Below, in pieces: positions 1 through 64,000 of a stretch of DNA of 64,000 nt; within the stretch, counting starts at the first letter, position 1; the number at the start of each line of letters is the position of its first letter. Location of the stretch: contig CALXCA010000002.1 of NCBI GenBank assembly GCA_944386685.1, forward strand, positions 16,649 through 80,648, given 5' to 3'. Made by a program: the position numbers and the translations under genes. Below the pieces are notes generated by a model that had not been told where the DNA came from, made no database searches, and was given only the letters and a program-made list of their open reading frames with translations. The DNA is from an uncultured Clostridia bacterium. GTDB taxonomy: Bacteria > Bacillota > Clostridia > TANB77 > CAG-508.

Positions 1-259
1 TTATAATAATTTTTATTAAAGTATTTTTGTAATTTTTTCTTGTTTTTCATTTATTTCACCTCCAAAACAATTATTTTTTACATTTAATAACATTCTATAT
101 AAACTACTTTTTATAGATGATTCATTTATTTTTAATTTTTTTGAAATATCTTTAAATGTCATATCTAAAATAAAATGTAAGTAAAAAATTTTTGCAATAT
201 CAAGATTTATGGATTTTATGTAATTCCAAATTCTATCTATATTTTCTTTTTTTATAAAA

Positions 260-583
260 TCAGATTCTATATCTATACCGAGAATCTAAATCAATGGTAA
301 AATTTTTTTCATCACTTTCTTGGAAAATAGAAACTGTACTTATTTTCTGTTTTGCATCAAAATAATTAATTATTTTATTTTTTGCAATAGTTATTAAATA
401 AGATTGATAGTTTGAGATTTCTTTTTTTTCTTTTAATTTCTTATATAATTCCATATATGTTTCTTGTATAATATCATCAACATCATTTAAGTTATAACAT
501 TTACATATTATGTATTTACGAACATTGTTATAAGTATTATTATATATTTTTTCAAATTTCCTTAGTGCTTTTTGAGTACTCAT
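260..583 (-). CDS. Sigma-70 family factor fragment containing region 2 only; probably truncated or pseudogenised
   Basis: The 107-aa product carries the sigma-70 region 2 signature (IIQETYMELYKKL ... QSYLITIAKNKIINYF). No region 4 HTH is found in any frame of 1-259, where stops occur in all frames. Confidence 0.45.
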   Translation of the reverse strand: MSTQKALRKFEKIYNNTYNNVRKYIICKCYNLNDVDDIIQETYMELYKKLKEKKEISNYQSYLITIAKNKIINYFDAKQKISTVSIFQESDEKNFTIDLDSRYRYRI

Positions 584-696
584 TTTTGCCTCCTTTCTAT
601 AATTGTAGAGATAAAAAACTAAAAAAAAGTTTCACTGTATTATAATTTTTTTAAAATTATTTAATGATCAAATCTTTAAAATATTATAAAAATATA

Positions 697-1419
697 TTAA
701 TATAAATTTTGGAGTATTGCAATTATTACATCTTTGGTTTTGGGCTTTTGATTAATAGTACTGTTAAAATAATTACACAAAATGGTTTCATCAGTATCAT
801 AAAACATCATTAATATTGCCTGAAAAATATCTGTTCCTATTAAACTTATTTTTTTATTATATTTTTTTGCAATAATTGGATATATATCTTTACTTAAATT
901 AAAATTATATTTATTTTTTTTGAAATAACATTCATATATACATTCACTTAAATATTTTGTTCCGATATATGAAAAATTAAAATTCAATTTTTTTAGTTCT
1001 ATTGTTATTTGATTTTTTATATTATCTAAAGTATGTTCTTTTTTCTTTTTATCTATTAATTCTTCTATTTTTTTTACTAGATAATCTATGCTATTTATTT
1101 TAGAACAATAACAGAAAACATTGTCATTTTTGATGATTTTTCCTATCAATTTTGTTTGATTTGTATATACAATGATAGATGATATATATTTTTTTATATG
1201 ATTTTTGGAAATGAAATTAATTATTTCTATCCCATTAATATCTGGCAAATCCAAATCTAATATAATTATATCAATATTTTCTCTTTTTATAATTTCTATA
1301 GCCTCTATTCCTGTACAAGCTATATTATTTAATCTTATATTTGGTATTTTATCACAAATAAAATTAATTAAAGAATAAATATTAGCTAGATTGCTTCCAA
1401 TAATCATTAAATTTTCCAT
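697..1419 (-). CDS. Spo0A-like response regulator: atypical receiver domain plus Spo0A_C-type DNA-binding domain
   Basis: The N-terminus is a REC domain with a phospho-acceptor-like Asp in IIILDLDLPDINGIEII, but it lacks the N-terminal acidic DD pair (MIIGSN). The C-terminus aligns to Spo0A_C (GTKYLSECI ~ GYLYLREAI; DIYPIIAKKYN ~ VLYPDIAKKFN; FNSTINQKPKTKDVIIAI ~ [21 protein letters not shown]). An AAAGGA ribosome-binding site lies 12 nt upstream of the ATG at 1419; the track ORF extends to 1431. Confidence 0.6.
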   Translation of the reverse strand: MENLMIIGSNLANIYSLINFICDKIPNIRLNNIACTGIEAIEIIKRENIDIIILDLDLPDINGIEIINFISKNHIKKYISSIIVYTNQTKLIGKIIKNDNVFCYCSKINSIDYLVKKIEELIDKKKKEHTLDNIKNQITIELKKLNFNFSYIGTKYLSECIYECYFKKNKYNFNLSKDIYPIIAKKYNKKISLIGTDIFQAILMMFYDTDETILCNYFNSTINQKPKTKDVIIAILQNLY

Positions 1420-1664
1420 AAAAAATTCCATTCCTTTCTAAGGCACACATAGTAAGAAAAGTCAATTCTTTCAAACTAAACTAATCCCCTAATTTGAAGA
1501 GAGAAAATAACGAAAAAAAGTTTCAAAATTTTTAATAATTTTAAAAAAAATTTTAATTTTCTTAAAATTATTAGTAATAATAAATAATTCATGTTAAAAT
1601 TAATATGAATGGCACAAGTGTCATTCATAATCAGATAGGAATTTATTCAAAAGGAGGACTTCTC

Positions 1665-2426
1665 ATGAGTAAAAAAATTAGTATTCGGTTTTTAAGTATC
1701 ATTTTGACTTTAATTGCTGTACTTAGCATTGGTCGGATGATTCCTGCTACAGCTGCAGAAGATTATTCTAGTGGTGGTTGGAATCAGGTAAAAAACACAT
1801 CTACTATTGTGAATTCCAGTGGAGGAAGTGTAGGTACAGTTTATGCTGGAGAAGGCGTTACTGTGCTGTATTTTTCTGGCGATAGGGCCTACATTGAATA
1901 CAGTGCATCAAATTCTCCTAAGCAAGGGTTTATTAGTATATCTAACTTGGTATACGATAGACTTTATCCTAAGACTGCAGTTGGAAGAATTACATCTTCC
2001 ACTAGTACGTATTATTCTCCAACTACAGTTCATTATGCAGGTTCTGTAAGTTCCGGTGAATATGTTGCTGTATTACGTAATAATGATAGTTGGGCTTACA
2101 TTGAATACAATATATCTGGAGGTCAGAGGAAAAGGGCTTTTATTCGATCCTCTTGCTTGTATTGTTATTCTCATAATGCCAATTATTCTTTGTACCAAGA
2201 TGATGAGAATTTACTTGGCATAGGAATGACTAATATTACATCGAATAGAACAGTATATGCGGGACCTGATAAGGATGCATATCCATCAATTGGAACGGTA
2301 TATCCTAGTGATAATTACAATGTTTGGGCTTTTATACAGTTCAAAGATGGTTCTGGAAATAAAGTGAATTTTGTAGAATATCCAACTGACAAAGGTCCGA
2401 AATATGGGTATATTTATTCAAAATAG
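1665..2426 (+). CDS. Secreted protein with three bacterial SH3 (SH3b/SH3_3) repeats and no catalytic domain
   Basis: The ATG at 1665 has an AAAGGAGG ribosome-binding site. The N-terminus has a signal peptide (MSKKISIRFLSIILTLIAVLSIG...ATAAED). Three repeats follow the pattern G(T/S)VYAG..V.V....D.WAYIEY. Confidence 0.6.
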   Translation: MSKKISIRFLSIILTLIAVLSIGRMIPATAAEDYSSGGWNQVKNTSTIVNSSGGSVGTVYAGEGVTVLYFSGDRAYIEYSASNSPKQGFISISNLVYDRLYPKTAVGRITSSTSTYYSPTTVHYAGSVSSGEYVAVLRNNDSWAYIEYNISGGQRKRAFIRSSCLYCYSHNANYSLYQDDENLLGIGMTNITSNRTVYAGPDKDAYPSIGTVYPSDNYNVWAFIQFKDGSGNKVNFVEYPTDKGPKYGYIYSK

Positions 2427-2463
2427 TCTAAAGAATAACCAATAATCAACTCCTATCTGATGG

Positions 2464-2492
2464 GAGGGCTCGAATGAGCCCTCTTTTCAAAA
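2464..2492 (+). terminator. Rho-independent terminator after the SH3b protein gene
   Basis: Hairpin gagggctc-gaat-gagccctc followed by CTTTTCAAAAAA. Confidence 0.5.
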
Positions 2493-2527
2493 AATTAACA
2501 TTTATTTATAAAATAGGGAGGAAGTAT

Positions 2528-3232
2528 ATGCTAAACGAGAAAGATACAAATGAATTAGTAGATTTTATAAAAAATATTCCAAGCAAGATTGAAATAATTG
2601 ATAATATTATAGATGAAAAATTATTTTATAGAGATTATATAGATACTGCAGAAGAATTAATAAAACCACTAAAAGCTATTGGAAAAGTTTATGAATTTGC
2701 AAAGAAACAAAGATTTAAAGAATTTTTAAAATCTATATCAAAAGAAATAAATGAAAATGATTTTATAGACAGTAATAATGTTAATAAACTAAAAGAATAT
2801 GTTTCAAAAGATAATAATGTTGATTTTATAGTTAATACAATAGATTATTCAATTAATAGTAGATCTATAAAATGTTCCAGTTTACTTGGATTTTATGCTG
2901 GGAATATTTTGAATAAGTATAAAGATATAGATTATAAAGACTTTCAGATAATTGAAATATTGAAAAACATAGATGATATAGAATTAAATATATTTAAAGA
3001 ATTTGTTGATAAAACATTAAATTTTGATAAAGAATATTATGTTCCTTTTGAAATATTGAATACTCATAAAGAAGAAGAAATTGTACTTATGTTCAATAAA
3101 TTTGAAACTTATCAAATGGTTTCTAGACCTAATCATTTGACAATTAGAGATATAAATGGTGAACCAAGCATGATAAAAGTAAGCTATATTGGAAAAAATT
3201 TGATTGAATTATTAAATAAAACAAAAATATAA
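2528..3232 (+). CDS. Hypothetical protein (235 aa)
   Basis: Long ORF with a GGGAGGAAG ribosome-binding site before the ATG at 2528. The track start at 2474 lies inside the upstream terminator. No recognised motifs. Confidence 0.45.
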   Translation: MLNEKDTNELVDFIKNIPSKIEIIDNIIDEKLFYRDYIDTAEELIKPLKAIGKVYEFAKKQRFKEFLKSISKEINENDFIDSNNVNKLKEYVSKDNNVDFIVNTIDYSINSRSIKCSSLLGFYAGNILNKYKDIDYKDFQIIEILKNIDDIELNIFKEFVDKTLNFDKEYYVPFEILNTHKEEEIVLMFNKFETYQMVSRPNHLTIRDINGEPSMIKVSYIGKNLIELLNKTKI

Positions 3233-3468
3233 AAATTAGAGGATTAGTAAAAAACTCTACCAATATAATGGATTCTGCTATAAAAAATGCTTATTTAGAA
3301 TTAAAAATTCAAAAAGTAGGAAAATATTAAAGTTTTCTTGCTTATTTTTTTATACAATAGGAAAATACAACTTTCTTATTTGCTCTTTAAAAAATTTGTG
3401 AATTATAGAAATATGTGGTAAAATAATAAAGTAAAATTGAGAGAAAGAAGGTATAAAATTTATAATAA

Positions 3469-4401
3469 ATGATGCAAGGAAAAATAATTGGAAACATATC
3501 AAATATGTATAAAATCAAAACAGAAAAAAAAGAATACAATGCTTATGCAAGAGGAAAATTAAAAAATATAGAAATTACACCATTAGTTGGAGATATAGTT
3601 GAATTTAGTGTATTAAATGAAGAAGAAATTAAAAATAGTTATAATAATGAAATCAAAAATAATATATATAATTCAACTAAAATAGATGCAGTCATAGAAA
3701 AAATTCTACCAAGAAAAAATGAACTAAAAAGACCAAAAGTAGCTAACATTGACCAAATTATATTTATATTATCAGCAAAACATCCAAAACCAGATTTATT
3801 AATGCTAGATAAACAATTAGCATACGCAGAATTTGTAAATATAAAGCCTATAATTATTATTAATAAAATGGATTTAGCAAATTGTGAAGAAATACAAAAA
3901 TTATATACAAAAATAGGTTATAAAACGATAATTTCTAGTGCAAAAGAAACAATAGGTATAGAAGAAATAAAAAAAATTTTAAAAAATAAGACAAGTGTAT
4001 TTTCTGGAAATTCAGGAGTAGGAAAATCTAGCATAATTAATGCAATTTATGGCTATAACAAAACAGAAGAAGGAGAAATAAGCAAAAAAAATAAAAAAGG
4101 TAAAAATACAACAACAGATACTAAACTTTACGAAATTGAAGAAAATACATTTATAGCAGATACTCCAGGATTTTCTAGTTTTGATATTACAGAAATAGAA
4201 TCTACAGAACTTGATAAATGTTTTAAAGAATTTAAAGACAAAATTAAAAATTGTGAATTTGTTGGTTGTACACATATCAAAGAAAAAATTTGTGGAATTA
4301 AAGAAGCTGTTGAAAATGGAAAAATTACACAAGATAGATATGATAGATATTGTATTATTTATGAGGAATTGAAAGAAAAAGAAAAAAATAGGTGGAAATA
4401 G
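3469..4401 (+). CDS. rsgA: Ribosome small-subunit biogenesis GTPase RsgA (YjeQ)
   Basis: N-terminal OB fold. Circularly permuted GTPase motifs (NKMDL before FSGNSGVGKSSIINAI; DTPGFSSF). C-terminal Zn finger C..C.H..EKIC. Confidence 0.85.
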   Translation: MMQGKIIGNISNMYKIKTEKKEYNAYARGKLKNIEITPLVGDIVEFSVLNEEEIKNSYNNEIKNNIYNSTKIDAVIEKILPRKNELKRPKVANIDQIIFILSAKHPKPDLLMLDKQLAYAEFVNIKPIIIINKMDLANCEEIQKLYTKIGYKTIISSAKETIGIEEIKKILKNKTSVFSGNSGVGKSSIINAIYGYNKTEEGEISKKNKKGKNTTTDTKLYEIEENTFIADTPGFSSFDITEIESTELDKCFKEFKDKIKNCEFVGCTHIKEKICGIKEAVENGKITQDRYDRYCIIYEELKEKEKNRWK

Positions 4402-4551
4402 TTTTGATTAATTTGATACAGTTAAATAATTAATAAAGAAGTTGTAAAATGATTACAATCAAAATTTAATTTAATAATTAAAATGTTTAATTAATTTCTT
4501 TTTGCACATAATTAATAAAATATGTTTTTTATGTGTGAAAGGAATTTTTTT

Positions 4552-5673
4552 ATGAGAAAGAAAAAATCAATTTTTAAAAGAATTATAATTTTTTTGCTTT
4601 TAGCAATTACAATATTAGGAACATCATATTACTTTTATGATACATATCAATCAATAGATTTAACAACAGAGTATAATACCTCTAAACTAAATACAGTAAT
4701 TACTAAAGCGACAACAGGAAACACTGAGACAAATAATAATATAGTTGACACACTTGAAAATATTTCAAGATGTGTAGTAGGAATTTCTAAAATAGAAACA
4801 CATTCAAATTCAATTTTTTCTAGCAATTCTATTACAGAATTAGGCTTAGGAACAGGAGTTATAGTATCTAGCAATGGATATATTTTAAGTAATAGTCATG
4901 TTACAGGAGAAAAACTAAGTACATGTTATGTTACACTAGAAAATGGATATACCTATGACGGAACTGTGGTTTGGTCAGATACAGAGTTGGACTTATCTAT
5001 TACCAAAATAAATGCTAATAATTTAGAATATGCAATTATAGGGGATTCATCAAAAGTAAAGGCAGGAGAGACTGTATATGCAATAGGAAATCCTATTGGA
5101 TATGAATTTAGAAGAACAATAACATCAGGAATAATTAGTGCAATAAACAGAACAATTAAAATTGAAGAAAATGGTACAACAACATATATGACAGATTTAA
5201 TACAAACAGATGCATCAATTAATCAAGGAAATAGTGGAGGACCACTAATACTTTCATCAGGAGAAATTATAGGAATTAATAGCGTAAAAATTACAACAGC
5301 AGAGGGAATAGGTTTCGCAATACCAGTAAATGCAGTAAAACCAATTATTGAAAAATTTATAACTACAAATTCATTTGATGAACCATATCTTGGAATATAT
5401 GCTTATGACCAAGAAGTAATTCCATATATTTTGCCATCTGCAAATAATCCAGAAGGTATTTATATTGTTCATATAAATAAAGATAGTCCAGTAAAATCTA
5501 CAGAAATTCAAGTAGGAGATATTTTAAAAACTATAGATGGTAAAAGTATTTCAAATATGATAGAACTTAGAGAATATATTTATACAAAAAATGTAGGTGA
5601 TACTATTACAATGGAAATTACTAGGGGTTATGTTACTAGAAAATATGATATTGTATTAGGCAGAAAACAATAG
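4552..5673 (+). CDS. htrA: HtrA/DegP-family serine protease (trypsin-like domain plus PDZ)
   Basis: N-terminal TM anchor. Catalytic triad context (SNSHV, D, GNSGGPL). C-terminal PDZ-like region. An AAAGGA ribosome-binding site lies 8 nt before the ATG at 4552. Confidence 0.8.
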   Translation: MRKKKSIFKRIIIFLLLAITILGTSYYFYDTYQSIDLTTEYNTSKLNTVITKATTGNTETNNNIVDTLENISRCVVGISKIETHSNSIFSSNSITELGLGTGVIVSSNGYILSNSHVTGEKLSTCYVTLENGYTYDGTVVWSDTELDLSITKINANNLEYAIIGDSSKVKAGETVYAIGNPIGYEFRRTITSGIISAINRTIKIEENGTTTYMTDLIQTDASINQGNSGGPLILSSGEIIGINSVKITTAEGIGFAIPVNAVKPIIEKFITTNSFDEPYLGIYAYDQEVIPYILPSANNPEGIYIVHINKDSPVKSTEIQVGDILKTIDGKSISNMIELREYIYTKNVGDTITMEITRGYVTRKYDIVLGRKQ

Positions 5674-5700
5674 TAATTGCATGGTTAGCTATTGTATAAA

Positions 5701-5731
5701 AAAGAGGATTCAAAACGAATCCTCTAAAATT
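5701..5731. terminator. Bidirectional terminator between convergent htrA and leuS
   Basis: Hairpin aaaagaggattc-aaaac-gaatcctct flanked by A/T runs. Confidence 0.5.
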
Positions 5732-5807
5732 ATTTAGTAAATATAATATTTTTAAATATTATTATAATAGAATTATATATTTATATAAAATTTATATTTT
5801 TAAATTT

Positions 5808-8216
5808 CTATATAACAACATTATAAATCTTATTTTTAACATAAATTTCTTTTTTAATATTTTTACCATCAATTTTATCTTGAATAGCAGTATGAACTTT
5901 TTCTTTAACACTTGCTTCATCTTCATCCAAATCTATCATAACAGTAGCTTTTAATTTTCCATTTACTTGAATAGGAATTTCTATTTGTTCATCAATAGTT
6001 TTAGATTCATCATAGATAGGCCATTTGCAAGATGAAATAGGTTCATCTTCAAAAACAATTTCATTTAATTCTTCTGTCATATGTGGTGCAAAAGGGTTAA
6101 GTAAAGTAATAAATGTTTTAAATTCTGCTTTATTTATTGTTTTTAATTTTGTAAATTCATTCATCATTGTCATAAAAGTAGATACACAAGTATTAAATTT
6201 CATATCTTCAATATCTTTAGAAACTTTTTTTATTGCTTTATTCATCATTTTTTCTGTTTCTTTTCTATATGTATCACCATCAATTAACATATTTTGTAAA
6301 TTCCAAACTCTATCTAAAAATTTAAAACATCCTCTAATACTATCCATAGACCAGTTTGCTGCTTGGTCAAAAGGTCCCATAAACATTTCATAAACTCTAA
6401 ATGTATCTGCTCCAAATTCATTTAAAATGTCTTCAGGATTAATTACATTTCCCTTAGATTTAGACATTTTTTCTCCATTAGAACCTAATATCATACCATG
6501 AGAAGTACGTTTTGCATAAGGTTCTTTAGTTGGAACAACTCCAATATCATATAAAAATTTATGCCAAAATCTTGAATATAATAAATGTAGAGTAGTGTGT
6601 TCCATTCCACCATTATACCAATCAACTGGAGACCAGTATTCTATTGCTTCTTTAGAGGCTAAAGCTTTATCATTATGTGGATCCATATATCTTAAATAAT
6701 ACCATGAAGATCCAGCCCATTGAGGCATTGTGTCTGTTTCTCTTTTTGCTGGTTTACCACAGTGTGGACATTTTGTATTAACCCATTCTGAATGTCTTGC
6801 AAGAGGTGATTCTCCATTTTCTCCTGGTAAGAAATCTTTAACATCTGGTAAAGTTAAAGGTAAATCTTTTTCATCAAGTGGAACCCATCCACAATCTTCA
6901 CAATATACCATAGGAATTGGCTCACCCCAGTATCTCTGGCGAGAAAATACCCAGTCGCGAAGTTTGTAATTTACTTTCTTTTCTCCAATTTTGTTTTCTT
7001 CAAGATATTCTATAACTTTTTTCTTTGCATCTTTAACATGTAGACCATTTAAAAAGTCAGAATTTATAGATATTCCTGTTTCAACATCAGTAAATGGGAA
7101 TTCTACAGATGAATTATCAACTGGTGCAACAACTTGAACTATTGGTAAATTAAATTTTGTTGCAAATTCATAATCTCTTGTATCATGTGCAGGAACAGCC
7201 ATAATAGCACCAGTTCCATAACTTGATAATACATAATCTGCAACCCAAATTGGAATTTCCTTTTTTGTTAAAGGATTAATTGCTTTTATACCTTTAATTT
7301 CTACACCTGTTTTATCTTTGTTCATTTCTCCACGTTCAAAGTCAGATTTTAAGGCAGATTGTTTTTGATAATTTTTTATTTCATCTAAATTTGTGATTTT
7401 ATTAGCAAGTTTTTCAATTAATTGATGCTCAGGTGCAATAACCATATATGTTGCACCAAAGATTGTATCTGGTCTTGTTGTATAAACAAGTAATTTTTCA
7501 TCAGTTCCAGAAATTTTGAATTTTACTTCAGCACCTTCTGAACGACCAATCCAATTACGTTGTTGAGTTTTTATTTTTTCTAAGAAATCAACATCATCTA
7601 AATCATCAATTAACCTTTGTGCATATTTTGTGATTTTTAACATCCATTGAGACTTTTCTTTTTGAATAACTGGACTTCCACATCTTTCACATACACCATT
7701 AACAACTTCTTCATTTGCTAAACCAACTTTACATCCTGTACAAAAATTTATTGGCATTGTTGCTTTATATGCTAAACCATGTTTATATAATTGTATAAAA
7801 ATCCATTGTGTCCATTTGTAATATTCTGGATCTGTTGTGTTTATAACTCTTGACCAATCAAATGAAAAACCTATTGATTTTAATTGTTCTGTAAAATGAG
7901 CAACATTTTTTTCTGTTGTGATTTTTGGATGTACATTTGTTTTTATTGCATAATTTTCTGCAGGTAATCCAAAAGCATCAAATCCAATAGGAAATAATAC
8001 ATTATATCCTTGTAATCTTCTTTTTCTTGCAATAACATCAAGTGCTGTGTAACTACGTGGATGCCCAACATGTAATCCTTGACCTGATGGATAAGGAAAT
8101 TCTATTAATCCATACCATTTCTTTTTATTTGTAAAATCATTACTTGCACAAAATGTGCCTTCTTTTTCCCATTTTTTTTGCCATTTTTGTTCTATTTCTT
8201 TAAAATTATATGCCAT
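5808..8216 (-). CDS. leuS: Leucyl-tRNA synthetase
   Basis: 802 aa with the HIGH motif (HVGHPRSY) and KMSKS (KMSKSKGN), plus the CP1 editing domain. Confidence 0.95.
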
Positions 8217-8406
8217 GATGACCTCCGTTCTAATTATTTATATTTTGCTTTTTGTACAATAACTAATCTATTATTAAATTTTAAAAAGTAGATTATAAGC
8301 TTATATAAATATATGAATTTATTTTAATATAAAAATTATACTAGCAAAATCCTTAAAAGTCAATGGAATGGAGAAATTTTATTAGTTATTAGCTAATGTT
8401 AAGTAG

Positions 8407-8607
8407 GAAATTTTGATATATTAATAATTGCATAAATTTTTCGACTCAATACGAAAATATAAGAATTTCTAAAATAATTTTATGGCGCCCTTTCACTTAG
8501 TCCTCGCTGCGCTCGACGCGAACATTTTCCATAAAATTAATTTAAGAAATTCTAAATTTCCTCCAATCGTATTCAAAATTTATTTATTATTAATATATCA
8601 AAATTTC
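8407..8607. repeat. 201-bp MITE-like element, copy A
   Basis: 20-bp perfect terminal inverted repeats (gaaattttgatatattaata ... tattaatatatcaaaatttc). The GC-rich core (ggcgccctttcacttagtcctcgctgcgctcgacgcgaacatt) is foreign to the AT-rich background. It is near-identical, in inverted orientation, to 21697-21897. Confidence 0.6.
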
Positions 8608-8761
8608 TTACCAAATTATAATAATGAGTATAGTTATTGGGAACAAAGACAAATATTAAAAAAATTTTTCAGTTATAAATATTACATAAAAGATGAAAAA
8701 TGAGAAATAATAAAATTGGTTCTATAAGAATTATAAAATAATGAAAGGAATGTGAGAAAAT

Positions 8762-8902
8762 ATGAAATTTGTTAAAGGTTTAGTAATTGGTGGATTAATA
8801 ACAACAGGAGTTTTAATGATGTTTAAAGATACTTCCATGATGGATACAAATAAATTAGCAAAAAAAGGAAAAAGATTCGCAAAAAAGATGGGAATAATGT
8901 AG
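8762..8902 (+). CDS. Small membrane protein (46 aa), YtxH-like N-terminus
   Basis: MKFVKGLVIGGLITTGVLMMF... with a short ribosome-binding site. Not in the ORF track because it is under 60 aa. Confidence 0.35.
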   Translation: MKFVKGLVIGGLITTGVLMMFKDTSMMDTNKLAKKGKRFAKKMGIM

Positions 8903-8907
8903 AAAAA

Positions 8908-9026
8908 TTTTGAGCGAAGCTCTTTTCCTGTATAGGAAAAACTTAAATTTTCCTATACAACAACAATAGCGGACTTTTTTTAGACATTTTATATGTTTAT
9001 AACATTTTAAAGTCCGCGTTATTGTT
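8908..9026. repeat. Mosaic intergenic hairpin-module repeat (family 2), minus-orientation copy
   Basis: Contains the modules gagcttcgctcaaa, tataggaaaa...ttttcctataca and gcggacttt...aaagtccgctattgtt, shared with 42935-43054 and 51862-52037. Confidence 0.5.
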
Positions 9027-9131
9027 CGTAAAGTTAATATAAAAAGAAAAAAATAAAAAAATTTTGAAAAAAAGAGGGAATTATGTAAAATACGTCGAAT
9101 AATATATATGTATGAAAAAGTAATATAGGAG

Positions 9132-10931
9132 TTGAGGAAAGTGGCACGATATAGTGAAGAAATAATAGAGCAAGTAAGACAGAACAATGACATAGTAGAT
9201 ATCATCTCACAATACGTACATTTAACTCGAAAAGGGAGAAACTATTTTGGATTATGTCCTTTTCATAATGAAAAATCTCCATCTTTTTCTGTATCACCAG
9301 AAAGGCAAATTTTCCATTGTTTTGGATGTGGAGTTGGAGGTAATATTTATACATTCTTAATGAAAATTGAAGGAATAGGATTTAAAGATGCAATAGAACA
9401 ACTAGCAGAAAAAGCAAACATACAATTACCAAGAATTGAAAATCCAGAAGAAGATAGAAAAGAAGAACTAAAAGCAAAAATTTACAAAATAAATCAATTT
9501 ACAGCAGAATTTTATCATCAAAATTTATATAAACCAACAGCAAAAAATGCACAAGAATATGTAAAAAAGAGAAAACTAACGCAAAACACATTAGAAACAT
9601 TTAAAATAGGTTTTTCGGGAAAATATGATGAACTGTATAAATCATTAAAAAATCAAGGGTTTGGAGAAAAAGAAATATTAGAATCAGGACTAGTAATTAA
9701 AAATGATAGAGGTCAGTTCATAGACATGTATAGAAATAGGTTTATGATACCTATATGTGATGTAAGAGGAAGAGTAATTGCATTTGGAGGAAGAGTATTA
9801 GATGACTCAAAGCCAAAATACATAAACTCACCAGAAAATGTGGTATATAGTAAGGGAAGACACTTATTTGGATTAAATGTTGCCAAAAAAGACTGTAGTA
9901 AAAAACTATTAATCGTTGAAGGGTATATGGATGCAATTTCCCTATATCAAAGAGGAATTACGAATGTAGTAGCAGCATTAGGAACAGCATTAACAGAGCA
10001 ACAAGGATGGTTATTAAGAAAAAGTACAGAGCAAGTAATTTTAGGATTTGATGCTGATGGAGCAGGACAAACTGCAGTTGCAAGATCTATGGAAATATTA
10101 CAAAAAATGGGTTGTGATATGAGAGTATTACAAATAGAAGGAGCAAAAGACCCAGATGAATTTGTACTAAAATTTGGAGAAGGAAGATTTAAACTTGCAA
10201 TGGATAATGCTATATCATTAGTGGAATTTAAAGTAAAAAATTTAAGCAAAAATATAAATTTAGAAAATGCTTCAGATAAAATAAAATTTTTAAATGAAAT
10301 TGCTAAAATTTTAGCAAAAGTAGATAATACAATGGAAAGAGAAATTTACATAGATAAAATTGCAAGCAGTTACCAAATTTCCAAAGAAGCTATATATGCA
10401 GAAGTAAACAAATTAATATATACATCATCAAAAACAGAAAATTTATTACAAAGTAAAACAGCCAAAAATCCAGTTGTTAAAAAAAATGAAAAAGAAGAAA
10501 AAGATGTTGGTATAGACTTAAAAAGAAGAGAGGATACAATTATTGCTCTACTATTAGATGCAAATGAAAAAATATTTCAAAAAATTAAAGAAAAAATAAC
10601 ACCACAAGATTTTAAAGATGAAACAAATAAAAAAATTGCAATAAAATTATATAAAGAATTAGAAAATCAAGATGTAAATGTAAATAAACTTATAGATGAA
10701 TTTGATGAACAAACACAAAATCATATAACAAAAGTAATGGCAACAGATTATGGAATAGAAAATATAGAAAAAGCAGTTGATGACATATTATCAAAATACG
10801 AAAGAGAAAGATTAGAAAATAAAAAAACACATATTTTAAAAGAACTAGAAACAGAACAAGATACAGAAACAAAAAAGAAATTAAGTAAAGAGCTAAGTAA
10901 TATAATAATTACACTAGCTAAAATTAAGTAG
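9132..10931 (+). CDS. dnaG: DNA primase
   Basis: Zn-ribbon CPFHNEKSPSFSV...HCFGCG. TOPRIM domain (EGYMDAISLYQRG, GFDADGAGQTA). The start is TTG at 9132 or GTG at 9141, after AGGAG. Confidence 0.9.
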   Translation: MRKVARYSEEIIEQVRQNNDIVDIISQYVHLTRKGRNYFGLCPFHNEKSPSFSVSPERQIFHCFGCGVGGNIYTFLMKIEGIGFKDAIEQLAEKANIQLPRIENPEEDRKEELKAKIYKINQFTAEFYHQNLYKPTAKNAQEYVKKRKLTQNTLETFKIGFSGKYDELYKSLKNQGFGEKEILESGLVIKNDRGQFIDMYRNRFMIPICDVRGRVIAFGGRVLDDSKPKYINSPENVVYSKGRHLFGLNVAKKDCSKKLLIVEGYMDAISLYQRGITNVVAALGTALTEQQGWLLRKSTEQVILGFDADGAGQTAVARSMEILQKMGCDMRVLQIEGAKDPDEFVLKFGEGRFKLAMDNAISLVEFKVKNLSKNINLENASDKIKFLNEIAKILAKVDNTMEREIYIDKIASSYQISKEAIYAEVNKLIYTSSKTENLLQSKTAKNPVVKKNEKEEKDVGIDLKRREDTIIALLLDANEKIFQKIKEKITPQDFKDETNKKIAIKLYKELENQDVNVNKLIDEFDEQTQNHITKVMATDYGIENIEKAVDDILSKYERERLENKKTHILKELETEQDTETKKKLSKELSNIIITLAKIK

Positions 10932-10943
10932 GGGTGAATTTTC

Positions 10944-12149
10944 GTGGATAAAGAAATTAAAGAAAAAACAGAAAATAAAGAGGAATTAAAAGAAATTAAA
11001 ATAAAAGAAAACGAAAATACAGAAAATAAAAAAGAAAACTTAAAAGAAAACAATAAAACAGAAAATGAGAAAACTGAAAATGAAAAAGTTCAAGACATAG
11101 TAAAAAAAGTTAAAGAATCTGGAAAAATAACATATGGGGAATTAGCAAAAGAATTAGAAAACACAAATCCAGAACAAATTGACAAAGTTTTTGATGCTTT
11201 TGAAGAAATGGGTGTAAGTCTTTTAAATGACGACTTTGAAGAAGAACCAGACATAGATGATTTAAAAGAAGTTGAAGATTTAAAATTAGACGAAATAACA
11301 GATACAAATTATGAAGGAATAAGTGTAGATGATCCTGTAAGAATGTATTTAAGAGAAATTGGTAAGATTCCACTATTATCTTATGATAAAGAACTAGAAT
11401 TAGCCAAAAGAATTCTAGATGGAGATGAAGAAGCAAAACAAGAACTAGCAGAAGCAAATTTAAGATTAGTAGTAAGTATTGCAAAAAAATATGTTGGAAG
11501 AGGAATGTTATTTTTAGACTTAATACAAGAAGGAAACATGGGATTAATAAAAGCAGTAGAAAAATTTGATTATACTAAAGGATTTAAATTCAGTACTTAT
11601 GCAACATGGTGGATAAGACAAGCTATAACAAGAGCAATAGCAGACCAAGCACGTACAATTAGAATTCCAGTTCATATGGTAGAAACAATTAATAGATTAA
11701 TAAGAACATCAAGACATTTATTACAACAATTTGGAAGAGAACCAACAATAGAAGAAATTGCTCAAGAAATGGACATGTCTGTTGAAAAAGTAATGGAAAT
11801 CCAAAAAATAGCACAAGACCCTGTATCACTAGAAACACCAATAGGAGAAGAAGATGATAGCCACCTAGGTGACTTTATACAAGACGAAGATTCACCAGCA
11901 CCACAAGATGCTGCTTCATATACATTACTAAGAGAACAGCTAAATGAAGTTATGAAAACCTTAACACCTAGAGAAGCAAAAGTATTAAGATTAAGATTTG
12001 GACTAGATGATGGAAAGGCAAGAACACTAGAAGAAGTTGGAAAAGAATTTGATGTAACAAGAGAAAGAATACGTCAAATTGAAGCAAAAGCATTAAGGAA
12101 ACTTCGCCATCCAAGTAGAAGCAAGAAATTAAGAGATTATATGAATTAA
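10944..12149 (+). CDS. rpoD: Primary RNA polymerase sigma factor SigA/RpoD
   Basis: Regions 2-4 are conserved ([27 protein letters not shown]; region 4 [27 protein letters not shown]). It lies immediately downstream of dnaG (macromolecular synthesis operon order). GTG start. Confidence 0.9.
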
Positions 12150-12288
12150 TATAAAATTGACAAAAATAAAAAAATATGCTAATATACAAATATATTTTTT
12201 TGAAAATCCCTGTTCTAATTTAAGAGCAGTTTAAATAGATGCAGTAAATAAACTTAATTAGAAAGTCAATTGACAAGGAGGAAAAAAT

Positions 12289-12528
12289 ATGTTTTGCAAG
12301 TATTGTGGCAAGAAAATCGATGATGATAGTATTTTCTGTATGTTTTGTGGTAAAAGAGTAAATGGGCATAATGAGCGTAAAGTAAAAGAAAATTATCTTG
12401 AAGAAACTCATGATCACGAAAATGGAACTTATACAGCTCCGGATGGAAAAACATATACAGTAAGAAACCGTATATTATATGATAAAGACGGATGGGATGT
12501 AGGAAGAGTTCCTGATTGGTGGGGATAA
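12289..12528 (+). CDS. Small zinc-ribbon protein (79 aa)
   Basis: CxxC...CxxC at the N-terminus (FCKYCGKK...FCMFCGKR). GGAGG ribosome-binding site. Its own sigma-A-like promoter (TTGACA-17-TAATAT at about 12157-12185) and a terminator follow. Confidence 0.55.
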   Translation: MFCKYCGKKIDDDSIFCMFCGKRVNGHNERKVKENYLEETHDHENGTYTAPDGKTYTVRNRILYDKDGWDVGRVPDWWG

Positions 12529-12542
12529 TACAATCTCGAAAC

Positions 12543-12572
12543 AAAAGAGGTCGCAATTTGCGACCTCTTTTA
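12543..12572. terminator. Bidirectional rho-independent terminator
   Basis: aaaagaggtcgc-aaat-gcgacctctttt, between the convergent genes. Confidence 0.6.
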
Positions 12573-12624
12573 ATGTACACACAATTATAGCTCTAATTTT
12601 GGCTCATATCTTTCAAGCCACATA

Positions 12625-14482
12625 TTAACTTGGCAAAGGTAAGCCATAAGTTGTGGACCGAGTCATAAGTTGACCAAACCAAGGTCTAGTAAAAGCTTTA
12701 CCATCTGTTTCGAGAATATTCATAATATATTCTTTATTTAACAAAGAATTGATAGGAGCATTTTGTTTAGACATAATATTAGAAAGCATAGATTTTACTT
12801 TTGCTAGATATGTTGGATTATGAGTTTTTGGATAAGGGCTCTTTTTTCTATCAACAATTTCAGAAGGTAAGAATTTTCGAGAAACATATCGTAAAAGCCC
12901 TTTTTCTCTACCATTAAGAGCTTTCATTTCCCAAGGAATATTCCAAACATATTGAGCTAAGCGATAATCACAAAAAGGAACACGAAGTTCAAAACCATTA
13001 TACATAGCCATTCTATCAGATCTATCTAAAAGGGTTTGCATAAACCAATTCAAAGTTAAATAAGAAATTTTTCTTTTTTCAGCAGTTTCTTTAGAATCAA
13101 TATCAAGTATTTCCACATTATTCAAGCTTTCATTATATCTAAAATCAATATAATTTTTTAAATCTACTTTTCTTGCGATATCTTTATTAAGCAATGTCTG
13201 ACGTTCATTTATTGCAATAGACCAAGGAAATGTTCCACTTGTTAAAGCATCTTCGCGGAAAAACCAAGGATATCCACCAAAAATTTCATCTGCACATTCA
13301 CCTGTAAGAGCAACTGTTGCTGTTGGTTTTACATATTTACAAAATAGTAATAAAGAAGAATCAACATCTGCCATTCCAGGCATATCACGAGCAATCATTG
13401 CATCATATAAAGCTTCAGCTAATTCAGGAGTGTCTATTACAACAGGATGATGATTAGTTTGAAGTTTATTTACCATTAAATTTATATAAAAATTATCAGA
13501 ATTAGGCTGAAAATCACTTTTAACAAAATTTTTATCATTATCAACATAATCAATTGAATAAGTATCAAGTTGTGGCAAATGATTTTCATAACAATAATCT
13601 GAAGCATATTTTGTAATTATACTTGAATCTAAGCCACCAGATAAAAATGTACATAAAGGCACATCTGAAACCAATTGTCTTTTAATGGAATCTTCTAATA
13701 AAAATTCTACATGATTACATGTTTGAGCAAAATTTTCTGTATGTGGTTCACTTTTTAAACTCCAATATTTTTTTACATAAAAGCCACTTTTATTGAAAAT
13801 AGCAAATTGAGCAGGTTGTAATTCGAAAATATTTTTAAATATAGTTGTACCGTGGAGTGTGAGCAGGACCAATTCCAAATAATTCGGATATTCCTTGAGA
13901 ATCTAATATTTTTTCTACACCAGGATATTCAAATAATGCTTTTATTTCTGAAGCGAAGATAAAGGAATTATCTATAATTGTATAAAAAAATGGTTTAACT
14001 CCAAAATGGTCTCTTGCAACAAAAAGTTCTTCTTTTGAAGAATTCCAAATAGCAAATGAGAAAATGCCATTTAAATGTTTTACAACATCATTTCCATAAA
14101 AAATATAACTTTTTAGCAATACTTCTGTATCTGAGTGAGTATCAAAAGTAAAATCATTTTCTTCTAAAGTTTTTCGTAATTCATTAGTATTATAAATTTG
14201 CCCATTATAGGAAATTATAAAATTTGAATTATAATTAATTAACATATTTGTCTTAGGTTTATCAATTGAAACAGACTGATTAGAAGAAGCACTCATAGGT
14301 TGTTTTCCGCCTTCAGGGTCAATTACAATTAATCTCTTATGAGCTAATGCTACATGATTATTAATATAATAACCTTCTTCATCAGGTCCTCTTTTAGAAA
14401 GAGTATTATTCATATTAATTAAGATATTTTTTGAATTAGTAATATCTTTTTCAAAATTTACAAAACCAACTATTCCACACAT
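12625..14482 (-). pseudogene. asnB: Asparagine synthetase (glutamine-hydrolysing) AsnB interrupted by a frameshift
   Basis: The N-terminal ORF (14482..13835) is the class-II GATase domain (MCGIVGF...). The C-terminal ORF (13878..12625) is the synthetase domain (SGGLDSS). The two frames overlap at 13835-13878, and removing one nucleotide near ccacggtac joins them into a ~615-aa protein. A real frameshift or a sequencing error cannot be distinguished. Confidence 0.75.
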
Positions 14483-14652
14483 AAAAATCCTCCATATAAA
14501 TAATATATGAAGGATTATTAATTAAATTTACTTTAAATTAAAAAATTAAACATTTTTTTAAGATAAAAACTTTATATTTGAATTTAAAGAAAATTTAGAC
14601 ATTATTCTTATTTATGCTTTGAATTTGCGTAACTTAAAGTTTTATATTTTTC

Positions 14653-15291
14653 TTATTTAGAACTTTTTAAATAATATTTACAAAATTGTTTAACTGTGCA
14701 AGTATCACATAAAGGTTTTCTAGAATCACAGGTTTTTCTACCATGCCAAACAAAAAGATGATTTATATCTTTTAAATATTCTTTAGGAAAAATTTTTAAT
14801 AAATCTTGTTCAATTTTTTCTGGATCTGTTTCTAAAGAAAGTCCCATTCTGTTAGAAACTCTTTTTGCATGTGTATCAACAGCAATTCCTTTTGCAATTC
14901 CAAAAGCTTCTAATAAAATTACATTAGCACTTTTTCTACCAATACCAGGTAGAGTAAGAAGTTCATCCATAGTATGAGGTACTTCTCCATTAAACTTAGT
15001 TAAAACCATTTTTGCACATTCTTTTATATTTTTTGCTTTATTTTTATAAAATCCACAAGGGTGAATAATTTCTTCTAATTCTTTAATATCAATATTTGCA
15101 AAATCTTCAATTGTTTTGCATTTTTCAAATAATGCTGGTGTTGTTTTATTTACTCTTTCATCTGTACATTGGGCAGAAAGCATAACAGCAACAGTTATTT
15201 GAAAAGGATTTTTAAAATCAAGACTACATGTTGCATCTGGGTATGTTTGTTTTAATATATTTATAAAATTTACAATATCTGTTTTTTTCAT
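14653..15291 (-). CDS. nth: Endonuclease III
   Basis: HhH-GPD motif (LPGIGRKSANVILLEAFG) and the C-terminal [4Fe-4S] cluster loop C-x6-C-x2-C-x5-C. Confidence 0.85.
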   Translation of the reverse strand: MKKTDIVNFINILKQTYPDATCSLDFKNPFQITVAVMLSAQCTDERVNKTTPALFEKCKTIEDFANIDIKELEEIIHPCGFYKNKAKNIKECAKMVLTKFNGEVPHTMDELLTLPGIGRKSANVILLEAFGIAKGIAVDTHAKRVSNRMGLSLETDPEKIEQDLLKIFPKEYLKDINHLFVWHGRKTCDSRKPLCDTCTVKQFCKYYLKSSK

Positions 15292-15349
15292 ATAAAATTA
15301 AATTCCTTTCTTTTTGTGAGAAACAACAGGTAACTTTAAATTTTAAAAA

Positions 15350-15898
15350 TTAATTTTCAGGTGAAATATTTTCACTTGAAATTAATTTTAAAATTTCTGG
15401 ATAAAGTTTATTTGCATTTTTGTTCCAATTATCAGAAATTTGTTTAGCTTTCTCTCTAGAAGCTGCATGAACAGAAAGTTCAAAAATTGTTTCGTTTTGT
15501 TCTACAATTTTACACTTTACAGTATAATTATTTTCATCTTGAGGAATAAATTCTGTAACAACAGAAGATTCTTCTATAATATTAGAATTTTCTTTTTTAA
15601 AAATTGTATCAGCTTTTAATTTTAATAAACCTGGTAAAAGAGATTTGGTTAAATCAAGTGCATTTTTTCCATCTGTTGTAATTTTTATAAAGTTTTCTTC
15701 ATCTTGAGTGAAAGAACAAACTAGATTTGTAGCTTTTAAATCAGCCATAAGTTCTTGAAAATAAAAATAATTAATATCTTTTGAACTAGAAACTATTTTA
15801 TATAAATTATCATTTTTAATTCCATCATCAATCTTATTTAATAAATATAAGATTAAAACTTTATCTTCTGCTAACTCTTTATTATTTTGTATATCCAT
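15350..15898 (-). CDS. Hypothetical protein (about 182 aa)
   Basis: ORF with a GAGGAGG ribosome-binding site before the ATG at 15898. No recognised motifs. Confidence 0.5.
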   Translation of the reverse strand: MDIQNNKELAEDKVLILYLLNKIDDGIKNDNLYKIVSSSKDINYFYFQELMADLKATNLVCSFTQDEENFIKITTDGKNALDLTKSLLPGLLKLKADTIFKKENSNIIEESSVVTEFIPQDENNYTVKCKIVEQNETIFELSVHAASREKAKQISDNWNKNANKLYPEILKLISSENISPEN

Positions 15899-16180
15899 AA
15901 ACAGCCTCCTCAAAGTTAGATTTTCACGTGTATTATAGCATAAAAAATTATCAAAGTAAATATTTTTATGTTTAATTAACTAAAATTGTCGAATAATCAT
16001 ATATTAATATAAAGAAGCAATATTGTTTTCTTATTATAATGTAAACAAAACTTCTAGTAGGGGGCATAAAAAATTATAACTAAATTAAATTTGGTACAAA
16101 AGAGAGAATGATACATTTTTAACTTAAAAGAAGTATTTAAAAAATTTTTATGAACCTTAGAGGAAGGAATGGAATAAAAA

Positions 16181-16996
16181 ATGAATGAAATAAAAAAAGG
16201 GGATAATGTAACAAGAAATTCGTATAATAATGATGTTATTTTTTGTGTGAAAAAAATAATAAAACTACCTAATAATAAAAAATTAGCAATATTAAAAGGA
16301 ATTGATATTAGAATTGAAGCTGATGCATATCTAGATGATTTAAAATTAATCAATAGTGAAGAAATTAAAAAATACGAAAAAAAATTAGAAGAAAGAATTT
16401 TAAACACAACTTTAAATAAAAACATTGAAAAAAGAAGAAAAGAAATTATAAATACAGGTAAAATATTGCATTTAGATGGAGATAAAAAATATGCTGAAAA
16501 ATCAACTATGTTTTATAAAAAAATGGGATTAAAAGCATTTGTAAAAAATATACCAGAAAACAGGCAACCTAAAGCAGTTTTTAGATTACTAAACATATAT
16601 AATCCAGATATTCTTGTCATAACAGGTCATGACGGAATGATAAAAAATAATTCTAATTATCTAGATATATTAAATTATAGAAATTCAAAATATTTTGTAG
16701 AAACAATAATAAATGCTAGGGAGTATGAAAAAATAAGTTCAAAAGATTTAGTAATTTTTGCAGGTGCATGCCAAAGTTATTTCGAAGCATTAATGGAAGC
16801 AGGAGCTAATTTTGCATCATCACCTGCTAGAATTTTAATAGATTTTATAGATCCATTAATTGTTGCTAAAAATGTAGCCATTACTGAGAAAAATAAATAT
16901 ATAACAATAGATGATTTCGAAAGTGAATTAAGGGATGGAAAAAAAGGAATAAATGGTTTAGGTGCAAGAGGAAAAATGAATGTAGTATTTATGTAA
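16181..16996 (+). CDS. yabG: Sporulation-specific protease YabG (peptidase U57)
   Basis: Aligns along its whole length with B. subtilis YabG (GDNVTRNSYNNDVIF ~ GDMVARKSYQMDVLF; KILHLDGD; NIYNPDILVITGHD; LVIFAGACQSYFEALMEAGANFASSPARI). Confidence 0.8.
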   Translation: MNEIKKGDNVTRNSYNNDVIFCVKKIIKLPNNKKLAILKGIDIRIEADAYLDDLKLINSEEIKKYEKKLEERILNTTLNKNIEKRRKEIINTGKILHLDGDKKYAEKSTMFYKKMGLKAFVKNIPENRQPKAVFRLLNIYNPDILVITGHDGMIKNNSNYLDILNYRNSKYFVETIINAREYEKISSKDLVIFAGACQSYFEALMEAGANFASSPARILIDFIDPLIVAKNVAITEKNKYITIDDFESELRDGKKGINGLGARGKMNVVFM

Positions 16997-17184
16997 TGAT
17001 AGGAAAGGTAAACATTCCTATCATCGTTTGTAATAAAAAAGTAATATAATTGTAATACAACTGTAACAAAACATGAAACGCACACCGTTCTAGGGATAGC
17101 AAGAAAAAACAAAAAAATACATGCTTTGACAAAAAGCCTATGGAATGTTATACTTAAATCATCTTAAGCAAAGTAGGTGATCTA

Positions 17185-17490
17185 ATGATTTGTAGGACTG
17201 ATATAGCAAGTTTAAAAACAGACATTACAGATAAACTTGGTCAAAAGATAATAGTAAAAGGCTCATTAGGTAGGAGTAAAGAATTTGAAAAAGAAGGAAC
17301 AATAGAAAAAGTATATAGCAACTTATTTGTTGTTAAATATGAAGAAAATAATAGAACAGCATCATATACTTATACAGATTTATTAACAAGGACAATAGAA
17401 ATGGATGTATTTGATGGAGAAGCATATAACCCAATAATACCACCAGAAGTATTTGAAACAAAAAAAAGAAAATATAGAGTGCAACATTAA
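17185..17490 (+). CDS. veg: Veg (DUF1021) small protein
   Basis: GRSKEFEKEGTIEKVYSNLFVVKYEENNRTASYTYTDLLTRTIEM matches the Veg core. It lies downstream of yabG as in Bacillus. Confidence 0.75.
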   Translation: MICRTDIASLKTDITDKLGQKIIVKGSLGRSKEFEKEGTIEKVYSNLFVVKYEENNRTASYTYTDLLTRTIEMDVFDGEAYNPIIPPEVFETKKRKYRVQH

Positions 17491-17641
17491 GTTGCCTCTT
17501 TTTTTTAAGATCATTATCGAGTAATCTTTAGTTTCTGTTTTTTTCTATATAATCTTGAAAAAAATAATATAATCATGTATAATAAGGAAGTGTAAAAACA
17601 AAAGAAAATAAAAACATTATAAATAAGGAAAGTGATAATAA

Positions 17642-18292
17642 ATGAAAAATCCAATAGTAAAAGAAATATTAGAATGGATACTATGTTTTATAATAGCAGT
17701 AGTATTAGCACTAGTTGTTAGATATTATATAGGAACTCCAACAGAAGTAAGGCAAACATCAATGTTTCCAACCTTACATGAAGGAGAAAGACTATGGCTT
17801 AATAGATGGCAAAGAACTACAAAAAAAATGCCTGAAAGAGGAGACATAATTACATTTGAAGCTCCAAGCAAACAAGACTATAGTAATGAAGAAGTAGATT
17901 TACAAAACCCTATAGCAAAATATGATAATGAGCCACAAGGATTATTTAATAAATTTACATATAATGTATTAGAATTAAATAAAACAAGTTATATAAAAAG
18001 AGTAATAGCTTTACCAGGAGAATATGTAGAAATAAAAAATGGAGCAGTATATATTAATAATGAAAAACTAGAAGAAGATTATTTACAACCAGGAGTTATT
18101 ACAGATATGAAACAAGGGCATAATTTAGGACAATTTACTGGATTTGTAGTACCAGAAAATTGTGTATTCTGTTTAGGTGATAACAGAACAGGAAGTAATG
18201 ATTGTAGGTCATTTGGATGTATTCCTTTAGAAAAGATTGAAGGAAAAGTAGAATTCAGATTTTGGCCATTTTCAAAATTCGGAGGAATTTAA
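17642..18292 (+). CDS. lepB: Signal peptidase I
   Basis: N-terminal TM segment. S26 motifs SMFPTL, YIKRVIALPGE and GDNRTGSNDCRSFG. Confidence 0.85.
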   Translation: MKNPIVKEILEWILCFIIAVVLALVVRYYIGTPTEVRQTSMFPTLHEGERLWLNRWQRTTKKMPERGDIITFEAPSKQDYSNEEVDLQNPIAKYDNEPQGLFNKFTYNVLELNKTSYIKRVIALPGEYVEIKNGAVYINNEKLEEDYLQPGVITDMKQGHNLGQFTGFVVPENCVFCLGDNRTGSNDCRSFGCIPLEKIEGKVEFRFWPFSKFGGI

Positions 18293-18293
18293 T

Positions 18294-19187
18294 TTGTTTG
18301 AAAAAATAATAGGAAATGAGAAGAATAAATCTATTTTAGAAAAATCAATAGAAATAAAAAAAACTTCACACAGTTATTTGTTTTGGGGAATAGAAGGAAT
18401 AGGAAAAAAACTAATAGCATCAGAATTTGCAAAAAAGATGTTATGTTTAGAGCCAGAAAATAAAGAATGTAGATGCAAATCATGTATAGAATTTGAATCA
18501 GGAAGTAACCCAGACTTTATAATGATTGAACCTGAAGATGGAAAAATAAAAATAGATCAAATAAGAAATTTACAAAGAAAAGTTGCAGAAAAACCAATAA
18601 ATTCAAATAAAAAAGTATATATAATAAATGATAGTGATAAAATGACAACTGAGGCTCAAAACTGTTTGTTAAAAACATTAGAAGAGCCACCAGAATATTT
18701 AACAATAATTCTTATTTGTTCTAATGAATATAGTATGTTAAGTACAATAAACTCAAGATGTACAAGGATGCATTTTGATAATTTAGAAACAAATCAAATA
18801 AAAAAATTTTTAGAAGAAAAATATCCTGAAACAAAATTCAGTGAAAAAATAATAAAATTATCACAGGGAAGTATAGGAAAAACATTACAATTAAATCAAA
18901 AAACTCAATTATATGAAAATATAGAAAATTTATTTGATAGTTTTAAAACAAAAGACCTAATTGATATCACTTCGATTGCAGAAGAAATATACAATGAAAA
19001 AGAAGAGATAAATTCAGTACTAGAATATATGAACATTCTAGCTTTAGAATTTAGCAAAAAAGACATAAGATATATAAATTCAATAGATATTATTGAAGAT
19101 ACCAAAAAAAGATTACAAGCAAATAGTAATTATGATATGTGTGTAGATAACTTATTATTTAATATATGGTATTTATTTCAAAAATAG
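18294..19187 (+). CDS. holB: DNA polymerase III delta-prime subunit
   Basis: AAA+ clamp-loader fold (HSYLFWGIEGIGKK; CRCKSC Zn module; SRCTRMHF sensor). TTG start abutting the lepB stop. Confidence 0.8.
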   Translation: MFEKIIGNEKNKSILEKSIEIKKTSHSYLFWGIEGIGKKLIASEFAKKMLCLEPENKECRCKSCIEFESGSNPDFIMIEPEDGKIKIDQIRNLQRKVAEKPINSNKKVYIINDSDKMTTEAQNCLLKTLEEPPEYLTIILICSNEYSMLSTINSRCTRMHFDNLETNQIKKFLEEKYPETKFSEKIIKLSQGSIGKTLQLNQKTQLYENIENLFDSFKTKDLIDITSIAEEIYNEKEEINSVLEYMNILALEFSKKDIRYINSIDIIEDTKKRLQANSNYDMCVDNLLFNIWYLFQK

Positions 19188-19201
19188 AAAGGACGTAATA
19201 A

Positions 19202-20113
19202 ATGAAAAGATTAGTAGGAGTCAGATTTAAAAAGCTAGGAAAAATATATTTTTTTGATTCCAAATGGTTAGAAGTAAAAAAAGGAGAACATGTAATAGTA
19301 GAAACAGACCAAGGGGAAGAAATTGCAGAAGTTGTAATACCAAATAGAATCATAGATGATGAAAAACTTACAATACCATTAAATAAAATTTTAAGATTTG
19401 CATCAGAAAAAGATTTAAAACATGCTGAAGAATGTAGAAAAAAAGAGCAAGAAGCGTATGAGTATTGTAATAAAAAAATTAAAGAGTACAATTTAGATAT
19501 GACATTAACAGATGTAGAATTAAAATTTGATAATAGCAAATTATTATTTTCTTTTACATCAGAAGGAAGAGTAGATTTTAGAGAATTAGTAAAAGATTTA
19601 GCAGCAGTTTATAGGACTAGAATAGAACTAAGACAGATAGGTGTTAGAGATGAAGTAAAAAAAATAGGCGGAAATGGTATTTGTGGAAGAGAATTATGTT
19701 GTTGCTCATTTTTAAGAGATTTTGAAACAGTATCTATAAAAATGGCAAAAGAGCAAAATCTTTCATTAAATCCAACAAAAATTTCTGGAAATTGTGGAAG
19801 ATTAATGTGTTGTTTAAAATATGAACAAGAAGTATATGAAGAAAAGGCAAAACATTTGCCTCATGTTGGAGCAATAGTAAATACGCCAGATGGAAAAGGT
19901 GAAGTAGATAATGTTGAAACATTACGAGAAGTAGTTAGAGTAAAAATAAAAGATGGAGATATTATAAGACAAAAAAGATATAATATAGATGAAATAAAAA
20001 TTATAAAAGATGTAAATTCTGAAGAAGAAACAAATGAAGAAGAAACAGAATATAAACAAGAATTAAATGAATTAGAAACACTAGAAGAACAAGACAAAAA
20101 AATAAATTCATAA
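19202..20113 (+). CDS. ricT: PSP1-domain protein RicT/YaaT
   Basis: PSP1 C-terminal domain with Cys clusters (GICGRELCCCSF...GNCGRLMCCLKYE). Conserved holB-yaaT synteny. Confidence 0.8.
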   Translation: MKRLVGVRFKKLGKIYFFDSKWLEVKKGEHVIVETDQGEEIAEVVIPNRIIDDEKLTIPLNKILRFASEKDLKHAEECRKKEQEAYEYCNKKIKEYNLDMTLTDVELKFDNSKLLFSFTSEGRVDFRELVKDLAAVYRTRIELRQIGVRDEVKKIGGNGICGRELCCCSFLRDFETVSIKMAKEQNLSLNPTKISGNCGRLMCCLKYEQEVYEEKAKHLPHVGAIVNTPDGKGEVDNVETLREVVRVKIKDGDIIRQKRYNIDEIKIIKDVNSEEETNEEETEYKQELNELETLEEQDKKINS

Positions 20114-20210
20114 GAATCAGTTTAAAAGAAAATGTTTAAATTTAATATAATAGGTTTATAGGTAAATCCTTTTATTAAAAACCTAAATAAATTTCGGGGT
20201 GGTGAATAAA

Positions 20211-20390
20211 ATGGCTTACAGAATACAATGTGATAAATGTATAAGTTGTGGAGCTTGTGCAGCAAGTTGTCCAGTTGGATGTATATCACAAGGTGATAAT
20301 TGTTTTGTAATTGATGAATCTGCTTGTATAGGATGTGGAACATGTGCTGGTGTATGCCCAGTTGAAGCACCTGTTGAAGCGAACGATTAG
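20211..20390 (+). CDS. 2x[4Fe-4S] ferredoxin (59 aa)
   Basis: Two CxxCxxCxxxCP motifs (CISCGACAASCP, CIGCGTCAGVCP). The ATG at 20211 has a GGTGG ribosome-binding site. Confidence 0.75.
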   Translation: MAYRIQCDKCISCGACAASCPVGCISQGDNCFVIDESACIGCGTCAGVCPVEAPVEAND

Positions 20391-20561
20391 TTCATATAAG
20401 AAACAAAATACATACATATGTAAAATGAAAAGGCTAGTAATATAGCCTTTTAAATAATATATCAAATAAAAAATCAAGATAAAACTATAAAAAAATTAAT
20501 ATAAAAATATTTATTTAAAAACATTATAACGAGAAATATCTTTAAGCGAAATGAGAAAGGA

Positions 20562-21665
20562 ATGAAATTTAAAATGAAAATAGGAATAGTAGGTTTACCA
20601 AATGTAGGAAAAAGTACATTATTTAATAGTATAACAAAAGCAGGAGCAGAATGTGCTAATTATCCATTTTGTACAATAGAACCTAATGTTGGAGTTGTAG
20701 CAGTTCCAGATGAAAGAATAGATAATTTAGCCAAAATGTATAATCCTCAAAAAGTAACAAAAGCAGTAGTAGAATTTGTAGATATAGCAGGATTAGTTAA
20801 AGGAGCAAGTAAAGGAGAAGGATTAGGAAATAAATTCTTATCTCATATTCGTGAAGTTGATGCAATTGTCCAAGTTGTAAGATGTTTTGAAGACCCAAAT
20901 GTAGTACATGTTGATGGAAACATAAATCCATTAAGAGACATAGAAACAATAAATTTGGAATTAATATTTGCAGATTTAGAAACATTAGATAAAAGACTAG
21001 AAAAAGCAACAAAAAATTTAAAAGCAGATAAAAAATATCAATCAGAAATTGATTTAATAAAAAAAATAAAAGAAAACTTAAACAAAGGAATACCTGTTAG
21101 AACATTAGAATTTAATGAAGATGAACAAGAAATTTTAAAAGACATGTTTTTACTAACAGCAAAGCCAATTATATATATAGCAAACATTTCAGAAGAACAA
21201 ATATCAAATGCAGAAAATGAAGAAATGGTAAAACAAGTAAAAGAATATGCTGAAAAAGAAAATGCAGAAGTAATTCCATTATGTGTAAAAATAGAAGAAG
21301 AACTTTCTGGACTAGATGAACAAGATAAAAAAGAAATGTTAGAAGCATTAGGACTAGATGAATCTGGATTAGATAAGCTTATAAAGAAAAGTTATAGCTT
21401 ATTAGGTTTAATATCATTTTTAACAGCTGGAGAGCCAGAAGTTAGAGCATGGACAATAAAAAAAGGAACAAAAGCACCACAAGCAGCTGGTAAAATACAT
21501 TCAGATATTGAAAGAGGATTTATAAAGGCAGAAGTAATATCTTATGAAGATTTAATGAAATGTGGTTCAATGGTTTCTGCAAAAGAAAAAGGATTAGTTA
21601 GACAAGAGGGAAAAGACTATATAATGAAAGATGGAGATATTGTATTATTTAAATTTAATGTGTAA
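20562..21665 (+). CDS. ychF: Ribosome-binding ATPase YchF (Obg-like ATPase 1)
   Basis: GIVGLPNVGKSTLFN P-loop, a CTIEPN G2 region and the C-terminal TGS domain. The N-terminus is collinear with E. coli YchF. Confidence 0.9.
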   Translation: MKFKMKIGIVGLPNVGKSTLFNSITKAGAECANYPFCTIEPNVGVVAVPDERIDNLAKMYNPQKVTKAVVEFVDIAGLVKGASKGEGLGNKFLSHIREVDAIVQVVRCFEDPNVVHVDGNINPLRDIETINLELIFADLETLDKRLEKATKNLKADKKYQSEIDLIKKIKENLNKGIPVRTLEFNEDEQEILKDMFLLTAKPIIYIANISEEQISNAENEEMVKQVKEYAEKENAEVIPLCVKIEEELSGLDEQDKKEMLEALGLDESGLDKLIKKSYSLLGLISFLTAGEPEVRAWTIKKGTKAPQAAGKIHSDIERGFIKAEVISYEDLMKCGSMVSAKEKGLVRQEGKDYIMKDGDIVLFKFNV

Positions 21666-21696
21666 TTAACAACATATTAGCATTAGAGTTCAGTAA

Positions 21697-21897
21697 GAAA
21701 TTTTGATATATTAATAATAAATAAATTTTGAATACGATTGGAGGAAATTTAGAATTGCTTAAATAATTTTATGGAAAATGTTCGCGTCGAGCGTCAGCGA
21801 GGACTAAGTGAAAGGGTGCCATAAAATTATTTTAGAAATTCTTATATTTCCGTATTGAGTCGAAAAATTTATGCAATTATTAATATATCAAAATTTC
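21697..21897. repeat. 201-bp MITE-like element, copy B (inverted relative to copy A)
   Basis: Same 20-bp terminal inverted repeats as copy A. The internal sequence is the reverse complement of 8427-8587 with a few substitutions. Confidence 0.6.
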
Positions 21898-21942
21898 TCA
21901 ATGAACTATACCATATTATTATATAAGGAATGAGATTTAAAA

Positions 21943-22242
21943 ATGGAAAATTTAGTAGAATTTAATTTATTTACAGTAAAAAATGTAATTATATATTTAA
22001 TATTAATAAATTTAATTGGTTTTTTTGTAATGTGGTTAGATAAAAGAAAAGCCAAAAAAGGTAAATGGAGAATTCCAGAAAATACATTATTTCTAATAAC
22101 ACTACTTGGCGGTGGAATAGGAACTATTGCTGGAATGTATACCTTTAGACATAAAACAAAGAAACTAAAATTTACTATAGGTTTGCCAGCAATATTAATA
22201 TTAGAAATTATTTTATTTATATACTTGAAATTTATAATTTAA
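21943..22242 (+). CDS. DUF1294 small membrane protein
   Basis: WLDKRKAKKGKWRIPE...LLGGGIGTIAGMYTFRHKTKK is the DUF1294 signature. Two TM segments. Confidence 0.6.
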   Translation: MENLVEFNLFTVKNVIIYLILINLIGFFVMWLDKRKAKKGKWRIPENTLFLITLLGGGIGTIAGMYTFRHKTKKLKFTIGLPAILILEIILFIYLKFII

Positions 22243-22254
22243 ATTTTTCACTAA

Positions 22255-22545
22255 ACTATAGTCTTTAGTTGTTACTGGATAAGGTTTTTTTAATTATTTC
22301 GTTAAAAGCGATGATATTATAATATTTTAAAGTTCTCCTGTTCATTCCATTCAAAAAGAATTCATAAGGCTTTTTCATGCGCCTCTTTCACTCCGACCCT
22401 CTCGTAAACTCGAGTACCGTGAACATTCCTCATGCAAAAGCCAAATGAATTCTAATTTTCATTTCAATCAAGCGTCGAAGCTTTAAAATATTATAATATC
22501 ATCGTTTCTGTATTTTATTTAAGACTATTATCCAGTATGTTAAAA
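22255..22545. repeat. Nested-palindrome element related to the MITE-like family
   Basis: Outer inverted repeat of about 65 bp with a 24-bp perfect core (cgatgatattataatattttaaag / ctttaaaatattataatatcatcg). Inner inverted repeat (agaattcat..ggctttt). The GC-rich core shares the ctttcact...gaacatt motif with 8470-8540. Confidence 0.45.
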
Positions 22546-22730
22546 TAATTGTTCAAATTTTATTGACAAATTTTTTAAAAAGTGATATAAAAAGTAATAC
22601 ATAAAAAATGAGTGTAAATCCAACAGCAATTTATGCTCTTTTTTTGAGGGCAAAAGGTAATACAGAGTAATTTTAAACATAAAAATTATTAAATATTATC
22701 TAAAAAATATAAAATAATAAGGAGGCAAAA

Positions 22731-24473
22731 ATGTTAAAAAGATTGTTAAAATCAATTAGAGAATTTAAAACAGCATCAATTCTAACACCAATTTTTATGT
22801 GTGTTGAAGTATTTATGGAAATAGCAATTCCTTTTTTACTATCAAAATTAATAGATGAAGGAATAGCAAATAATGACACAAAACAAATAACAATACTCGG
22901 AATAATGCTAGTATTATCAGCTGGATTATCATTAGTATTTGGAGTATTATCAGGAAGATTTGCAGCAAAAGCATCAAGTGGATTTGCAAAAAATTTACGA
23001 GAAGATATTTATAACAAAATACAAGATTTTTCATTTTTCAATATAGATAAATTCAGCACATCAAGTTTAGTAACAAGACTTACAACAGATGTAACAAATG
23101 TTCAACAAGCATATATGATGATTATAAGGGCAGCAGTAAGAGCACCAATAACAATAATATTTGCAATTATAATGTCATTTGTTATTGACACAAGAATAGG
23201 AATTATTTATTTAGTAGCAACACCTATATTAGGATTTTTATTAATCTTTATAGCAAATTATGTAAGACCAATCTTCAAAAAAGTTTTTAATCAAATAGAC
23301 CATTTAAATTGTGTGGTACAAGAAAATGTTAAAGCAATCAGAGTTGTAAAATCTTTTGTAACAGAAGAAAAAGAAATAGGAAAATTTAACAAAATATCTG
23401 ACGAAATATATCAAAACTTTTCTAGAGCAGAAAAAATACTTGCATTTAATTCACCAATAATGCAAATTACAATATATACATGTTTAACATTAATATCATA
23501 TTTTGGAGCCAGATTTATAGTAATTGGAACACTAACAACAGGAGAGCTAACAAGCTTATTCTCATATATTATGCAAATGTTAAGCAGTTTAATGTTGCTA
23601 TCAATGGTATTTGTAATGATAACAATGGCATGGGAATCTGGACAAAGAATTGTAGAAGTATTAGAAGAAGAACCAGATTTAAAAAATAAAGAAAATCCTA
23701 TATATGAAGTAAAAAACGGAAAAATAGAATTCAAAAATGTTGGATTTAGTTATGTAAAAGATAAAAAGAAAGAAATTTTAAAGAAAATTAATTTAACAAT
23801 AAATTCTGGAGAGACAGTAGGAATAATAGGTGGAACAGGTGATGGAAAATCAAGCTTAGTAAATTTAATTCCAAGATTATATGATGTAACAAGTGGAGAA
23901 GTAAAAGTTGGAGGAATCAATGTAAAAGATTATGACTTAAAAACCTTAAGAGACCAAGTTTCAATGGTATTGCAAAAAAATGAGTTGTTCTCAGGAACAA
24001 TTAAAGACAACATAAGATGGGGAAATTTACAAGCAACAGATGAAGAAATTGTAGAAGTTTGTAAATTGGCACAAGCAGATGAATTTATTACAGGATTTCC
24101 AGATGGATATGACACAATGATAGAACAAGGTGGAGCAAATGTTAGTGGTGGTCAAAAACAAAGGCTATGTATAGCAAGAGCATTATTGAAAAAACCAAAA
24201 ATATTAATTTTAGATGATTCAACTTCAGCTGTAGATACAAAAACAGACAGTTTAATTAGAAAAGCATTTAGTGAAAAAATACCAAATACAACAAAAATAA
24301 TTATTGCACAAAGAATTTCATCTGTACAAGATGCAGATAAAATAATAGTTATGAGTAATGGCAGAATTCAAGCAATAGGAAAACATGAAGAACTTTTAAG
24401 AAATAATAAAATATACAAAGAAATCTATACATCTCAAACGAAAGGAAGTGAAGCATATGAGCAAAAAGTTTGA
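22731..24473 (+). CDS. ABC transporter permease/ATPase, half-transporter 1 of a heterodimeric exporter
   Basis: Six TM segments plus an NBD with Walker A (GGTGDGKSS), signature (VSGGQKQR) and Walker B (ILILDDSTSAVD). TGA stop overlaps the partner gene. Confidence 0.85.
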   Translation: MLKRLLKSIREFKTASILTPIFMCVEVFMEIAIPFLLSKLIDEGIANNDTKQITILGIMLVLSAGLSLVFGVLSGRFAAKASSGFAKNLREDIYNKIQDFSFFNIDKFSTSSLVTRLTTDVTNVQQAYMMIIRAAVRAPITIIFAIIMSFVIDTRIGIIYLVATPILGFLLIFIANYVRPIFKKVFNQIDHLNCVVQENVKAIRVVKSFVTEEKEIGKFNKISDEIYQNFSRAEKILAFNSPIMQITIYTCLTLISYFGARFIVIGTLTTGELTSLFSYIMQMLSSLMLLSMVFVMITMAWESGQRIVEVLEEEPDLKNKENPIYEVKNGKIEFKNVGFSYVKDKKKEILKKINLTINSGETVGIIGGTGDGKSSLVNLIPRLYDVTSGEVKVGGINVKDYDLKTLRDQVSMVLQKNELFSGTIKDNIRWGNLQATDEEIVEVCKLAQADEFITGFPDGYDTMIEQGGANVSGGQKQRLCIARALLKKPKILILDDSTSAVDTKTDSLIRKAFSEKIPNTTKIIIAQRISSVQDADKIIVMSNGRIQAIGKHEELLRNNKIYKEIYTSQTKGSEAYEQKV

Positions 24474-26319
24474 TTTAAATACAATAAAAAGACTAATGAA
24501 AATAATAACAAAAAAATATAAAATCCAATTAATAATTGTATTTATACTAGTAATATTAAGTTCATTAGCAAATGTATCTAGTTCACTTTTTATGGAAAAA
24601 TTAGTAGATAATTATATAACACCATTATTAGGTATAGAAAACCCAAATTTTGCACCATTAATAAAAGCATTATTAACAATGTGTTGCATATATTTAATAG
24701 GAATTATATCTACATACATATATAATAGAATAATGGTAGTTGTTGGACAAGGAACATTAAGAAATATACGTAATGACTTATTTGCAAATATGCAAAAACT
24801 ACCAATTAGATATTTTGATACACACCTAAATGGTGATATAATGAGCCATTATACTAATGATATAGATACATTAAGAGAATTAATATCAAGAGGAATTCCA
24901 CAAACATTAAGTTTGGCAATAACTGTTGTATCTTCATTTATAGCAATGTTAGTAACAAATATATATTTATCTGCATTAGTAGTAATTATGGGAATATTAA
25001 TGATTTTAAATACAAAAAGAATTGCTGGTAAGAGTAGCAAATATTTTATGAAACAACAAGAATCAATAGGAAAAGTTGATGGATATATAGAAGAAATGAT
25101 AAGTGGACAAAAAGTTATAAAAGTATTTAATTATGAAGAAGAAGCCAAAAAAAGATTTAAAGAAATAAATACAGAATTATATGAAGATAGTAAAAATGCA
25201 AACTCATATGCAAATATACTAATGCCATCACTAGCAAATTTAGGAAATTTATTATATGTATTTATAGCAATTGTTGGAGGAATTTTACTAGTAAATGGAT
25301 GGGGAAATATAACCTTAGGAGTAATTGTAGCATTTGTAAATTTAAGTAAAAGTTTTACAATGCCAATTGCCCAATTATCACAACAAATCAATTTAATAAT
25401 AATGGCAATAGCGGGAGCCAAAAGAATATTTGAACTTATGGATGAAGAACCAGAAGTTGATAATGGATATGTAACACTAGTAAATGCAGAAATTAAAGGA
25501 AATGAGATAAAAGAATCTAAAAAATATACAGGAAAATGGGCATGGAAACATCAACATCATGATGGAAGACTTGAATATGTTGAACTAAAAGGACATATAG
25601 AATTAATAGATGTAGATTTTGGTTATGAAGAAAATAAATTAGTATTACATGATGTAAGTGTATATGCAAAACCTGGTCAAAAAATAGCATTTGTAGGAGC
25701 TACAGGTGCAGGAAAGACAACAATTACAAATTTAATAAATCGTTTTTATGATATTGAAGATGGAAAAATAAGATATGATGGAATAAACATCAATAAAATA
25801 AAAAAAGCAGATTTAAGAAGATCTTTAGGAATGGTATTGCAAGATGTAAATTTATTTACAGGAACAATTGCAGAAAATATTGCATATGGTAAAGATAATG
25901 CGACAAGAAAGGAAATAATTGAAGCAGCAAAACTTGCCAATGCAGATGAATTTATTAAAATGTTACCAAAAGGATATGATACAATAGTAGATGGAACAGG
26001 AAGTAATTTATCTCAAGGTCAAAAACAATTAATATCAATTGCAAGAGCAGCATTAAATAATCCACCAGTAATGATTTTAGATGAAGCAACATCAAGTATA
26101 GATACTAGAACAGAAAAAATAGTTCAGGATGGTATGGATAAATTAATGGAAGGAAGAACAGTATTTGTTATAGCACATAGACTTTCAACAGTAAGAAATT
26201 CTAAAGCAATAATTGTTCTAGACCATGGAAGAATAATTGAAAGAGGAGAACATGATTATTTAATTGCTCAAAAAGGAATGTATTATCAATTATATACAGG
26301 TGCTTTTGAATTAGAATAA
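24457..26319 (+). CDS. ABC transporter permease/ATPase, half-transporter 2
   Basis: TMD plus NBD (GATGAGKTT, LSQGQKQLISIARA, ILDEATSSID). Translationally coupled to the upstream partner, as in the YheI/YheH (BmrCD) type. Confidence 0.85.
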   Translation: MSKKFDLNTIKRLMKIITKKYKIQLIIVFILVILSSLANVSSSLFMEKLVDNYITPLLGIENPNFAPLIKALLTMCCIYLIGIISTYIYNRIMVVVGQGTLRNIRNDLFANMQKLPIRYFDTHLNGDIMSHYTNDIDTLRELISRGIPQTLSLAITVVSSFIAMLVTNIYLSALVVIMGILMILNTKRIAGKSSKYFMKQQESIGKVDGYIEEMISGQKVIKVFNYEEEAKKRFKEINTELYEDSKNANSYANILMPSLANLGNLLYVFIAIVGGILLVNGWGNITLGVIVAFVNLSKSFTMPIAQLSQQINLIIMAIAGAKRIFELMDEEPEVDNGYVTLVNAEIKGNEIKESKKYTGKWAWKHQHHDGRLEYVELKGHIELIDVDFGYEENKLVLHDVSVYAKPGQKIAFVGATGAGKTTITNLINRFYDIEDGKIRYDGININKIKKADLRRSLGMVLQDVNLFTGTIAENIAYGKDNATRKEIIEAAKLANADEFIKMLPKGYDTIVDGTGSNLSQGQKQLISIARAALNNPPVMILDEATSSIDTRTEKIVQDGMDKLMEGRTVFVIAHRLSTVRNSKAIIVLDHGRIIERGEHDYLIAQKGMYYQLYTGAFELE

Positions 26320-26330
26320 AAAATAGAAAA

Positions 26331-26385
26331 CCAAGAAAATAAATTTTTATAAGTATTTATTTCCTTGGTTTTTTATGATATTATA
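26331..26385 (+). terminator. Terminator after the ABC exporter operon
   Basis: Imperfect hairpin aaccaagaaaata...tatttccttggtt followed by a T run. Confidence 0.4.
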
Positions 26386-26418
26386 CTAATGAGAGTATAA
26401 TTAAAGGAAGGTAAAGAT

Positions 26419-26616
26419 ATGGAAAAGAAATTAAAAATAATAATAGATAATTGTCCACAAAATCATAAATGTCCTGCAGTAAATGTATGTCCTGTAGGAG
26501 CATTATCACAAGAAGGCTTTAATGCACCTAAAATAGATTATAACAAATGTATTAAATGTGGAAAATGTTCAAATTTTTGCCCTAAAAAAGCATTAGTTTT
26601 AGAAGAAAATAATTAA
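26419..26616 (+). CDS. Small 4Fe-4S cluster protein (65 aa)
   Basis: CPAVNVCP and CIKCGKCSNFCP motifs. AAAGGAAGG ribosome-binding site. Confidence 0.6.
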   Translation: MEKKLKIIIDNCPQNHKCPAVNVCPVGALSQEGFNAPKIDYNKCIKCGKCSNFCPKKALVLEENN

Positions 26617-27097
26617 TGTGGAATAAAGATGGATAGATTAGAAAGATTTGAAAAAGCATTATCAGATATACTGAATGAATATGATAATTTGGAAGAATTT
26701 TAAAGATTTAATGTTTAATATTAAAAACTGTTTAAAAGGACTATTTAAACTTAATATTAATATAAATTTGCATATAAATAATTATAAAGATTGTACTAAT
26801 TACATTTTTTTCAATAATGAAAATAAAAAAATATAGTCATAACAAAGAATAAATGATTTGATTCATTTATTCTTTTTATATTATATATAATACTTATCTT
26901 AAATTACTTGTATTGAATAATTTATTTTAGTTTTTTAGGATTTTTGTATTATAGATATATAATTTATTGTTTTTTCCATTTTATAAATTTTGGAAAGTGG
27001 TTTTGTAATTTTGGCACATATAAAAAATATCTTGGTAGATTTGTAATGTTATGATTAAAAGTATAACTTAAAATTTTTGTAGAATTTTTAAATGTTC

Positions 27098-27130
27098 GTT
27101 GATTTTTTATAAGAAATAGTGTATAGTAAA
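27098..27130 (+). promoter_or_regulatory. Promoter for the small hydrophobic peptide gene
   Basis: TTGATT-17-TATAGT. Confidence 0.35.
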
Positions 27131-27211
27131 TAACGATAGAGATGAGATAGCAGAATGTTGGGCTACCACTTTCAATACTTGATATATTCGAGAGCAAGGA
27201 GGTGGTTGTTT

Positions 27212-27313
27212 ATGGGATTTATATTAACTTTAATATATGCTTTGGGATTCTCCCTAACTGTAAACATAGCCTTATTGTGTATTATATACATAATGTGGAC
27301 TAATAAACAATAA
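27212..27313 (+). CDS. 33-aa hydrophobic peptide, type I toxin candidate
   Basis: MGFILTLIYALGFSLTVNIALLCIIYIMWTNKQ. An AAGGAGGTG ribosome-binding site lies 8 nt upstream. Followed by a bidirectional hairpin terminator at 27318-27352. Confidence 0.4.
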   Translation: MGFILTLIYALGFSLTVNIALLCIIYIMWTNKQ

Positions 27314-27403
27314 AAAACAACACATTCTGCTTTTGCCAGTGGGAATGTGTTGCTAAAACAATTTATGTGGTAGCCACATTTTCTGTGGTTCTCATTTTCT
27401 ATC

Positions 27404-27432
27404 TATATTATACACAGGATTTTAATATTTGT
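27404..27432 (-). promoter_or_regulatory. Consensus sigma-A promoter firing antisense toward the peptide gene
   Basis: Minus-strand read is TTGACA-17-TATAAT. It points into the 3' end of the peptide mRNA, and the hairpin at 27318-27352 with a minus-strand U-tract serves as its terminator. Confidence 0.4.
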
Positions 27433-27485
27433 CAAATATGATGTTGGCAAAATTTTTTTGTATATTAGAAAAGAGGTCTATTGAA

Positions 27486-27810
27486 TATGTTTTTAAGTTC
27501 GGTTAGTTTTTGTAGAAATGATAAATGTAGTAAAAAAGATTCTTGTTTAAGATATACTACTGAAAATGATAATATAAAAAGTGAAACATATTTAGTATTA
27601 ACAGAAGAAGAATGTAATAAAAGTAAAAGCTATATCAACAAAGACGATTATTATAAAAAAATGATTATGAATATTATTGATGAAGTCCCTAATGATGATT
27701 TAGATAACAAAATGTTATTACAAATTTGTAATTCATTGTTAGACATATCTAAAAAATATGATTTAGAAAAAAAGCTAAAAGAAAAAATCAGAAAGTTAGA
27801 AAGTAAATAA
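27486..27810 (+). CDS. Hypothetical protein (about 108 aa)
   Basis: ORF only. A terminator hairpin follows at about 28001-28036 (aagtctgcaat...attacagacttttt). Confidence 0.4.
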
Positions 27811-28203
27811 TAAAAATGGTTTCTGCAATTTATAAAAATTGGTTTCTGCAAATATTTGCGATTTTTTCTGCAAGAGGAGAAAAATTTACACACATTTACA
27901 GGACTTTACAGGTCGAAAAGTATTGATTTTTAGGCAAAAAATGAGCCTACACGACTCTAAAAATCTTTTAAAAAGTTTTAAAAAAATAATAACAAAAAAG
28001 TCTGCAATCTAGCTTGTATCAAGCATTACAGACTTTTTAATATTGGTCGAGGCGAGGAGAATTTACTTTTGAAAATTGCTTATTTTCTAGCACTTCGACA
28101 TTTTTTGAATGTAGTTTGAATGCAGTAAATAAATTTTATTGAAAAATTTTTTAAATTTCTGTATAATAACTTTAAATAAAAATTATAAAAGGCGAGTGAA
28201 AAT

Positions 28204-28398
28204 ATGAAAATTAAATGTTTAAAATGTAATGATATAATTGAATCTTTAAGTGTTCACGATTATAAAAAATGTAAATGTGGAGCATGTTCAATTGATGGTG
28301 GAAATGAATATACGAGAATTGGTGGAGATGTTAAATACATTCATTGGGTATATGATGATGGACATGAAGAACCTGTACAAAAAAATAATGCAAAATAA
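28204..28398 (+). CDS. Small Cys-rich (zinc-finger-like) protein, 64 aa
   Basis: CLKCN...CKCGAC motifs. GGCGAG ribosome-binding site. First gene inside the element's left end. Confidence 0.5.
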   Translation: MKIKCLKCNDIIESLSVHDYKKCKCGACSIDGGNEYTRIGGDVKYIHWVYDDGHEEPVQKNNAK

Positions 28399-28421
28399 TA
28401 TTAATTGCATTATTTTTTTAA

Positions 28422-28520
28422 TACTGTTCAACACTATTCAGAACTGTTCAACACTGTTCAACACTGTTCAGACTATTTGAACTGTTCAATACTGTTCAGA
28501 ACTGTTCAATACTGTTCAAT
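28422..28520. repeat. Tandem array of about nine 10-11-bp direct repeats, CTGTTCA(A/G)NA
   Basis: actgttcaaca / ctattcagaa / ctgttcaaca x2 / ctgttcagact / ...ctgttcaata / ctgttcagaa / ctgttcaata / ctgttcaatt. The period is about one helical turn, as in iterons. Confidence 0.7.
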
Positions 28521-28533
28521 TTATAAATATATA

Positions 28534-29994
28534 TTATTGTTTTAATATATATCGTTTCTTTGGATCATTTATATTCGTTCCAACCCACTCAATGATTTGA
28601 AGTTCTTCTAATTTTTTTAAAACATTAAGAACTGTATTTTTTGATCTTCCTGTATATTTTATCAATTCTGTTGTCCCTGCTTCTCCTTTATCACTGATAT
28701 ATCTTATAATATTTCTTTCAAATGCAGGTAATTTTTCCCAGTCTTCTTTTATATTTAGTTTTTTCTGTAAAGTTTCTGATATTCTTTTATCACGCATAAC
28801 AATATTATTTTTTAAAGTTAATTTTAGTATATCTCCTTCTTCGTAAACATACTCAGGTTCATCTAAGAAAAACTTAGCCATTTCTTCATAAATTCTTGAT
28901 ACACCTTCGTTCAATTCTTTAACTAATCCTAAATCAACAAGTGTTTCTGATATTTTTGTATTTCTTGCATATCTAACTTTTTTCATATTTTCAAGTGTTA
29001 CAAGTCCTGGTAATTTTCCTGGACTTCTTATTTCCATTCTATCATCAAAAATAAAAATTTTTATGTGTTCACCTCTCATAGCATAATTTCTATGTGTAAC
29101 AGCATTGGTAATTCCTTCAAGCCATGCAAATTCAGGGTATTCTGGTATCTTCTCGAACACTCCATCTTTATTTAAATGATTAAAATCTCTTAATTGGCTT
29201 CTTATAAATTTTTGAACTTCAATGATTAATTTGTAGAGAGGTAATCTAAAAGTTTCTTCTTTGATTATATTTAAATTTTCACCAGTTTGCATATAAGTCC
29301 CTTCGTATTTTATAACTCTGACTCTTGCACTTGGAAAGAAAACTGTTGGATCTTTTGCAAAAAGCAATACACCAGCAGTTGTTAGATGTTCTTCATTTTT
29401 TACTTTTACTAAAAACCTTCTTGCTCTTAATATGTCAATAGGATCTTTGTCTATAGCTTTTATACTTTTTGCATAGATGTTAACCATATCTAAATCTATA
29501 TCATCAATTGAACTTTCTAATACCGGCTGATCTTCATATGATATTTCGGGTCTATCTACTTTTAATATTTGAATTTGCTCATCTGTTAATTTTATTGTAG
29601 AATCACCTCTTCTTAAATAAACTTCGTCTTTAACATTTCTTATTAAGCAATTGTGACTAATTTCAATATGTAATAGTAATATAAAATCTTCATGACCATT
29701 AGTATTTATTATATTCAATTTTTCAGTTTTTATTTCATGAATTGTTTTTAAATATTGTATACTACTTTTTAAAATGTCATTATCCTTATTTCCATAATTT
29801 TTAAATCCTTCTAATTTACCATCATCGGTTATTCCAATTGCTAAAGTTCCTCCATCCGCATTAGCAAATCCTGCAATATGGTTTGCTATTTCTTTTATAT
29901 CTTTTTTAGCACTTTTTCTATCAAATTTTTGATTTTCTTTAGCAAAACGCAAATATTCTTCAGTTAATTCTTCATTTAATTGTGATTGTAACAT
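28534..29994 (-). CDS. Schlafen/AlbA_2-domain plus HATPase_c_4 plus C-terminal wHTH protein
   Basis: N-terminal AlbA_2 signature (IANHIAGFANADGGTLAIGITDDGKLEG), a central GHKL-like region and a C-terminal winged helix (TVLNVLKKLEELQIIEW). Confidence 0.7.
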   Translation of the reverse strand: MLQSQLNEELTEEYLRFAKENQKFDRKSAKKDIKEIANHIAGFANADGGTLAIGITDDGKLEGFKNYGNKDNDILKSSIQYLKTIHEIKTEKLNIINTNGHEDFILLLHIEISHNCLIRNVKDEVYLRRGDSTIKLTDEQIQILKVDRPEISYEDQPVLESSIDDIDLDMVNIYAKSIKAIDKDPIDILRARRFLVKVKNEEHLTTAGVLLFAKDPTVFFPSARVRVIKYEGTYMQTGENLNIIKEETFRLPLYKLIIEVQKFIRSQLRDFNHLNKDGVFEKIPEYPEFAWLEGITNAVTHRNYAMRGEHIKIFIFDDRMEIRSPGKLPGLVTLENMKKVRYARNTKISETLVDLGLVKELNEGVSRIYEEMAKFFLDEPEYVYEEGDILKLTLKNNIVMRDKRISETLQKKLNIKEDWEKLPAFERNIIRYISDKGEAGTTELIKYTGRSKNTVLNVLKKLEELQIIEWVGTNINDPKKRYILKQ

Positions 29995-30011
29995 TTTTTA
30001 CTGCTCCTTTT

Positions 30012-30761
30012 CTATAATCTACTCATTATATCAATATACTCACCAGCAGTTAATACTGTTTTAGGTAAATGTAATTGAGTATAATAAGTATCTTTATTTT
30101 TTTGATATATAGCATCAATAATTTTGCAATTTTCATCTTTATCAATTGTCATTACTAAACCAAGCACATTATATTTTTGTGATAATTTTGTAGTATATAA
30201 AGCAATTCTATCAGTTGCATCAAGTGGCATTTCTTCATCATCAAAAGAATCAATCTCAACAATTATAATACTATTTTCTAAATCTTTAATTTTCATCATA
30301 ATTTGTGGTTTAGGATCTTTACTGTTTACAAAATCATTAAATATATTTTCTATTTCTAACATTGAAATATTTGTATTTGTTATAGTTTCTCCAAAAGTAG
30401 TTTTTCCTACTCCACAACATAATTCGTTTATTGCTGTGCTTAATGTAGTATCATTTTTGTAAATTTCTTTTACTTTATCCATTCTCTTTTTTGTAAAGTT
30501 GTATTTATCTTTAATACTAGATATATCAAGTGTATCTCTATCTGTTTCATCTACAAAAACATCTGGTGTTCTTCCAAGTAAATAATCTATTGAAACATTA
30601 AAAATTGTAGCTAGTTTTTTTATTGCTTCTATATTTGGCTCTCTCATATCTAATTCATATTTTGATATTGCTGCAGGTTCTACTCCTAATCTTGTTGCGA
30701 TATCTTTTTGCGTAAATCCATTTTTTTCTCTTAAATACTTTATTCTTTCGCCATTTGTCAT
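30012..30761 (-). CDS. XRE-family HTH repressor with a C-terminal domain of unknown function
   Basis: N-terminal Cro/C1 HTH (IKYLREKNGFTQKDIATRLGVEPAAISKYELDMREPNIEAIKKLATIFNVSIDYLLG). The roughly 170-aa C-terminal domain is uncharacterised. Confidence 0.75.
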   Translation of the reverse strand: MTNGERIKYLREKNGFTQKDIATRLGVEPAAISKYELDMREPNIEAIKKLATIFNVSIDYLLGRTPDVFVDETDRDTLDISSIKDKYNFTKKRMDKVKEIYKNDTTLSTAINELCCGVGKTTFGETITNTNISMLEIENIFNDFVNSKDPKPQIMMKIKDLENSIIIVEIDSFDDEEMPLDATDRIALYTTKLSQKYNVLGLVMTIDKDENCKIIDAIYQKNKDTYYTQLHLPKTVLTAGEYIDIMSRL

Positions 30762-30794
30762 AATATTTTCTCCTTCTCAATTTATGTTTAAATT

Positions 30795-31026
30795 TTATCA
30801 TATCCATTTTGGAAAGTCAATAATTGCTGATAATTAAATATTTTTACTATAAAAGTTTTAGAAAGTTTAAAAAATTTTGAAAAAGATATTGACAATATAT
30901 CCATTTTGGATTATTATATAAATATCCAAAACGGATACGGATAAAATTGAAAGGAGGTATGCTATAAAGGTAAAAATATGAATAGAGATTTATTTTTTAC
31001 TTATCAAGTATCCAAAATGGATTTAT
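30795..31026. promoter_or_regulatory. Divergent promoter region with three copies of the ATCCATTTTGGA/TCCAAAATGGAT operator palindrome
   Basis: Copies at 30802-30813, 30898-30910 (paired with atatccaaaacggat at 30921-30935) and 31009-31024. A TTGACA-17-TATTAT promoter at 30889-30917 overlaps the middle copy. Confidence 0.5.
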
Positions 31027-31049
31027 GAATTTCAAAGGAGGACAAAGTT

Positions 31050-31295
31050 ATGAATGAAAATTTTAGTGAAGAACTTAAGAAAGAATTAGTAAAACAAGCT
31101 ATAAAAAGCTTAGATGACCCATTTAAAATGCTAACTGTAAAAGATGTAGCAAAAGATTTATATATGGGAGAAAACAAAACAAACGAAATATTTAATCGTG
31201 CAGATTTTCCATCTGTGAATATTGGCAAAACAAGAAAAATCCAAAAAATTGCTTATATTCTTTGGAAGATGGAAAAAAGGATTGATGTTATATGA
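31050..31295 (+). CDS. Excisionase-like HTH (HTH_17) DNA-binding protein
   Basis: MLTVKDVAKDLYMGENKTNEIFNRADFPSVNIGKTRKIQKIAYILW resembles the Xis/MerR-like HTH_17 fold. AAAGGAGG ribosome-binding site. Confidence 0.55.
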   Translation: MNENFSEELKKELVKQAIKSLDDPFKMLTVKDVAKDLYMGENKTNEIFNRADFPSVNIGKTRKIQKIAYILWKMEKRIDVI

Positions 31296-31454
31296 AAAAT
31301 TTAAAAAGCATTTATACAAAAGTACACTTTGGCGAGCAGACTTTTGCACAAATGCCACATAAAGATATTCGCAATCTTTATATAAATAGTATATCATTTT
31401 TCCTTATTTTTAACAATAGAAAATTAAGTAGAAATACTGGAAAGTGAGTAAATT

Positions 31455-32258
31455 ATGGAAAAAACAAAAAGATATTATTGGATAAAATTAAAAACTGATT
31501 TCTTTAATTTAGCTGAAATAGATTTCTTATTATCACAAAAAGATGGTTGCCAGTATATAGTTTTATATCAAATGCTATGCCTACAAACTGCTAACAATAA
31601 TGGAGAATTGGCATCACGAGTTGGAGAAATGATTATTCCCTATGATCCAGATAAAATAGCAAGAGATACTAAATATTTTAGTAAAGATACTGTTATTGTT
31701 GCTATGGAACTATTTAAAAAACTAAATTTAATTTATACAGATGATGGAATTTGCTTAAAAATAGCTGGATTTGAAAATATGGTAGGTAGTGAAACTGGTT
31801 GGGCAAAACAAAAAAGAGAACAAAGAGAAAAGCAGAAATTATTAAGTGGACAATGTCCACCAAATAGTCCACCAGAGATAGATATAGATAAAGAGTTAGA
31901 TATAGAGATAGATGAAGATATAGAAAATAATGGATTGAATGATGGATTAGATTTAATTAATTTAAAATTAAATAAAACAAATTTAGTTCAAAAAGAAACA
32001 TCAAAATATAATCCAATTTTTATACAAAAAAAGATATATTTTGAAAACTCAGAATATTTACCAGAAAGTGTACTAACTCAATTAAAACTATATCAATTGG
32101 CAGTAAAAAGATTATATGACAATAAGCAAGGTGAGTTATTGGAAAAAGTAACTTTACCTATACTAGAAAAAGTATTTGGTAATGTTTTGAAAAATAAAAA
32201 TATTGAAAACATAATAGAATATTATATTTCAAGTTTAACAAATGAACTTGCAAAATAG
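31455..32258 (+). CDS. Phage-type replisome organizer / replication initiator (N-terminal Phage_rep_org_N-like)
   Basis: N-terminus RYYWIKLKTDFFNLAEIDFLL...YIVLYQMLCL is typical of the replisome-organizer N-domain. The C-terminal half is acidic and low-complexity. Confidence 0.6.
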   Translation: MEKTKRYYWIKLKTDFFNLAEIDFLLSQKDGCQYIVLYQMLCLQTANNNGELASRVGEMIIPYDPDKIARDTKYFSKDTVIVAMELFKKLNLIYTDDGICLKIAGFENMVGSETGWAKQKREQREKQKLLSGQCPPNSPPEIDIDKELDIEIDEDIENNGLNDGLDLINLKLNKTNLVQKETSKYNPIFIQKKIYFENSEYLPESVLTQLKLYQLAVKRLYDNKQGELLEKVTLPILEKVFGNVLKNKNIENIIEYYISSLTNELAK

Positions 32259-32369
32259 GAGGTCAAGGTTGAAAAATAATTATAATTTTGGCGTTGTCAA
32301 ACTTTTTTTCCTAGCCAAAATTTAATTCTTTTCCAACCAAATTTATATGAGGAAGGAATGTGAGTAATT

Positions 32370-33548
32370 ATGAAGAGAAAGAGAAGAAGAGGAAATGGCG
32401 AAGGCACAGTATTTGAAGATAAGAAAAATAAAAGATGGATTGGTCAATATATATCTGGAACATCTGCAGAGGGAAAAGCTATTAGAAAATCAGTATATGG
32501 AAAAACTCAAAAAGAAGTTTTAAATAAATTAAATGAGATTAAATATAAAATGAATAATGACATGTACGTTGAAAAGAATGGAATTGAATTAGTAAAAATT
32601 ATGGAAGATATAAGAGAAGAAAAATTGGCATCTAATACAATTTCAGGTGGTCAATATGCTAGATTAAAATGGACTATCAATAAAATTAAAAATAGCAAAA
32701 TTGGAAATATGAAAATACAGGATATAACCAAAGATGATATTCAAGAATTTTTAAATTCTATTAAAGATTTAAGTGATTCGTATATTAAGAAAATTTATGA
32801 ACAATTTGTACAAGCATATCGTAGAGCAGAAATAAAAAAATACATTTCATATAACCCAATGTATGAAGTTATAAAGCCTAAAAGCAATAAGCAAACAAAA
32901 GTAGTTGAAGCATTAAATATCAATGTGCAAAAAGCATTTACGCAATATTTGAATAAAGTTTCAATAGAAGATGAACCATATAAAAATATATTTCTAATCC
33001 AAATGTATATGGGATTAAGAATAGGCGAAGTACTTGCATTAAGTAAAGAAAATATTGATTTAGAAAATAAAGTTTTATATGTTAAGAGAACACTAACAAA
33101 TGACAAAGAATTTGCCATTATTTTAGGAAATAAGACAAAAACATATTCAGGTAATAGAACTTTACCTATTCCAGATTTTTTAGTGCCAATTTTTGAAGAA
33201 CAATTAAAATATACAAATGAAAATTTACACAATTTAATATTTACAAATAATGATAGTTATATAAGAACATCTGCAATTAATAAAGAACTAAAAAGAATTT
33301 TCAAAGAAGAATTAAATGTAGATTCTAAAAATATAAGCACACATTGTTTAAGACATACCTATGGCACAAGATGTATTGAAGCAGGAATGACAGCAGTTGT
33401 TTTGCAAAGATTAATGGGACACAAAGATGTAACTGTAACTTTAAATACATACACATCTGTGTTCAATAAATTTAAAGAAGATGAACTTGAAAAAGTAAAT
33501 ACTTATTTAAATAATAACCAATTAAATTTTGTAAATAACAGCAATTAA
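32370..33548 (+). CDS. int: Tyrosine site-specific integrase
   Basis: C-terminal catalytic region with R...HxxR...Y (LRIGEVLAL; HCLRHTYGTRCIEAGM; LMGHKDVTVTLNTYTSV). N-terminal SAM-like domain. Confidence 0.85.
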   Translation: MKRKRRRGNGEGTVFEDKKNKRWIGQYISGTSAEGKAIRKSVYGKTQKEVLNKLNEIKYKMNNDMYVEKNGIELVKIMEDIREEKLASNTISGGQYARLKWTINKIKNSKIGNMKIQDITKDDIQEFLNSIKDLSDSYIKKIYEQFVQAYRRAEIKKYISYNPMYEVIKPKSNKQTKVVEALNINVQKAFTQYLNKVSIEDEPYKNIFLIQMYMGLRIGEVLALSKENIDLENKVLYVKRTLTNDKEFAIILGNKTKTYSGNRTLPIPDFLVPIFEEQLKYTNENLHNLIFTNNDSYIRTSAINKELKRIFKEELNVDSKNISTHCLRHTYGTRCIEAGMTAVVLQRLMGHKDVTVTLNTYTSVFNKFKEDELEKVNTYLNNNQLNFVNNSN

Positions 33549-33565
33549 ATACCAAATATATAGTA

Positions 33566-33614
33566 TCGCAAGCTTCCTATTTGTAAATACAAGTACTACA
33601 AATAGAGCTTGCAA
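33566..33614. promoter_or_regulatory. Candidate oriT
   Basis: Inverted repeat atcgcaagcttcctatttgta...tacaaatagagcttgcaaa between int and mobC. Confidence 0.4.
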
Positions 33615-33671
33615 AAATTGGGAGAACCCAAACCCCTTTAAATTGTTTTAGGGAAAATATGGAGGGACAAA

Positions 33672-33980
33672 ATGTTCAAGGATAAGAAAATAAATATACG
33701 ATTAACAGAAAAAGAAAAAAGTATAATAGAATCAAAAGCCAAAAAATTAAATATGACTCTTACAAAATTTATTGTAAGTTCTTGTTTAAAAGATAAAATC
33801 GTTATCGTAAATGGACTAGATAAAGTAGATTCTGAACTTAGAAGAATAGGAAATAATATCAATCAATTAACAAGACTTGCAAACGAAAAAATAATTACGG
33901 TAATTGATTTGAAGGAACTGCGAATGGAAGTGAATAATATATGGCAATTATTGAAGCAATTAGTTCAAAAGCAAACATAA
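33672..33980 (+). CDS. mobC: MobC-type mobilization accessory protein (ribbon-helix-helix)
   Basis: NIRLTEKEKSIIESKAKKLNMTLTKFI (RHH) and LRRIGNNINQLTRLAN (MobC signature). Confidence 0.65.
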   Translation: MFKDKKINIRLTEKEKSIIESKAKKLNMTLTKFIVSSCLKDKIVIVNGLDKVDSELRRIGNNINQLTRLANEKIITVIDLKELRMEVNNIWQLLKQLVQKQT

Positions 33981-35176
33981 AAAGAATTATAAGCTATGTT
34001 ACACAAGATAAAAAAACAAATGTAAATTTAATTTCTGGAAAAGATTGTATGGCTGAAAGTTGTTTAGAAGAAATGCTATACACAAAAAATCTATATCACA
34101 AAAATAGTGGTAGACAATATATACATATTATTCAATCATTTGATCCTAAAGATAATTTATCTGCAGAACAAGTTCATAATGTTGGAATTAAATTAGCAAA
34201 TACTTTTAATGGATTTCAAGTATTAGTTGCAACACATATTGATAAAAATCATTTGCATAATCATTTAGTTATAAATTCTGTATCATTTGAAAATGGATAT
34301 AAAATTCAAATGAGCAAAAAAGATTTACAATATTTAAAAGATTACTCTGATAAATTATGTTTAGAAATTGGAGCTTCAGTTATTCCTAAAAAAGAAAAAA
34401 CAAATTATATAAAAAGAAATGAATATAGAGTAGCCAAGCAAGGTAAAAGTTGGAAATTTAAATTAATGAATGCAATTGATTTATCATTAGCAGAAAGTAA
34501 TACAAAACAAGAGTTTATAAAAAATATGAATAAATTAGGATATCAAGTTAATTGGACAGATACAAGAAAATACATTACATATACAACACCTGAAGGATAT
34601 AAATGTAGAGATAATAAATTATATGATGAAAAATATTCAAAAGGAGCAATGGAAAATGAATTTAGAAGAATTGAAAAAGAACAATCAAATAGTACAAGAA
34701 AATCAAGTAGTTCCATCAATAGTAAAGATGGATTATTATCTGATAGAACCAGAGATAATCAAGGATTTATATCAAATGGAACAAGCAATAGTAGAAGATA
34801 TAGCAATTATGAAAAAGAAATTACAAGATACACAAGAAAAATTATTAAAGGACAATATTCGAATGAACGAAGAAATGAAAAAATTGGTAGAGGAAAAATT
34901 GAAAAATCAATTTTACAATCTGAAACAAGAATTGAAAGAAACGGAAGAAGAACAGAAAAGCAAGATTTCCAAAATAAAATGGAAAACAGGGTTAATAACA
35001 TTCTTAGTGGGATTATTGTCATCAGCAATATGGTTTCTGACTCACAAGTAAATAATAGACATAAAAGAAGAATTAGAAGATATAGAACTTTATCAAAACA
35101 AGCTATGAAAGAATATGCAATGAAGAAAGCTAATTCTAGTGGTTTTGATTGGTTTGAAGATGAAGAGGAAATGTAA
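33941..35176 (+). CDS. MobA/MobL-family relaxase with an uncertain C-terminal frame
   Basis: N-terminal 227 aa match PF03432 relaxases (MAIIEAISSK...; HIIQSFDP; HIDKNHLHNHLVINSV histidine triad). From about 34620 onward, the +1 frame (34623-35051) encodes a coiled coil plus TM, which is more protein-like. Confidence 0.7.
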   Translation: MAIIEAISSKANIKRIISYVTQDKKTNVNLISGKDCMAESCLEEMLYTKNLYHKNSGRQYIHIIQSFDPKDNLSAEQVHNVGIKLANTFNGFQVLVATHIDKNHLHNHLVINSVSFENGYKIQMSKKDLQYLKDYSDKLCLEIGASVIPKKEKTNYIKRNEYRVAKQGKSWKFKLMNAIDLSLAESNTKQEFIKNMNKLGYQVNWTDTRKYITYTTPEGYKCRDNKLYDEKYSKGAMENEFRRIEKEQSNSTRKSSSSINSKDGLLSDRTRDNQGFISNGTSNSRRYSNYEKEITRYTRKIIKGQYSNERRNEKIGRGKIEKSILQSETRIERNGRRTEKQDFQNKMENRVNNILSGIIVISNMVSDSQVNNRHKRRIRRYRTLSKQAMKEYAMKKANSSGFDWFEDEEEM

Positions 35177-35617
35177 ATAAAATCAATTGTTTTTAGGAAA
35201 GCCATCTTAAAATCCTTGAATTCTAGCTAAAAATATGGTATATTATTGATACAAATTTAGCTAATAAGCTAATTAATTTTATTATCTCCTTATGGAGTGA
35301 ACATATAGAAACAGTAAACATCCAAATGAATATTTAAGGAGGAATTTTTAATGGGAATGGCAGAGCTAATGAAGAAAAAAGCAATACCTGGAACTTCTGT
35401 AAAGCGTTCAATAAAAATTATAAAAAAGTGAATCGTGCTGAAGTGGTAGAGTTAAATCGCACTCTTGAACCCATTATTAGGCAGAATCATAGAGAACTTA
35501 TAGCTTCTTGGGAAGAAGAACATGATAAAACTGTTGGAATATAATTTTATCATATTGTTTAGGTTTTTTATGAAATTGTAGTAACTCGTAAACTGATTAG
35601 TTAAGGAGGTAATTAAA

Positions 35618-36097
35618 TTGAAAAAGCATGAATTAACTTTAAAGACAACAGTAATACTTTCAATAGCTTCAGGTCTGTTATTTGGACTAATGTTATTTAT
35701 TTTAACTAATAATCTTCTACCAAGAGATAACAAAATACTTTATGTAACAACTGGGATTATATGTTTTGTGCTTTTATTTGATGGATTTATTGGGTTTATT
35801 GTATTTTCAGAAGTATTAGTATTTACAATTGTATTAAATAAGAAAGCTAAAAAATATCATAAAAGAATGTTGATAAAAATTCATGAATGTTTATCGACTA
35901 AAGATTTTTCTGAAATAACATTAAAAATGCATGATGATAGTATTATACCGTTAGAAAAATTTATCTGTAAGGCAAAATTAGATGAAGATGGTAATATTAT
36001 CTATAATATTTCTCTTAATTTTGAATCAGAAACAGATGATTATGAAAATTTCTTAAAACATTTTTCCATTGAGAATACAGATAAATTTAGTAATTAA
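35618..36097 (+). CDS. Hypothetical membrane protein (159 aa), cargo of the element
   Basis: Three predicted TM helices. No recognised motifs. Confidence 0.45.
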   Translation: MKKHELTLKTTVILSIASGLLFGLMLFILTNNLLPRDNKILYVTTGIICFVLLFDGFIGFIVFSEVLVFTIVLNKKAKKYHKRMLIKIHECLSTKDFSEITLKMHDDSIIPLEKFICKAKLDEDGNIIYNISLNFESETDDYENFLKHFSIENTDKFSN

Positions 36098-36295
36098 TAA
36101 TGCTTTTTTCAAAATGTCCCAGGCTGTTGCTTGGGATATTTTGAATGCAATTATTACATTCAAAATAGTTTAGCTGAATGCAATATTGAATGCAGTAACA
36201 CAAATATAGAGAAATTTTGAAAAAGTCTGAGAAAAGAAAAAAGGCTTAAAATAGCCAAAAAACAATTTAAGGAGCTTTTTGAAAGCTCCTTTTTC

Positions 36296-36371
36296 TGGTC
36301 GAGGCGACAGGGTTCGAACCTGCGACCTCATGGTCCCAAACCACGCGCGCTACCAACTGCGCTACGCCTCG
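36296..36371 (-). tRNA. tRNA-Pro (anticodon TGG)
   Basis: Minus-strand read CGAGGCG-TA-GCGC-AGTTGGTA-GCGC-G-CGTGG-TTTGGGA-CCATG-AGGTC-GCAGG-TTCGAAC-CCTGT-CGCCTCG-A-CCA folds as a cloverleaf with T-loop GTTCGAA and an encoded CCA. A promoter (TTGATT-17-TAATAT) lies upstream on the minus strand. Confidence 0.9.
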
Positions 36372-36572
36372 AAATAAATTGTATAACTAAACACTAATAT
36401 ATATTAGCACAAAACAAAAATAAAATCAAGAGTTTTTCTAAAAAAATTAAAAATTTCTGTGTAAGTGTGTCAATGATGTGAAACAAATTTTCTATTAACC
36501 TGCAACACTAAAATGTAAAAAAATAAATTATGACCACATCAAAAAAGCAGTCACAATTTATTTTAAACAAAA

Positions 36573-37271
36573 CTAATTTCTACGTTTTCCAAATAATGAT
36601 AAAATTCTAAGGAAAATGTTAATAAAATCTAAATATAATTGCATTGCACCATAAACGTAAAGTTTTTCATCATCACAAAAACCAGATTCTTGCATTAACT
36701 TTATTTTATTAATATCATAAATTGTAAGTCCAAAGAAAATTAATAAAATAGCCCAATCTAAAACAATATCCAAAAGTGAACTACCAACAAATATGTTAAT
36801 AACAGTTAAAACAAGTCCAACAAGAAGAGCTACAGTTAAAATAGAACCCCATTTTGAAATATCTTTTTTTGTTGTATAACCAATTAATGATAAAATTCCA
36901 AATAGACCAGCAGTTCCAGCAAAAGCATAAACAATAGAAGTTAATTCAAAAACCGGAAAAATAACTGATAATGTAAAACCATTCAAAAATGCATATGCAA
37001 AAAATAGTATAGTAACCATTGTAGGAGAAAGTTTTCTAAATAATAAAGAAAAAACTAAAACAACTACAAGTTCAGCTATAACTAAAGGAAAGAAAAATCC
37101 ATTCATAATAACTGAAACAAATAATCCTGAACTGTATACATAATATGCTGTACCAGCACTAGCAAGTAATCCTAAAAACATTCTAAAAAAAGTATTAGTA
37201 AGTATAGAATTAGTTTCAACTGAATGTATTGCATCACCATTTTCATAAGATTCCATAAAAATCACCTCCAT
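36573..37271 (-). CDS. Bax inhibitor-1/YccA family membrane protein
   Basis: Seven TM segments and the C-terminal conserved region (YGAMQLYLDFINIFLRILSLFG) typical of the BI-1/UPF0005 family. Confidence 0.75.
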   Translation of the reverse strand: MEVIFMESYENGDAIHSVETNSILTNTFFRMFLGLLASAGTAYYVYSSGLFVSVIMNGFFFPLVIAELVVVLVFSLLFRKLSPTMVTILFFAYAFLNGFTLSVIFPVFELTSIVYAFAGTAGLFGILSLIGYTTKKDISKWGSILTVALLVGLVLTVINIFVGSSLLDIVLDWAILLIFFGLTIYDINKIKLMQESGFCDDEKLYVYGAMQLYLDFINIFLRILSLFGKRRN

Positions 37272-37373
37272 TTCTTATCTAAAAATATTATAAATTAATT
37301 ATATAAAACTATACCTATTAATTCATAAAGTAGTGATGAAAAGAAAAAAGGAAAAAAGAGAACCGGCACCAAA

Positions 37374-38225
37374 TTACCCATATAAGTTCCCATCTATTAA
37401 AAGTTGAGCACGTTTTCTAGTTTTTTCATCAGCATTCAAAGAATCTTGAATAAATTCAGGATGATCAACTAAAAACTGTTTCATTGTTCCATCTGGATCT
37501 GCAAAAAAGTTATTAAGCATAGAAAGTTGAGCTTCATTAATAATATTTAAATCAAAAGCTTTTTTAAATAAGTTAGTATCAACTTGAACTAATGAAAAAG
37601 CTTTAACACCTTCAGCTTCTAATTTTTCTTTTCCTCCTTGCATTCTATCAACAACAACGCAAGATGAGCATATTTTAGAACCCAAATTTTTAATTGCTGG
37701 AATCCATGCACGAATATAACTTGAAGCAACAGTAATTAAATCAGCTATATGTAAAACTTTTTTATCTTGTAAAGAAGTAATTATTTTAGAATTTGTAAAA
37801 TTACTATCACTTTCAACAACTGATAAATCCTTGTAAATACTTAAATGAGGCTTATTTAAAAGATGTGCAATTATGTTAGAGAAAAACCAATCTCTTCTTT
37901 CGCCACCAGAAATATAGTCAATTTCTGAAATATTTATATTTTTTTCAATAAATTCTTTCATAGTATCAATAACATCTTTATAAATAATATTAGTTTGATA
38001 TTGTTTTAATACTTTTTTAAATACTTTATTTGGTAAAGATAGCTTATCTGATAAACATTCATCAATGAAAGATAATAATTCAGTAGCATCTTTTTCACTT
38101 CCATATACAAAATGAGTATTAATAAAATAAGGTCCTATTTTGCCAGAAGTATACCAAAATGGCTTATTTTCAGCACAAAATCTTATTGCTTTTGTTTCAA
38201 ATAAATATGAAACTAAGTCAGACAT
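37374..38225 (-). CDS. Phosphoribosyltransferase-like protein (OPRTase-like fold); identity uncertain
   Basis: FCAENKPFWYTSGKIGPYFIN resembles the OPRTase PRPP-binding N-terminus. Divergent from the pyr operon. GGAGGG ribosome-binding site before the ATG at 38225. Confidence 0.45.
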   Translation of the reverse strand: MSDLVSYLFETKAIRFCAENKPFWYTSGKIGPYFINTHFVYGSEKDATELLSFIDECLSDKLSLPNKVFKKVLKQYQTNIIYKDVIDTMKEFIEKNINISEIDYISGGERRDWFFSNIIAHLLNKPHLSIYKDLSVVESDSNFTNSKIITSLQDKKVLHIADLITVASSYIRAWIPAIKNLGSKICSSCVVVDRMQGGKEKLEAEGVKAFSLVQVDTNLFKKAFDLNIINEAQLSMLNNFFADPDGTMKQFLVDHPEFIQDSLNADEKTRKRAQLLIDGNLYG

Positions 38226-38398
38226 AAAAATTCCCTCCAAACATTAAAATATATTTACAAACATTTTATGTGTAAAATAATAAAAAGTCAATAATTAATA
38301 TTCAATTTTTATAATCTATATAAATAAAATGATTTATATAAAAAAGTTGAAAAAGATACTATAACATGATAAAATAACTTAGGAAAGGAATGAAAGAT

Positions 38399-39670
38399 AT
38401 GAAAACATTATTAAAAAACGGAACATTAATTGATTACAAAACAAATACATTTGGAAAATTCGATATACTAATAGAAGAAGACAAAATAGTAAAAATAGAG
38501 AAAAACATTGAAGAAAAAGCAGACAAAATAATTGACTGTACAAATTTATATATTATGCCCGGAATGATTGATATTCATTGCCATTTAAGAGAGCCTGGCT
38601 TTGAATATAAAGAAACTATTGAAACGGGTGCAAATAGTGCTGTTTGCGGAGGATTTACAACAATTTGCCCTATGCCAAATACAAAACCAACCCCAGACAG
38701 TGCTATTATTTTGCAAAAAATCATAGAAGAAGGAAAAAGAGTAGGGTTATGCAATATTTTGCCATATGCATCAGTAACCAAAGGAGAAAAAGGAGAAGAA
38801 TTAGTAAATTTTGAAGAATTGAAAAAAGCAGGAGCAATAGCATTTTCAGATGACGGAATGCCTGTTGTAAATAGCAGAACAATGAGACAAGCAATAATTG
38901 AAGCTGATAGATTAGGAACATTTGTATCATCACATTGTGAAGAAAAAACAGTATCACAAGGAGCAATAAATGCAGGAAAAGTTGCAGAAGAACTTGGAGT
39001 AGAAGGAGTATTACCAGAAGCGGAAGAAATAATGGCAGCAAGAGAAATTGTAATATCTGAAACAAATAATGTAAGAGCACATATATGTCATATTAGTACA
39101 AAAACTTCAAAAAATATGATTAGAGATGCCAAAAAAAGAGGAGTAAAAATAACATGTGAAACTTGCCCACATTATTTTACATTTACAGTAGATGAAGTAA
39201 AAAAATCTGGAACAAATGCAAAAATGAATCCACCATTAAGAGAAGAAAAAGATAGACTTGCAATAATAGAAGGCTTAAAGGAAGGAACAATAGACTGCAT
39301 AATAACAGACCATGCACCACATTCAGAAGAAGAAAAAGCACAAGATTTATCAAAAGCACCAAATGGTATAATAGGATTTGAAACAGCTTTACCAGCAGAA
39401 ATAATGAACCTAGTAGACACTGGAGATATATCATATTTGGATTTAGTAAAACTTACATCATACAATCCTGCAAAATTAATAAAAATAGACAGAGGAACAA
39501 TAGAAGTCGGAAAAGTAGCTGATATAACAATATTTGACCCAAATGAACAATATGTATATACAAAAGAAATGATTGTATCAAAATCAAAAAACAGTCCTTT
39601 TATAGGAAAAAAACTAAAAGGAAAAGTAAAATATACAATTGTATCAGGAAAAGTCGTATATAAATCATAA
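38399..39670 (+). CDS. pyrC: Dihydroorotase
   Basis: DIHCHLREPG metal-binding motif and an amidohydrolase fold along the full length. Confidence 0.85.
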   Translation: MKTLLKNGTLIDYKTNTFGKFDILIEEDKIVKIEKNIEEKADKIIDCTNLYIMPGMIDIHCHLREPGFEYKETIETGANSAVCGGFTTICPMPNTKPTPDSAIILQKIIEEGKRVGLCNILPYASVTKGEKGEELVNFEELKKAGAIAFSDDGMPVVNSRTMRQAIIEADRLGTFVSSHCEEKTVSQGAINAGKVAEELGVEGVLPEAEEIMAAREIVISETNNVRAHICHISTKTSKNMIRDAKKRGVKITCETCPHYFTFTVDEVKKSGTNAKMNPPLREEKDRLAIIEGLKEGTIDCIITDHAPHSEEEKAQDLSKAPNGIIGFETALPAEIMNLVDTGDISYLDLVKLTSYNPAKLIKIDRGTIEVGKVADITIFDPNEQYVYTKEMIVSKSKNSPFIGKKLKGKVKYTIVSGKVVYKS

Positions 39671-39699
39671 ATTTTCAAAATAGAAAGGAAAGAAAAAAC

Positions 39700-40062
39700 A
39701 TGGCAAAAAATTTATTTATTGAATATCCAAAATGTTCAACTTGTCAAAAAGCAAAAAAGTGGCTAGATGAAAATAAAGTAAAATATGAAGACAGACATAT
39801 AGTAGAGCAAACACCAACAAAAGATGAATTAAAAGAATGGATAAAAATTAGTAAGATAGATATTAAAAAATTTTTTAATACAAGTGGAATGAAATATAAG
39901 GAACTAAATTTAAGAGAAAAACTACCACAAATGTCAGAAGAGGAAAAACTAGAATTACTTTCAGCAAATGGAATGTTAATAAAAAGACCAATTTTTGTTT
40001 CTGGCAAAACAATACTATTAGGCTTTAAACAAAAAGAATGGGAAGATAATCTTTTAAAATAA
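39700..40062 (+). CDS. ArsC/Spx-family thioredoxin-fold protein (YffB-like)
   Basis: N-terminal CSTC redox motif (YPKCSTCQKAKKWL). 120 aa. Confidence 0.7.
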   Translation: MAKNLFIEYPKCSTCQKAKKWLDENKVKYEDRHIVEQTPTKDELKEWIKISKIDIKKFFNTSGMKYKELNLREKLPQMSEEEKLELLSANGMLIKRPIFVSGKTILLGFKQKEWEDNLLK

Positions 40063-40069
40063 GAAGGGA

Positions 40070-41011
40070 TTGAATGAATTGAAAAATATAATAGACCAAT
40101 TAATAGAAAAAATAAAAATAATGAAAAATCCAACAGTAATAGGATTAGATCCAAGATATGAAATGCTTCCAAAATATGTTAAAGACAAATATCCAAAAAC
40201 ATTAGAAGGAGTAGGGCAAGCAATAATAGAATATAATAAAGCTCTAATTGATGCAATATATGACATTATACCTGCAATAAAACCACAAATAGCATTTTAC
40301 GAAATGTATGGAATACCAGGAATGCAAGCATTTAAAGTAACTTGTGAATATGCAAAACAAAAAGGAATGTTTGTAATTGCAGACATAAAAAGAGGAGATA
40401 TAGGTTCAACAGCACAAGGATATTCAAATGCATATTTAGGAAAAACTAAAATAGAAGAAAATGAGCAATCATTATATGATATAGACTTTGTAACAGTTAA
40501 TCCATATATGGGAACAGATTGTGTTAAGCCATTTATAGACGATTGTAAAAAATATAATAAAGGATTATTTATTCTAGTAAAAACATCAAATCCATCATCA
40601 GGAGAATTACAAGATGAAAAACTAGAAAATGGAGAAGAAGTATACACAAGAGTTGCAAAATATGTGGAAAAATGGGGCGAAGAATTAAGAGGAGAGTACA
40701 AATATAGTAGTATTTCAGCAGTAGTAGGAGCAACATATCCAGAACAATTAAAACAATTAAGACAAATTGCACCACATACTTATTTTTTAATACCAGGATA
40801 TGGAGCCCAAGGAGGAAAGGCAGAAGACATTGCACTAGGATTTGACGAAAACGGATTAGGTGGAATTGTAAATGCTTCTAGAAGTTTAATGTGTGCTTAT
40901 AAATCAGAGATGTGGAAAGATAAATTTGAAGAAAAAGATTATGCAAAAGCCACAAGAGCAGAAGCAATAAGAATGAAAGAAGAACTATGTTCAAAAATTA
41001 TAATAAAATAG
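40070..41011 (+). CDS. pyrF: Orotidine 5'-phosphate decarboxylase (type 2)
   Basis: VIGLDPRYEMLP and ADIKRGDIGSTAQ catalytic Lys/Asp motifs. TTG start. Confidence 0.85.
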   Translation: MNELKNIIDQLIEKIKIMKNPTVIGLDPRYEMLPKYVKDKYPKTLEGVGQAIIEYNKALIDAIYDIIPAIKPQIAFYEMYGIPGMQAFKVTCEYAKQKGMFVIADIKRGDIGSTAQGYSNAYLGKTKIEENEQSLYDIDFVTVNPYMGTDCVKPFIDDCKKYNKGLFILVKTSNPSSGELQDEKLENGEEVYTRVAKYVEKWGEELRGEYKYSSISAVVGATYPEQLKQLRQIAPHTYFLIPGYGAQGGKAEDIALGFDENGLGGIVNASRSLMCAYKSEMWKDKFEEKDYAKATRAEAIRMKEELCSKIIIK

Positions 41012-41069
41012 GTGTTATCACAAAACAAAAATAAGATAACAATTTTATATTATGCAAGGAGGAATCAAA

Positions 41070-41861
41070 ATGCCTGTAAACATTAAAGCAGAGCTAATAA
41101 AAAAACAAGAAATTGGACCAGAAATGTTAAAATATAGTGTTAAAGCAAAAGAAATAACAGACACAGCAAGACCTGGTCAATTCATAGAAATTAGAGTAAA
41201 TGATGATATTGAACCATTTTTAAGAAGACCAATTAGTATTTATAATATTGACAAAGAAAACGGAATCTTAGAATTCATATTCCAAATAAAAGGTAAAGGA
41301 ACAAAAATATTATCTCAAAAAAGAGAAAGAGACAAAATAGATATATTAGGACCACTAGGATTTGGACCATTTAAATATGCAAGTTACCAAAAATTAGGAG
41401 TAATAGGTGGAGGAATAGGAGTATTCCCATTATATGAACTAACTAAAAGTGCAAAATCTGAAAACAAAAATGTAAATATATATCTTGGATTTAGAAATAA
41501 AGATTTAGTAGTATTAGAAGATAAATTTAAAGAGGTATCTGACAAATTACAAATTACAACAGATGATGGAAGCTATGCAGAAAAAGGTTTTGCAATAGAC
41601 TTCTTAAAAAAAGATATTGAAGATGGAAAAATAGATAGCATATTTGCATGTGGACCATTACCAATGTTAAGAGCAGTGAAAAAACTTGCAATAGAAAAAG
41701 AAATACCATGTCAAATTTCATTAGAAGAAAGGATGGCATGTGGACTAGGAGTATGTCTTGGATGTGCGGTAAAAACAGCAAGAAGCACAGCTGAAAATCC
41801 AGAATATTGGCATGTTTGCAAAGCAGGACCTGTATTCCAAGCAAAAGATGTAGATATTTAA
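41070..41861 (+). CDS. pyrK: Dihydroorotate dehydrogenase electron-transfer subunit
   Basis: FAD/NAD-binding fold (RRPISI, GGGIGVFP) and a C-terminal [2Fe-2S] cluster C-x4-C-x2-C (MACGLGVCLGC). AGGAGG ribosome-binding site before the ATG at 41070. Confidence 0.85.
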   Translation: MPVNIKAELIKKQEIGPEMLKYSVKAKEITDTARPGQFIEIRVNDDIEPFLRRPISIYNIDKENGILEFIFQIKGKGTKILSQKRERDKIDILGPLGFGPFKYASYQKLGVIGGGIGVFPLYELTKSAKSENKNVNIYLGFRNKDLVVLEDKFKEVSDKLQITTDDGSYAEKGFAIDFLKKDIEDGKIDSIFACGPLPMLRAVKKLAIEKEIPCQISLEERMACGLGVCLGCAVKTARSTAENPEYWHVCKAGPVFQAKDVDI

Positions 41862-42001
41862 AGTAAAAATATAGTTTTAATATAGAAAATTTATTTTCAA
41901 AAAATAATAAGTTTAAAAAACTAAAAATTGCCAAGGTAAAAGGTTAAAAAATTTTTAATTTTTAGCCAATTATAAAACTTAAGAGAGGATTGATAATAAA
42001 A

Positions 42002-42910
42002 ATGAATACAAATATAAATTTTGCCGGAATAGAAATGAAAAATCCAGTAACAGTAGCCTCAGGAACATTTGGATATGGTAGAGAATTTAGTAATTTCTTT
42101 GATTTAAGTAAATTAGGAGGAATAATAACAAAAGGAACATCACTAAAACCAAAAAGTGGAAACAAACCACCAAGAGTATGTGAAACAGCAAGTGGAATGT
42201 TAAATAGTATAGGACTTCAAAATCCAGGGGTAGAATATTTTGCACAAAATGACTTGCCATTTTTAAGAAAATTTGACACGGCAATAATAGTAAATGCCTG
42301 TGGAAGCACAATTGATGAATATGTTGAATTATGCAAAATTCTAAATACACTTGACATAGATGGAGTAGAATTAAACTTATCATGTCCTAATGTTAAAGCA
42401 GGATGTATGGCATTTGGAAATACATATGATGGAGTAAAAGAAATAACAAGCAAAGTTAGAAAAGTTTTACAAAAGCCACTTATAGTAAAATTAACACCAA
42501 ATGTAACAAATATTGCAGAAATAGCAAAAGCAGTGGAAGATGCAGGAGCTGATGGAGTATCATTAATAAATACATTACTTGGAATGAAAATTGATATTAA
42601 CAAAAGAAAACCAGTATTAGCAAATAATACAGGAGGACTTTCTGGTCCAGCAATAAAGCCAGTTGCTGTAAGAATGGTTTATCAAGTGGCTCAAGCTGTA
42701 AAAATACCAATTTTAGGAATGGGTGGAATTGTGAATGGCGAAGATGCAATAGAATTTATGCTAGCAGGAGCAAGTGCAATTTCTATTGGTGCAGGTAACT
42801 TTATTTCTCCTACTACTAGTATTGACACAATTTCTCAAATTGAAGATTATATGAGAAAAAATAATATTCAAGATATTAAGGAAATTGTTGGAAAAGTTGA
42901 GATGAACTAA
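42002..42910 (+). CDS. pyrD: Dihydroorotate dehydrogenase 1B catalytic subunit
   Basis: TIM-barrel DHODH motifs (NPVTVASGTFGYG; ELNLSCPN; GGLSGP; GMGGIVNGEDA). Confidence 0.9.
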   Translation: MNTNINFAGIEMKNPVTVASGTFGYGREFSNFFDLSKLGGIITKGTSLKPKSGNKPPRVCETASGMLNSIGLQNPGVEYFAQNDLPFLRKFDTAIIVNACGSTIDEYVELCKILNTLDIDGVELNLSCPNVKAGCMAFGNTYDGVKEITSKVRKVLQKPLIVKLTPNVTNIAEIAKAVEDAGADGVSLINTLLGMKIDINKRKPVLANNTGGLSGPAIKPVAVRMVYQVAQAVKIPILGMGGIVNGEDAIEFMLAGASAISIGAGNFISPTTSIDTISQIEDYMRKNNIQDIKEIVGKVEMN

Positions 42911-42934
42911 ATAAAACAATTTAAGATTCAATAA

Positions 42935-43054
42935 AAGAGCTTCGCTCAAACGGATGCACACAAATTTTACTATGTAAAATTTGGCACATGAACAATGACG
43001 CGGACTTTAAAATGTTATGAATATATAAAATGTCTAAAAAAGTCCGCTATTGTT
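42935..43054. repeat. Mosaic hairpin-module repeat (family 2) downstream of pyrD
   Basis: Modules aaagagcttcgctcaaacggatgcacacaaattttac-tatg-gtaaaatttggcac...aacaatgac and gcggacttt...aaagtccgctattgtt. Confidence 0.5.
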
Positions 43055-43086
43055 TATTGATAAAAATAAATATTAGGTGATAAAAA

Positions 43087-43815
43087 ATGAAAATTGGCAT
43101 AATAACAGATATTCATAGTAATATAATAGCTTTAAATGGAGTATTAAATAAATTTGAAAATTTAAATGTAGATAAAATAATATGTTGTGGAGATATTATT
43201 GGAATAGGACCAAATCCAGAAGAAACTGTTCAAGAATTAATTAAAAGAAAAGATAAATTAATTTCAGTAATTGGAAACCATGAACAGTACTTATTAAAAG
43301 GGCTACCAAAGGAAGTACATGATGATAAAAGAAGTATGAGTACACAAGAAATTAAAAATCATAAATGGATACATAATCAATTGAGCAAAAGCTCTGTAGA
43401 TTTTATTAGAGAGTTTAAAGTTTCTGAATTTTTAGAAATTGAAAATAAAAAAATATATATTGTGCATTATCCACTTAATGAAACTGGAAAATATAAAACT
43501 CACATAAAAAATCCTACAATTGAACAAAATGAAAAAATGTTTAGTGACATAAATGCAGATATATTTTTATATGGACATACTCATACAACTAGTATTAATA
43601 ATAGTAATAACAAATGGTATATAAATACTGGAGCATTAGGATGCCCTGGTAAAAGCAATATAGCTAGAGCTGGTATTTTAGAAATAAATAATGATGAAAT
43701 AATATATGAACAATTAAATATAGAATATGATGTCAATAAAGCTATAGAACAAATTGAAAGGTTGAAGTTTCCTTTTTATAAAAATATTTTGAAAATTTTT
43801 TATGGAAAAGATTAA
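43087..43815 (+). CDS. Calcineurin-like metallophosphoesterase (YfcE-like)
   Basis: MKIGIITDIHSN, CCGDIIGIGP, GNHE, HYP...YGHTH motifs. Confidence 0.7.
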   Translation: MKIGIITDIHSNIIALNGVLNKFENLNVDKIICCGDIIGIGPNPEETVQELIKRKDKLISVIGNHEQYLLKGLPKEVHDDKRSMSTQEIKNHKWIHNQLSKSSVDFIREFKVSEFLEIENKKIYIVHYPLNETGKYKTHIKNPTIEQNEKMFSDINADIFLYGHTHTTSINNSNNKWYINTGALGCPGKSNIARAGILEINNDEIIYEQLNIEYDVNKAIEQIERLKFPFYKNILKIFYGKD

Positions 43816-43909
43816 AGTAATTTTAAATGTTATATATAGCATATTTTTACTTAATTTTTGAAAAACTCTTGAAAAATCTAAAAAATCACAGTATAATATA
43901 ATGGTAAAA

Positions 43910-43986
43910 GCGCTCGTAGTTTAGTTGGATAGAATGGCAGGCTACGAACTTGCAGATCGGGGGTTCGAATCCCTCCGGGCGCACCA
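43910..43986 (+). tRNA. tRNA-Arg (anticodon ACG)
   Basis: GCGCTCG-TA-GTTT-AGTTGGATA-GAAT-G-GCAGG-CTACGAA-CTTGC-AGATC-GGGGG-TTCGAAT-CCCTC-CGGGCGC-A-CCA. A TTGAAA-17-TATAAT promoter lies at 43868-43896. Confidence 0.85.
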
Positions 43987-44028
43987 ATAACGTTTTTGTT
44001 CGAACGCCATCAAACAGAATTGTTACAA

Positions 44029-44058
44029 AAATCAATCAGTAAAATGGTTGATTTTTTT
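44029..44058 (+). terminator. Terminator after tRNA-Arg
   Basis: aatcaa-tcagtaaaatgg-ttgatt followed by T9. Confidence 0.45.
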
Positions 44059-44151
44059 TTGAAAAAATACTGTATATAAAAAGAAAATTTGATTGACTTT
44101 TACAAACAAATGTTTTATAATATTGTTTGAAATATAAAAAAATATTGTGAA

Positions 44152-44970
44152 ATGGAGATGATAATATTGAAAGATATAAATAATGCTAATAAATCATTTG
44201 AAGATATCAAGCATATTGATGAAAATGGAATAGAATATTGGAATGCCAGAGAATTACAAAATGTTCTAAATTATAAGGAATGGAGAAAATTTGAAAATGT
44301 AATAAACAAAGCAAAAGAATCTTGTAAAAACAGTGACATTAGTGTTCTTGAACATTTTGTCGACGTCGACAAGTTGTCAAAACGTGCTAATAATGCAGAA
44401 GTTGTAATCAAAGATTACAAATTAACACGTTATGCTTGTTATTTAATAGCACAAAATGGAGATACTAGAAAGAAAGTAATTGCACTTGCGCAAACATATT
44501 TTGCAATTCAAACTAGAAAACAAGAAATTAGTGAAAAAGAGTACACTTCATTAACAGAAGATGAAAAAAGATTTTATCAAAGAAATCTTACAAGAAAAGG
44601 AAATTATTCACTAAATCAAACAGCAAAAAGTGTGGGTGTTAAAAATTTTGATAAATTTCATAATGCTGGATATAAAGGCTTATATAATGGTGAGACTGCT
44701 GATGATATTGCAAAAAGAAAAGGATTAAGATATAGAGAGAATATTTTAGATAATATGGGAAGTGAAGAACTTGCAGCAAATCTTTTTCGCATTACGCAAA
44801 CAGAATCAAGATTAAAAAGAGATAAAGTTGATACTGAAAAGAAAGCTTGTGATACTCATAATAAAATTGGAAAAATAGTTAGAAAAGCGATTAAACAGGC
44901 AGGACGGAACTATGCCAGAAGAATTGCCTACACCTCAAAAGAGCTTAAAACAATTAAAAAAAGAAAATAA
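44152..44970 (+). CDS. dinD: DNA-damage-inducible protein D-like (Bro-N/KilA-N type N-terminal domain)
   Basis: Collinear with E. coli DinD ([39 protein letters not shown]...[35 protein letters not shown] versus FEEIRHYGTEGQEFWSARELAPLLDYRDWRNFQKVLARA...[35 protein letters not shown]). Confidence 0.75.
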   Translation: [272 protein letters not shown]

Positions 44971-45320
44971 GAGGAGTTTGAAGAAAACAGAAAAATAGTT
45001 AATAAACTGGTTCCACAATGTGGAACTGATAAGTAACAGTGCCACATTATTAAAGAAAGAGGATAAAACAAATGTATAATGAAAAAATAGATGAAATAAT
45101 TTATCTGCTAAAAAATAATAGTATATCAGATTTTATAGCTAGTTTATCTTTAATTGTTGCAATAATAGCTGTTATAGATTTATTATGATAGATAATAAAG
45201 AAATGTATCATTTAGGTGCTTCTATAAAAGATTTGGGCAAAAAATGTTTTGGAATTAATAAAATAGAAGATATGAAAATTATAGAAAAAATATTTAATTT
45301 ATTTTGAAGGAGTTTAAGAT

Positions 45321-45950
45321 ATGAAAAATACTATAATTTATTTAATTAGACATGCAGAAACAATTGAAGAAAACGGAATTAGAAACACAAACGAAGATTC
45401 CCAAATAATTAATGAAAAAGAAATATTATCTGTATATGGAGAACAACAATCACAAAAATTAAGCAGAAATATCGAACTAAAAAATATTGATATTATATGG
45501 TCAAGTAGTTATGCAAGAGCAAAAGCAACTGCAAAATATATTGCAAGTAAAAATAATTTACCAATTAATATAGACAGTAGCTTAAATGAAAGAAAACTAG
45601 GAAATTTAAAAGAATTAGGAGAATTTATGAAGGACAAAAAAACACAAGATCCTTCCCAAGAACAATTATTAGATAGAAAATTTAAAACTTCTGATGGAGA
45701 GAGTGCAGAAGATACAAGACAGAGAATGACTAAATTTTTTGATAAAATTTTACAAGAATATAATTGGAAAAAGATTGCTGTTGTAAGTCATGGTGGTTCA
45801 ATAAAATTTTTCCTACTAAACTGGTGCAAAGTAAATGAAGATGTTAAATTAGTATATAAAAATACTGTTTTAGATATAACATCACCTTGCTTATTAAAAT
45901 TAACTTTTAGAGAAAATGAGCTAGTAAATATAGAACAAATAAAACAATAA
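45321..45950 (+). CDS. Histidine phosphatase family protein (phosphoglycerate-mutase-like)
   Basis: N-terminal LIRHAET catalytic His motif, then SSSYARA..TA and HGG near the C-terminus. Confidence 0.65.
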   Translation: MKNTIIYLIRHAETIEENGIRNTNEDSQIINEKEILSVYGEQQSQKLSRNIELKNIDIIWSSSYARAKATAKYIASKNNLPINIDSSLNERKLGNLKELGEFMKDKKTQDPSQEQLLDRKFKTSDGESAEDTRQRMTKFFDKILQEYNWKKIAVVSHGGSIKFFLLNWCKVNEDVKLVYKNTVLDITSPCLLKLTFRENELVNIEQIKQ

Positions 45951-46075
45951 TAATATAAATATATAGAATATAAAACAAATTAAATAAATTTGAGAATCAC
46001 ACAATAAAAAATGTTTGACTATTAAATAGTTATAGTATATAATGCAATAAAAGAAAAAATTCTAGTTTTAAATAT

Positions 46076-46354
46076 TTGGAAGGAAAAACTAAAATGTTAG
46101 ATAATAAATATGCTAAAGCATATACAGAGGTATTAGAGATAATAAAATATTTTCCTGAAGAAGAATATAATAAAATACCAAAAGAAAAAATTGAATTTTA
46201 TAAAAATAATAAGGATAAAGATTACAAATTTATTATTGATCCAAGAATTGATTTATCAAAGCAAAACGTATCTAAAGAAGCAAGTGCAATTATTGTAACG
46301 ATATTTAAAGATTATTTTGCTTCTGAAGAACAAAAGAAAAAGGTATTGATATAA
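46076..46354 (+). CDS. Hypothetical protein (92 aa); possibly the N-terminal fragment of a disrupted gene
   Basis: ORF only. Its end overlaps an open frame that continues downstream. Confidence 0.4.
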   Translation: MEGKTKMLDNKYAKAYTEVLEIIKYFPEEEYNKIPKEKIEFYKNNKDKDYKFIIDPRIDLSKQNVSKEASAIIVTIFKDYFASEEQKKKVLI

Positions 46355-47283
46355 TTTTATGTACAACAGGTAATAACAATTGGGTAGAACGATTTTTATC
46401 TTTAAAACCAGAATTTAGAGAATTATTTACAAAAATATATTCACGAGATAATCAACGCGAATGGCAAGGAATAATAAGTTATGAAGAGTTCCCAATAGAA
46501 AGTACATTCTGGAATCCTAATGGTAAGCCTGTAACAACATGAGGATATAATTCTGTTTTATTTATTGATGATGCTCCAGCAGTTAAAGACAATTTGGAAA
46601 AAATCTATGCAGACAATACAGGAAATCGTGAAGGAGTTATGAAAATAATTAAAGCTTTTTCTAAATTTTTACCAGATGAAATTTATGAAGGAAGAAAAAA
46701 ATATGATAAGGATTATTTAGCCAAAGTAATGAAGTATTTACCAGAAAATATTTTAAGCAAATTTCCTAGCAAGAAAATTGATACAACATTTTTTAAAATA
46801 CCATTTTATAATATAGATTATTATAAATTGACCGGAATATTTGATTTATTAAATGATCCCAATATTAACTCTGAAACTCGTGAAAAAATTATACAACTGA
46901 TTAAAACTGTAGAAAATGATCCTGGATGTAGAATGATATGTGAAGAAGTTGATAGATTTATGGAAAAAGAATTTGCTCCAGGATTAATTATGGCTGAAAA
47001 AAATCATGAACAAGAACTAAAATCTTATTTAGATAAAACATTTGAATTTGAATTAGGAATGCTTCCAAATACGTCACATAAATGCCCTCAAGCAGTATTT
47101 GATGAATATATGTCTCAAGATAGAAAAGGTCCTTATGAAGGAATTTTACCAGAAGTAATAAGCATAAATTCTGCGGTAAATAGTCTTATAAGACAAGAGG
47201 GGGTGATAGAAAATATCGGAAATGATGGAACAGAGAAAAAAGAAAGTGAACAAAATGCACAACAAACAGGAGAACAAAAATAA
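46327..47283 (+). pseudogene. Hypothetical gene disrupted by an in-frame TGA (46540-46542) and lacking a start codon upstream of it
   Basis: One frame is open from 46327 to 47283 apart from a single TGA. It reads ...ERFLSLKPEFRELFTKIYSRDNQREWQGIISYEEFPIESTFWNPNGKPVTT*GYNSVLFIDDAPAVKDNLEKIYADNTGNREGV... The track ORF covers 46594-47283 (229 aa). Confidence 0.4.
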
Positions 47284-47370
47284 GATTGCATTGTGTTTAT
47301 TTAGAAGAAATTCGATTTTAAAGAATATTAAATAAATTCAAAAAAAATAAGATAAATAACGAATTTTTAT

Positions 47371-47494
47371 TTGACTTTTTAATATATTCTGTGTATAATA
47401 AATATAGGAAATAGAGAAACCACAAACGTGGTTTTGCCAGATAAATTGAGAAAACTCACATCTACCTTGCAAAGTACAGATGTGAGCTTTTTTT
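47371..47494 (+). ncRNA. Candidate small RNA of about 88 nt, delimited by a promoter and a terminator
   Basis: TTGACT-17-TATAAT at 47371-47399. The transcribed part carries two hairpins (gaaaccacaaacgtggtttt; ctcacatct-accttgcaaagtac-agatgtgag) and ends in T7. No ORF with a ribosome-binding site is present. Confidence 0.4.
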
Positions 47495-47859
47495 ATTTAT
47501 GTAGTTGCTTATCAACCCAGTTCTTAAACAGAACTGCTGTCAAGGCAACGTTTAATGTTAAAGATAACATTAAAGATATTATAAAAAATAGTATCACTTT
47601 AACCATAAACATCACCACCCTTCCTACGAAGATTCGTAAAATTGGTGGCAAAAACCACATCTGCTTATTCTCATTTCCTATGTCAACAAGTATAACATAC
47701 ATTTTACATTAAAACAATAGAAACAAACAAATATTTGCAAAAAATTTTTAATAAAAATAAATTTTAATAAAAAATATTGAAAAATATTAAAAATATGATA
47801 TAATATTAGCCAAAGTTAATTAATAAAAATAAATCCGATGAAAAAGCAAAGTAGATATA

Positions 47860-48245
47860 TAAAAAGTAACAGAGAAAATAGCAAAGCTGAGAGCTATTTA
47901 AAAAATATATTGAAATTTCACTTTTGAGGACTTCTTTTCAAAGCAGAACAAATGTAATAACAGAATTCATGTTATTGTTAAAGAAAAGATATTTTTTACA
48001 ATAAAAGAATAAAATATTACTGAAAATAAAAGCAACTAGAAAGAAGCGGTAGAACCGTTAAAACTATAAATGAGATTAATTGATAAAATTATAATCAATT
48101 TTAAATTTTGACTTTAATAAACAATATAAATAAAGCTAATAAAAATTATGGTTATATAAAATTTAAAAACAATTAATAAAATTAGGTGGTACCACGAAAT
48201 AGCCAATCGTCCTAATACAGGGATGTATTGGCTATTTTCTTATTT
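47860..48245 (+). promoter_or_regulatory. T-box riboswitch leader (Phe specifier) of pheST
   Basis: Stem I with AGAGA (acagagaaaat) and a specifier region containing UUC (gacttcttt). T-box sequence AATTAGGTGGTACCACG at 48178-48196. Terminator atagccaat...attggctatttt at 48198-48240. Promoter TTGAAA-16/17-TATAAT at about 47777-47806. Confidence 0.75.
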
Positions 48246-48372
48246 GTTCTTAGGAATAGCTTTTTTCTACTAAATAAAAGGGCTTTGTCCTAACAAATAC
48301 ATATATAAAAAATAAAGAAAAATGAAGATATCAAGAGATAATCATTCATTTATAGTAAGAGGAGGAAAAACA

Positions 48373-49422
48373 ATGGAAAGCAAAATTGAAGAATTAAAAA
48401 AAATTGCTGAAGAAAAAATAAAAAACATACAAAATTCACAAGAATTACAAGATTTAAAAGTACAATTACTAGGAAAAAAGAGTGAAATATCAAACCTATT
48501 AAAAGGATTAGGAGCACTATCACCAGAAGAAAGACCAAAAGTAGGAGCACTAGTAAATAAAGCAAGAACTGAAATTGAAGAAAAAATAGAAAAAGCAGAA
48601 AAGAAAATAAAAGAAAAAATGTTAGAAGAAAAAATTCAAAAAGAAACAATAGACATAACATTACCAGGAACAAAAATTCAAAGAGGAAGTAAACACCCTG
48701 TAAATAGAGTAATAGAAGAAATAGAAGACCTATTTGTATCAATGGGATATGATGTAATTTCTGGACCAGAACTAGAAACAGATGAATACTGTTTTGAAAG
48801 ACTAAACTTACCACAAGGACATCCAGCAAGAGATATGCAAGACAGTTTTTATATAACAAATGAATATTTATTAAGAACTCAAACATCAGCAGTTCAAGCA
48901 AGAGCAATGGTTGCAAATACAGAAAAAACACCAATTAGAATGATATGTGCTGGAAAAACATATAGAAGAGAAGATGACGCAACACATTCACATCAATTTG
49001 GTCAAGTAGAAGGACTTGTAATAGATAAAAAAGAAAGAAATGTTTCACTAGCAGACTTAAAAGGAACATTAGAAATATTTGTTAAAAAACTAATAGGTAA
49101 AAACTGTGAATTACGTTTTAGACCAAGTTACTTTCCATTCACAGAACCATCTTATGAAGTTGATGTAAGTTGTTTTAAATGCGGAGGAAAAGGTTGTAGC
49201 TTGTGTAAACAAACAGGATGGATAGAAGTGTTAGGAGCTGGAATAGTACATCCAAATGTTTTAAAAATGAATGGATATGACCCAGAAAAATTTGGAGGAT
49301 TTGCGTTTGGAACAGGACTTGAAAGACTTGCCATGTTCAAATATGGAATACCTGATATGAGATATTTATATACAAATGATATCAGATTTTTAAGCCAATT
49401 TGATAGAAAAGACGAGGAATAG
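48373..49422 (+). CDS. pheS: Phenylalanyl-tRNA synthetase alpha subunit
   Basis: Class II aaRS motifs (FRPSYFPFTEPS; GAGIVHPNVL; GFAFGTGLERLAM). A GAGGAGG ribosome-binding site precedes the ATG at 48373. Confidence 0.95.
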   Translation: MESKIEELKKIAEEKIKNIQNSQELQDLKVQLLGKKSEISNLLKGLGALSPEERPKVGALVNKARTEIEEKIEKAEKKIKEKMLEEKIQKETIDITLPGTKIQRGSKHPVNRVIEEIEDLFVSMGYDVISGPELETDEYCFERLNLPQGHPARDMQDSFYITNEYLLRTQTSAVQARAMVANTEKTPIRMICAGKTYRREDDATHSHQFGQVEGLVIDKKERNVSLADLKGTLEIFVKKLIGKNCELRFRPSYFPFTEPSYEVDVSCFKCGGKGCSLCKQTGWIEVLGAGIVHPNVLKMNGYDPEKFGGFAFGTGLERLAMFKYGIPDMRYLYTNDIRFLSQFDRKDEE

Positions 49423-49496
49423 ATTTTTACAATTTTAAACATAAAAAATTAAAGCGATATAAAAAATAATAAATTAAACTAGGAGGAAAATATCAA

Positions 49497-51860
49497 ATGA
49501 AATTAAGTACAAATTTTTTAAAAGACTATGTAGATATAGATGTAGATGTAAAACAACTAGCAGAAGACATGACAAGAGTTGGTAATGAATATGATTATGC
49601 TGGAAAATTAATAAATGCAACAAAACTTGTTATAGGAGAAATTGTAGAATGTGTTGACCACCCAGATTCAGACCATTTACACTTATGCAAAGTAAATATA
49701 GGAAAAGAAATTCTAAACATTGTATGTGGTGCACCAAATGCTAGAAAAGGAATCAAAGTAATTGTTGCATTAGATGGAGCAGAACTTCCAGGAAAAACAA
49801 TAAAAAAAGGAAGAATAAGAGGTCAAGAATCAAATGGAATGTTATGTTCAATTGCAGAACTAGGATTAGAACACAAATTCTTAAAACCAGAAGATTCAGC
49901 AGGAATAGCAGAATTAGGTCAAGATGCTAAAATTGGAGAAGACCCAATAAAATATCTTCAAATGGATGATGGAGTTATAGATTTTGAATTAACAGCAAAT
50001 AGAGGAGATTTACTAAGCATTTTAGGTATGGCTTATGAAGTAGGAGCAATATATGATAAACCAGTAAAAAAAGTAGATTTAGAACACAAAGAATCAGGAG
50101 AAGATATAAATAAACAATTTTCTATTGAAGTAAAAACAGAAAACTGTAAAAAACTATTAGTAAAAAAAGTGGAAAATGTAAAAATTGAAGAAAGCCCAAC
50201 ATTCATCAAAAATAGATTAATTGCATCTGGAATAAGACCTATAAACAATGTAGTAGATATTAGTAACTATGTAATGCTAGAATTAGGTCAACCTTTGCAC
50301 TTTTATGATGCAGACAGACTTGGAAATAAATTAGTTGTAAGAATGGCAGAAGAAGGAGAAAAACTTACAACACTTGACAATGTAGAAAGAACATTATCAG
50401 CAGAAGATATAGTAATTGCAGACAAAACTCATGGAGTAGGTCTAGCAGGAGTAATGGGAGGCCTAGAAACAGAAGTTGAACCAGACACAAAAAATATAAT
50501 TATAGAATCAGCAATATTTGATTCAGTAAAAATTAGAAAAACATCAAAAAAGATTTTAAGAAGTGAAGCAAGTAATAGATTTGAAAAGGGAATAGACCCA
50601 GAAAGAACAACAATGGCAATAGAAAGAGCTTGTAAACTATTAGAAGAATATGCTGGAGGAACTGTTGTAACAGGAACAGCTAAATATGATGTAACAAATA
50701 ACAAAGAAAAAGAAATTGATATCACATTCCAAGATGTAAATGATGTTTTAGGAACAGTTATACCAAATAAAGAAATATTAGAAGTATTTAGAAAACTAGG
50801 ATTTACATATAGCGTAAAAGGAGAAACAATAAAAGTAACAGTTCCAACAAGAAGATTAGATATATCAATAAAAGAAGACTTAATGGAAGAAGTAAGCAGA
50901 ATTTATGGAGTTGACAATATAGAAGGAAAACTACCAATAGTTCCAATGAGAAAAGGAAGTTATGATAAAACACAGAGAGAAATTAGAAATAGAATGATTG
51001 CTCTAGGATTACATGAAACATTATCATATATTTTAATAAATGATAAAGAAGTAAATAATTATACATTAGACGAATTTGAACCATTAAAATTATTAGACCC
51101 AATTACAGAAGACAGAAATACACTAAGATATAGTATGATTACATCATTATATAAAATATATGAATATAATAAATCTAGAGAACAAAAAGATATATCTATA
51201 TTTGAGATTGGAAAAGGATTTTATAAAAAAGGTGACAAATATGGAGAAGATACAAAACTATGTGCACTAATGACAGGAAAATATTCTTCAGGATTAAATA
51301 ATGTAAAAAATGTTGACTTTTATGTTATTAAAGGTGTTGTAGAAGAAATACTTGATTATCTTGGATATGCAGGAAGATATAGTTTTATAAGAAAAGAAAT
51401 GCCAAAAGAAATCCATCCAGGACAAAGTGCATATATAAATGTAAATGGAACAGATGTTGGAATTATAGGTAAAATTCATCCAAGCGTAACAAAAGATGAT
51501 GTATATGTATTTGAAATTAATTTAGACGAATTATTCCAAAAGAAAGTAGGAAAAATGAAATATAAAGAAATTTCAAAATATCCAAGTATAAACAAAGACA
51601 TAGCTCTAGTTGTAGACAAAGATGCTGTTTCACAAAATATTGAAAAAGTCATAAAATCAGCAGGAGGAAGTTTACTTACAAATATTGAGGTATTTGATGT
51701 ATACACTGGTATTGGAATAGGAGCAGATAAAAAATCTATAGCATATTCACTAACATTTTCAGACATGAAAAAAACATTAACAGACGAAGAAGTAAACAGT
51801 CTAATGGAAAAAATAATTGAAGCAACTTCAAAAAAATGCGGAGCAGAACTTAGAAAATAA
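49497..51860 (+). CDS. pheT: Phenylalanyl-tRNA synthetase beta subunit
   Basis: 787 aa with the tRNA-binding OB domain, B3/B4, B5 and the C-terminal FDX-ACB domain. Downstream of pheS. Confidence 0.95.
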   Translation: MKLSTNFLKDYVDIDVDVKQLAEDMTRVGNEYDYAGKLINATKLVIGEIVECVDHPDSDHLHLCKVNIGKEILNIVCGAPNARKGIKVIVALDGAELPGKTIKKGRIRGQESNGMLCSIAELGLEHKFLKPEDSAGIAELGQDAKIGEDPIKYLQMDDGVIDFELTANRGDLLSILGMAYEVGAIYDKPVKKVDLEHKESGEDINKQFSIEVKTENCKKLLVKKVENVKIEESPTFIKNRLIASGIRPINNVVDISNYVMLELGQPLHFYDADRLGNKLVVRMAEEGEKLTTLDNVERTLSAEDIVIADKTHGVGLAGVMGGLETEVEPDTKNIIIESAIFDSVKIRKTSKKILRSEASNRFEKGIDPERTTMAIERACKLLEEYAGGTVVTGTAKYDVTNNKEKEIDITFQDVNDVLGTVIPNKEILEVFRKLGFTYSVKGETIKVTVPTRRLDISIKEDLMEEVSRIYGVDNIEGKLPIVPMRKGSYDKTQREIRNRMIALGLHETLSYILINDKEVNNYTLDEFEPLKLLDPITEDRNTLRYSMITSLYKIYEYNKSREQKDISIFEIGKGFYKKGDKYGEDTKLCALMTGKYSSGLNNVKNVDFYVIKGVVEEILDYLGYAGRYSFIRKEMPKEIHPGQSAYINVNGTDVGIIGKIHPSVTKDDVYVFEINLDELFQKKVGKMKYKEISKYPSINKDIALVVDKDAVSQNIEKVIKSAGGSLLTNIEVFDVYTGIGIGADKKSIAYSLTFSDMKKTLTDEEVNSLMEKIIEATSKKCGAELRK

Positions 51861-51861
51861 T

Positions 51862-52037
51862 GTCAATTGTCAATGGGGACGGAGATTTTGACAACTTTCA
51901 TTCTTGTATAGGAAAAATCAATTTTTCCTATACAAGAACAGAGCTTTGCTCAAACAGATGCACACAATTTTACTTCGTAAAATTGGCACGCGAACAATGA
52001 CTTGGACTTTAAATGTCTAAAAAAGTCCGCTATTGTT
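51862..52037. repeat. Mosaic hairpin-module repeat (family 2), the most complete copy
   Basis: gtcaatggggacggagattttgacaac + tgtataggaaaaatcaatttttcctataca + gagctttgctcaaacagatgcacacaattttac-ttcg-gtaaaattggcac...aacaatgac + ggactttaaatgtctaaaaaagtccgctattgtt. Confidence 0.55.
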
Positions 52038-52068
52038 CCATATTTACAAATATTGAAAGGAACAGTTT

Positions 52069-53118
52069 ATGGAGAAAATAAATGAATTAATAGACAAAAT
52101 ACAAGCAAAAAATTTAACAGATATAGCAATAGCTGTGGCAATAGTTGTAATATTTTTTATAATGAGTTCATGGCTTCCTAAAATTATTATGAGAATGTTT
52201 AAAATAAAAGAAAAAAGCAAGAAGAAACTAAAAGAAAATGATATGTATAAAGGGTTAAAAGGCTTATTTTTATGTGCAGGATTTTACTTAGCAATATTAG
52301 TTTTAAATCTATCAGAAAATGTATTTTCTATATGCTTAAAAATAATAAGAGTAATTGTTATTTTAAGTATTGCAAAAATATTAATTGGAATAATATCACC
52401 AGAATCTAAATTAATGAAGAAGGTTCAAGAAAACGATAAATTTCAAGAGAATAAATCTGCTTTAAATGTTGGATTTAAAATTGTAAAAGTAATAATTTAT
52501 GTTATAGCTGGATTTTTAATTATAGCAGATTTTGGATATGATTTAAATGGAATAATTACTGGACTAGGATTAGGAAGTGTTGTTATAGGTCTAGCTGCAC
52601 AAGAATTAGTAAGTAATTTACTTAGTGGTATGGCAATATCTTCAGAAAAACCATTTAAAATCGGAGATTGGGTAACTATAGGAACAGTTTCTGGTACTGT
52701 TGTTGATATAAAATTTAGAAGTATAAAAGTTAAAACAGCAGATAATACAACAGTTACAATATTAAATACAAAGGTATTAAATGAATCAATTATAAATTAT
52801 GCAACAATTGATTCGAGAAGATTTGAAGTAATTTTAAGATTGCCATTAAATACTTCAAGCTATCAAATAGAAGACTTAATGAATTCATTAAAAAACTTTT
52901 TACATAGTATTAAAGAAGCTGACCAAGATACGATTCAAGTTTTTATTGATGGAATTCAAACAGATGCAATAGTTGTAAAAACAATTGTATATGTAAATAT
53001 TGACGCAACATATTTCTTGAATTTTAAAACAGAAACTAATTTAGGTATTATGAAGATTTTAGAAAGCAAAGGAATAAAACTAGCAAATCCAAGTACAGAT
53101 GTGTATTTAAATAGGTAA
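52069..53118 (+). CDS. mscS: Small-conductance mechanosensitive channel (MscS family)
   Basis: Three TM helices then the MscS beta-domain signature (LSGMAISSEKPFKIGDWVTIGTVSGTVVDIKFRSIKVKTADNTTVTILN). Confidence 0.8.
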   Translation: MEKINELIDKIQAKNLTDIAIAVAIVVIFFIMSSWLPKIIMRMFKIKEKSKKKLKENDMYKGLKGLFLCAGFYLAILVLNLSENVFSICLKIIRVIVILSIAKILIGIISPESKLMKKVQENDKFQENKSALNVGFKIVKVIIYVIAGFLIIADFGYDLNGIITGLGLGSVVIGLAAQELVSNLLSGMAISSEKPFKIGDWVTIGTVSGTVVDIKFRSIKVKTADNTTVTILNTKVLNESIINYATIDSRRFEVILRLPLNTSSYQIEDLMNSLKNFLHSIKEADQDTIQVFIDGIQTDAIVVKTIVYVNIDATYFLNFKTETNLGIMKILESKGIKLANPSTDVYLNR

Positions 53119-53317
53119 AAAAAGTGCCGGTTCTATTTTTTCCCTTTTTTTACTGGGGTCGATCCCTTTTTTGACTGGGGTCGATCCCTTTTTTGACTGG
53201 GGTCGGTCCCTTTTTTGACTGGGGTCGGTCCCTTTTTTAATTGGGGTCGGTCCCTTTTTTGATTGAGGACCGACCCCAGTATAACAAAGGAAAAAAATAG
53301 AACCGGCACTTTTTTTA
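53118..53317. repeat. Tandem array of six 22-bp units (cccttttttgactggggtcggt) flanked by an inverted repeat
   Basis: Left inverted repeat aaaaagtgccggttctattttttcc (53118-53143). Right inverted repeat ggaaaaaaatagaaccggcacttttt (53289-53317). Six units; the last is inverted (ggaccgacccc) and forms an 11-bp GC hairpin with unit 5. The flank motif recurs at 37349-37369. Confidence 0.75.
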
Positions 53318-53465
53318 CCCTTTTTTATAAAATATAATGAAATAAAAAATTGTTTATGATAAAATAAAAAAGACAAAGTATATTATTTAATTTTTTTGAT
53401 AAAGAAATTTTCTAAAGATTCAGAAAAAACATGAAAAATAATAACTTTTATAGGAGAACAAAAAG

Positions 53466-54683
53466 ATGGCTTTTGTTTTAATTATAGTAATAGTATATGC
53501 TTTAATACTAAGAAAAAAATTTTTAAAAGATAAAACAGAAAAAACATATTATAGAGATATACCAAGTAAAGATAGTCCTGCTATTGTTGGAAAAACTGTA
53601 AAAGGACATGTTGATGGAAATGACATAATAGCTACAATACTAGATTTAAGTTATAGAGGTTATATAAAAATCAAAACAGAAGAAATAGATGGTAAAGAGA
53701 AAATGGTATTATACTTAAATAATAATTTAAGTATAACAGAATTACAAGAACATGAATTATTTTTAATAAAGCAAATGTTTAAAAATAAAAATAGAACTTT
53801 ATTTGATGATTATATAAAAAGTAATACATTCAAACAAGATTTTAAAACATTTGATAAAATGTTAGAAAGAAGAATAGAAAGAAAAATTATAAAAGGCAAC
53901 TCTTTGCTCAAAAATGTAAATAAAATTTTATTATTTATAAGTTATGTTGTGTTTGGAATATGTATTTTTTATTCTTTAATTATGCCAATAACATTAATAG
54001 TGAATAACATTTCTAAATTTGACATTAAAACAATAATACAAACTAATGTGATAATTAGTATTATATTATATATATTAGTAGGATATAAATACATTTTTTA
54101 TATAAAAAAATCTGCAAATGCAAGAGAAAACATGATTATAAATATAACATATATAATCTTAAGTATAGTATTTGGTATCATGATATTATTTAATAATTAT
54201 AATGATTTATATAAAATTTTTTATAATGAATTTATTTGGTACAAAATAATATTAAATTTTATAATTTCTGCTGTTACAATATTATATATGTTTAATATTA
54301 TAAAGCATAATCTCAAAGAAGAATATTTATATTATATTTTTGTAATTATTAGTTTTTTTGCAATAATTATAGATATGAAAATGGTAATGGGAATTTGTAT
54401 AGTATTTTTTACAACAGATATATTTTTTCAAACACCAAAACATAACCACTTAAAAGATAATGATTATATACAAAAATGGCTTTCATTTAAAAATTATATA
54501 GAAGATTATTCAATGTTATCAGAGCAAGAAGAAAAGTCAATAATAATATGGGAAAAATATTTAATATATGCAATAGTATTAGGAGTAAACAAAAAGATTA
54601 TAGAAAAATATGCTCAATTAAATAATATACAAATATTAAACAAAGTATATTTAAAAAAATTATATATAGAATATTTTGAATAA
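53466..54683 (+). CDS. Polytopic membrane protein, DUF2207-like
   Basis: N-terminal TM, a soluble domain of about 130 aa, about six TMs and a C-terminal IIWEKYLIYAIVLGVNKKIIEKY resembling the DUF2207 C-terminus. Confidence 0.5.
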   Translation: MAFVLIIVIVYALILRKKFLKDKTEKTYYRDIPSKDSPAIVGKTVKGHVDGNDIIATILDLSYRGYIKIKTEEIDGKEKMVLYLNNNLSITELQEHELFLIKQMFKNKNRTLFDDYIKSNTFKQDFKTFDKMLERRIERKIIKGNSLLKNVNKILLFISYVVFGICIFYSLIMPITLIVNNISKFDIKTIIQTNVIISIILYILVGYKYIFYIKKSANARENMIINITYIILSIVFGIMILFNNYNDLYKIFYNEFIWYKIILNFIISAVTILYMFNIIKHNLKEEYLYYIFVIISFFAIIIDMKMVMGICIVFFTTDIFFQTPKHNHLKDNDYIQKWLSFKNYIEDYSMLSEQEEKSIIIWEKYLIYAIVLGVNKKIIEKYAQLNNIQILNKVYLKKLYIEYFE

Positions 54684-54698
54684 AAGGGAGAAAAAGTG

Positions 54699-55622
54699 AT
54701 GAATGAAGAAAAAATAGTAAATAAAATAATTCCAATTGAAACAATAATAGAGACAGCGAATTTCTTAGAAAAACAATGTGAAGAATATCAAAAATTATTT
54801 GAAAAAGATGAACAAAAAAATAAAGGACTAAAATATAATGAAAAAGTATATGATTATAAAGGTCAAAATCCAAAAGTACAATATAGAATTATATTTAAAG
54901 ATGGAAAAGACATTAAACAAGAAGGCTATAATTGGTTTATAAGTATGATAAATAATTTAGATTCAATAAAAGAAATAGATATATATTCTGACATTTACTA
55001 TTCATCAAATACTAAAGTTAGAGAACATTATGAATATATGCGTTTAAATATAGACGTACTTTTTAAAGAAGATATGGTAAAATTACAAGTATATGGATCA
55101 AATACTGAAGAACAAATAAATAAAGTTCATTCATATTTAAAGGGAATAATTGAAAATAATGATGATAGATATAATAAAACAGTAAAACACAAGCAATTAA
55201 GAGTTCAGAGTTTATGTTTAACAATAGGAATTATATTATCATATATAATCTATTTTATACTTATGGCAAACAAAAATGCACTTCCAGAAGAATTAGGAAG
55301 TTTGTTAAACAATAAAATAATAATTATTATAGGACAATGGCTTATTTCTGCATTAATTGGAAATATTTTGGGATTACCTATAATGATATTATTATATAAA
55401 AATATTATACCAAGAACTAAAACACGTTATAGTAAATCAGCTCATAAACTTGTTTATATAGATGATATAGAAGATTATATTTCTCATGATGAAGTGCAAA
55501 TAGGAACTTTCTCTAATAATGGAAAGTATAGAGCAACAATTGAAAAAATATATAAAATAACCAGTAAAGTTGTCTTAGTACAGGTGATTATTAGTATTAT
55601 ATTATTTTTTATATTAAAATAG
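54699..55622 (+). CDS. Hypothetical membrane protein (soluble N-domain of about 180 aa, then three TMs)
   Basis: ORF with an AGGGAG ribosome-binding site. No recognised motifs. Confidence 0.45.
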   Translation: MNEEKIVNKIIPIETIIETANFLEKQCEEYQKLFEKDEQKNKGLKYNEKVYDYKGQNPKVQYRIIFKDGKDIKQEGYNWFISMINNLDSIKEIDIYSDIYYSSNTKVREHYEYMRLNIDVLFKEDMVKLQVYGSNTEEQINKVHSYLKGIIENNDDRYNKTVKHKQLRVQSLCLTIGIILSYIIYFILMANKNALPEELGSLLNNKIIIIIGQWLISALIGNILGLPIMILLYKNIIPRTKTRYSKSAHKLVYIDDIEDYISHDEVQIGTFSNNGKYRATIEKIYKITSKVVLVQVIISIILFFILK

Positions 55623-55803
55623 ATAAAATGATTAGTAATATTATAATTAAAAGATTATTAATAAAAAGGAGAAGTATATGAGTGATTTTACATTATTACT
55701 TTATGAACAAAGTTTTTCAGAAGAAGTATAACAAACGAGGGTGGAGACTATAAAATCTCCACCCCGTTTTGCGATATTAGAATAACCCTGTTATCGCAGA
55801 CAG

Positions 55804-57450
55804 TTAGAAAGCAATTTTTATTACAGTGTTAATTTGTTCCTCTGTGGACGGAACGAAATCAATTGTAATACTTGTTCCGATTTGTAACAAAACTTGTTTG
55901 TTACTATTTTTGATGGAAGAAACATACAAATTAGTATCTCCATCAAGCATAAAGTAGAAGTTTGTGTTACCATCTACCTCAGCAGTAACAATGAAAGTAA
56001 TAGTTCCTGTTGTAGATTTTACTTTAGACTCATCAACAGTATTATCAGCAACTTCAGTGGAGCTATTATTTTCAATGAGTTCGTTACTTAAACCTGTTTC
56101 TTGTAAGTAAAGTGCAAGAGCCTCTTTAACAGTAGGTGCTTGTACAGTTAAAGAATAGTTCTCCACATTAGAAAAAGCATATCTCTGGATTAAACCTGCA
56201 TTATCTTTCAAAATCATAAAATAAGTAGGCAATCCTTCAATGTTAACAATAGTGGGGAATGTAGCTACATACCCAAGATTTTGTACTAACCCCTGTGCTG
56301 CTGCTTGTGCAGAAGATTCTTCTGCTCCTGTGCAAGAATAGAATTTTACTTCACCAGTTTTAGGGCTAGCGTAAATAAAACCTATAATAGATTCAGAAGC
56401 ATTTGCCGGAGTTACACCAGTATAAAATACAATTCCGTCAGAAGAAATTGTAGTATTATATCCAGCAAATTCGTCATCTCTATAAAAGTAAGACGTCCTT
56501 TTCACATCTGTTTTGGAAAAATTGAAATAACCATGGATGAATTCAAAGTTGTACTTTATTACATCCATCAGATAATCCAAATCAAATGCATGGTCTACCC
56601 AATTCGGAAGATCATCAACTTTATATTCACTACTTTCACCAGTTACGGCATCAGTAATTATAAAAGAATTTTCTGTTCTTCCTCCCCAAATCCCAATATT
56701 TGCAGTTGTTACAGAGGTAATCCAATAAGGATTACCATAATCATCAATTTCAAAAAAAGATTTTCCAAATTGATAACTAGGATACTGCTTTCTGAGATGT
56801 CTTGACAAATCCTTATCAAAGTATGCGCTAGGGGAATACATAATTGGATTTTCCAACTTTATAAGTTTTGCTTCTTGTGTTACAGAATTCACAAGGATAT
56901 AACCAGGAATTCCAGAAGAACTCGCCTTCCAATATTTGAATAATCCACCATAATTGATAGGAGAAATCCTATATTGAGTACCATTATAAAGAATAAGGTT
57001 ATACTCATTATCGACTTCATACCAAGAAGGATTGTCCAAATTAGAAAGGGTTCTATCACCCAGTTTAATTGCTGTTGCTACATCAACTACTGACAGATTT
57101 TCGATATTGGTGTTTACTACTTCTTTTGAAAAATCTCCTTCCTTAATTTCTACCAACGATTGGTATTTCTTAGCATTAAACATTTTCGAACCTGTTAGGG
57201 CACCGATAATTAGAATAATTAAAGGAATGCCAATTATCGCAATTGAAATAAAAGGGTTACAATCTAACATAGAATCTCCTTCCGAGAAGAAGAAACAAAT
57301 TCCAGCAATAATTGCTAATAAGAACAAGTAAATATACAACTCGCTCGAACGTAAAGACCATGCGGGCAACATAAGATAGTTTAATGCAATACCCGCAATA
57401 ATGGTTATTGCTAATGCAATAATCCGTCCAATAGTTAAAACGTTTTTCAT
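55804..57450 (-). CDS. Hypothetical membrane-anchored protein with a large extracytoplasmic domain (548 aa)
   Basis: Three N-terminal TM helices followed by about 450 aa of beta-rich soluble sequence. No recognised catalytic motifs. Confidence 0.5.
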   Translation of the reverse strand: MKNVLTIGRIIALAITIIAGIALNYLMLPAWSLRSSELYIYLFLLAIIAGICFFFSEGDSMLDCNPFISIAIIGIPLIILIIGALTGSKMFNAKKYQSLVEIKEGDFSKEVVNTNIENLSVVDVATAIKLGDRTLSNLDNPSWYEVDNEYNLILYNGTQYRISPINYGGLFKYWKASSSGIPGYILVNSVTQEAKLIKLENPIMYSPSAYFDKDLSRHLRKQYPSYQFGKSFFEIDDYGNPYWITSVTTANIGIWGGRTENSFIITDAVTGESSEYKVDDLPNWVDHAFDLDYLMDVIKYNFEFIHGYFNFSKTDVKRTSYFYRDDEFAGYNTTISSDGIVFYTGVTPANASESIIGFIYASPKTGEVKFYSCTGAEESSAQAAAQGLVQNLGYVATFPTIVNIEGLPTYFMILKDNAGLIQRYAFSNVENYSLTVQAPTVKEALALYLQETGLSNELIENNSSTEVADNTVDESKVKSTTGTITFIVTAEVDGNTNFYFMLDGDTNLYVSSIKNSNKQVLLQIGTSITIDFVPSTEEQINTVIKIAF

Positions 57451-57646
57451 AAAAATTTCCTTTCTTGTTCGTGAGAGTATACTCTCAGTGAATAATACAT
57501 AAGCATAATGCTTATGTTGTCTATTATAACATCATTAGAAAAAATTGTAAAGGCTTTACATAAATATTGCAACATATAAAAATTTATGATATAATATTAG
57601 TTATCTTATATTCAATAACATAACAAAAATAAAAAGGAGAGAGAAT

Positions 57647-60145
57647 ATGTTAAACAAATTTTATTTAGATAAAGAAAAAGATATAATAGTAATTTTAAAA
57701 AAATCAAAAGAAGATGAACTAACATATATATTAGAAACTCCAAATCATAATACAGGAAACTTAATAACCAATTTAGCAAAAATTTGTGGACTAGAAACAA
57801 TAAAAAATGAAAAAGACATGAAAATAATAACAGGAAAAATTCCAGCAAGTATAAATGGAGACAATGAAGAAGTATATATATTTAGACTAGGCGGAATTAA
57901 AATTGCAAATATTTATGAAAATAGAATAGAAATAAAAGCCAAAATACCTGCAATAACAAAAACATTAATGTCTCAAACCAAAAATTACAAACTTCCAATA
58001 GAAAAAACAATTGTAAAAACATACATATTAAAAAAATCAAAATTCAGAACAGATTTACATACACATGCAAATGCAAATTTATCACCAGACTGTTTAATTG
58101 CATTAGGTATAACACATCAAATAAGATATCCATTATATTATATCAAAAAATTAAATTTAAAATTAAATAAAAAACAAGAAGAAAAAATATATAAACAAAG
58201 AGAACAAGTTGAAAAACAATTTGTAGACAGCCCATTACAAGGAAAATATAAAATAAGAAAAATAGATGATAACACATTTATAAATTTTGCAGACTTTATA
58301 TTAAATAATTTAGAAAATGCAACATATAATATAGATAAAATAAGAACAAGTTTAGCAATATTAAAAGATGGTCAAGCAGTTTTTACAAACTTAGAAAAGA
58401 GTTATATATATAGATATGTATTTGCAAAAGGAACAGAATCAGAAGAAAAAATAAGATTAACAGAAGAATTAGCAAATAAAATTCCCGAACCAGATATAAA
58501 AAACTATGTACTAAAAATGTTAAATGATAAAAAAGAAAATAGCCCATATAAAAACAATACCTTAAGACAAGACAAACTATTATGGATTGCAAGAGAATAT
58601 CAAAAACAAGGAATAAAATATGTAGAAATAGCAGATACAGATTTAGCCAAAACAGGAGAGCCAGCAATAAAATTACTAGAAGAAATACATCAAATATTTC
58701 CAACAATTGAAGCGGAAACAGGGGTAAAAATAAGGTTTTTAATAGGAATTAGAAGAATACCATTAACAATTATAAAAGACCAAAAAACAAGTAGTACATA
58801 TTTAAAAGAAAATATAAATGTTTTAAGAGCAGTTGGGAAAAGTCCATATGTTGTAGGAAGTGATTTTATTGGAGAAGAAATTAATGATATTTCAGACTTA
58901 CAACCAGCAATTAAAGAAATAGTAAAATACGTAAATAATGAAGACAATGATTTTACAATAAGAATACATGCTGGAGAAAATGATAGTTTAAGAGACAATG
59001 TAAGAAAATCAATTATGTGTGTAAAACAATCATTAGAAAAAAATCAAAAAATGCCAAGATGTAGAATTGGTCATGGACTTTATTCAGAGAATTTAGATAC
59101 TCAATCTGGAAAAGAATTAATGAATTTAATGAAAGAAACAGGAGTTGTAATAGAATTCCAATTAACATCAAATGTAAGGCTAAACAATTTAAGTTATTTA
59201 GGAAATCATCCAATAAAAACATTTTTAAATAATGGAGTAAAATGTGTTCAAGGAACAGATGGATGTGGAATGTATGGTTCAGATACATTTGATGAACAAT
59301 TAGCTTTGCAAAATTTATTAGGATTAACAGATAATGATTTTGCAAAAATGAGAATTGTTGAAGATGAAATAATTTCAAAAAATGATATTTATTTTAAAGA
59401 AAAAAGTAAAAAGTTTGAACAATTTTTAAATGGTAGAAGCATAAGAGAAGCAATACTTGAAGCAGAAACACAATACACTAAAGAAACAGAAAATCAAGAA
59501 GAACTAAGAATAATAAATAATTTAGAAACAGAAAAAGAACTAAAACAAAAAATAAAACAATTGCCAACAGATAAAGTTCCAGTAATAATTGCAGGAGGAA
59601 GCTTTAATACAAAAGGAAGAGAAACTATTGCTTCTGAAGAAGGATTAAAAGTTTTAAAAGAACTTATAAAAGATATAGATAGTAATAAGGTGTATTTTGT
59701 TATTGGACACAAAATGCAAGGATATGAAAAGGCAGTTGTAGACATAGCCAAAGAACTAAATAAAAACATAGAAATAGATGCAATAGTTCCAAAAATGGTA
59801 ACAGAAAAAGTAAAAAATAGATTACTTAATGAAAATGTAAATGGAATATGTATTTCGCCAGAAACAGAAGAACTAGGTATTTATAAAAGTTTTAATTATG
59901 AAATTTTTGAAAGAAGAAAAGCTGTAGTAATAGCATTTGATGGGAATTCACCAGTTTTAAATTTAGTTCAAGAAGCAAAAAATGGCAAAGGAAAATCTAA
60001 AATATATGTTAATAAAGAAAATACATTATTAAATGAAAAAGCAGAAACTCTTGAAGGATATGTGGTTCCATTCGAAATGCAAAATAATAAGATAATAGGA
60101 AAAATATTTGAAGATAATCCAGAAATATTTAATACTAAAAATTAA
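57647..60145 (+). CDS. Adenosine/AMP-deaminase-family metallohydrolase fused to a C-terminal SLOG (DprA/LOG-like) Rossmann domain; 832 aa
   Basis: ADA-fold motifs are present in order: DLHTHANANL (HxH, about aa 137), RIHAGEND (HAGE, about aa 433), CRIGHGLY (about aa 478) and VQGTDGCG (catalytic Asp, about aa 545). The C-terminal 640-800 segment (VPVIIAGGSFNTKG...YFVIGHK...GICISPETEE...RRKAVVIAFDGNSPVLNLVQEAKNGKG) resembles the DprA/SLOG Rossmann pattern. The N-terminal 135 aa are unassigned. Confidence 0.7.
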   Translation: MLNKFYLDKEKDIIVILKKSKEDELTYILETPNHNTGNLITNLAKICGLETIKNEKDMKIITGKIPASINGDNEEVYIFRLGGIKIANIYENRIEIKAKIPAITKTLMSQTKNYKLPIEKTIVKTYILKKSKFRTDLHTHANANLSPDCLIALGITHQIRYPLYYIKKLNLKLNKKQEEKIYKQREQVEKQFVDSPLQGKYKIRKIDDNTFINFADFILNNLENATYNIDKIRTSLAILKDGQAVFTNLEKSYIYRYVFAKGTESEEKIRLTEELANKIPEPDIKNYVLKMLNDKKENSPYKNNTLRQDKLLWIAREYQKQGIKYVEIADTDLAKTGEPAIKLLEEIHQIFPTIEAETGVKIRFLIGIRRIPLTIIKDQKTSSTYLKENINVLRAVGKSPYVVGSDFIGEEINDISDLQPAIKEIVKYVNNEDNDFTIRIHAGENDSLRDNVRKSIMCVKQSLEKNQKMPRCRIGHGLYSENLDTQSGKELMNLMKETGVVIEFQLTSNVRLNNLSYLGNHPIKTFLNNGVKCVQGTDGCGMYGSDTFDEQLALQNLLGLTDNDFAKMRIVEDEIISKNDIYFKEKSKKFEQFLNGRSIREAILEAETQYTKETENQEELRIINNLETEKELKQKIKQLPTDKVPVIIAGGSFNTKGRETIASEEGLKVLKELIKDIDSNKVYFVIGHKMQGYEKAVVDIAKELNKNIEIDAIVPKMVTEKVKNRLLNENVNGICISPETEELGIYKSFNYEIFERRKAVVIAFDGNSPVLNLVQEAKNGKGKSKIYVNKENTLLNEKAETLEGYVVPFEMQNNKIIGKIFEDNPEIFNTKN

Positions 60146-60299
60146 TAATAAAGTGCATATTTCGTAAAACATTGTATATAATATTTATATAAAATTTAGA
60201 AATAAGTACAGAATGTACTTATAGAAAGGAATAAGAAATAGTTTGAAAATATAATATTTTCGTAACTATGTTGGTCTTATAAGAAGGGAAGAATTTATT

Positions 60300-60494
60300 A
60301 TGAAAATTATAGACAAAATTGCTTTATTATTAATAATTATAGGTGCTATAAATTGGGGATTAATTGGAATATTTAATTTCAATTTAGTAGACACAATTTT
60401 TGGAACAATGTCTGTGATAAGTAGAATAATTTATATATTAGTAGGAATTGCAGGCCTATGGGGAATAAAACTACTTTTTGATAATAATGATTAG
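60300..60494 (+). CDS. DUF378-type small membrane protein (64 aa)
   Basis: Two TM helices, IGAINWGLIGIFNFNLV...ILVGIAGLWGI. Confidence 0.55.
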   Translation: MKIIDKIALLLIIIGAINWGLIGIFNFNLVDTIFGTMSVISRIIYILVGIAGLWGIKLLFDNND

Positions 60495-60495
60495 T

Positions 60496-60567
60496 GTCAA
60501 TGGGGACGGAGATTTTGACAACTTGTTTATTATAAAAGTTGTCAAAATCTCCGTCCCCATTGACAAC
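60496..60567. terminator. Perfect 27-bp-stem hairpin (family 2 module) acting as a terminator
   Basis: gtcaatggggacggagattttgacaac-ttgtttattataaaa-gttgtcaaaatctccgtccccattgac. One arm is identical to the module at 51862-51888. Confidence 0.6.
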
Positions 60568-60718
60568 ATTAACAAAAAATTTCAAAAAACACTTGACAAA
60601 AGTGAAAAAAAGGTGTAAAGTAATATAGCATTACATCTTTTTTTGTTATATAAAATATCAAGAATATTATATAAAAATAAAAATGTAATAAAAGTATTGA
60701 AAGAAAGAAGTAGTAATT

Positions 60719-61066
60719 ATGGATAAAAAAGTAGAAGTAAGTATTTTATGGCAAATATATGGAAAACTATTAACAGAAAAGCAATATCAAATTATAGATA
60801 ATTACTACAACAAAGACTACTCTTTATCAGAAATTTCAGAAAACGAAGGAATAACAAGACAAGCAGTAAGAGATATTATAAAAAAGGGGGAAAAAAAACT
60901 TTTCGAATACGAAGAAAAGCTATTGTTTATGAAAAAGACAATTAATCAAGAAAAATTAGTAGAAAATATATTATCACAATTAAACAAAATTCAAAAAGAT
61001 TCATCAGACAAAAAAGTAAATAATATATTAGAAGAAATTAGAAAAGAATTAAATTGTTTAGTATAA
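60719..61066 (+). CDS. ylxM: YlxM/UPF0122 putative DNA-binding protein upstream of ffh
   Basis: Sigma-70 region-4-like HTH (LTEKQYQIIDNYYNKDYSLSEISENEGITRQAVRDIIKKGEKKL). Conserved position upstream of ffh. Confidence 0.75.
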   Translation: MDKKVEVSILWQIYGKLLTEKQYQIIDNYYNKDYSLSEISENEGITRQAVRDIIKKGEKKLFEYEEKLLFMKKTINQEKLVENILSQLNKIQKDSSDKKVNNILEEIRKELNCLV

Positions 61067-61088
61067 ACAAAAGAAATAGGAGGGAAAT

Positions 61089-62447
61089 ATGGCGTTTGAA
61101 GGTTTATCATCAAGATTACAAGAAATAACAAGAAAAATTAGAGGTAAAGCAAGAATTACAGAATCAGACTTAAAAGAAATGCTTAGAGAAGTAAAACTTG
61201 CCTTACTAGAAGCAGATGTAAACTACAAAATTGTAAAAGAATTTATTTCTACTATTCAAGAAAAAGCACTTGGTCAAGATGTTATGAAATCATTAACACC
61301 TGGACAACAAGTAATAAAAATAGTAAAAGATGAGATGGTAGAATTATTAGGTGGTACAGAAAGTAAAATAAATTTTACTCCAAATCCTCCAACAATAATA
61401 ATGATGGTAGGACTTCAAGGTTCTGGAAAAACAACAACATCAGGTAAATTAGCAAATATACTAAGAAAGCAAGGTAAAAAGCCATTATTAGTAGCATGTG
61501 ATATATATAGACCAGCAGCAATAAAACAACTACAAGTTGTAGGAGCACAACTAAATATTCCTGTATATAGTAATGAAACATCAAAAGATGTTGTACATAT
61601 TGCAAAACAAGCAGTAAGTGTAGCAATGTCAAAATTAAATGATGTAATAATATTAGATACAGCAGGACGTTTACATATAGATGATGAACTTATGCAAGAA
61701 TTAAAAAATCTAAAAGCAAATATAAAACCACATGAAATTTTATTAGTTGTTGATTCTATGACAGGACAAGATGCAGTTAATATAGCCCAAACATTTAATG
61801 AAACAGTAGGAATAGATGGAGTTGTATTAACAAAACTAGATGGAGACACACGTGGTGGAGCTGCACTTTCTGTAAAAAAAGTTACAGGAAAACCAATAAA
61901 ATTTGCTACAACAGGAGAAAAATTAAATGATATAGAAGTATTTAACCCAGAAAGAATGACATCAAGAATTCTTGGGATGGGAGATGTTCTTTCAATAATA
62001 GAAAAAGCAGAAGAAGCAATTTCAGAAGAAGAAGCAGAACAATTAGAGAAACAATTAAGAAAAGATGAATTGGATTTAGATGATTATTTAGCACAAATAC
62101 GTCAAGTCAAAAAAATGGGATCATTTTCATCAATATTAAAGATGATACCTGGAATGAATAAATTTAAAGATTTAAACATAGATGACAAAGAATTTAGTAA
62201 AATTGAAGCAATAATATGTTCAATGACAAAACAAGAAAAAAGAAATGTAAAAATCTTAAATGGAAGCAGGAGATTACGTATAGCTAAAGGCAGTGGAACA
62301 CAAGTTCAAGATGTAAACAAATTTATAAATTCATTTGAGATGACACAAAAAATGATTAAAAAAATGAAAAATGATAAAGGCAGTATGAAGAAAATGATGA
62401 AAGGCATGGGATTAGATAATTTGAAAGGTGGTGATTTTAAATGGTAA
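61089..62447 (+). CDS. ffh: Signal recognition particle protein Ffh (SRP54)
   Basis: N domain, G domain ([21 protein letters not shown]) and a Met-rich M domain (MKKMMKGMG). Confidence 0.95.
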
Positions 62448-62674
62448 AAATCAGATTACAAAGAGAAGGAAAGAAAAAAGCTCCTTTTTACCACATAGTA
62501 GTAGCAGACTCTAGATCTCCTAGAGATGGAAAAATAATTGAACAAATTGGAACATATGACCCAATGACAGAACCTTCAACAATAGTATTAAACAAAGAAA
62601 AATTAGAACAATGGATAAAAAATGGTGCACAACCTACAGATACAGTTAAAGCATTAATAAAAAATGCAAAATAA
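62441..62674 (+). CDS. rpsP: 30S ribosomal protein S16
   Basis: [41 protein letters not shown] is the S16 signature. Overlaps the ffh stop. Confidence 0.9.
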
Positions 62675-62699
62675 TTAAAAGATGTAGGAGGAAAAGTCT

Positions 62700-62921
62700 A
62701 TGAAAGAAGTTTTAGAAACAATAATAAAAAGCTTGGTAGACAATAAAAGTGCAGTTGAAATAAAAGAAATTGATGAAGAAAAAAAAGTAACTTTTGAAGT
62801 AAAAGTTGATGAAAAAGATTTTGGTAAAATAATAGGAAAGCAAGGAAAAATTGCACAATCTATTAGAACAATAATGAAATCTTTATCCAAAAAAAGAGTA
62901 AATGTAGAATTTTTAGAATAA
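62700..62921 (+). CDS. khpA: KH-domain RNA-binding protein KhpA (YlqC)
   Basis: 73 aa with a GKIIGKQGKIAQSIR KH motif. Sits between rpsP and rimM. Confidence 0.75.
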   Translation: MKEVLETIIKSLVDNKSAVEIKEIDEEKKVTFEVKVDEKDFGKIIGKQGKIAQSIRTIMKSLSKKRVNVEFLE

Positions 62922-62952
62922 AATGTAATTTACCATGAAAGGAATGGTAAAA

Positions 62953-63459
62953 ATGCAAAAAAGATTAGAAATTGGACAAATTATAAATACATTTGGAATA
63001 AAAGGAGAAGTCAAAGTTTTTCCATTAACAGATGATATAAAAAGATTTGATGATTTAGAAACTGTATATGTCAAAAACAAAAAAGAGTCACAACTTTATA
63101 ATATAGAAAGTATAAAATATCATAAAAATTTTGTATTAATTAAATTTAAAGAAATAAATACAGTTGAACAAGCAGAAACACTTAGAAATTCATATTTAGA
63201 AGTAGATAGAGCGCAAGCTATACCTTTAAATGAAGGAGAGTATTTTATAGCAGATTTAATAGGACTAGAAGTTTATTCTGATGAAGGTAAATTAATTGGA
63301 AAAGTTGATGATATTTATAATACAGGAGCAAATGACATATATGTTGTAAAAGATGATTTAGGAAAACAAACTTTATTACCAGGAATAAAAGATGTAATAA
63401 AAAATGTAGATTTAGAAAAAGGACAAATTATTGTACATCTTATACCAGGACTTATTTAA
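62953..63459 (+). CDS. rimM: Ribosome maturation factor RimM
   Basis: N-terminal RimM domain (IGQIINTFGIKGEVKVFPLTD) and a C-terminal PRC barrel. An AAAGGA ribosome-binding site lies 9 nt before the ATG at 62953; the track ORF starts at 62935. Confidence 0.8.
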   Translation: MQKRLEIGQIINTFGIKGEVKVFPLTDDIKRFDDLETVYVKNKKESQLYNIESIKYHKNFVLIKFKEINTVEQAETLRNSYLEVDRAQAIPLNEGEYFIADLIGLEVYSDEGKLIGKVDDIYNTGANDIYVVKDDLGKQTLLPGIKDVIKNVDLEKGQIIVHLIPGLI

Positions 63460-63619
63460 AAATAATTATTATTAAAAAAATACTAAAAAGGATAAATAAA
63501 AAATAACAAAATATAGTTATTTGAAGTGGTGTTTTTAAATTCAAAGTGTCTTAATTAAATAATAAAAATATTTTATAGACAAAGTTTGAAGACATGAGTT
63601 TATATAAGGTGAAGGAATA

Positions 63620-64000
63620 ATGAAATTTGATGTTTTAACACTTTTCCCAGAAATGTTTGAACCATTAAATACAAGCATTATAGGAAGAGCTGTAAAAGAA
63701 AAATTAATAGAAATTAATTTAACAAATATTAGAGATTTTTCTAAAGATAAACACAAAAAAGTTGATGATACTCCATATGGTGGTGGCTCAGGAATGGTTA
63801 TGAAACCAGATGTAGTTTATGAAGCATATAAATTTGTTAAAGGTGAGAATGCAAAAGTAATATATATGTCACCACAGGGAAAAGTTCTAAATCAAAATAA
63901 AGTAATAGAATTAAGCAAAGAAAAACATCTTATTATATTATGTGGACATTATGAGGGAATTGACCAAAGAGTAATAGATAAAATAGTTGATGAAGAAATA
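63620..64000 (+). CDS. trmD: tRNA (guanine37-N1)-methyltransferase TrmD, 5' partial (runs off the window)
   Basis: MKFDVLTLFPEMFEP...PYGGGSGMVMKPD...ILCGHYEGIDQRV are the TrmD SPOUT motifs. No stop before the window end. Confidence 0.85.
   Translation, partial: MKFDVLTLFPEMFEPLNTSIIGRAVKEKLIEINLTNIRDFSKDKHKKVDDTPYGGGSGMVMKPDVVYEAYKFVKGENAKVIYMSPQGKVLNQNKVIELSKEKHLIILCGHYEGIDQRVIDKIVDEEI

Follow-up and report, generated by a model that had tools for sequence, protein, structure and literature searches.

The window, by which we mean the whole 64,000-nucleotide stretch of DNA that was analyzed, comes from an uncultured Clostridia bacterium and carries two copies of one repeat, here called copies A and B. 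Copy A lies upstream of a reverse-strand gene (5808 to 8216) encoding leucyl-tRNA synthetase-type Pfam domains (leuS), and copy B begins 16 bp past the stop codon of a gene (20562 to 21665) identified by Pfam as YchF, in agreement with the neighbors named in the original prediction. The ychF open reading frame is 367 aa long, and its true start gives a 363-aa protein. As had been proposed, the two stretches are nearly identical in opposite orientation: 8407 to 8607 on the forward strand and 21697 to 21897 on the reverse strand differ by three substitutions and two single-base indels, similarity ends within a few bases on each side, and the flanks are unrelated. An exact search of the window for the 20-mer GAAATTTTGATATATTAATA gave four matches, one at each of the four element ends, and shuffled sequence gave a chance expectation of 0.35 matches with three mismatches allowed. 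Among promoter-like sites upstream of leuS, the best one (TTGACT, 17 nt, TATAAT; 11 of 12 positions) is found at 8335 to 8363 on the reverse strand, just outside copy A, and was left intact by the insertion.

The element had been described as 201 bp long with perfect terminal inverted repeats of 20 bp. Both copies and their repeats are real, but the perfect repeat measures 22 bp and the inverted repeat continues outward for about 15 bp more in most copies (for example, GTTCCAGTTCAGTAG/GAAATTTT...AAAATTTC/CTACTGAACTGGAAC), giving a total terminal inverted repeat of about 37 bp and a true size of 231 to 240 bp. We define repeats of this layout as type 1: an outer repeat of about 15 bp that starts with GTT and ends with AAC, a 22-bp perfect inner repeat, and, inside the inner repeats, arms of about 60 bp that are imperfectly complementary and enclose a G+C-rich apex of about 47 bp. 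Type-1 ends start with GTT[A/C]C and contain TTGATATATTAATAAT. The complete copy A occupies 8391 to 8630 on the forward strand (240 bp). Decay has affected part of its outer arms, of which the right one exceeds its counterparts in other copies by 7 to 9 bp. The left inner arm of copy A, GAAATTTTGATATATTAATAAT (8407 to 8428, forward strand), is perfectly complementary to the right inner arm (8586 to 8607, forward strand), and the apex lies at 8482 to 8528 on the same strand. The G+C-rich core noted earlier was borne out, with 55% G+C in the apex, 26% in the window, and 18% in the arms. The complete copy B occupies 21681 to 21911 on the reverse strand (231 bp). Type-1 elements are 231 to 233 bp long apart from copy A and, together with a type-2 copy of about 269 bp described below, fall under the MITE limit of about 500 bp.

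Inspection of the flanks, which the original prediction had proposed as a check, revealed AT-rich 8-bp direct repeats directly outside the ends. Copy A is flanked on the left by TAGTTATT at 8383 to 8390 and on the right by the identical 8-mer at 8631 to 8638, and copy B is flanked by CATATTAG at 21673 to 21680 and CATATTAT at 21912 to 21919, which match at seven of eight positions. When the element ends were set at GTT.../...AAC, eight of the 12 copies scored had left and right 8-mers that agreed at 8, 8, 7, 7, 7, 6, 6, and 6 of the 8 positions, and a boundary shift of at most 2 bp raised two further copies to 8 of 8. Flanks paired across copies as a control matched on average at 2.8 of 8 positions, and just 4.5% reached 6. 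The idea that the outer 15-bp arms are a preexisting palindromic target, such as a terminator or REP-like sequence, was rejected: GTTCAGT...ACTGAAC never occurred without the inner element in about 260 kb, and the duplications lie outside the outer arms. We conclude that the outer arms are part of the element, because they were never found apart from it, and that the 8-bp duplications point to staggered double-strand cutting.

A genome-wide count of the terminal repeat was obtained by scanning for the 20-mer in one genome per species for 185,579 species. The scan returned 34 stretches, 23 of them in the single MAG BRZ_HA__bin44, of an uncultured Clostridia bacterium, and one in a second Clostridia MAG, with single chance matches making up the remainder; exact matches in Barnesiella, Oscillospiraceae, archaea, and others were likewise rejected as single chance matches in G+C-rich DNA. 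The window is 97 to 99% identical to BRZ_HA__bin44 over the regions available and therefore belongs to the same species, for which the MAG is the representative genome. BLAST comparison of the BRZ_HA__bin44 loci gave 13 full type-1 copies and about 17 deleted, truncated, or contig-end pieces, among them three internally deleted derivatives (114, 91, and 63 bp) and five truncated ends. All insertions are intergenic at AT-rich sites, mostly 0 to 32 bp past a stop codon, with a 7:6 split in orientation relative to the upstream gene. The ortholog of copy A in this MAG (locus L025) is 100% identical, and all 10 strain contigs compared carried copy A. Where loci seemed alike over a longer stretch, the match was discarded as noise from AT-rich flanks.

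Two observations concern other genomes. Positions 121 to 203 of locus L023, from MAG BRZ_PM__bin58 of another Clostridia species, hold a core-less version of about 85 bp (CAGAAATTTGATATATTAATATTT...AATATTAATATATCAAAATTTCT), and thus the family reaches beyond one species. Separately, loci L002, L005, and L019, labeled Clostridiales, Oscillospiraceae, and Barnesiella intestinihominis, have 3 to 4.8 kb of G+C-rich sequence in common at 85 to 89% identity, which suggests either misbinning or a mobile region that they share and which is unrelated to the element.

Orthologous sites in sister lineages were empty in three cases. In a sister lineage with a 94%-identical YchF, the gap between ychF and the DUF1294 gene measures 23 bp as opposed to 277 bp and holds no family member, and the next gap measures 120 bp as opposed to 488 bp, also with no family member. 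A relative with a 95%-identical SigK has no element after sigK, where BRZ_HA__bin44 has a copy. Inside the species, no filled/empty polymorphism was seen, as every strain contig that was examined had its copy A or B in place, and a search for an empty site by way of the SigK gene beside an L001 copy matched only relatives at 95% identity or less.

The difference between the 120- and 488-bp gaps led to a third family member, at 22271 to 22539 on the forward strand (about 269 bp; ends approximate). The element had been reported as present twice in the window, which holds for type 1 but overlooked this diverged copy, here called type 2. Its inner inverted repeat (22306 to 22332 and 22481 to 22507) has arms that differ from those of type 1, its terminal sequences are TACTGGATAA and TTATCCAGTA, and no clear target-site duplication was found around it. 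The G+C-rich core of the type-2 element (22378 to 22432; CCTCTTTCACTCCGACCCTC...GTACCGTGAACAT) is clearly homologous to the type-1 core, including that of copy A, and as DNA the element folds into a hairpin with a z score of −7.35. Two more type-2 copies occur among the BRZ_HA__bin44 loci, together with a hybrid that has type-1-like arms and a type-2-like core. The apex is thus common to type-1, type-2, and hybrid elements despite diverged arms, and it keeps 53 to 55% G+C in a genome of 26% G+C. Within type-2 cores, a small apical hairpin comes in two forms with compensating changes, CTCG/CGAG and CTCAC/GTGAG. A search with a hidden Markov model did not turn up any core standing apart from a foldback element.

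The window also contains other repeats. A second repeat family (8909 to 9027, and on the reverse strand 42909 to 43041 and 51913 to 51954) adjoins copy A and is found upstream of dnaG. Its two hairpin modules are TTTGAGCGAAGCTC...CCTGTATAGGAAAA...TTTTCCTATACA and GCGGACTTT...AAAGTCCGC, and the 52-nt module is 94% matched between two sites. Six to seven tandem 22-bp units (TCCCTTTTTTGACTGGGGTCGA) at 53104 to 53329 sit within a 47-nt inverted repeat that is 87% complementary, and the last unit of this array pairs with GGACCGACCCCAG. At 28413 to 28519, at least six copies of a 10-bp tandem unit (ACTGTTCAAC and variants) resemble an array of protein-binding sites. Finally, the 35-nt palindromic motif TGTCAATGGGGACGGAGATTTTGACAAC occurs three times at 51850 to 51901 and 60477 to 60566, one occurrence being a near-perfect inverted pair 1 nt apart, and may be an operator or another small repeat.

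The original prediction had left a choice between a nonautonomous transposable element and a structured RNA family. The roughly 30 dispersed copies, the 8-bp duplications, the empty sister sites, and the lack of coding capacity support the first choice, a nonautonomous transposable element (MITE). As stated earlier, it encodes no transposase. For the 73-aa open reading frame inside copy A (8482 to 8703), its lack of conservation in copy B had been held against a coding function, and this argument stands: the frame runs out of the copy, no open reading frame of at least 60 aa overlaps copy B, and 1-nt length polymorphisms between copies leave no conserved open reading frame in the region. We conclude that the type-1 and type-2 repeats are very probably a foldback MITE family of uncultured gut Clostridia that is mobilized in trans.

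The source of mobility was sought within and beyond the species. A search of about 190 kb of MAG loci, of the window, and of plasmids, phages, and metagenome contigs gave no autonomous insertion sequence that has such ends, and the MAG loci contained no repeated segment longer than the element. Phage and plasmid collections gave no relatives by BLAST, with chance-level AT-rich matches only, two viral scans were empty, and a metagenome scan returned single chance matches only. Three candidate parents were rejected. In locus L010, unrelated DNA breaks off a copy at position 43, and in L026 the paired matches are a deletion derivative of 91 bp and a truncated end around ordinary genes. Locus L011, in which terminal-repeat matches lie 4.6 kb apart, resolves into a mini derivative, a tRNA gene, an island, and a separate truncated copy. 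More precisely, positions 727 to 5338 of L011 (CALXHG010000014.1) comprise a 63-bp mini derivative, the tRNA gene, and an island of about 4.3 kb that ends at the truncated element copy; among the open reading frames of the island are one with a putative radical-SAM-like CxxxCxxC motif and one of 315 aa without an assigned function. One possible reading is that an island linked to the tRNA gene broke up a copy here.

These features suggest the following course. A transposase encoded elsewhere would move the element in trans, cutting AT-rich intergenic DNA with an 8-bp stagger, typically just past stop codons, and so producing the 8-bp duplications. Once inserted, the copies behave like other long palindromes. 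The interior flips between the 22-bp repeats, and the arms stay matched, presumably through arm-to-arm recombination or template switching, through a requirement for end pairing, or through both. The center is deleted when slippage occurs between short direct repeats that lie at the base of the hairpin, and copies act as substrates for rearrangement and break short-read assemblies.

The suggestion that the element can form a stem proved correct on a larger scale, as the whole element folds into one long imperfect hairpin with z scores of −8.55 on the forward strand and −8.31 on the reverse strand. RNAalifold predicted 80 pairs. The proposed covariance check was run on 14 copies: 94.8% of cells were paired, and 26 of 86 pairs changed on both sides. 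Shuffles gave 10.8 ± 2.1 such double-sided changes (none of 500 reached 26), and slid controls gave at most 14. The changes were concentrated at the ends, with 17 of the 26 double-changed pairs in the outer helix, which has 37 pairs. Consistent with this, the outer 15 bp were only 51 to 53% identical between copies (67 to 70% among the 10 closest copies) and all other segments were 93 to 99% identical, yet the outer arms within one copy complemented each other, and in six copies they did so at 14 of 14 positions. In the hybrid, diverged copy L001b, the inner stems were kept through nine further double changes. Ends that vary between copies yet match within a copy are unusual for classical transposons, which have conserved ends. 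The duplications beside the arms are well kept, and therefore the variation between copies either dates largely from the time of insertion or was later transferred from arm to arm. We conclude that inversion in place, as a route of arm correction, is most likely the cause of the matched ends and that a requirement for end pairing during transposition is a possible one.

One way in which the ends could be free in sequence and yet matched is if the element is mobilized as a folded single strand, that is, as a DNA hairpin moved in the manner proposed for REPINs, by a RAYT/HUH enzyme, with selection favoring end pairing whatever the sequence of the ends. The covariation of the outer 15 bp, the full complementarity of six copies, and the preserved inner stems of L001b would all follow, and REPINs have the same hairpin conservation (PMC3116915). 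The 8-bp target-site duplications, however, indicate staggered double-strand cuts, and the arm matching can also come from the in-place inversions described below. Moreover, pairing is not maximized along the stem, because every copy retains identical mismatches in its inner arms. We consider mobilization of this kind quite improbable. A narrower form, in which the outer 15 bp may vary but must pair as a need of transposition and the inner 200 bp are nearly constant, would combine folded single-strand movement with 8-bp duplications and is itself improbable; we know of no description of that combination for bacterial MITEs. If the folded-strand reading were true, the conserved G+C-rich apex would be a recognition or nucleation site.

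Another possibility is that the apex is the functional part and that transposition only spreads it, either as a family of small structured RNA genes or as a cis-acting RNA hairpin that serves as a terminator or mRNA stabilizer. Such a role could account for the persistence of the G+C-rich apex in types whose arms have diverged, for the compensating apical hairpins of type-2 cores, and for the position of most copies directly past stop codons. It could also account for a strand bias in folding energy, since one strand folds better by 10 to 16 kcal/mol in 10 of 11 members and by 3.4 kcal/mol in the eleventh. The RNA option nevertheless went unsupported. Rfam identified two tRNAs as its only matches in the window, and within the element its best match was pntA at 25.8 bits (E = 0.057), far below the gathering threshold of 54. 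Promoter-like sites were at least as frequent in shuffles as in the element, in which no terminator-like site turned up either. Furthermore, the 7:6 orientation split and the flipping of the interior speak against a strand-specific role, the core was lost at the ychF site of the MAG with no other visible change, and no core was found standing free of the foldback element. We conclude that an RNA function as the reason for the family is very unlikely.

Comparison of strains indicated that the interior of a resident copy can invert. At the ychF site, the interior was opposite in four independent assemblies (L038, L057, L058, and L059) with identical flanks, and 15 contigs and the window had the usual orientation. 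In the inverted allele, CATTGA replaces CAGTAA in the left outer arm, so that this arm now complements the right arm exactly. All four inverted (+) alleles share substitutions (cattga and TTACATAAA) that are absent from the 15 contigs in the usual (−) orientation and from the window, and these private substitutions indicate one inherited event rather than frequent switching. At the leuS site, copy A was inverted in one strain, L098, between its left and right inner repeats, which thus bound the flipping segment. That strain keeps the copy-A-specific variants GGCGCC and GCTGCGC, and the inversion therefore arose by flipping of the interior already present, not by a second insertion.

Both orientations among strains at both type-1 loci of the window, with a 22-bp perfect inverted repeat bounding the flipped segment, are what would be expected if the elements were dispersed invertible switches (invertons) turned by a site-specific recombinase to control neighboring genes. 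The single inherited event at ychF argues against this, as do the target-site duplications, which show arrival by transposition, and the type-2 copy, which was unflipped in eight strains. Promoter-like sites were not enriched, and the best internal one matched 9 of 12 positions. Moreover, the passage of PMC10969869 that cites inversion of Correia elements reports it with no dedicated switch function. A switch is thus extremely unlikely. Last, the notion that copies A and B are alike by chance or as part of a segmental duplication, under which the original prediction held that only two copies would exist and the terminal repeats would be incidental, is dismissed, because the flanks are unrelated throughout, about 30 copies and fragments are present in the genome, and the 20-mer has a low chance expectation.

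Returning to a MITE family mobilized in trans, several loci show how its copies decay. Long palindromes are unstable: the center is lost between short direct repeats, the spacer inverts, and one arm is corrected from the other. At the ychF site of the MAG (locus L021), the core was deleted between two GAAATT direct repeats at the hairpin base, and other deletion derivatives are similar. Strain contigs L055 and L056 run from the ychF element into other genes, a YitT-type membrane protein and a short-chain dehydrogenase, respectively, and these junctions are either rearrangements or chimeric assemblies at the repeat. Small variants inside orthologous copies often equal those of other copies, which could be due to gene conversion or to mixing by the assembler; recovery of copy-A-specific variants in nine independent assemblies counts against pure assembler mixing.

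The family has practical and biological consequences. It explains assembly breaks of the species, as nine BRZ_HA__bin44 contigs end inside the element, and it may explain apparent rearrangements beside ychF. Copies are useful strain markers in that their orientation and deletion state vary by strain. Copies lie inside operons and directly past genes, where the hairpin of about 100 bp could affect transcript stability or termination. More broadly, a MITE family whose ends are exactly placed, and which has an 8-bp duplication, two subfamilies, and a series of decay stages, has been defined in poorly studied, AT-rich, uncultured gut Clostridia, and the matched variation of its ends together with in-place inversion provides a natural data set on the concerted evolution of long inverted repeats.

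Several insertion sequence families make 8-bp duplications. Among these, the IS6/IS26 family and longer clostridial IS6-like elements (ISCpe7, ISCbo1, and others) do so, terminal repeats reach about 30 bp in some clostridial members, and the family end consensus GGTTCTGTTGCAAA starts with GG (PMC6807381). The present element shares the duplication length, and its GTTCCAGTTCAGT loosely resembles GGTTCTGTTGCAAA; unlike that consensus, its ends begin GTT[C/A]C with no GG, and the consensus G at position 7 is not at the matching place. IS6/IS26 is thus a lead only as a candidate parent.

The element also shares features with known hairpin-forming repeats. REPINs comprise two G+C-rich REP sequences and need a single-copy HUH-type gene, and to our knowledge neither REPINs nor IS200/IS605-type elements make target-site duplications. 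The present element is AT-rich, has an 8-bp duplication, and resembles REPINs in forming a hairpin with conserved half-to-half pairing, and no RAYT-like gene was noticed. REPINs are nonautonomous repeats in which the pairing of the halves is conserved (PMC3116915). Long DNA palindromes and quasi-palindromes behave like the element in three respects, and these are general behaviors of DNA rather than properties of an element family.

The closest parallels are with other bacterial MITEs. Correia elements of Neisseria (CREE/NEMIS) are 100 to 155 bp long, with 26-bp repeats, a TA duplication, an IHF site, and promoters. Like them, the present element is a short, noncoding, intergenic MITE with terminal inverted repeats and many copies; unlike them, it measures 231 to 233 bp, has an 8-bp duplication and a G+C-rich apex, and shows no similarity by eye. 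The resemblance extends to a long hairpin, internally deleted variants, and inversion in place, which, as the citing passage of PMC10969869 has it, was already reported for Correia elements (Elbeyioglu et al. 2017). QMITE2 of Coxiella burnetii has direct repeats of 7 to 9 bp, terminal repeats of 23 to 29 bp, and a core of 113 to 145 bp, and its transcript is predicted to fold into a highly stable hairpin (PMC10969869, Figure 2 legend); by this description its architecture is very close to that of the present element, in an unrelated host. Apart from an autonomous partner, which the searches above did not find, all the structural features given for prokaryotic MITEs in section 2.1 of PMC10969869 are present here. 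We conclude that the repeats are a new MITE family and an element of a known kind, rather than a new system.

Follow-up and report, generated by a model that had tools for sequence, protein, structure and literature searches.

The antitoxins of the TxpA/RatA and BsrG/SR4 type act through a long RNA duplex and RNase III-type decay. In full-length hok mRNA, the 5' and 3' ends pair (fbi), and alternative intramolecular helices mask translation initiation. The hok/sok locus has an overlapping mok, Sok and IsoA1 are directed against the 5' part of their mRNAs, and hok/sok and AapA1/IsoA1 come from Gram-negative hosts. The TxpA/RatA, BsrG/SR4, BsrE/SR5, and YonT/SR6 systems of Bacillus subtilis are Gram-positive systems with a small hydrophobic toxin. 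In TxpA/RatA and BsrG/SR4, a convergent cis-antisense RNA lies over the 3' part of the toxin mRNA (PMC8594479, PMC6563280) and covers the 3' part of the ORF (PMC8594479). In Fst/RNAII (par, Enterococcus faecalis pAD1), the toxin mRNA and antitoxin RNA are convergent and share a bidirectional terminator. The par overlap leaves out the ORF, direct DNA repeats give the two RNAs complementary 5' ends, and the overlap is not where the decisive interaction takes place (PMC8594479). In SprA1/SprA1as of Staphylococcus aureus, the antisense RNA lies on the 3' side and overlaps the 3' UTR only (PMC8594479); SprA1as acts in trans on the Shine-Dalgarno (SD)/start region via a non-overlapping 5' domain. 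The C. difficile modules (CD2517.1-RCd8, CD0956.2-RCd10, CD0977.1-RCd11, and others) are the sole type I systems of Clostridia to have been studied by experiment; their genes are convergent and overlap, their toxins of 34 to 59 aa have an N-terminal membrane helix and lysine-rich tails, and the modules have prophage and CRISPR array links and Sigma B promoters (PMC6563280).

The DNA analyzed here, referred to as the window, was a stretch of 64,000 nucleotides from an uncultured Clostridia bacterium, in which about 340 bases had been flagged as a type I toxin-antitoxin candidate. These bases were a single copy of a compact cassette that occurred in more than 100 genomes of uncultured gut Clostridia. 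Judged by its sequence, the layout is that of a type I toxin-antitoxin system: a tiny gene for a predicted membrane peptide, a putatively self-silencing mRNA, and a predicted, strongly promoted antisense RNA on the opposite strand. Positions 27099-27435 of the window are likely to be a self-contained type I cassette of a new family with a candidate toxin. This designation was upheld in all computational tests run (ORF, promoters, hairpin covariation, SD masking, and repeat), and all of the elements listed in the original prediction were present, with three coordinates off by 3 to 8 nt. We infer both transcripts, their ends, and the toxicity of the peptide. The features of the flagged copy, module 1, were as follows.

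27099..27127, plus strand: sense (toxin mRNA) promoter, with TTGATT at 27099-27104, a 17-nt spacer, and TATAGT at 27122-27127
27135..27400, plus strand: predicted toxin mRNA of about 265 nt, both ends predicted
27135..27169, plus strand: 5' leader arm (L), whose partner in folds of the full-length mRNA is 27367-27405
27165..27173, plus strand: anti-SD ACCACUUUC, which pairs with GGAGGUGGU at 27198-27206 in folding
27178..27192, plus strand: small leader hairpin (CUUGA/UCGAG) inside the anti-SD:SD helix
27196..27204, plus strand: SD AAGGAGGTG (= AAGGAGGUG), with the AUG 7 nt downstream
27212..27313, plus strand: candidate toxin ORF MGFILTLIYALGFSLTVNIALLCIIYIMWTNKQ, 33 codons, one predicted membrane-spanning helix
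27312..27352, minus strand: intrinsic terminator of the antisense RNA, with a hairpin at 27318-27352 and a plus-strand A6 at 27312-27317 that is the minus-strand U-run
27367..27405, plus strand: 3' arm (L'), which includes the local hairpin 27372-27390
27308..27403, minus strand: predicted antisense (antitoxin) RNA of about 90 to 95 nt, both ends predicted
27407..27435, minus strand: perfect antisense promoter, with TTGACA at 27435..27430, a 17-nt spacer, and TATAAT at 27412..27407

The mRNA start was placed by means of the -10 box together with AUAG(G/A)AAAUGA, the start conserved in the family, and the mRNA end from the terminator-like hairpin 27372-27390 and its T-rich tail. The sense promoter that had been claimed (TTGATT-17-TATAGT) was present and weak, with 9 of 12 consensus matches. 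Sense-type promoter sites were not enriched in the region scanned (16 versus 18.7 ± 4.9 in shuffles), and the module 1 match taken alone had no meaning. The position was conserved, as 63 related loci showed 7 to 10 of 12 matches at the same place (mean, 9.0 of 12). The minus-strand TTGACA-17-TATAAT promoter was real and perfect, but it was located at 27435..27407 rather than at 27404-27432. It was the sole 12/12 match within the 2 kb scanned, and its TATAAT was followed by ATAGAAAATGA. An antisense promoter with 11 or 12 of 12 matches was found in 62 of the 63 related loci (mean, 11.3 of 12), and TATAAT was kept in 62 of 63. Across the family, the antisense promoter was near-consensus, whereas the sense promoter was weaker. 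These sigma-A-type promoters differed from the Sigma B promoters of the C. difficile modules.

The predicted strong ribosome-binding site was present, and its GG(A/U)GG core was conserved in all modules. In the leaders of 104 modules, the SD core was paired to an upstream anti-SD and the pair covaried; the pair types included GGUGG:CCACC (31), GGUGG:CCACU (21), and GGAGG:CCUCC (17). The other subfamilies had an equivalent leader hairpin of different sequence. The predicted mRNA of module 1 had a minimum free energy of -79.7 kcal/mol (z = -5.4 versus shuffles). For the cassette mRNA, the SD/start region was predicted to be paired in every modelled state (unpaired probability of about 0.18), and no translatable conformation was found among the states modelled. 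A partly masked SD is also characteristic of the TxpA/RatA and BsrG/SR4 group, and Fst/RNAII likewise has its ribosome-binding site masked by 5' structure. We rejected the idea that the antisense RNA, on binding, releases the leader anti-SD and so blocks translation, because SD accessibility was unchanged. Specifically, the SD-to-AUG region had an unpaired probability of 0.18 in the full mRNA and of 0.19 both when the last 95 nt were blocked and when the mRNA was truncated, and the change in accessibility had no consistent direction (lower in 26 of 60).

The 33-aa ORF was exactly as originally stated. Its peptide had a GRAVY of 1.45, and its best 19-residue Kyte-Doolittle window scored 2.28. 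In size, it resembled the peptide of Fst/RNAII (about 33 aa) and the small membrane peptide SprA1 (about 30 aa), and the cassette peptides as a whole (33 to 40 aa) were shorter than the toxins of the TxpA/BsrG group. The tail, WTNKQ, was very short and barely charged, whereas many type I toxins have tails rich in lysine (PMC6563280).

The hairpin 27318-27352, which had been read as a minus-strand terminator, was confirmed by folding, by the A6 run, and by family covariation. In module 1, A6 preceded the hairpin and there was no T run behind it, so this hairpin would terminate the minus strand only. All 8 of the stem pairs covaried in 62 family members, with 9 to 30 sequences doubly changed per pair. 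In controls, 96.7% of cells were paired versus 37 to 53% when the stem was slid, and the covariation score was attained by 0 of 500 shuffles. In module 2 (described below) and subfamily A, an A-run, a hairpin, and a T-run formed a bidirectional terminator clearly like the one shared in Fst/RNAII; module 1 had the A-run alone, which is half of it. U-tracts were scored by automatic stem detection and the scores were used only qualitatively, because the A-run and T-run pair together and confound them. Since the central hairpin of subfamily A was a textbook bidirectional terminator, much of the sense RNA may stop before the 3' arm; the overlap would then be down to about 35 to 40 nt, and the 5'-3' pairing would be left without an explanation. 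Terminator-like sites numbered 4 versus 0.2 expected in the 2 kb scanned, and 3 of them were within 27365-27390.

The consensus promoter and the intrinsic terminator bound an antisense unit of about 90 nt, which was kept at the sequence level in 62 of 63 loci. The predicted antisense RNA folded into a 5' stem-loop plus the terminator (z = -2.9). It was fully complementary to the mRNA 3' UTR and halted at the stop codon, leaving the ORF uncovered. In this respect, the cassette resembled Fst/RNAII and SprA1/SprA1as and differed from TxpA/RatA and BsrG/SR4, with which it shared a convergent antisense RNA over the 3' part of the mRNA. It also differed from hok/sok and AapA1/IsoA1, as its antisense RNA covered the 3' end of the mRNA and with it the 3' arm of the clamp described below. 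Pairing in trans of the antisense 5' domain with the mRNA 5' region, as in the Fst and SprA1as mode, was rejected because the energy was at the level of shuffled antisense RNA (-30.3 versus -29.0 kcal/mol).

The original prediction had also noted complementary segments in the leader and downstream of the ORF. The pairing was real and part of a co-evolving inverted repeat, but the positions given (27163-27172 and 27375-27383) were not correct: gggctaccac at 27160-27169 and gtggtagcc at 27367-27375 lay at the heart of an inverted repeat whose 19-nt arms were 27151-27169 and 27367-27385; allowing small gaps lengthened this to roughly 38 nt of imperfect repeat (27135-27169 with 27367-27405). The helix was judged by cognate versus non-cognate energies because MAFFT shifts the register between subfamilies. 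Cognate leader/3'-end pairs had an energy of -24.8 kcal/mol versus -19.5 ± 0.9 kcal/mol for permuted partners; this was equalled in 0 of 20,000 permutations, which indicates that the arms co-evolve. In 54 of 60 loci, the sense strand gave the more stable helix, with a margin of 7.5 kcal/mol, and the module 1 clade carried a compensatory terminal change from GG/CC to GA/UC. We know of no co-evolving leader/3'-end inverted repeat in the TxpA/RatA and BsrG/SR4 group. The 5'-3' closure and the masked initiation were reminiscent of hok/sok (and AapA1/IsoA1), but the sense RNA of the cassette may stop earlier, the cassette lacked an SD-bearing overlapping leader ORF like mok, and its host phylum is different and it had no Rfam match.

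The local hairpin 27372-27390 was terminator-like on the sense RNA and a 5' stem-loop on the antisense RNA. Because the repeats were inverted and not direct as in par, the 5' ends of the two RNAs were alike rather than complementary, and 5'-5' pairing was at chance level. From their predicted starts, both transcripts begin with the same 11-nt sequence, and the first 35 nt or so of the antitoxin RNA nearly copy the toxin mRNA leader. It is possible, though as a joint claim we hold it only tentatively, that the cassette represents a new regulatory design with one RNA chassis, a leader-mimic antitoxin, and possibly a mobile unit. The chassis (11-nt start, clamp, anti-SD, and terminator) may carry at least four diverged toxin peptides. 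Since its 5' end copies the leader, the antitoxin would act by leader mimicry: it would compete for the 3' arm of the mRNA and open the 5'-3' clamp, and this opening would settle the fate of the mRNA: degradation, processing, or activation. The promoter-to-promoter unit of 345 bp may also be mobile and placed at the edges of variable genomic islands.

A tblastn search revealed a paralogous copy, module 2, in the window (43% identity). It had the same order of parts as module 1 and about 45% different sequence, and there were no further copies within the 64-kb window. Its features were as follows.

47371..47717, sense on the minus strand: module 2, 20 kb from module 1
47717..47712 and 47694..47689, minus strand: sense promoter (TTGTTT and TATACT)
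47681 to about 47404, minus strand: predicted mRNA (z = -10.3 at full length)
47606..47493, minus strand: ORF MVKVILFFIISLMLSLTLNVALTAVLFKNWVDKQLHK
47486..47455, minus strand: bidirectional terminator hairpin
47440..47404, minus strand: L' arm
47371-47376 and 47394-47399, plus strand: antisense promoter (TTGACT and TATAAT)
about 47404-47495, plus strand: predicted antisense RNA

The search for homology and covariation in relatives recovered the cassette in more than 100 loci, with covarying structures. The arrangement of parts was far beyond chance, and its order and spacing were repeated in the second window copy and in these loci. A word-index search yielded 59 related proteins, and a search of 1.84 billion proteins yielded 57 cluster representatives at E < 1e-3. 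Exact look-up of both window peptides found neither on record. ORFs this short are seldom called as genes, and the relatives surfaced via over-extended ORF calls. The pattern ATAGGAAATGA-N(240-270)-ATTTCCTAT had at least 118 genome matches, which gave 102 to 103 unique genuine modules in representative genomes. The hosts were nearly all uncultured gut Clostridia MAGs from humans, rabbits, chickens, and ruminants. The peptides formed four subfamilies, each with a hydrophobic helix and 33 to 40 residues, and the module 1 clade had intact members (L137, L139, and L008).

The original prediction had hinged in part on whether the ORF was conserved as coding in relatives, and it was. The hydrophobic ORF was intact at 33 to 40 codons in 100 of the 102 unique modules, and pN/pS was 0.57. 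The codon-position entropies were 0.77, 0.36, and 0.86, so that position 2 was least variable. Purifying selection on the peptide was only moderate, and the conserved LNVA motif may be partly RNA-structural. The pairing of the SD and start codon in all modelled states, together with RNA elements that were better conserved than the peptide, would also fit a convergent pair of non-coding RNAs with an untranslated small ORF. We regard this explanation as extremely unlikely, as an ideally spaced SD was conserved in all modules, the ORF stayed open in those 100 copies at about 45% nucleotide divergence, codon position 2 was strongly constrained, pN was lower than pS in 96% of pairs, and the hydrophobic helix occurred in all four subfamilies.

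The termini of the unit raised another alternative, namely, a small non-autonomous mobile element (MITE-like) with the termini ATAGGAAATGA...TCATTTCCTAT and with the ORF and promoters as passengers or chance features. The 11-nt termini were perfectly conserved within the inverted repeat of about 38 nt, many copies were present per genome at different sites, homology to the orthologue L009 ended exactly at the cassette edges (27091-27435), and the right flank differed among samples. However, both conserved promoters were outside the inverted repeat and yet within the conserved unit, the ORF was under coding constraint, and the terminator and anti-SD covaried as RNA. In addition, the arms used G-U pairs and were far better paired in the sense RNA than in its complement, which is unlike a DNA-level transposase site, and a superficial look identified no target-site duplications. 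A primarily mobile element is very improbable.

A third alternative accepts the peptide and the antisense RNA but not the toxicity: a small membrane protein that does no harm, acting as a regulator or subunit, with its expression tuned by an antisense RNA in cis. The cassette would then be a module for gene regulation. The barely charged tail of the module 1 peptide would suit such a protein, as would an ORF intact in 98% of copies and a cassette that was chromosomal, with 4 IMG/VR contigs and no plasmid or phage match. The cassette was 85 to 92% identical between species, and the flanking genes were 74 to 84% identical to the window. We consider this alternative unlikely because each genome held several diverged paralogues with private antisense sequences, genomic position varied among relatives, and frameshifted alleles occurred across many samples. 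Several paralogues from different subfamilies within one genome, and the existence of broken alleles, are typical toxin-antitoxin traits. The three predicted silencing layers (weak promoter, masked SD, and antisense RNA from a consensus promoter) also counted against mere regulation, since such layering is typical where a product must normally stay unmade.

The cassette was also compared with sequence collections. It was rare on phage contigs (4 in IMG/VR) and absent from plasmids in blastn and tblastn searches of a plasmid collection, unlike many classical type I systems, and most copies were outside prophages, unlike the TxpA/BsrG group. A tblastn search of 50,697 phage records gave zero matches, a weak test given the BLAST low-complexity filter. 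An origin from a plasmid or phage was rejected, as blastn and tblastn against plasmids and phages yielded nothing relevant; 47-nt matches to Bacillus thuringiensis plasmids were AT-rich and due to chance. An E-value-threshold scan found no Rfam family for either module, and the best matches were chance matches far below gathering scores. Six peptides from all subfamilies had no Pfam or NCBIfam match up to E 10. With zero matches, membership in curated Rfam, Pfam, and NCBIfam families, including Fst, RatA, SR4/BsrG, and SprA1as, was rejected. The label Fst/TxpA/BsrG-like holds as an analogy but not as membership: the peptide did not match the Fst toxin family, the 5' complementarity of Fst was not found, and the cassette was unrelated in sequence to TxpA/RatA, BsrG/SR4, and SprA1/SprA1as. 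Compared by gene layout, genomic setting, and promoters, the cassette shared convergent overlapping genes with the C. difficile modules and differed from them in being chromosomal and in uncultured gut Clostridia. There was no CRISPR array beside either window copy, and the Rfam scan gave a single chance CRISPR-DR match. A literature search with the peptide motif and the 11-nt terminus returned chance matches only, and no published description of the cassette was found.

Taken as a type I cassette, the locus would work as follows. The weak promoter would produce an mRNA of about 265 nt that encodes a 33-aa single-helix membrane peptide. This mRNA would silence itself, with the SD held by the leader anti-SD (27165-27173 with 27198-27206), and could close on itself, as the first 35 nt or so of the leader are able to pair with the last 35 nt or so of the 3' UTR. 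The opposite-strand consensus promoter would provide a constant supply of a roughly 90-nt antisense RNA ending at the hairpin just past the stop codon and predicted to be perfectly complementary to the entire 3' UTR, with the ORF excluded. The complementary terminator loops are the probable starting point of pairing with the mRNA. By analogy with TxpA/RatA and BsrG/SR4, the long duplex would trigger mRNA cleavage and decay, and the peptide would be produced only once the antisense RNA is exhausted.

If this is true, the cassette adds a whole type I family from abundant yet uncultured gut Clostridia, one that spans four peptide subfamilies and, in representative genomes, more than 100 loci, and its natural sequence variation suffices to derive RNA structure by covariation. 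It would unite traits from separate families, namely, overlap in the 3' UTR only, a bidirectional terminator, a masked SD, and a hok-like 5'-3' clamp, with the further unusual trait of an antitoxin that copies the mRNA leader. The search pattern is a ready means of annotating cassette loci, and the small membrane-active peptides and orthogonal sense/antisense pairs are possible tools for anaerobes that are difficult to manipulate. Computation established which parts are present, how they are conserved and covary, that the ORF is under coding constraint, that the two promoters are unequal, and that the window paralogues are insulated from each other. In the case of insulation, the cognate antisense-mRNA duplex had an energy of -163 kcal/mol versus -60 kcal/mol with the other module (module 1 versus module 2).

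The original prediction read positions 27098-27432 as a candidate type I toxin-antitoxin locus, and a conserved open reading frame (ORF), promoter asymmetry and RNA covariation supported this reading. Judged from sequence comparisons, the cassette at this position (module 1) is very probably a conserved functional sense/antisense peptide module, and it is likely to be a true toxin-antitoxin pair. The same comparisons placed module 1 in a family of type I toxin-antitoxin-like cassettes that is widespread among uncultured gut Clostridia and has so far not been described; through its unusual inverted-repeat design, the antitoxin RNA would resemble the toxin mRNA leader.

Elements of module 1 (window positions)
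27099-27104 and 27122-27127, plus strand: sense promoter, TTGATT-17-TATAGT (sequence reading)
27196-27204, plus strand: ribosome-binding site, AAGGAGGTG (sequence reading)
27212-27313, plus strand: 33-codon ORF (ORF reading)
27318-27352: hairpin, terminating the minus strand only (sequence and folding)
27435..27407, minus strand: antisense promoter, TTGACA-17-TATAAT, 12/12 consensus matches (promoter scan)
27135-27169 with 27367-27405: imperfect inverted repeat with a core of complementary decamers (27160-27169, 27367-27375)

Re-reading the sequence recovered every element that had been listed in the original prediction. The sense promoter (27099-27127) and the ribosome-binding site were located, and the ORF and hairpin lay exactly where they had been placed. 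The perfect minus-strand promoter was real, but its coordinates had been 3 nt off; the complementary 5' and 3' decamers were also real, but at the positions listed here rather than those first assigned. The hairpin was preceded by A6 and had no T-run after it, which fits the proposed role as a terminator and restricts that role to the minus-strand transcript. Because of the inverted repeat between the leader and the 3' end, the first ~35 nt of the predicted antisense RNA are nearly identical to those of the predicted mRNA.

The antisense promoter was the sole 12/12 consensus match in the 2 kb scanned. The sense promoter matched at 9/12 positions, and promoter-like sites were not enriched around module 1 (16 versus 18.7 +/- 4.9 in shuffles), so the sense promoter is not evidence by itself. 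Among the 63 related loci with flanks, the antisense promoter had 11 or 12 of 12 matches in 62 and the -10 box TATAAT in 62, and the sense promoter had 7-10 of 12 (mean, 9.0). In the classical layout of type I systems, a weak toxin promoter is opposed by a strong antitoxin promoter (PMC6563280).

When the window was searched with the module-1 peptide (tblastn), a 43% identical peptide, MVKVILFFIISLMLSLTLNVALTAVLFKNWVDKQLHK, was found on the minus strand (ORF at 47606..47493). This second cassette, module 2, repeated the module-1 order: a weak sense promoter, a leader beginning ATAGGAAATGA, an anti-Shine-Dalgarno (anti-SD) sequence, a small hairpin, the SD, the ORF and a hairpin, followed by an inverted leader copy and then a convergent TTGACT-17-TATAAT. 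About 45% of positions differed between the modules, and each kept its own internal complementarities. A sub-threshold Rfam match to the rpsL sRNA family over the module-2 ORF (47489-47597, minus strand; 27.4 bits versus a gathering score of 37; E = 0.019) was most likely due to chance.

The exact peptides of modules 1 and 2 had no database record in an exact look-up. Since such short ORFs are seldom called by gene callers, relatives surfaced via over-extended ORF calls: 59 related proteins by a word-index search and 57 with E below 1e-3 when 1.84 billion representatives were searched exhaustively with an HMM. None of these was named or had a Pfam domain, and the gut-metagenome loci encoding relatives had the same architecture as the two window modules. 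Both predicted transcripts began with ATAGGAAATGA in most members, and the pattern ATAGGAAATGA-N(240-270)-ATTTCCTAT had at least 118 matches in GTDB representative genomes. The homology search proposed with the original prediction thus found the same cassette in 102-103 unique genuine modules among the matches listed. Hosts among the matches listed were nearly all uncultured Clostridia or "Clostridium sp." MAGs from the guts of humans, rabbits, chickens, goats and deer (for example, Clostridium sp. CAG:245 and Candidatus Scatovivens). About 12 single-strand matches in Nitrosarchaeum, Bacteroidales and similar taxa were rejected as false positives. The peptides formed four related subfamilies on one RNA frame.

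Peptide subfamilies
Subfamily A: representative peptide ...SLTLNVALTAVLYKNWVDKQLHK; window copy, module 2
Subfamily B: representative peptide MGFILFLIYALGFSLTINVALLTIIYIIWTNKE; window copy, module 1
Subfamily C: representative peptide MVEIQALLLIIKLLFAGLVSVTIIAFALIIAIVVIISKQK; no window copy
Subfamily D: representative peptide MIEAVLLEIIYLLLFGLVVETIIVFALIILVIILSK; no window copy

Several modules of different subfamilies often occurred within one genome. In one related locus, L137 (330-672, aligned to window 27085-27450), the leader, C-terminal ORF half and terminator were nearly base-for-base those of module 1, and the N-terminal ORF half was that of another sub-lineage (MVKFLLFLILGFLFSITINVALLCIIYIMWTNKQ). 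This mosaic suggests recombination between paralogous cassettes.

The ORF was conserved as coding sequence in the relatives. Of 102 unique modules, 100 had an open frame of 33-40 codons with an SD at suitable spacing upstream, pN was below pS in 96% of 1596 pairwise comparisons (ratio of means, 0.57), and the codon-position entropies (0.77, 0.36 and 0.86) made the second position the least variable by far, as expected of a hydrophobic helix. All subfamilies exceeded the Kyte-Doolittle membrane-helix threshold. By these comparative measures, the cassette ORF is a gene. Two of the 102 unique modules had a frameshifted or truncated ORF with intact RNA elements; broken alleles include loci L045 and L118. 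The nearest module-1 orthologue (L009-L014; 87% identical, in several independent samples) carried a 1-nt deletion that stopped the frame at codon 7, and the ORF was intact in other members of the module-1 clade (L137/L138, L139 and L008). Occasional broken alleles are consistent with a gene whose product is harmful.

The covariation search likewise proposed at the outset showed both-sided changes at 8/8 pairs of the terminator hairpin, in 9-30 sequences per pair of a 62-sequence alignment. Across the full structure tested, the share of paired cells was 96.7% versus 37-53% with partners slid, and 0/500 shuffles reached the observed covariation. In the leaders of 104 modules, considered in isolation, an upstream anti-SD paired with the SD core, and the variants on the two sides matched (GGUGG:CCACC, n = 31; GGUGG:CCACU, n = 21; GGAGG:CCUCC, n = 17). 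The 5'/3' complementarity noticed earlier proved to be part of the leader/3'-arm repeat, in which cognate partners were more stable than permuted ones (-24.8 versus -19.5 +/- 0.9 kcal/mol in 12 sub-lineages; matched by 0/20000 permutations). Owing to G-U pairs, the sense-RNA version of this helix was more stable than the complementary-strand version by 7.5 kcal/mol (54/60 loci), and the terminal helix of the module-1 clade showed a compensatory change, AUAGGAAAUGA/UCAUUUCCUAU to AUAGAAAAUGA/UCAUUUUCUAU.

A further helix is possible according to the pairing model, as the SD/start region (GGUGAUGUUUA, 27198-27210) can pair with the conserved LNVA-motif codons (UAAACGUUGCC, 27260-27272). It was 99.8% paired in the 62 sequences (alignment A6, columns 81-92 with 144-154), with one-sided, G-U-compatible changes only, and it competes with the leader anti-SD. 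Apparent amino-acid conservation in the LNVA region may partly reflect RNA structure. Subfamily A, unlike module 1, had a textbook bidirectional terminator as its central hairpin. On the module-1 sense strand, the next terminator-like element lay at 27372-27390, with a counterpart at 47434..47417 in module 2, and at these elements the mRNA 3' end would face the antisense RNA 5' end.

Computation showed that the predicted mRNA was built for poor translation and the predicted antisense unit for constant production, and that each antisense RNA was specific for its own mRNA (cognate duplexes, -163 and -165 kcal/mol, versus about -60 with the other window module). The ~90-nt antisense RNA would pair with the mRNA 3' UTR, with first contact probably made between the complementary loops of the terminators, and decay would follow from the duplex, by analogy with TxpA/RatA and BsrG/SR4. 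Two more specific modes of action were not supported: predicted SD and start-codon accessibility was unchanged by antisense binding, and complementarity between the antisense 5' domain and the mRNA 5' region was not beyond chance.

No Rfam family matched module 1 or 2, even at E up to 10, and no Pfam or NCBIfam family matched the peptides of any subfamily. Full-text literature searches on the peptide motifs gave no match. A review of clostridial type I systems lists experimentally studied modules from C. difficile only (PMC6563280), and the 24 families of T1TAdb were drawn from genomes that the literature already covered (PMC8594479). By analogy, the cassettes would work like Gram-positive 3'-overlap systems. 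They share a bidirectional terminator and non-overlapped ORF with Fst/RNAII and a predicted overlap limited to the 3' UTR with SprA1/SprA1as, and a possible pairing of leader and 3' arm (a 5'-3' clamp) would resemble that of hok. Because they lack a defining feature of each, we did not file them under any of these systems.

Cassette neighbourhoods differed from genome to genome.

Neighbourhoods of four cassettes
L005: adjoins mfd
L001: after a pseudouridine synthase gene
Module 2: before pheS
Module 1: flanked by a ferredoxin gene on one side and by an island-like stretch (DUF7695, Schlafen/AlbA_2 and XRE genes) on the other

Homology between the window and module-1 orthologues was confined to 27091-27435 (844-1191 in L009), running from promoter to promoter and ending exactly at the two -35 boxes. 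The right flank of the orthologous cassette (L012, L013 and L014) varied between metagenomes from ~20 nt past the antisense -35 box, and the left flank was constant; L001 and L002 behaved in the same way. The cassette apparently either borders on variable DNA or moves as a 345-bp unit. Cassette DNA was 85-92% identical between MAGs in which the flanking genes were 74-84% identical to the window, which points either to very strong selection on the whole cassette or to movement. The DNA and peptides were absent from phage and plasmid records (blastn and tblastn; the tblastn search of phages was weak because of the low-complexity filter), and the pattern occurred on only 4 IMG/VR contigs.

Genes to the right of module 1, which may form a defence or regulatory island
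28204-28398: DUF7695 protein
28534-29994, minus strand: 486-aa Schlafen/AlbA_2, HATPase_c_4 and winged-helix protein
30012-30761, minus strand: 249-aa XRE-type HTH protein

Three minor features were observed nearby. The ~480-nt gene-free stretch containing module 1 starts at a perfect 13-bp inverted repeat followed by T-rich sequence (AAAGAATAAATGA...TCATTTATTCTTT, 26844-26875), which probably terminates the upstream ABC-transporter/ferredoxin operon. A 109-aa cysteine-rich ORF (27481-27810) with a weak sub-threshold DUF6078 match (E = 0.003) begins ~50 nt beyond the antisense promoter. Directly adjoining module 2, the stretch upstream of pheS (48322-49422) at ~48110-48320 on the plus strand carries a GGTGGTACCACG-like motif and by eye looks like a putative T-box leader.

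Follow-up and report, generated by a model that had tools for sequence, protein, structure and literature searches.

It is established that integrative mobilizable elements (IMEs) can occupy the 3′ ends of tRNA genes, that some IMEs carry a replisome organizer and that elements accrete in tandem (PMC5704250), and gut Clostridia are rich in IMEs that combine PF03432/MOBP7 relaxases with defence cargo (PMC12084326). NBU1 and NBU2, IMEs of Bacteroides, occupy the 3′ ends of tRNA-Leu and tRNA-Ser; they measure about 10 kb, encode a tyrosine integrase, use a short core identical to the tRNA 3′ end that is duplicated on insertion, and carry their own relaxase and oriT without a mating pore, so that they rely on a conjugative element for mobilisation in trans (PMC5704250). 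The locus described here, in a 64-kb window (the whole stretch of DNA analysed) from an uncultured gut Clostridia bacterium of low GC content (~26%), shares this organization, with a candidate oriT. It differs from NBU1 and NBU2 in host phylum, in its target (tRNA-Pro), in its unrelated integrase and Mob sequences, and in the position of the integrase, which is mid-operon rather than terminal. Moreover, NBU1 encodes a primase and only one Mob protein, whereas the element here has, in addition, MobC, an XRE switch and a replisome organizer of phage type.

Streptococcal IMEs with tyrosine integrases, such as IME_Sag2603_tRNAlys, resemble it in their Firmicute host, their location at a tRNA 3′ end and their tandem accretion at a shared att site, and some streptococcal IMEs also have a replisome organizer as putative maintenance gene (PMC5704250). 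However, the replisome-organizer IMEs in the table of that work mostly use serine recombinases and are inserted inside ICE genes, and neither the combination of tyrosine integrase, tRNA-Pro, replisome organizer and MobC/PF03432 relaxase nor this host group appears in it. The MOBP7 IME superfamily of Faecalibacterium and other gut Clostridia shares the PF03432 relaxase at the family level; its relaxases are related to those of Tn1549-family ICEs and its cargo is often phage defence (PMC12084326), but the hosts of the elements studied here are uncultured low-GC Clostridia and not Oscillospiraceae. Tn6031, an IME of Sphingobacterium, also pairs a tyrosine integrase with the 3′ end of tRNA-Pro (table of PMC5704250); its host belongs to Bacteroidota, and a relationship between the two elements seems unlikely.

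Element ends and the tRNA-Pro target

The window contains exactly two copies of the 12-mer TGGTCGAGGCGA, at 28044-28055 (attL core) and 36296-36307 (attR core), as the first-pass annotation had reported. No further copies with two or fewer mismatches are present in the 64 kb, and none of 100 dinucleotide-preserving shuffles contained the 12-mer (0 expected). Read on the minus strand, the right copy is TCGCCTCGACCA, the 3′ end, with its CCA, of a tRNA-Pro(TGG) gene (36296-36371, minus strand; ARAGORN; Rfam tRNA, 67.2 bits). The direct repeats at the two ends are perfect. The final 12 nt of the tRNA gene were doubled by the integration, which leaves the gene intact, and the element spans 28044-36307 (8.3 kb).

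The empty site that had been predicted, an uninterrupted junction with a single 12-mer, was found in a contig of the same species (L010), where tRNA-Pro with one TCGCCTCGACCA is followed directly by the terminator sequence of the left flank of the window. The flanks of this contig are 88.7% (left) and 99.4% (right) identical to those of the window, the lower value meaning that the left flank is itself variable. Among same-species contigs, homology on the tRNA side starts at 36296 or at most 6 bases inside the element (36290-36296). The same element is found at the same junctions in contig L006 and several others, and its presence is polymorphic within one species. The first-pass annotation had also placed a terminator just outside the left end. 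A hairpin does lie there (approximately 27990-28038, minus strand; -19.4 kcal/mol, z = -5.3), but it is the terminator of tRNA-Pro itself, since in L010 it follows the CCA end directly; displaced by the insertion, it is now 8.25 kb away from its gene and marks the old attB flank. A hairpin of the element at 36269-36291, terminator-like on both strands, stands in for it.

This tRNA-Pro gene is a hotspot. At least six other element types, as well as tandem arrays, begin at the same nucleotide, and at least three other element types begin right after the 12-mer in same-species contigs.

Recombination, control and replication genes

The backbone of the element consists of seven genes, encoding an XRE repressor, an 81-aa ORF, a 51-aa ORF, a replisome organizer, an integrase, MobC/NikA and a relaxase, all intact in the window copy. 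Gene conservation was counted over 17 delimited elements. The tyrosine integrase (392 aa; 32370-33548, plus strand) matches PF00589 (E = 1.2e-24) and phrog_1 (E = 3.4e-68), and motifs point to R217, H325-x-x-R328, H351 and Y361 as candidate catalytic residues. Its 85-residue N-terminus has no Pfam match even at E <= 10 and no recognised arm-binding domain. The 81-aa protein (31050-31295, plus strand) is a candidate excisionase (RDF) on the basis of profile-profile comparison and gene position. The HTH_17 label given to it earlier holds as a remote homology, to a PF12728-annotated protein of contig L001 (hhalign probability 98.6%, E = 1.2e-15), and not as a direct match, since Pfam gave no PF12728 hit at E <= 10; a PDB profile search was also without match. 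Its homologues in L035-L038 and L002/5/8 are encoded immediately before related integrases.

Repeated motifs near both ends, previously taken for integrase arm-type sites, were recovered as TGAATGYA clusters at 28106-28124 and 36142-36194, which remain candidates for this role. The left (P′) arm (28056-28130, plus strand) has two direct copies, at 28106-28113 and 28117-28124, that are kept in 20 aligned left ends, with homology fading just distal to them. The right (P) arm (36136-36295, plus strand), conserved in 21 aligned right ends, contains an inverted pair (36142-36162), two direct copies at 36175 and 36187, and the hairpin at 36269-36291, which shows compensatory changes from GGAGC/GCTCC to GAGAC/GTCTC among the aligned ends. 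In six contigs (L014, L018, L024, L028, L034 and L069), the two cores are not identical, attL departing from attR at position 7, 9 or 12. Where the attR core adjoins the tRNA, it agrees with the tRNA at these variant positions, which would place the crossover in the first ~6 bp of the core. The attL cores would then carry the tRNA variant of another host, which lends indirect support to transfer between hosts.

The XRE-family repressor (30012-30761, minus strand; Pfam HTH_3, E = 2.3e-16; RstR-like in NCBIfam), present in 17 of 17 delimited elements, combines an N-terminal HTH_3 with a C-terminal domain of about 180 aa without family assignment. The first-pass annotation gave this repressor palindromic operators, and the divergent regulatory region (30762-31049) indeed contains four operator-like palindromes ATCCAWWWYGGAT between 30802 and 31022, starting at 30802, 30899, 30924 and 31010; one of them falls between the hexamers of a rightward promoter, TTGACA-17-TATTAT (30889-30917). 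Their number and spacing are the same in 16 of 17 relatives. The 51-aa ORF (31292-31447, plus strand), which begins just before the 81-aa ORF ends, is conserved in 15 of the 17 elements and has no family match in Pfam, PADLOC, NCBIfam or PHROG. It is followed by the replisome organizer (DnaD-like; 31455-32258, plus strand), an assignment that PF09681 (Phage_rep_org_N, E = 3.7e-11) and phrog_5968 (E = 2.4e-38) confirmed; its probable role is to maintain the element once it is excised as a circle.

An XRE repressor that diverges from xis and rep genes, an integrase and a replisome organizer that are both of phage type (PHROGs), a size of about 8 kb and a tRNA target are also what would be expected of a PICI-type phage satellite, in which a helper phage would lift the master repressor, the replisome organizer would drive replication and helper capsids would package the DNA. 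We regard this origin as extremely improbable: the element carries a full MobC-relaxase-oriT (candidate) module, nothing in it matches terS, capsid-remodelling genes (cpm, ppi) or other packaging-type PHROGs, and close relatives are absent from phage records and from IMG/VR, where integrases share only about 40% identity.

The mobilization module

Downstream of the integrase lie a MobC/NikA-like ribbon-helix-helix relaxosome accessory protein (33672-33980, plus strand), identified as such before and matched here by PF21983 (E = 1.8e-19) and PF05713 (E = 2.3e-11), and a 411-aa MOBP-type relaxase (33941-35176, plus strand). The relaxase had been called MobA/L; a relaxase it is, but the MobA/MobL (PF03389) label was wrong, as PF03432 alone matched at E <= 0.01 (E = 4e-33, with partial matches to NCBIfam SAG1250 and TraI_MobP). 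Its motifs include Y19 and H99-x-D-x3-H-x-H-x-H (HIDKNHLHNH at residue 99). Between int and mobC, a candidate oriT (33563-33640, plus strand) consists of the inverted repeat GCAAGCTTCCTATTTGTA...TACAAATAGAGCTTGC followed by TTGGGAGAACCCAA. This repeat is nearly invariant over 22 aligned sequences, its conservation exceeding that of the flanking genes, and the region folds at -23.4 kcal/mol (z = -4.6).

Residues 1-242 of the relaxase are 46% identical to relaxases of small Clostridium botulinum plasmids, and its relatives are mainly on plasmids typed mobilizable. For pRSJ2_1, the closest one examined, the typing is MOBP and "mobilizable", and both this plasmid and the 16.3-kb plasmid of ATCC 3502 have adjacent, overlapping genes for MobC and a PF03432 relaxase like those of the element. 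The C. botulinum plasmids, however, are free plasmids that have only the mobilization module in common with it and no similarity at the DNA level. This kinship of the mob module, the site-specific integrase that one of these plasmids also encodes and the replisome organizer gene would suit a mainly episomal, mobilizable plasmid for which the chromosomal copy is facultative. Such a life seems very unlikely, given that megablast found no DNA match in 72,556 plasmid records and that every family member with examinable ends is integrated beside tRNA-Pro or in a tandem array. The search for a circular attP junction, suggested by the first-pass annotation as proof of excision, did not bear out either: attP-type junctions in metagenome contigs traced to tandem arrays, no circular-looking contig was recovered, and no excised circle was detected.

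No T4SS, VirB4 or coupling protein was found in any ORF of at least 50 aa in the 8.3-kb interval (Pfam, PADLOC, NCBIfam, PHROG), and the interpretation as an ICE was rejected for the lack of T4SS and coupling protein. A helper conjugative element is likewise absent from the 64-kb window, which outside the element contains housekeeping genes. An integrase, a candidate excisionase, a relaxase with MobC and a replisome organizer, without T4SS or coupling protein, identify the element as an IME. It is a discrete insertion with its own recombinase, att repeats derived from its target, and its own relaxase and oriT-like repeat (candidate oriT), and it has no complete apparatus for conjugation. The first-pass proposal of an IME at a tRNA gene is thus supported by the empty site, by the gene content, including profile matches for int (PF00589), relaxase (PF03432) and rep (PF09681), and by the missing T4SS and coupling protein. 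In our view, 28044-36307 is very probably a complete IME that was inserted in the chromosome at the 3′ end of tRNA-Pro(TGG) through site-specific recombination by its tyrosine integrase and that would work as follows.

The XRE repressor would bind the four ATCCAWWWYGGAT operators and silence a single rightward operon composed of the 81-aa ORF (RDF), the 51-aa ORF, the replisome organizer, the integrase, MobC and the relaxase. On derepression, the integrase and the HTH_17-like RDF would assemble on the TGAATGYA sites of both arms and recombine attL with attR, strand exchange taking place in the first ~6 bp of the core (TGGTCG, equal to CGACCA of the tRNA). The replisome organizer may recruit host replication proteins by which the excised circle is maintained, while MobC and the MOBP-type relaxase would nick the DNA at the conserved inverted repeat (oriT) that separates int from mobC. 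Because this IME has no T4SS or coupling protein of its own, the relaxase-DNA complex would leave the cell by a mating pore that a co-resident conjugative element provides, and in the recipient cell the element would integrate again at tRNA-Pro. Excision and transfer, and with them the need for a helper conjugative element, are what we infer from the sequence.

Cargo slots and spread of the family

There are two exchangeable cargo slots, slot 1 at 28131-30004 and slot 2 at 35180-36136. Slot 1 encodes a DUF7695 zinc-ribbon-like protein (64 aa; 28204-28398, plus strand; PF24749, E = 4.9e-18), found in only 4 of 17 delimited elements, and a 486-aa protein (28534-29994, minus strand) for which Pfam confirmed the Schlafen/AlbA_2-HATPase architecture described earlier (SLFN_AlbA_2 and HATPase_c_4), with a C-terminal winged HTH. 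The latter has a full-length match to phrog_12156 (E = 8e-100) and a match to a PADLOC "pAgo" model that covers only the N-terminal part of the model, and its homologues adjoin integrases in temperate actinophages; it is a candidate for defence or regulatory cargo. Related elements have AbiTii or AIPR genes in slot 1, and these abortive-infection genes suggest a phage-defence role for the cargo.

Between the two convergent cargo genes lies a tandem array (28420-28520, plus strand) in which the 10-bp unit AAYACTGTTC is repeated about 10 times (TRF period 10, 10.3 copies) and within which ACTGTTCA occurs 8 times versus 1.9 expected in the whole window. An iteron-like array of 11 bp had been proposed here; the array exists, but its period is 10 bp and it belongs to a cargo slot, not to a backbone iteron origin. 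We rejected a role as iteron origin of the Rep of the element because the array lies in variable slot 1 and does not co-occur with the conserved Rep: outside the window it turned up in just L006 and L011, most family members lack it, and L017 has the same replisome-organizer gene cluster, yet an unrelated 42-bp array in slot 1. One could imagine this IME family as a two-slot shuttle of anti-phage genes among uncultured low-GC gut Clostridia, with the SLFN_AlbA_2 protein, DUF7695 and the helically phased array forming an undescribed DNA-binding module for defence or maintenance. The array might then be the binding platform of the protein itself, because L017 pairs another HATPase_c_4 protein with another array. 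We hold this idea to be speculative and unlikely to be right.

Slot 2 contains a 26-aa ORF (35351-35545, plus strand) that, by sequence reading, ends at an A_AAA_AAG heptamer and TGA; a -1 shift at the heptamer would lengthen it to 64 aa, and the arrangement recurs at 12 loci of 11 contigs, several from different samples. The second gene of the slot codes for a predicted membrane protein of 159 aa (35618-36097, plus strand) without family assignment (no significant match in Pfam, PADLOC, NCBIfam or PHROG), and an identical protein was found in many metagenome contigs.

The same backbone is present in about 25 other uncultured gut Clostridia species (species-level MAGs), with integrases 87-99% identical, from humans, mice, rabbits, goats and chickens. 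These relatives have in common the TGAATGYA arm motifs, the four operators, the oriT-like inverted repeat, the 12-bp repeat and the two cargo slots. With mobility deduced from sequence and not observed directly, with the conjugation-pore genes absent and with one small ORF frameshifted, the locus might be thought a decayed ICE remnant or fossil island that is now immobile. This is highly improbable: none of the seven backbone ORFs is broken, those ~25 species have the same compact set of genes, the direct repeats are perfect, presence varies inside one species, the cis sites are apparently under purifying selection, and attL cores with the sequence variants of other hosts would point to recent transfer between hosts. 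The family is widespread and apparently undescribed, although the element type itself is well known, and the known workings of IMEs are unchanged by this result.

The window copy provides a precisely delimited reference for this IME family, with its ends, core, arm sites, operators and candidate oriT, which is useful for annotating mobile DNA and the traffic of defence genes in gut metagenomes. The integrase/attP pair could serve the engineering of gut Clostridia hosts that are hard to culture. A single tRNA-Pro gene is a busy landing pad: at least seven element types, counting this IME along with six others, insert there and form tandem stacks.

An empty attachment site at the 3' end of tRNA-Pro

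The 12-mer TGGTCGAGGCGA occurs exactly twice in the 64-kb window, at 28044-28055 (the attL core) and at 36296-36307 (the attR core), as stated in the first-pass annotation. It was present in none of 100 dinucleotide-preserving shuffles, and no extra copy appeared in the window when up to two mismatches were allowed. ARAGORN places a tRNA-Pro(tgg) at 36296-36371 on the minus strand, with which Rfam concurs (67.2 bits), and the last 12 nt of this tRNA, encoded CCA included, are TCGCCTCGACCA, of which the right 12-mer is the reverse complement. The second copy is therefore the 3' end of tRNA-Pro, as had been proposed, and as the two copies have different bases on either side, the repeat does not extend beyond 12 bp.

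Same-species contigs were gathered by the exact protein of the Bax1-I family gene beside the tRNA (36573-37256, minus strand), and they share >99% identity over ~10 kb on the tRNA side. One of them, L010, is an uninterrupted attB: a single 12-mer lies on the tRNA and is followed directly by ATAGTAAAAAGTCTGTAATGC..., the window sequence left of 28044. The empty site anticipated by the first-pass annotation is thus found in a strain of the same species, and it demonstrates integration of the element. L006 carries the same 8.3-kb insert flanked by two 12-mer copies, and in the remaining same-species contigs homology to the window begins at 36290-36296. Using the left-flank gene (27487-27810) as an anchor, we recovered more copies of the element, all with the identical left junction (...cagactttttaatat, then TGGTCGAGGCGA, then ggagaattt).

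The L010 junction also clarifies the terminator that had been noted just outside the left end. It is present, as a hairpin at ~27990-28038 (-19.4 kcal/mol, z = -5.3), but it is the native terminator of tRNA-Pro, now just outside attL. Its former place is occupied by the terminal hairpin of the element (36269-36291), which resembles a terminator on both strands.

The left flank of L010 is 88.7% identical to that of the window and diverges completely beyond 27510, so the region left of the site is itself variable; the shared part amounts to 540 bp. Few genes, namely a 65-aa ferredoxin and small ORFs, lie in the 1.7 kb to the left of the insertion (26320-28043), and in place of this stretch the empty-site strain (L010 11505-14668) has other genes, coding for proteins of 321 aa and 172 aa and a 337-aa LRP1-like beta-propeller. 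This stretch looks like a second variable region or the remnant of an old island beside the hotspot; no degenerate extra core marking an older island was found in the left flank at up to two mismatches. Within it, a segment of ~370 bp (27083-27449) holds a small ORF (27213-27313) for a very hydrophobic 33-aa peptide (MGFILTLIYALGFSLTVNIALLCIIYIMWTNKQ) and recurs inverted, with 94.8% identity, at 3940-4306 of L011, beside a related element in the MAG of another species. The segment has no Rfam match; it may represent a dispersed module of small size, for instance a type I toxin.

Mobility genes and their predicted control sites

The gene map was derived from Pfam, NCBIfam, PHROGs, and PADLOC scans. 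At the left end are a DUF7695 protein (28204-28398, plus strand), a protein with SLFN_AlbA_2, HATPase_c_4, and winged-HTH domains (28534-29994, minus strand), and an XRE/HTH_3 repressor (30012-30761, minus strand) with a C-terminal domain of ~180 aa. All of the following genes lie on the plus strand: an 81-aa ORF (31050-31295), a 51-aa ORF (31292-31447), a phage-type replisome organizer (31455-32258), a tyrosine integrase with R217, H325-x-x-R328, H351, and Y361 (32370-33548), a NikA-like/MobC protein (33672-33980), a PF03432 relaxase with Y19 and HIDKNHLHNH at residue 99 (33941-35176), and a 159-aa membrane protein of no family (35618-36097). Pfam found no arm-binding domain at the integrase N terminus and no family for the C-terminal domain of the XRE protein or the C-terminal half of the relaxase. 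None of the four collections identified a type IV secretion system component or a coupling protein among the ORFs of the element. Outside the element the window is housekeeping in nature (LeuS, DnaG, SigA, PheST, Ffh, pyr genes, and ABC transporters), and Rfam found two tRNAs and no other RNA family. The empty site and the lack of a secretion system or coupling protein support the interpretation as an integrative mobilizable element (IME), with corrections to the relaxase type, the basis of the HTH_17 assignment, and the repeat array.

The relaxase, previously annotated as MobA/MobL, belongs instead to PF03432. Over residues 1-242 it shares 46% identity with relaxases of small Clostridium botulinum plasmids; the nearest plasmid relative examined, pRSJ2_1 of C. 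botulinum, is typed as MOBP and "mobilizable". The description of the 81-aa ORF as an HTH_17 excisionase-like gene holds in part. The ORF has no Pfam match at E <= 10, and a PDB profile search returned nothing meaningful, but in a profile-profile comparison its homologue profile matches a protein annotated as PF12728 (HTH_17) with a probability of 98.6%. Because of this match, and because its homologues lie directly upstream of related integrases in other elements, we consider it a probable excisionase.

Alignment of 20-21 element ends revealed conserved sites in both arms. In the left arm TTTTTGAATGTrGTTTGAATGCAGT is kept, and the homology fades shortly past this stretch. The right arm has an inverted TGAATGCA...TACATTCA pair, two direct TGAATGYA repeats, and the terminal hairpin, in which GGAGC/GCTCC to GAGAC/GTCTC changes are compensatory. 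Six of the 13 TGAATGYA matches of the window fall within the two short arm segments. The repeats already noticed near both ends are conserved in the family, and they are good candidates for integrase arm-type sites. CTCC...GGAG was also considered as core-type inverted repeats and was dropped, as its association between arms is inconsistent in the family alignment.

The spacer between the XRE gene and the 81-aa ORF contains four ATCCAWWWYGGAT palindromes, with only one further site, bearing one mismatch, elsewhere in the 64-kb window. One of the four lies between the hexamers of a TTGACA-17-TATTAT promoter facing the mobility operon, and the number and spacing of the palindromes are preserved in 16 of 17 relatives. 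An XRE repressor with palindromic operators, as suggested at first reading, agrees with these findings, the operators being predicted. The spacer between int and mobC holds a near-invariant inverted repeat, conserved above the flanking genes, which is a candidate oriT.

Between the relaxase and the membrane protein, at 35351-35545, a 26-aa ORF with a strong RBS ends in ...ATA AAA AAG TGA. The heptamer A_AAA_AAG (35419-35425) is a classical bacterial -1 slippery site, and a -1 shift there would add 38 codons, lengthening the product to 64 aa. As 12 loci from 11 contigs, several of them from different samples, share exactly this arrangement, it does not stem from a sequencing error; either a pseudogene or programmed frameshifting could explain it.

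A conserved backbone with replaceable cargo

In a scan of one genome per species, integrases of 87-99% identity were found in ~25 MAGs; these bear the labels uncultured Clostridia or Clostridium sp. and originate from the guts of humans, mice, rabbits, goats, and chickens. BLAST and ORF clustering revealed a conserved backbone of seven genes (XRE, 81-aa ORF, 51-aa ORF, replisome organizer, integrase, MobC, and relaxase) together with both element ends, interrupted by two replaceable regions, 28131/28371-30004 and 35180-36136. The delimited elements range from 7.8 to 10.4 kb. A Fic protein lies beside XRE in 12 of 17 elements, and other cargo of the relatives includes the abortive-infection-type genes AbiTii and AIPR, other HATPase_c_4 proteins, DUF3800, DUF4238, NUDIX, an ABC transporter, and several large family-less proteins. 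Between the window copy and L006 the cargo and arms are identical (no differences at 28044-28418 and 35087-36307), whereas XRE-rep-int-relaxase (30021-35086) differs by 1-4% and the regulatory spacer by 6.6%. This mosaic suggests recombination between the backbones of co-circulating family members.

The SLFN_AlbA_2-HATPase_c_4-winged-HTH cargo protein matches the phage family phrog_12156 over its whole length (E = 8e-100). It has homologues in temperate actinophages (31% identity), and in the Gordonia phage Eviarto the homologue adjoins the integrase. A defence role for this protein would be plausible, given that in relatives its slot holds AbiTii or AIPR genes. An Argonaute system was rejected, since the PADLOC "pAgo" match is limited to the fused N-terminal Schlafen/ATPase part of a 1121-position model.

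The array first described as 11-bp and iteron-like has a period of 10 bp. It consists of ~10 copies of AAYACTGTTC at 28420-28520, between the convergent 3' ends of the DUF7695 and SLFN/HATPase_c_4 genes. It is present only in the window, L006, and L011, with variable copy number (12 in L011, at 5971-6091). Another family locus, L017, has at the same place (5892-6017) an unrelated array of three 42-bp units beside a different HATPase_c_4 protein, and the variants L026 and L071 have no comparable array. This distribution indicates that the array travels with the cargo and not with the conserved replisome organizer, and on this ground an iteron origin for Rep was rejected. The helically phased 10-bp array and the one in L017 may be binding sites for the winged-HTH domain of the cargo protein.

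Probable crossover and movement, and the tRNA-Pro hotspot

The consensus of the repeat across species is TGGTCGRGGYGA. Position 9 distinguishes the attL core from the attR core in four loci (L014, L018, L034, and L069), and positions 7 and 12 do so in L028. In L014, L018, L028, and L034, where attR borders the tRNA, it has the tRNA bases at the differing positions; in L069, the attL core departs from the tRNA-Pro of its species. L024 has the same position-9 difference, but its attR adjoins a second element, not the tRNA. In the standard model of integration, attP supplies the right part of the attL core; given these core differences, strand exchange should take place within positions 1-6 (TGGTCG, CGACCA of the tRNA). 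The attL core variants would, under the same model, mean that the elements came from hosts whose tRNA-Pro differs in sequence, and we regard the core differences as the best indication at hand that elements moved between hosts recently. An exact scan of metagenome contigs for the predicted attP junction found two contigs, neither of which looks circular; the resolvable one is a tandem array. The junction is absent from IMG/VR in an exact scan, and integrase relatives there reach only ~40% identity. We infer from sequence that the element would be capable of excision, replication, and mobilization by a helper.

At the same nucleotide after CCA, strains of this one species have an empty flank, this IME, or at least six other element types. 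Among these are RepA_N/Mob_Pre elements, whose integrase has 435 aa, and RepA_N/TnpV elements; one other element has an integrase of 459 aa, and another combines a 455-aa integrase with an S24 repressor and DnaB. A further occupant (L002, L005, and L008; 10.9-20.7 kb) codes for two tandem tyrosine integrases, a homologue of the 81-aa ORF, HTH_16 and sigma-70 region 4-like regulators, a Spo0A-like response regulator, and an 869-aa TED/SpaA adhesin (10 kb visible); it may be an ICE and so a candidate helper. The integrases of the other occupants are 35-42% identical to that of the window. Where elements stand in tandem, this IME often occupies the tRNA-distal position, and tandems are found in other species too (L011, L015, L024, L028, L032-L034, and L055), which fits the accretion process described for IMEs (PMC5704250). 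In L074 (6558-6590), another element at the same left junction, beginning TGGTCGAGGCGAcagggatcgaa, duplicates ~23 nt of the tRNA-Pro 3' end, versus 12 here, so the integrases of the hotspot differ in core length.

Two other loci of the window vary among strains of the species. The interval 38295-39681, which holds a gene for a 426-aa dihydroorotase-like protein (38390-39670), is exactly missing from L004 and L009, where the flanking pyr genes are 99% identical. Window 43910-46345 contains tRNA-Arg(acg), a Bro-N gene (44152-44970), and Metallophos and His_Phos_1 genes; in L005 (431-4375) a 1314-aa AAA/nSTAND3/Peptidase_M41 protein replaces these three genes around the tRNA-Arg, and the region may be another variable or defence locus.

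Tyrosine-integrase IMEs at tRNA 3' ends are known (NBU1, streptococcal IMEs, and Tn6031 at tRNA-Pro), as are IMEs with replisome organizers and tandem accretion (PMC5704250), and PF03432/MOBP7 IMEs with defence cargo have been described in gut Clostridia (PMC12084326). Megablast of the whole element gave no match in plasmid or phage collections; hence, the family appears not to have been described before, though it is of a known kind and has a precedent for every feature. The copy in this genome, unsurprising to a specialist, is a useful reference for the annotation of such elements and possibly for engineering.

Follow-up and report, generated by a model that had tools for sequence, protein, structure and literature searches.

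ADA-SLOG, a conserved three-domain protein of gut Clostridia and candidate ligand-regulated adenine-nucleotide deaminase

The window, by which we mean the whole stretch of 64,000 nucleotides analysed from an uncultured Clostridia bacterium, carries on its forward strand a complete gene in which a deaminase domain of the adenosine/AMP-deaminase (ADA) type is followed by a C-terminal SLOG domain. The gene, its presumptive control signals and the parts of its product are located as follows.

57567..57595, + strand: promoter-like site in the divergent intergenic region, TTGCAA-17 nt-TATAAT with an upstream TG (consensus scan 10/12; prediction only)
57634..57639, + strand: ribosome-binding site AAGGAG, 7 nt 5' of the ATG, read from the sequence
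57647..60145, + strand: coding sequence of the three-domain ADA-SLOG protein, taken from the ORF list; complete, ATG start, 832 aa plus stop
57647..58036, + strand: N-terminal domain, aa 1-130, small and beta-rich, followed by a helix
58037..59446, + strand: adenosine/AMP-deaminase (PF00962) barrel, aa ~131-600, from Pfam and PDB profile matches
58058..58066, + strand: HxH metal-binding motif H138-T139-H140 (DLHTH), nearly invariant in 38 diverse relatives
aa ~166-310: family-specific insertion of ~145 aa between the HxH strand and the remaining barrel
58967..58978, + strand: HAGE motif (H441, catalytic E444), invariant in 38 relatives and aligned to the HAGE of ADA
59063..59077, + strand: RIGHG motif (H476); R473, G475 and H476 invariant in 38 relatives
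59255..59263, + strand: TDG motif; D538 invariant and G539 nearly invariant in 38 relatives
59447..59566, + strand: helical linker, aa ~601-640, seen as a long initial helix in the model; least conserved segment
59567..60142, + strand: C-terminal domain of SLOG fold, aa 641-832, a divergent form of the family's TRPM/LSDAT-type SLOG

Promoter-like sites in this region are no more numerous than expected from shuffled sequence. The neighbouring genes encode an MscS protein, a DUF2207_C protein, two membrane proteins without family assignment and a DUF378 protein, in keeping with the membrane proteins and DUF378 peptide described in the initial annotation. Its statement that no CD-NTase, TIR, Cas10 or RdrA-like gene adjoins the ADA-SLOG gene also holds. 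Neither mobile-element hallmarks nor a defence-island context flank the gene, and CRISPR or Cas genes are absent from its neighbourhood and from the related loci.

The ADA fold proposed for the protein is confirmed by PF00962 (A_deaminase), which covers aa 315-569 with an E of 6.9e-20 (71.8 bits, Pfam cut-off 27) and is matched by all 38 relatives tested. PDB profile searches retrieve canonical ADAs at an E of 6e-19 and, far more weakly, chains of Cad1/CAAD (4e-5 to 9e-4); no chain of RdrB appears at an E of 0.01 or better. The HxH region aligns with residues 5-43 of mouse ADA. Conservation was scored over the 38 relatives, with identity down to ~22%, and the catalytic residues are invariant or nearly so at the four motif positions first pointed out. 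The catalytic apparatus is intact, and conserved family-wide. The motif read as a canonical TDG is nevertheless not canonical: HMMER aligns VQGTDGCG to VNSDDPG (SDDP) of Plasmodium ADA, so that the metal-binding D538 is kept and the second Asp of the usual (S/T)DD motif is replaced, throughout the family, by G539. We take this position to be that of D296 in mouse ADA, a purine contact. The best score against the NCBIfam Add equivalog is 52.6 bits for a cut-off of 459, and the window protein matches no AMP_deaminase-specific model of Pfam or NCBIfam.

The family-wide change of the second Asp to Gly, together with the conserved insertion and its Arg R256 (invariant in 38 relatives), argues that the substrate is not plain adenosine, and NUDIX or Nudt16-like neighbours found elsewhere in the family point to nucleoside di- or triphosphates. 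The protein would be a metal-dependent hydrolytic deaminase of the adenosine/AMP-deaminase superfamily, with a zinc-type site, that turns adenine into hypoxanthine within a small purine compound; as a class, its substrate is most likely phosphorylated, at the AMP, ADP or ATP level. A role in RNA editing was judged unlikely because small molecules are the substrates of ADA-fold enzymes.

The C-terminal domain has the SLOG (Rossmannoid) fold, so that the initial annotation described the architecture correctly as an ADA core with a SLOG-type C-domain and an N-domain without assignment. The LSDAT/TRPM-type models PF18139 and PF18171 match 24 and 23 of 30 relatives, respectively, with best E-values of 8e-6 and 2e-5; TRPM2 heads the PDB profile matches of the family C-domains. 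The C-domain of the window protein matches no LSDAT/TRPM Pfam model at an E of 1 or better, and its assignment to the TRPM type is made solely through the family alignment, at ~20% identity. The loop motifs of the SLOG domain are strongly diversified across the family. The clade of the window protein lacks the family motifs TGGTNxGVEK, GGGxxV and GPxGAS; its substitute loops, AGGSF, IGHKMQGYEK and AFDGNSPVLNLVQEAKNGKG, are strongly conserved in 22 species, which argues for a maintained pocket. The loop that reads GGGxxVxD in the main family is AFDGNSPVLN in the window, with Asn in place of the acidic residue throughout the clade.

These features bear on two readings of the C-terminal domain. 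The first would make the protein bifunctional, with a catalytic SLOG domain of LOG/PpnN kind acting as a nucleotide N-glycosidase and coupling base release to deamination. This is very improbable: profiles place the family domain in the non-catalytic TRPM/LSDAT branch of SLOG and not with LOG, for which reason a LOG-like catalytic domain was judged unlikely, the C-domain has neither the LOG motif PGGxGTxxE nor a PF03641 match, and the acidic residue of GGGxxVxD has become Asn. The second reading takes the protein for an ordinary constitutive adenosine or adenine deaminase whose N- and C-domains sense no ligand and serve only in scaffolding or oligomerisation. The proximity of its catalytic domain to canonical ADAs, the loss of the family loop motifs in the window clade and the label 'adenosine deaminase' that some sources give to relatives all speak for it. 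We nonetheless consider it improbable in view of the conservation of the substitute loops, the missing second Asp, the low equivalog score and an 830-aa architecture kept across phyla, which a scaffold alone would hardly explain.

A further 23 species-level genomes contain orthologues (61-99% identity), of which two are partial matches at contig ends. These orthologues define a clade of at least 22 species of gut Clostridia in which the gene stands solo and in synteny between pheST and ylxM-ffh. It lies directly between pheS-pheT and ylxM-ffh-rpsP-rimM-trmD in four loci (L013, L016, L019 and L023), and the partial contigs L001-L003 and L015 are consistent with this order. Divergence is slow: ADA-SLOG identities of 81-85% track those of pheT (82-85%) and ffh (87-89%), and comparison with the same-species locus L005 reveals 29 differing codons, 23 synonymous and 6 non-synonymous. 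Within the clade, mean pairwise identity is 82% for the N-domain, 74% for the ADA core, 69% for the SLOG domain and 56% for the linker; all three domains are under purifying selection.

A purine-salvage setting without sensor partners, which the initial annotation had named as speaking against a signal-gated effector, is found in part. In nine other species a homologue of guanine deaminase lies upstream on the same strand, immediately adjacent in five and separated by one or two ORFs in four; this gene matches the Bacillus subtilis guanine deaminase (PDB 1WKQ) at an E of 4.5e-37. The adjacency is absent from the window itself, and since the nine species are related it may represent one inherited arrangement. 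Neither a purine riboswitch nor any other regulatory RNA was found upstream of the ADA-SLOG gene or upstream of the guanine-deaminase/ADA pairs; that no regulatory RNA ties the gene to purine metabolism runs counter to a role in purine homeostasis.

Beyond this clade the family is large: in a 50%-identity library, 805 representatives reach an E of 0.001 or better. Its proteins of 750-1000 aa share a collinear three-domain architecture (N-domain, ADA with TDG, SLOG), carry no annotation beyond 'hypothetical protein' or 'adenosine deaminase', and are common in human-gut Clostridia, metagenome-assembled genomes of gut Alphaproteobacteria and Saccharibacteria. Elsewhere in the family the gene usually resides in conserved operons or fusions with a PLC-like protein B (9 loci), a ~150-aa protein C1 (12 loci), a PGDYG-like domain (13 loci) or NUDIX proteins, the latter, including Nudt16-like ones, adjoining or fused to family members in L028-L030 and L054. 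The PGDYG-like partner also occurs outside the system, its more distant homologues P0470 and P0485 lacking an adjacent ADA gene. RelA/SpoT-like and HD_4 genes occur at L037 and L062, which belong to one lineage, and the RelA-like protein matches the PADLOC candidate PDC-S33 at an E of 7e-13. At some loci the neighbours include serine recombinases, Mob_Pre/TnpV or a DNA methyltransferase. In the wider family the gene behaves as one member of a partly mobile system of several genes, as is typical of conflict systems, an observation that sits uneasily with purine homeostasis.

In the nearest outgroups of the window clade, L063-L065, C1 is still encoded downstream, in L063 by a gene that overlaps the stop codon of ADA-SLOG; B is retained upstream in L063 and L064. 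Partner modules A, B, D and NUDIX are absent from the 64-kb window and from L001-L024: the window clade has lost the partner linkage, and its gene is chromosomal, vertically inherited and solo. One further ORF of the window resembles a partner.

46076..46354, + strand: C1-like ORF of 92 aa, homologous to the N-terminal half of C1, unlinked and of uncertain membership in the system

It shares 42% identity with the C1 of L063 (tblastn, E 2.8e-16); its C-terminal half was not found downstream in any frame, with frameshifts checked. This truncated ORF sits 11 kb upstream of the ADA-SLOG gene.

PADLOC yields no match for the window protein, nor for partners A, B, C1, D or the NUDIX protein; the ADA domains of two relatives, P0275 and P0145, match its CARF_ADA model weakly. 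PHROGs gave nothing meaningful, PDB sequence searches with partners A and B gave nothing, and searches of 50,697 phage records and 72,556 plasmids, like a scan of IMG/VR viral contigs, yielded no relatives. About 60 loci contained no CD-NTase, TIR or Cas10; no TIR family was found in the Pfam-annotated neighbourhoods of 12 loci or near the window gene, and no locus has an AAA ATPase neighbour. For the arrangement, which the initial annotation did not recognise, no description was found in PADLOC, in Pfam architectures or in the searchable literature, with the possible exception of a mention by Burroughs et al. in 2015, who reportedly defined the SLOG families.

The combination of a sensor with an ADA domain is established in Cad1/CAAD, which converts ATP to ITP and has a Nudix hydrolase as partner (PMC11645235, PMC12993439). 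Type III CRISPR systems carry this deaminase fused to a CARF domain, as a hexamer whose action on ATP is ligand-gated. Cad1/CAAD and ADA-SLOG both consist of a Rossmann-type nucleotide sensor and a PF00962 barrel (HxH, H, E, H and D) connected by a helical linker, and some ADA-SLOG relatives pair with Nudix proteins, as Cad1/CAAD often does. ADA-SLOG differs in that the sensor is SLOG and not CARF and is C-terminal instead of N-terminal, in its extra N-domain and ~145-aa insertion, in a catalytic domain nearer to canonical ADAs, and in the absence of CRISPR/Cas10 nearby and of any CARF match in Pfam or PADLOC for the window protein. RADAR has in RdrB an ADA-family deaminase of similarly large size (~800 aa), likewise with insertions, whose substrates in defence are ATP and dATP. 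Unlike RdrB, ADA-SLOG has no RdrA ATPase partner, and the RADAR models included in PADLOC do not match the window protein, the matches of P0275 and P0145 being to CARF_ADA only. Compared with the Thoeris protein ThsA (SIR2-SLOG), the effector is an ADA barrel instead of SIR2, no TIR (ThsB) was found in the loci examined, and at the sequence level the family SLOG is TRPM-like and not ThsA-like. In contrast to TRPM2-type SLOG (MHR1/2; Pfam LSDAT_euk / LSDAT_prok), ADA-SLOG is a soluble enzyme fusion and not a channel or 2TM protein, and no transmembrane partner of either kind is conserved across its loci; the window copy further departs from that type by its diverged loops and the lack of a Pfam match of its own. 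With eukaryote-type AMP deaminase and bacterial Add the protein shares superfamily and catalytic motifs and, with AMP deaminase, great length, non-catalytic regulatory regions and a plausible role in adenylate/guanylate balance; unlike them it misses the second active-site Asp, and its regulatory domains bear no relation to those of AMP deaminase.

The initial annotation had proposed a signal-gated effector, and the operons and fusions of the wider family fit that proposal better than the locus does. A conflict effector would use its SLOG domain to sense a nucleotide made upon infection or stress (an ADP-ribose derivative, an alarmone-like or another molecule) and then convert ATP/dATP to ITP/dITP, leading to growth arrest as with Cad1/CAAD and RADAR RdrB, the signal source or partners residing elsewhere in the genome. 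We hold this to be doubtful for the window protein, if a real possibility. The Cad1/CAAD precedent favours it, as do the family linkage to NUDIX, PGDYG-like, PLC-like B and C1, the RelA/SpoT-like and HD_4 genes with their PDC-S33 match, the recombinase, Mob_Pre/TnpV or methyltransferase genes beside some loci, the diversified SLOG loops, the weak CARF_ADA matches and the C1-like ORF of the window. Since the outgroups keep the B/ADA-SLOG/C1 operon, a role in conflict might survive in this clade with unlinked partners. Against it stand a locus devoid of partner, defence island or mobile hallmarks, the synteny of a core gene across at least 22 species with housekeeping-like divergence and few non-synonymous changes, and the negative searches of PADLOC, of phage, plasmid and viral collections and, for signal synthases, of the loci.

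The locus leans instead towards the other option raised at the outset, a housekeeping enzyme with an allosteric domain, on account of its solo synteny, its slow divergence, the guanine-deaminase gene that precedes it in nine other species and its lack of phage or plasmid relatives. Our best, still tentative, reading is a ligand-regulated adenine-nucleotide deaminase serving purine homeostasis, of which substrate and ligand are predictions. Its activity would be set by a nucleotide-derived ligand bound, presumably allosterically, to the TRPM-type SLOG domain at the C-terminus; the conserved N-domain would probably serve in assembly or docking. Small-genome gut Clostridia would have kept the enzyme solo, apart from the partners that flank the gene in other bacteria, for their own purine economy, in adenine-to-inosine/guanine nucleotide interconversion or control of the adenylate pool as by an allosteric AMP deaminase, and not as a dedicated anti-phage effector in this lineage.

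A broader reading, which we consider rather unlikely, makes ADA-SLOG the core of an undescribed nucleotide-signalling system widespread in host-associated bacteria, with the window clade having domesticated it as a solo adenylate-pool valve. A prokaryotic TRPM-type SLOG domain would sense an ADP-ribose-like or alarmone-like ligand and gate the deamination of ATP or another adenine nucleotide, while PLC-like B, C1, PGDYG-like and NUDIX proteins would act as co-effectors, detoxifiers or regulators. 

Sensor-gated conversion of ATP to ITP by Cad1/CAAD and RdrB is a recently recognised form of metabolic shutdown in bacteria, beside which the family would be a third, independent sensor solution. 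The SLOG domain of animal TRPM2 channels binds ADP-ribose; sharing this subtype, the family would offer a soluble and tractable prokaryotic model. The operon-embedded and solo versions amount to a natural experiment in the conversion of conflict or regulatory modules into housekeeping genes. In the window lineage, one of the small-genome gut Clostridia, ADA-SLOG belongs to the conserved core genes of a genome of 1.5 Mb and may thus be the chief regulated path by which these organisms, abundant in the gut and uncultured, turn adenine into inosine/guanine nucleotides. Many gut metagenome contigs carry identical or near-identical copies of the 832-aa protein.

The reading frame at 57647–60145 proposed from the sequence is a real gene. 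The protein that it encodes (adenosine deaminase–SLOG, ADA-SLOG) carries, as judged from its sequence, a complete metal-dependent deaminase active site and a SLOG-fold domain on a helical linker, and all three of its domains are under purifying selection. Reverse-strand ORFs within the gene were rejected as low-complexity artefacts of the base composition (G+C of the window about 25%). The locus contains, in order:

pheS and pheT
MscS channel gene
DUF2207_C membrane protein gene
two membrane-protein genes without an assigned family
57567–57595, predicted promoter-like TTGCAA-17-TATAAT, in the divergent intergenic region 5' of the ADA-SLOG gene
AAGGAG, seven bases upstream of the ADA-SLOG ATG
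57647–60145, + strand, ADA-SLOG CDS, 832 aa, ATG start
DUF378, ylxM, ffh, rpsP, KH protein, rimM and trmD genes

The adenosine/AMP-deaminase domain is recognized at aa 315–569 (Pfam; E 6.9e-20, 71.8 bits against a cut-off of 27). The HxH strand (H138, H140), matched to mouse ADA residues 5–43 by profile search, lies about 175 residues before this domain, so that the barrel probably spans about aa 131–600 and includes some 145 inserted residues specific to the family. Among 38 aligned relatives, down to about 21% identity, H441, E444, H476 and D538 are invariant and D136, H138 and H140 nearly so. The initial annotation had listed four ADA motifs in canonical order; the catalytic residues are indeed kept, but 'TDG' deviates, since HMMER pairs VQGTDGCG with SDDPG of Plasmodium ADA, the metal-binding Asp being retained and the next Asp replaced by Gly throughout the family. 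In mouse ADA, the residue at this place is presumably D296, one of those contacting the purine. The catalytic domain is nearer canonical ADAs (E 6e-19) than chains of the CARF-fused deaminases Cad1/CAAD (E 4e-5 to 9e-4), and a PDB profile search with it returned no chain named RdrB at E <=0.01. A constitutive ordinary ADA, to which the first resemblance might point, is nevertheless improbable; the score against the NCBIfam Add equivalogs (52.6) is far under the threshold of 459, and the protein is neither a canonical Add nor a eukaryote-type AMP deaminase. On its residues, the core looks like an active ADA, though not a canonical one. Three features suggest a phosphorylated adenine substrate: the second Asp is absent, the conserved insertion holds an invariant Arg, and NUDIX/Nudt16-like proteins are encoded nearby in other members of the family, much as in the reported CAAD–Nudix pair.

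Like Cad1/CAAD, the protein unites a sensor and an ADA in one chain and, like ThsA (the SIR2-SLOG protein of Thoeris), it joins an enzyme to SLOG. It is however a member of neither group, as it comes without CARF or CRISPR component on the one hand and without SIR2 or TIR component on the other. Identity with RdrB, the RADAR deaminase, was ruled out by the lack of RdrA and of any PADLOC match for the window protein.

The window C-domain alone matched no Pfam family. Its AlphaFold model (pLDDT 70.7, pTM 0.70) has an alternating beta/alpha Rossmannoid pattern and gave the following comparison values:

MoCo carrier protein, 12.6
DprA, 11.5
Type-II LOG and YgdH, 11.5
TRPM5, 11.1
TRPM2 chanzyme, 11.0
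ShosA, 10.6
ThsA SLOG bound to 3'cADPR, 9.2

Together, the model and this list confirm the Rossmann/SLOG fold previously proposed for the C-terminus. Window aa 615–832 were aligned with 29 C-domains of distant relatives. Of 30 relatives' C-domains, 24 matched PF18139 (LSDAT_euk, 'SLOG in TRPM') and 23 matched PF18171 (LSDAT_prok); PDB profile searches with these domains led to the N-terminal domains of TRPM2, TRPM8 and TRPM7, aligned on the TGGTNxGVEK loop. The subtype can thus be named at family level as the predicted TRPM/LSDAT type. A LOG-like bifunctional enzyme is very improbable. The window clade and its nearest outgroups differ from the main family in their loops:

SLOG loops of the main family and of the window clade
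first loop: main family ITGAS; window clade AGGSF
second loop: main family TGGTNxGVEK; window clade IGHKMQGYEK
third loop: main family GGGxxVxD; window clade AFDGNSPVLN
fourth loop: main family GPxGAS; window clade absent

The substitute loops are almost invariant among 22 species, and we read the domain as diverged, not decayed. By analogy with SLOG function in ThsA and TRPM2, and with Cad1/CAAD, whose hexamers are stabilised by ligand (PMC11645235, PMC12993439), it would bind a nucleotide-derived ligand controlling catalysis or assembly.

A pattern scan, with one genome per species, gathered 24 loci of uncultured gut Clostridia (61–99% identity), one of them on a complete 1.55-Mb chromosome. 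The gene lies directly between pheT and ylxM in L013, L016, L019 and L023, an order compatible with the partial contigs L001–L003 and L015. The membrane-gene block of the window (51.9–57.6 kb) is wholly missing in loci of this type, which argues that the membrane genes are incidental insertions and not partners. Within the same species, L005 lacks window 53125–55724 and is 99% identical on either side; this stretch is a strain-variable insertion. Its 2.6 kb hold the DUF2207_C protein (53466–54683) and a 308-aa membrane protein (54696–55622). The 548-aa membrane-anchored protein at 55804–57450 (− strand), divergent from the ADA-SLOG gene and without Pfam match, is present in L005 and missing from the loci of other species. 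Cross-species identity is 81–85% for ADA-SLOG, 82–85% for pheT and 87–89% for ffh, and codon differences from L005 are 23 synonymous and 6 non-synonymous. No riboswitch was detected for the locus. In nine further species (L004, L006, L008–L011, L014, L021, L022), ADA-SLOG follows, on the same strand, the gene of a 153-aa CDA-fold protein that is closest, among PDB entries, to B. subtilis guanine deaminase (E 4.5e-37) and to plant guanosine deaminase; the two genes are immediate neighbours in five of the nine, and 1–2 ORFs separate them in L008, L011, L014 and L022. This linkage may represent one single inherited arrangement. Directly downstream of ADA-SLOG in L009 (10522–11064), and about 1.2 kb downstream, past three small ORFs, in L018 (~11668–12174), there is a gene resembling NadR-type NMN adenylyltransferase (TIGR01526, E 1e-16, below cut-off), possibly pointing to a connection with NAD/ADP-ribose metabolism.

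Outside the clade, neighbouring ORFs were clustered at 39 loci (29 from a metagenome scan, 10 from exact-protein look-ups). Four partner modules recur, adjacent or fused to ADA-SLOG, their tallies resting on short metagenomic contigs, many of which end right at the gene:

module A, 170–240 aa PGDYG-like domain (PF14083, E 1.8e-4, below cut-off), 13 loci; fused C-terminally in L044, L046 (tblastn) and L043 (ORF-level blastp)
module B, ~170-aa domain starting MPGYxIHLA, weak Zn-phospholipase-C resemblance (E 0.033), 9 loci; fused N-terminally in L047 and L056
module C1, ~150-aa protein with a C-terminal amphipathic helix, 12 loci, mostly immediately downstream
module NUDIX, NUDIX or Nudt16-like proteins, L028–L030; fused in L054

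Immediately downstream of ADA-SLOG in L029 (9597–11251) and L030 (9624–12239), a conserved pair encodes a ~91-aa protein, then a 460–772-aa protein with an N-terminal NUDIX domain, whose C-terminal part is fused to ADA-SLOG in L054. HD_4 and RelA/SpoT-like genes also occur in L037 and L062, the RelA/SpoT-like protein matching the PADLOC candidate PDC-S33 (E 7e-13). There, the operon (L062 168–5301, L037 3388–8555) runs ADA-SLOG, C1, HD_4 hydrolase, RelA/SpoT-like, second C1, with PGDYG-like and B genes on its opposite side; it is a candidate nucleotide-alarmone module tied to the deaminase in one lineage. Serine recombinases, Mob_Pre/TnpV or DNA methyltransferase adjoin some loci. In all three nearest outgroups (L063–L065), C1 overlaps the ADA-SLOG stop codon or lies within ~220 bp of it; a ~290–303-aa B-containing gene stands just upstream in L063 and L064, and the upstream ORF of L065, cut by the contig end, has no B match. 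By tblastn, no A, B, NUDIX or further module D partner was found in the window or L001–L024, the only partner matches being to C1, namely a homologue in L021, 1.7 kb upstream, and a truncated ORF at window 46076–46354 (+ strand). This 92-aa ORF is homologous to the N-terminal half of C1 (42% identity to that of L063), is devoid of its C-terminal EKYNPDNIFKN region and amphipathic helix, and adjoins a histidine-phosphatase-like gene and a 229-aa gene without an assigned family.

The operon and fusion network across the family favours a signal-gated conflict effector with unlinked partners, the main rival explanation. Nothing at the window locus favours it, however, and we consider it rather unlikely; CD-NTase, TIR and Cas10 were seen in none of the ADA-SLOG loci examined. 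Core synteny, housekeeping-like rates, lost operon partners and guanine-deaminase adjacency point instead to an endogenous role in purine-nucleotide balance in the window lineage, a tentative reading to which we would give a nearly even chance. We regard the window gene as a 'domesticated', partner-less form of the family.

This family is large: 805 proteins were retrieved at E <=0.001 and 156 at <=1e-30 from 1.84 billion cluster representatives, many of them fragments. Full-length relatives have 750–1000 aa and 30–38% identity, and for most of them the alignment to the query takes in the ADA core together with all or part of the SLOG domain. The 583 proteins obtained by profile search, when they have a name, are labelled 'hypothetical protein' or 'adenosine deaminase'; their sources are Clostridia, Christensenellaceae, Bacilli/Anaeroplasma, Saccharibacteria, gut 'Azospirillum sp.' MAGs and one Ignavibacteriales MAG. 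Searches for relatives of the family among 50,697 phage records and 72,556 plasmids, and an IMG/VR scan, gave none. The fusion is undescribed in PADLOC 2.0, Pfam hits and the searchable literature, an earlier listing being possible.

Elsewhere in the 64-kb window, no purine-pathway gene was recognized; a pyrimidine de novo cluster was read by eye at 37374–42910 (pyrE, pyrC, pyrF, pyrK and pyrD look-alikes). Two overlapping ORFs at 12625–14482 (− strand), one of 215 aa that begins MCGIVGF and one of 417 aa with SGGLDSS inside it, look like two halves of asparagine synthetase (asnB), as if the gene were frameshifted, a pseudogene or misassembled. Finally, motifs read by eye make ~28500–36400 look like a small integrated mobilisable element beside a tRNA gene (36299–36371), with a 486-aa ATP-binding/Schlafen-like protein, an XRE-type HTH and the following putative genes:

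32370–33548, integrase-like
33672–33980, MobC-like
33941–35176, relaxase-like
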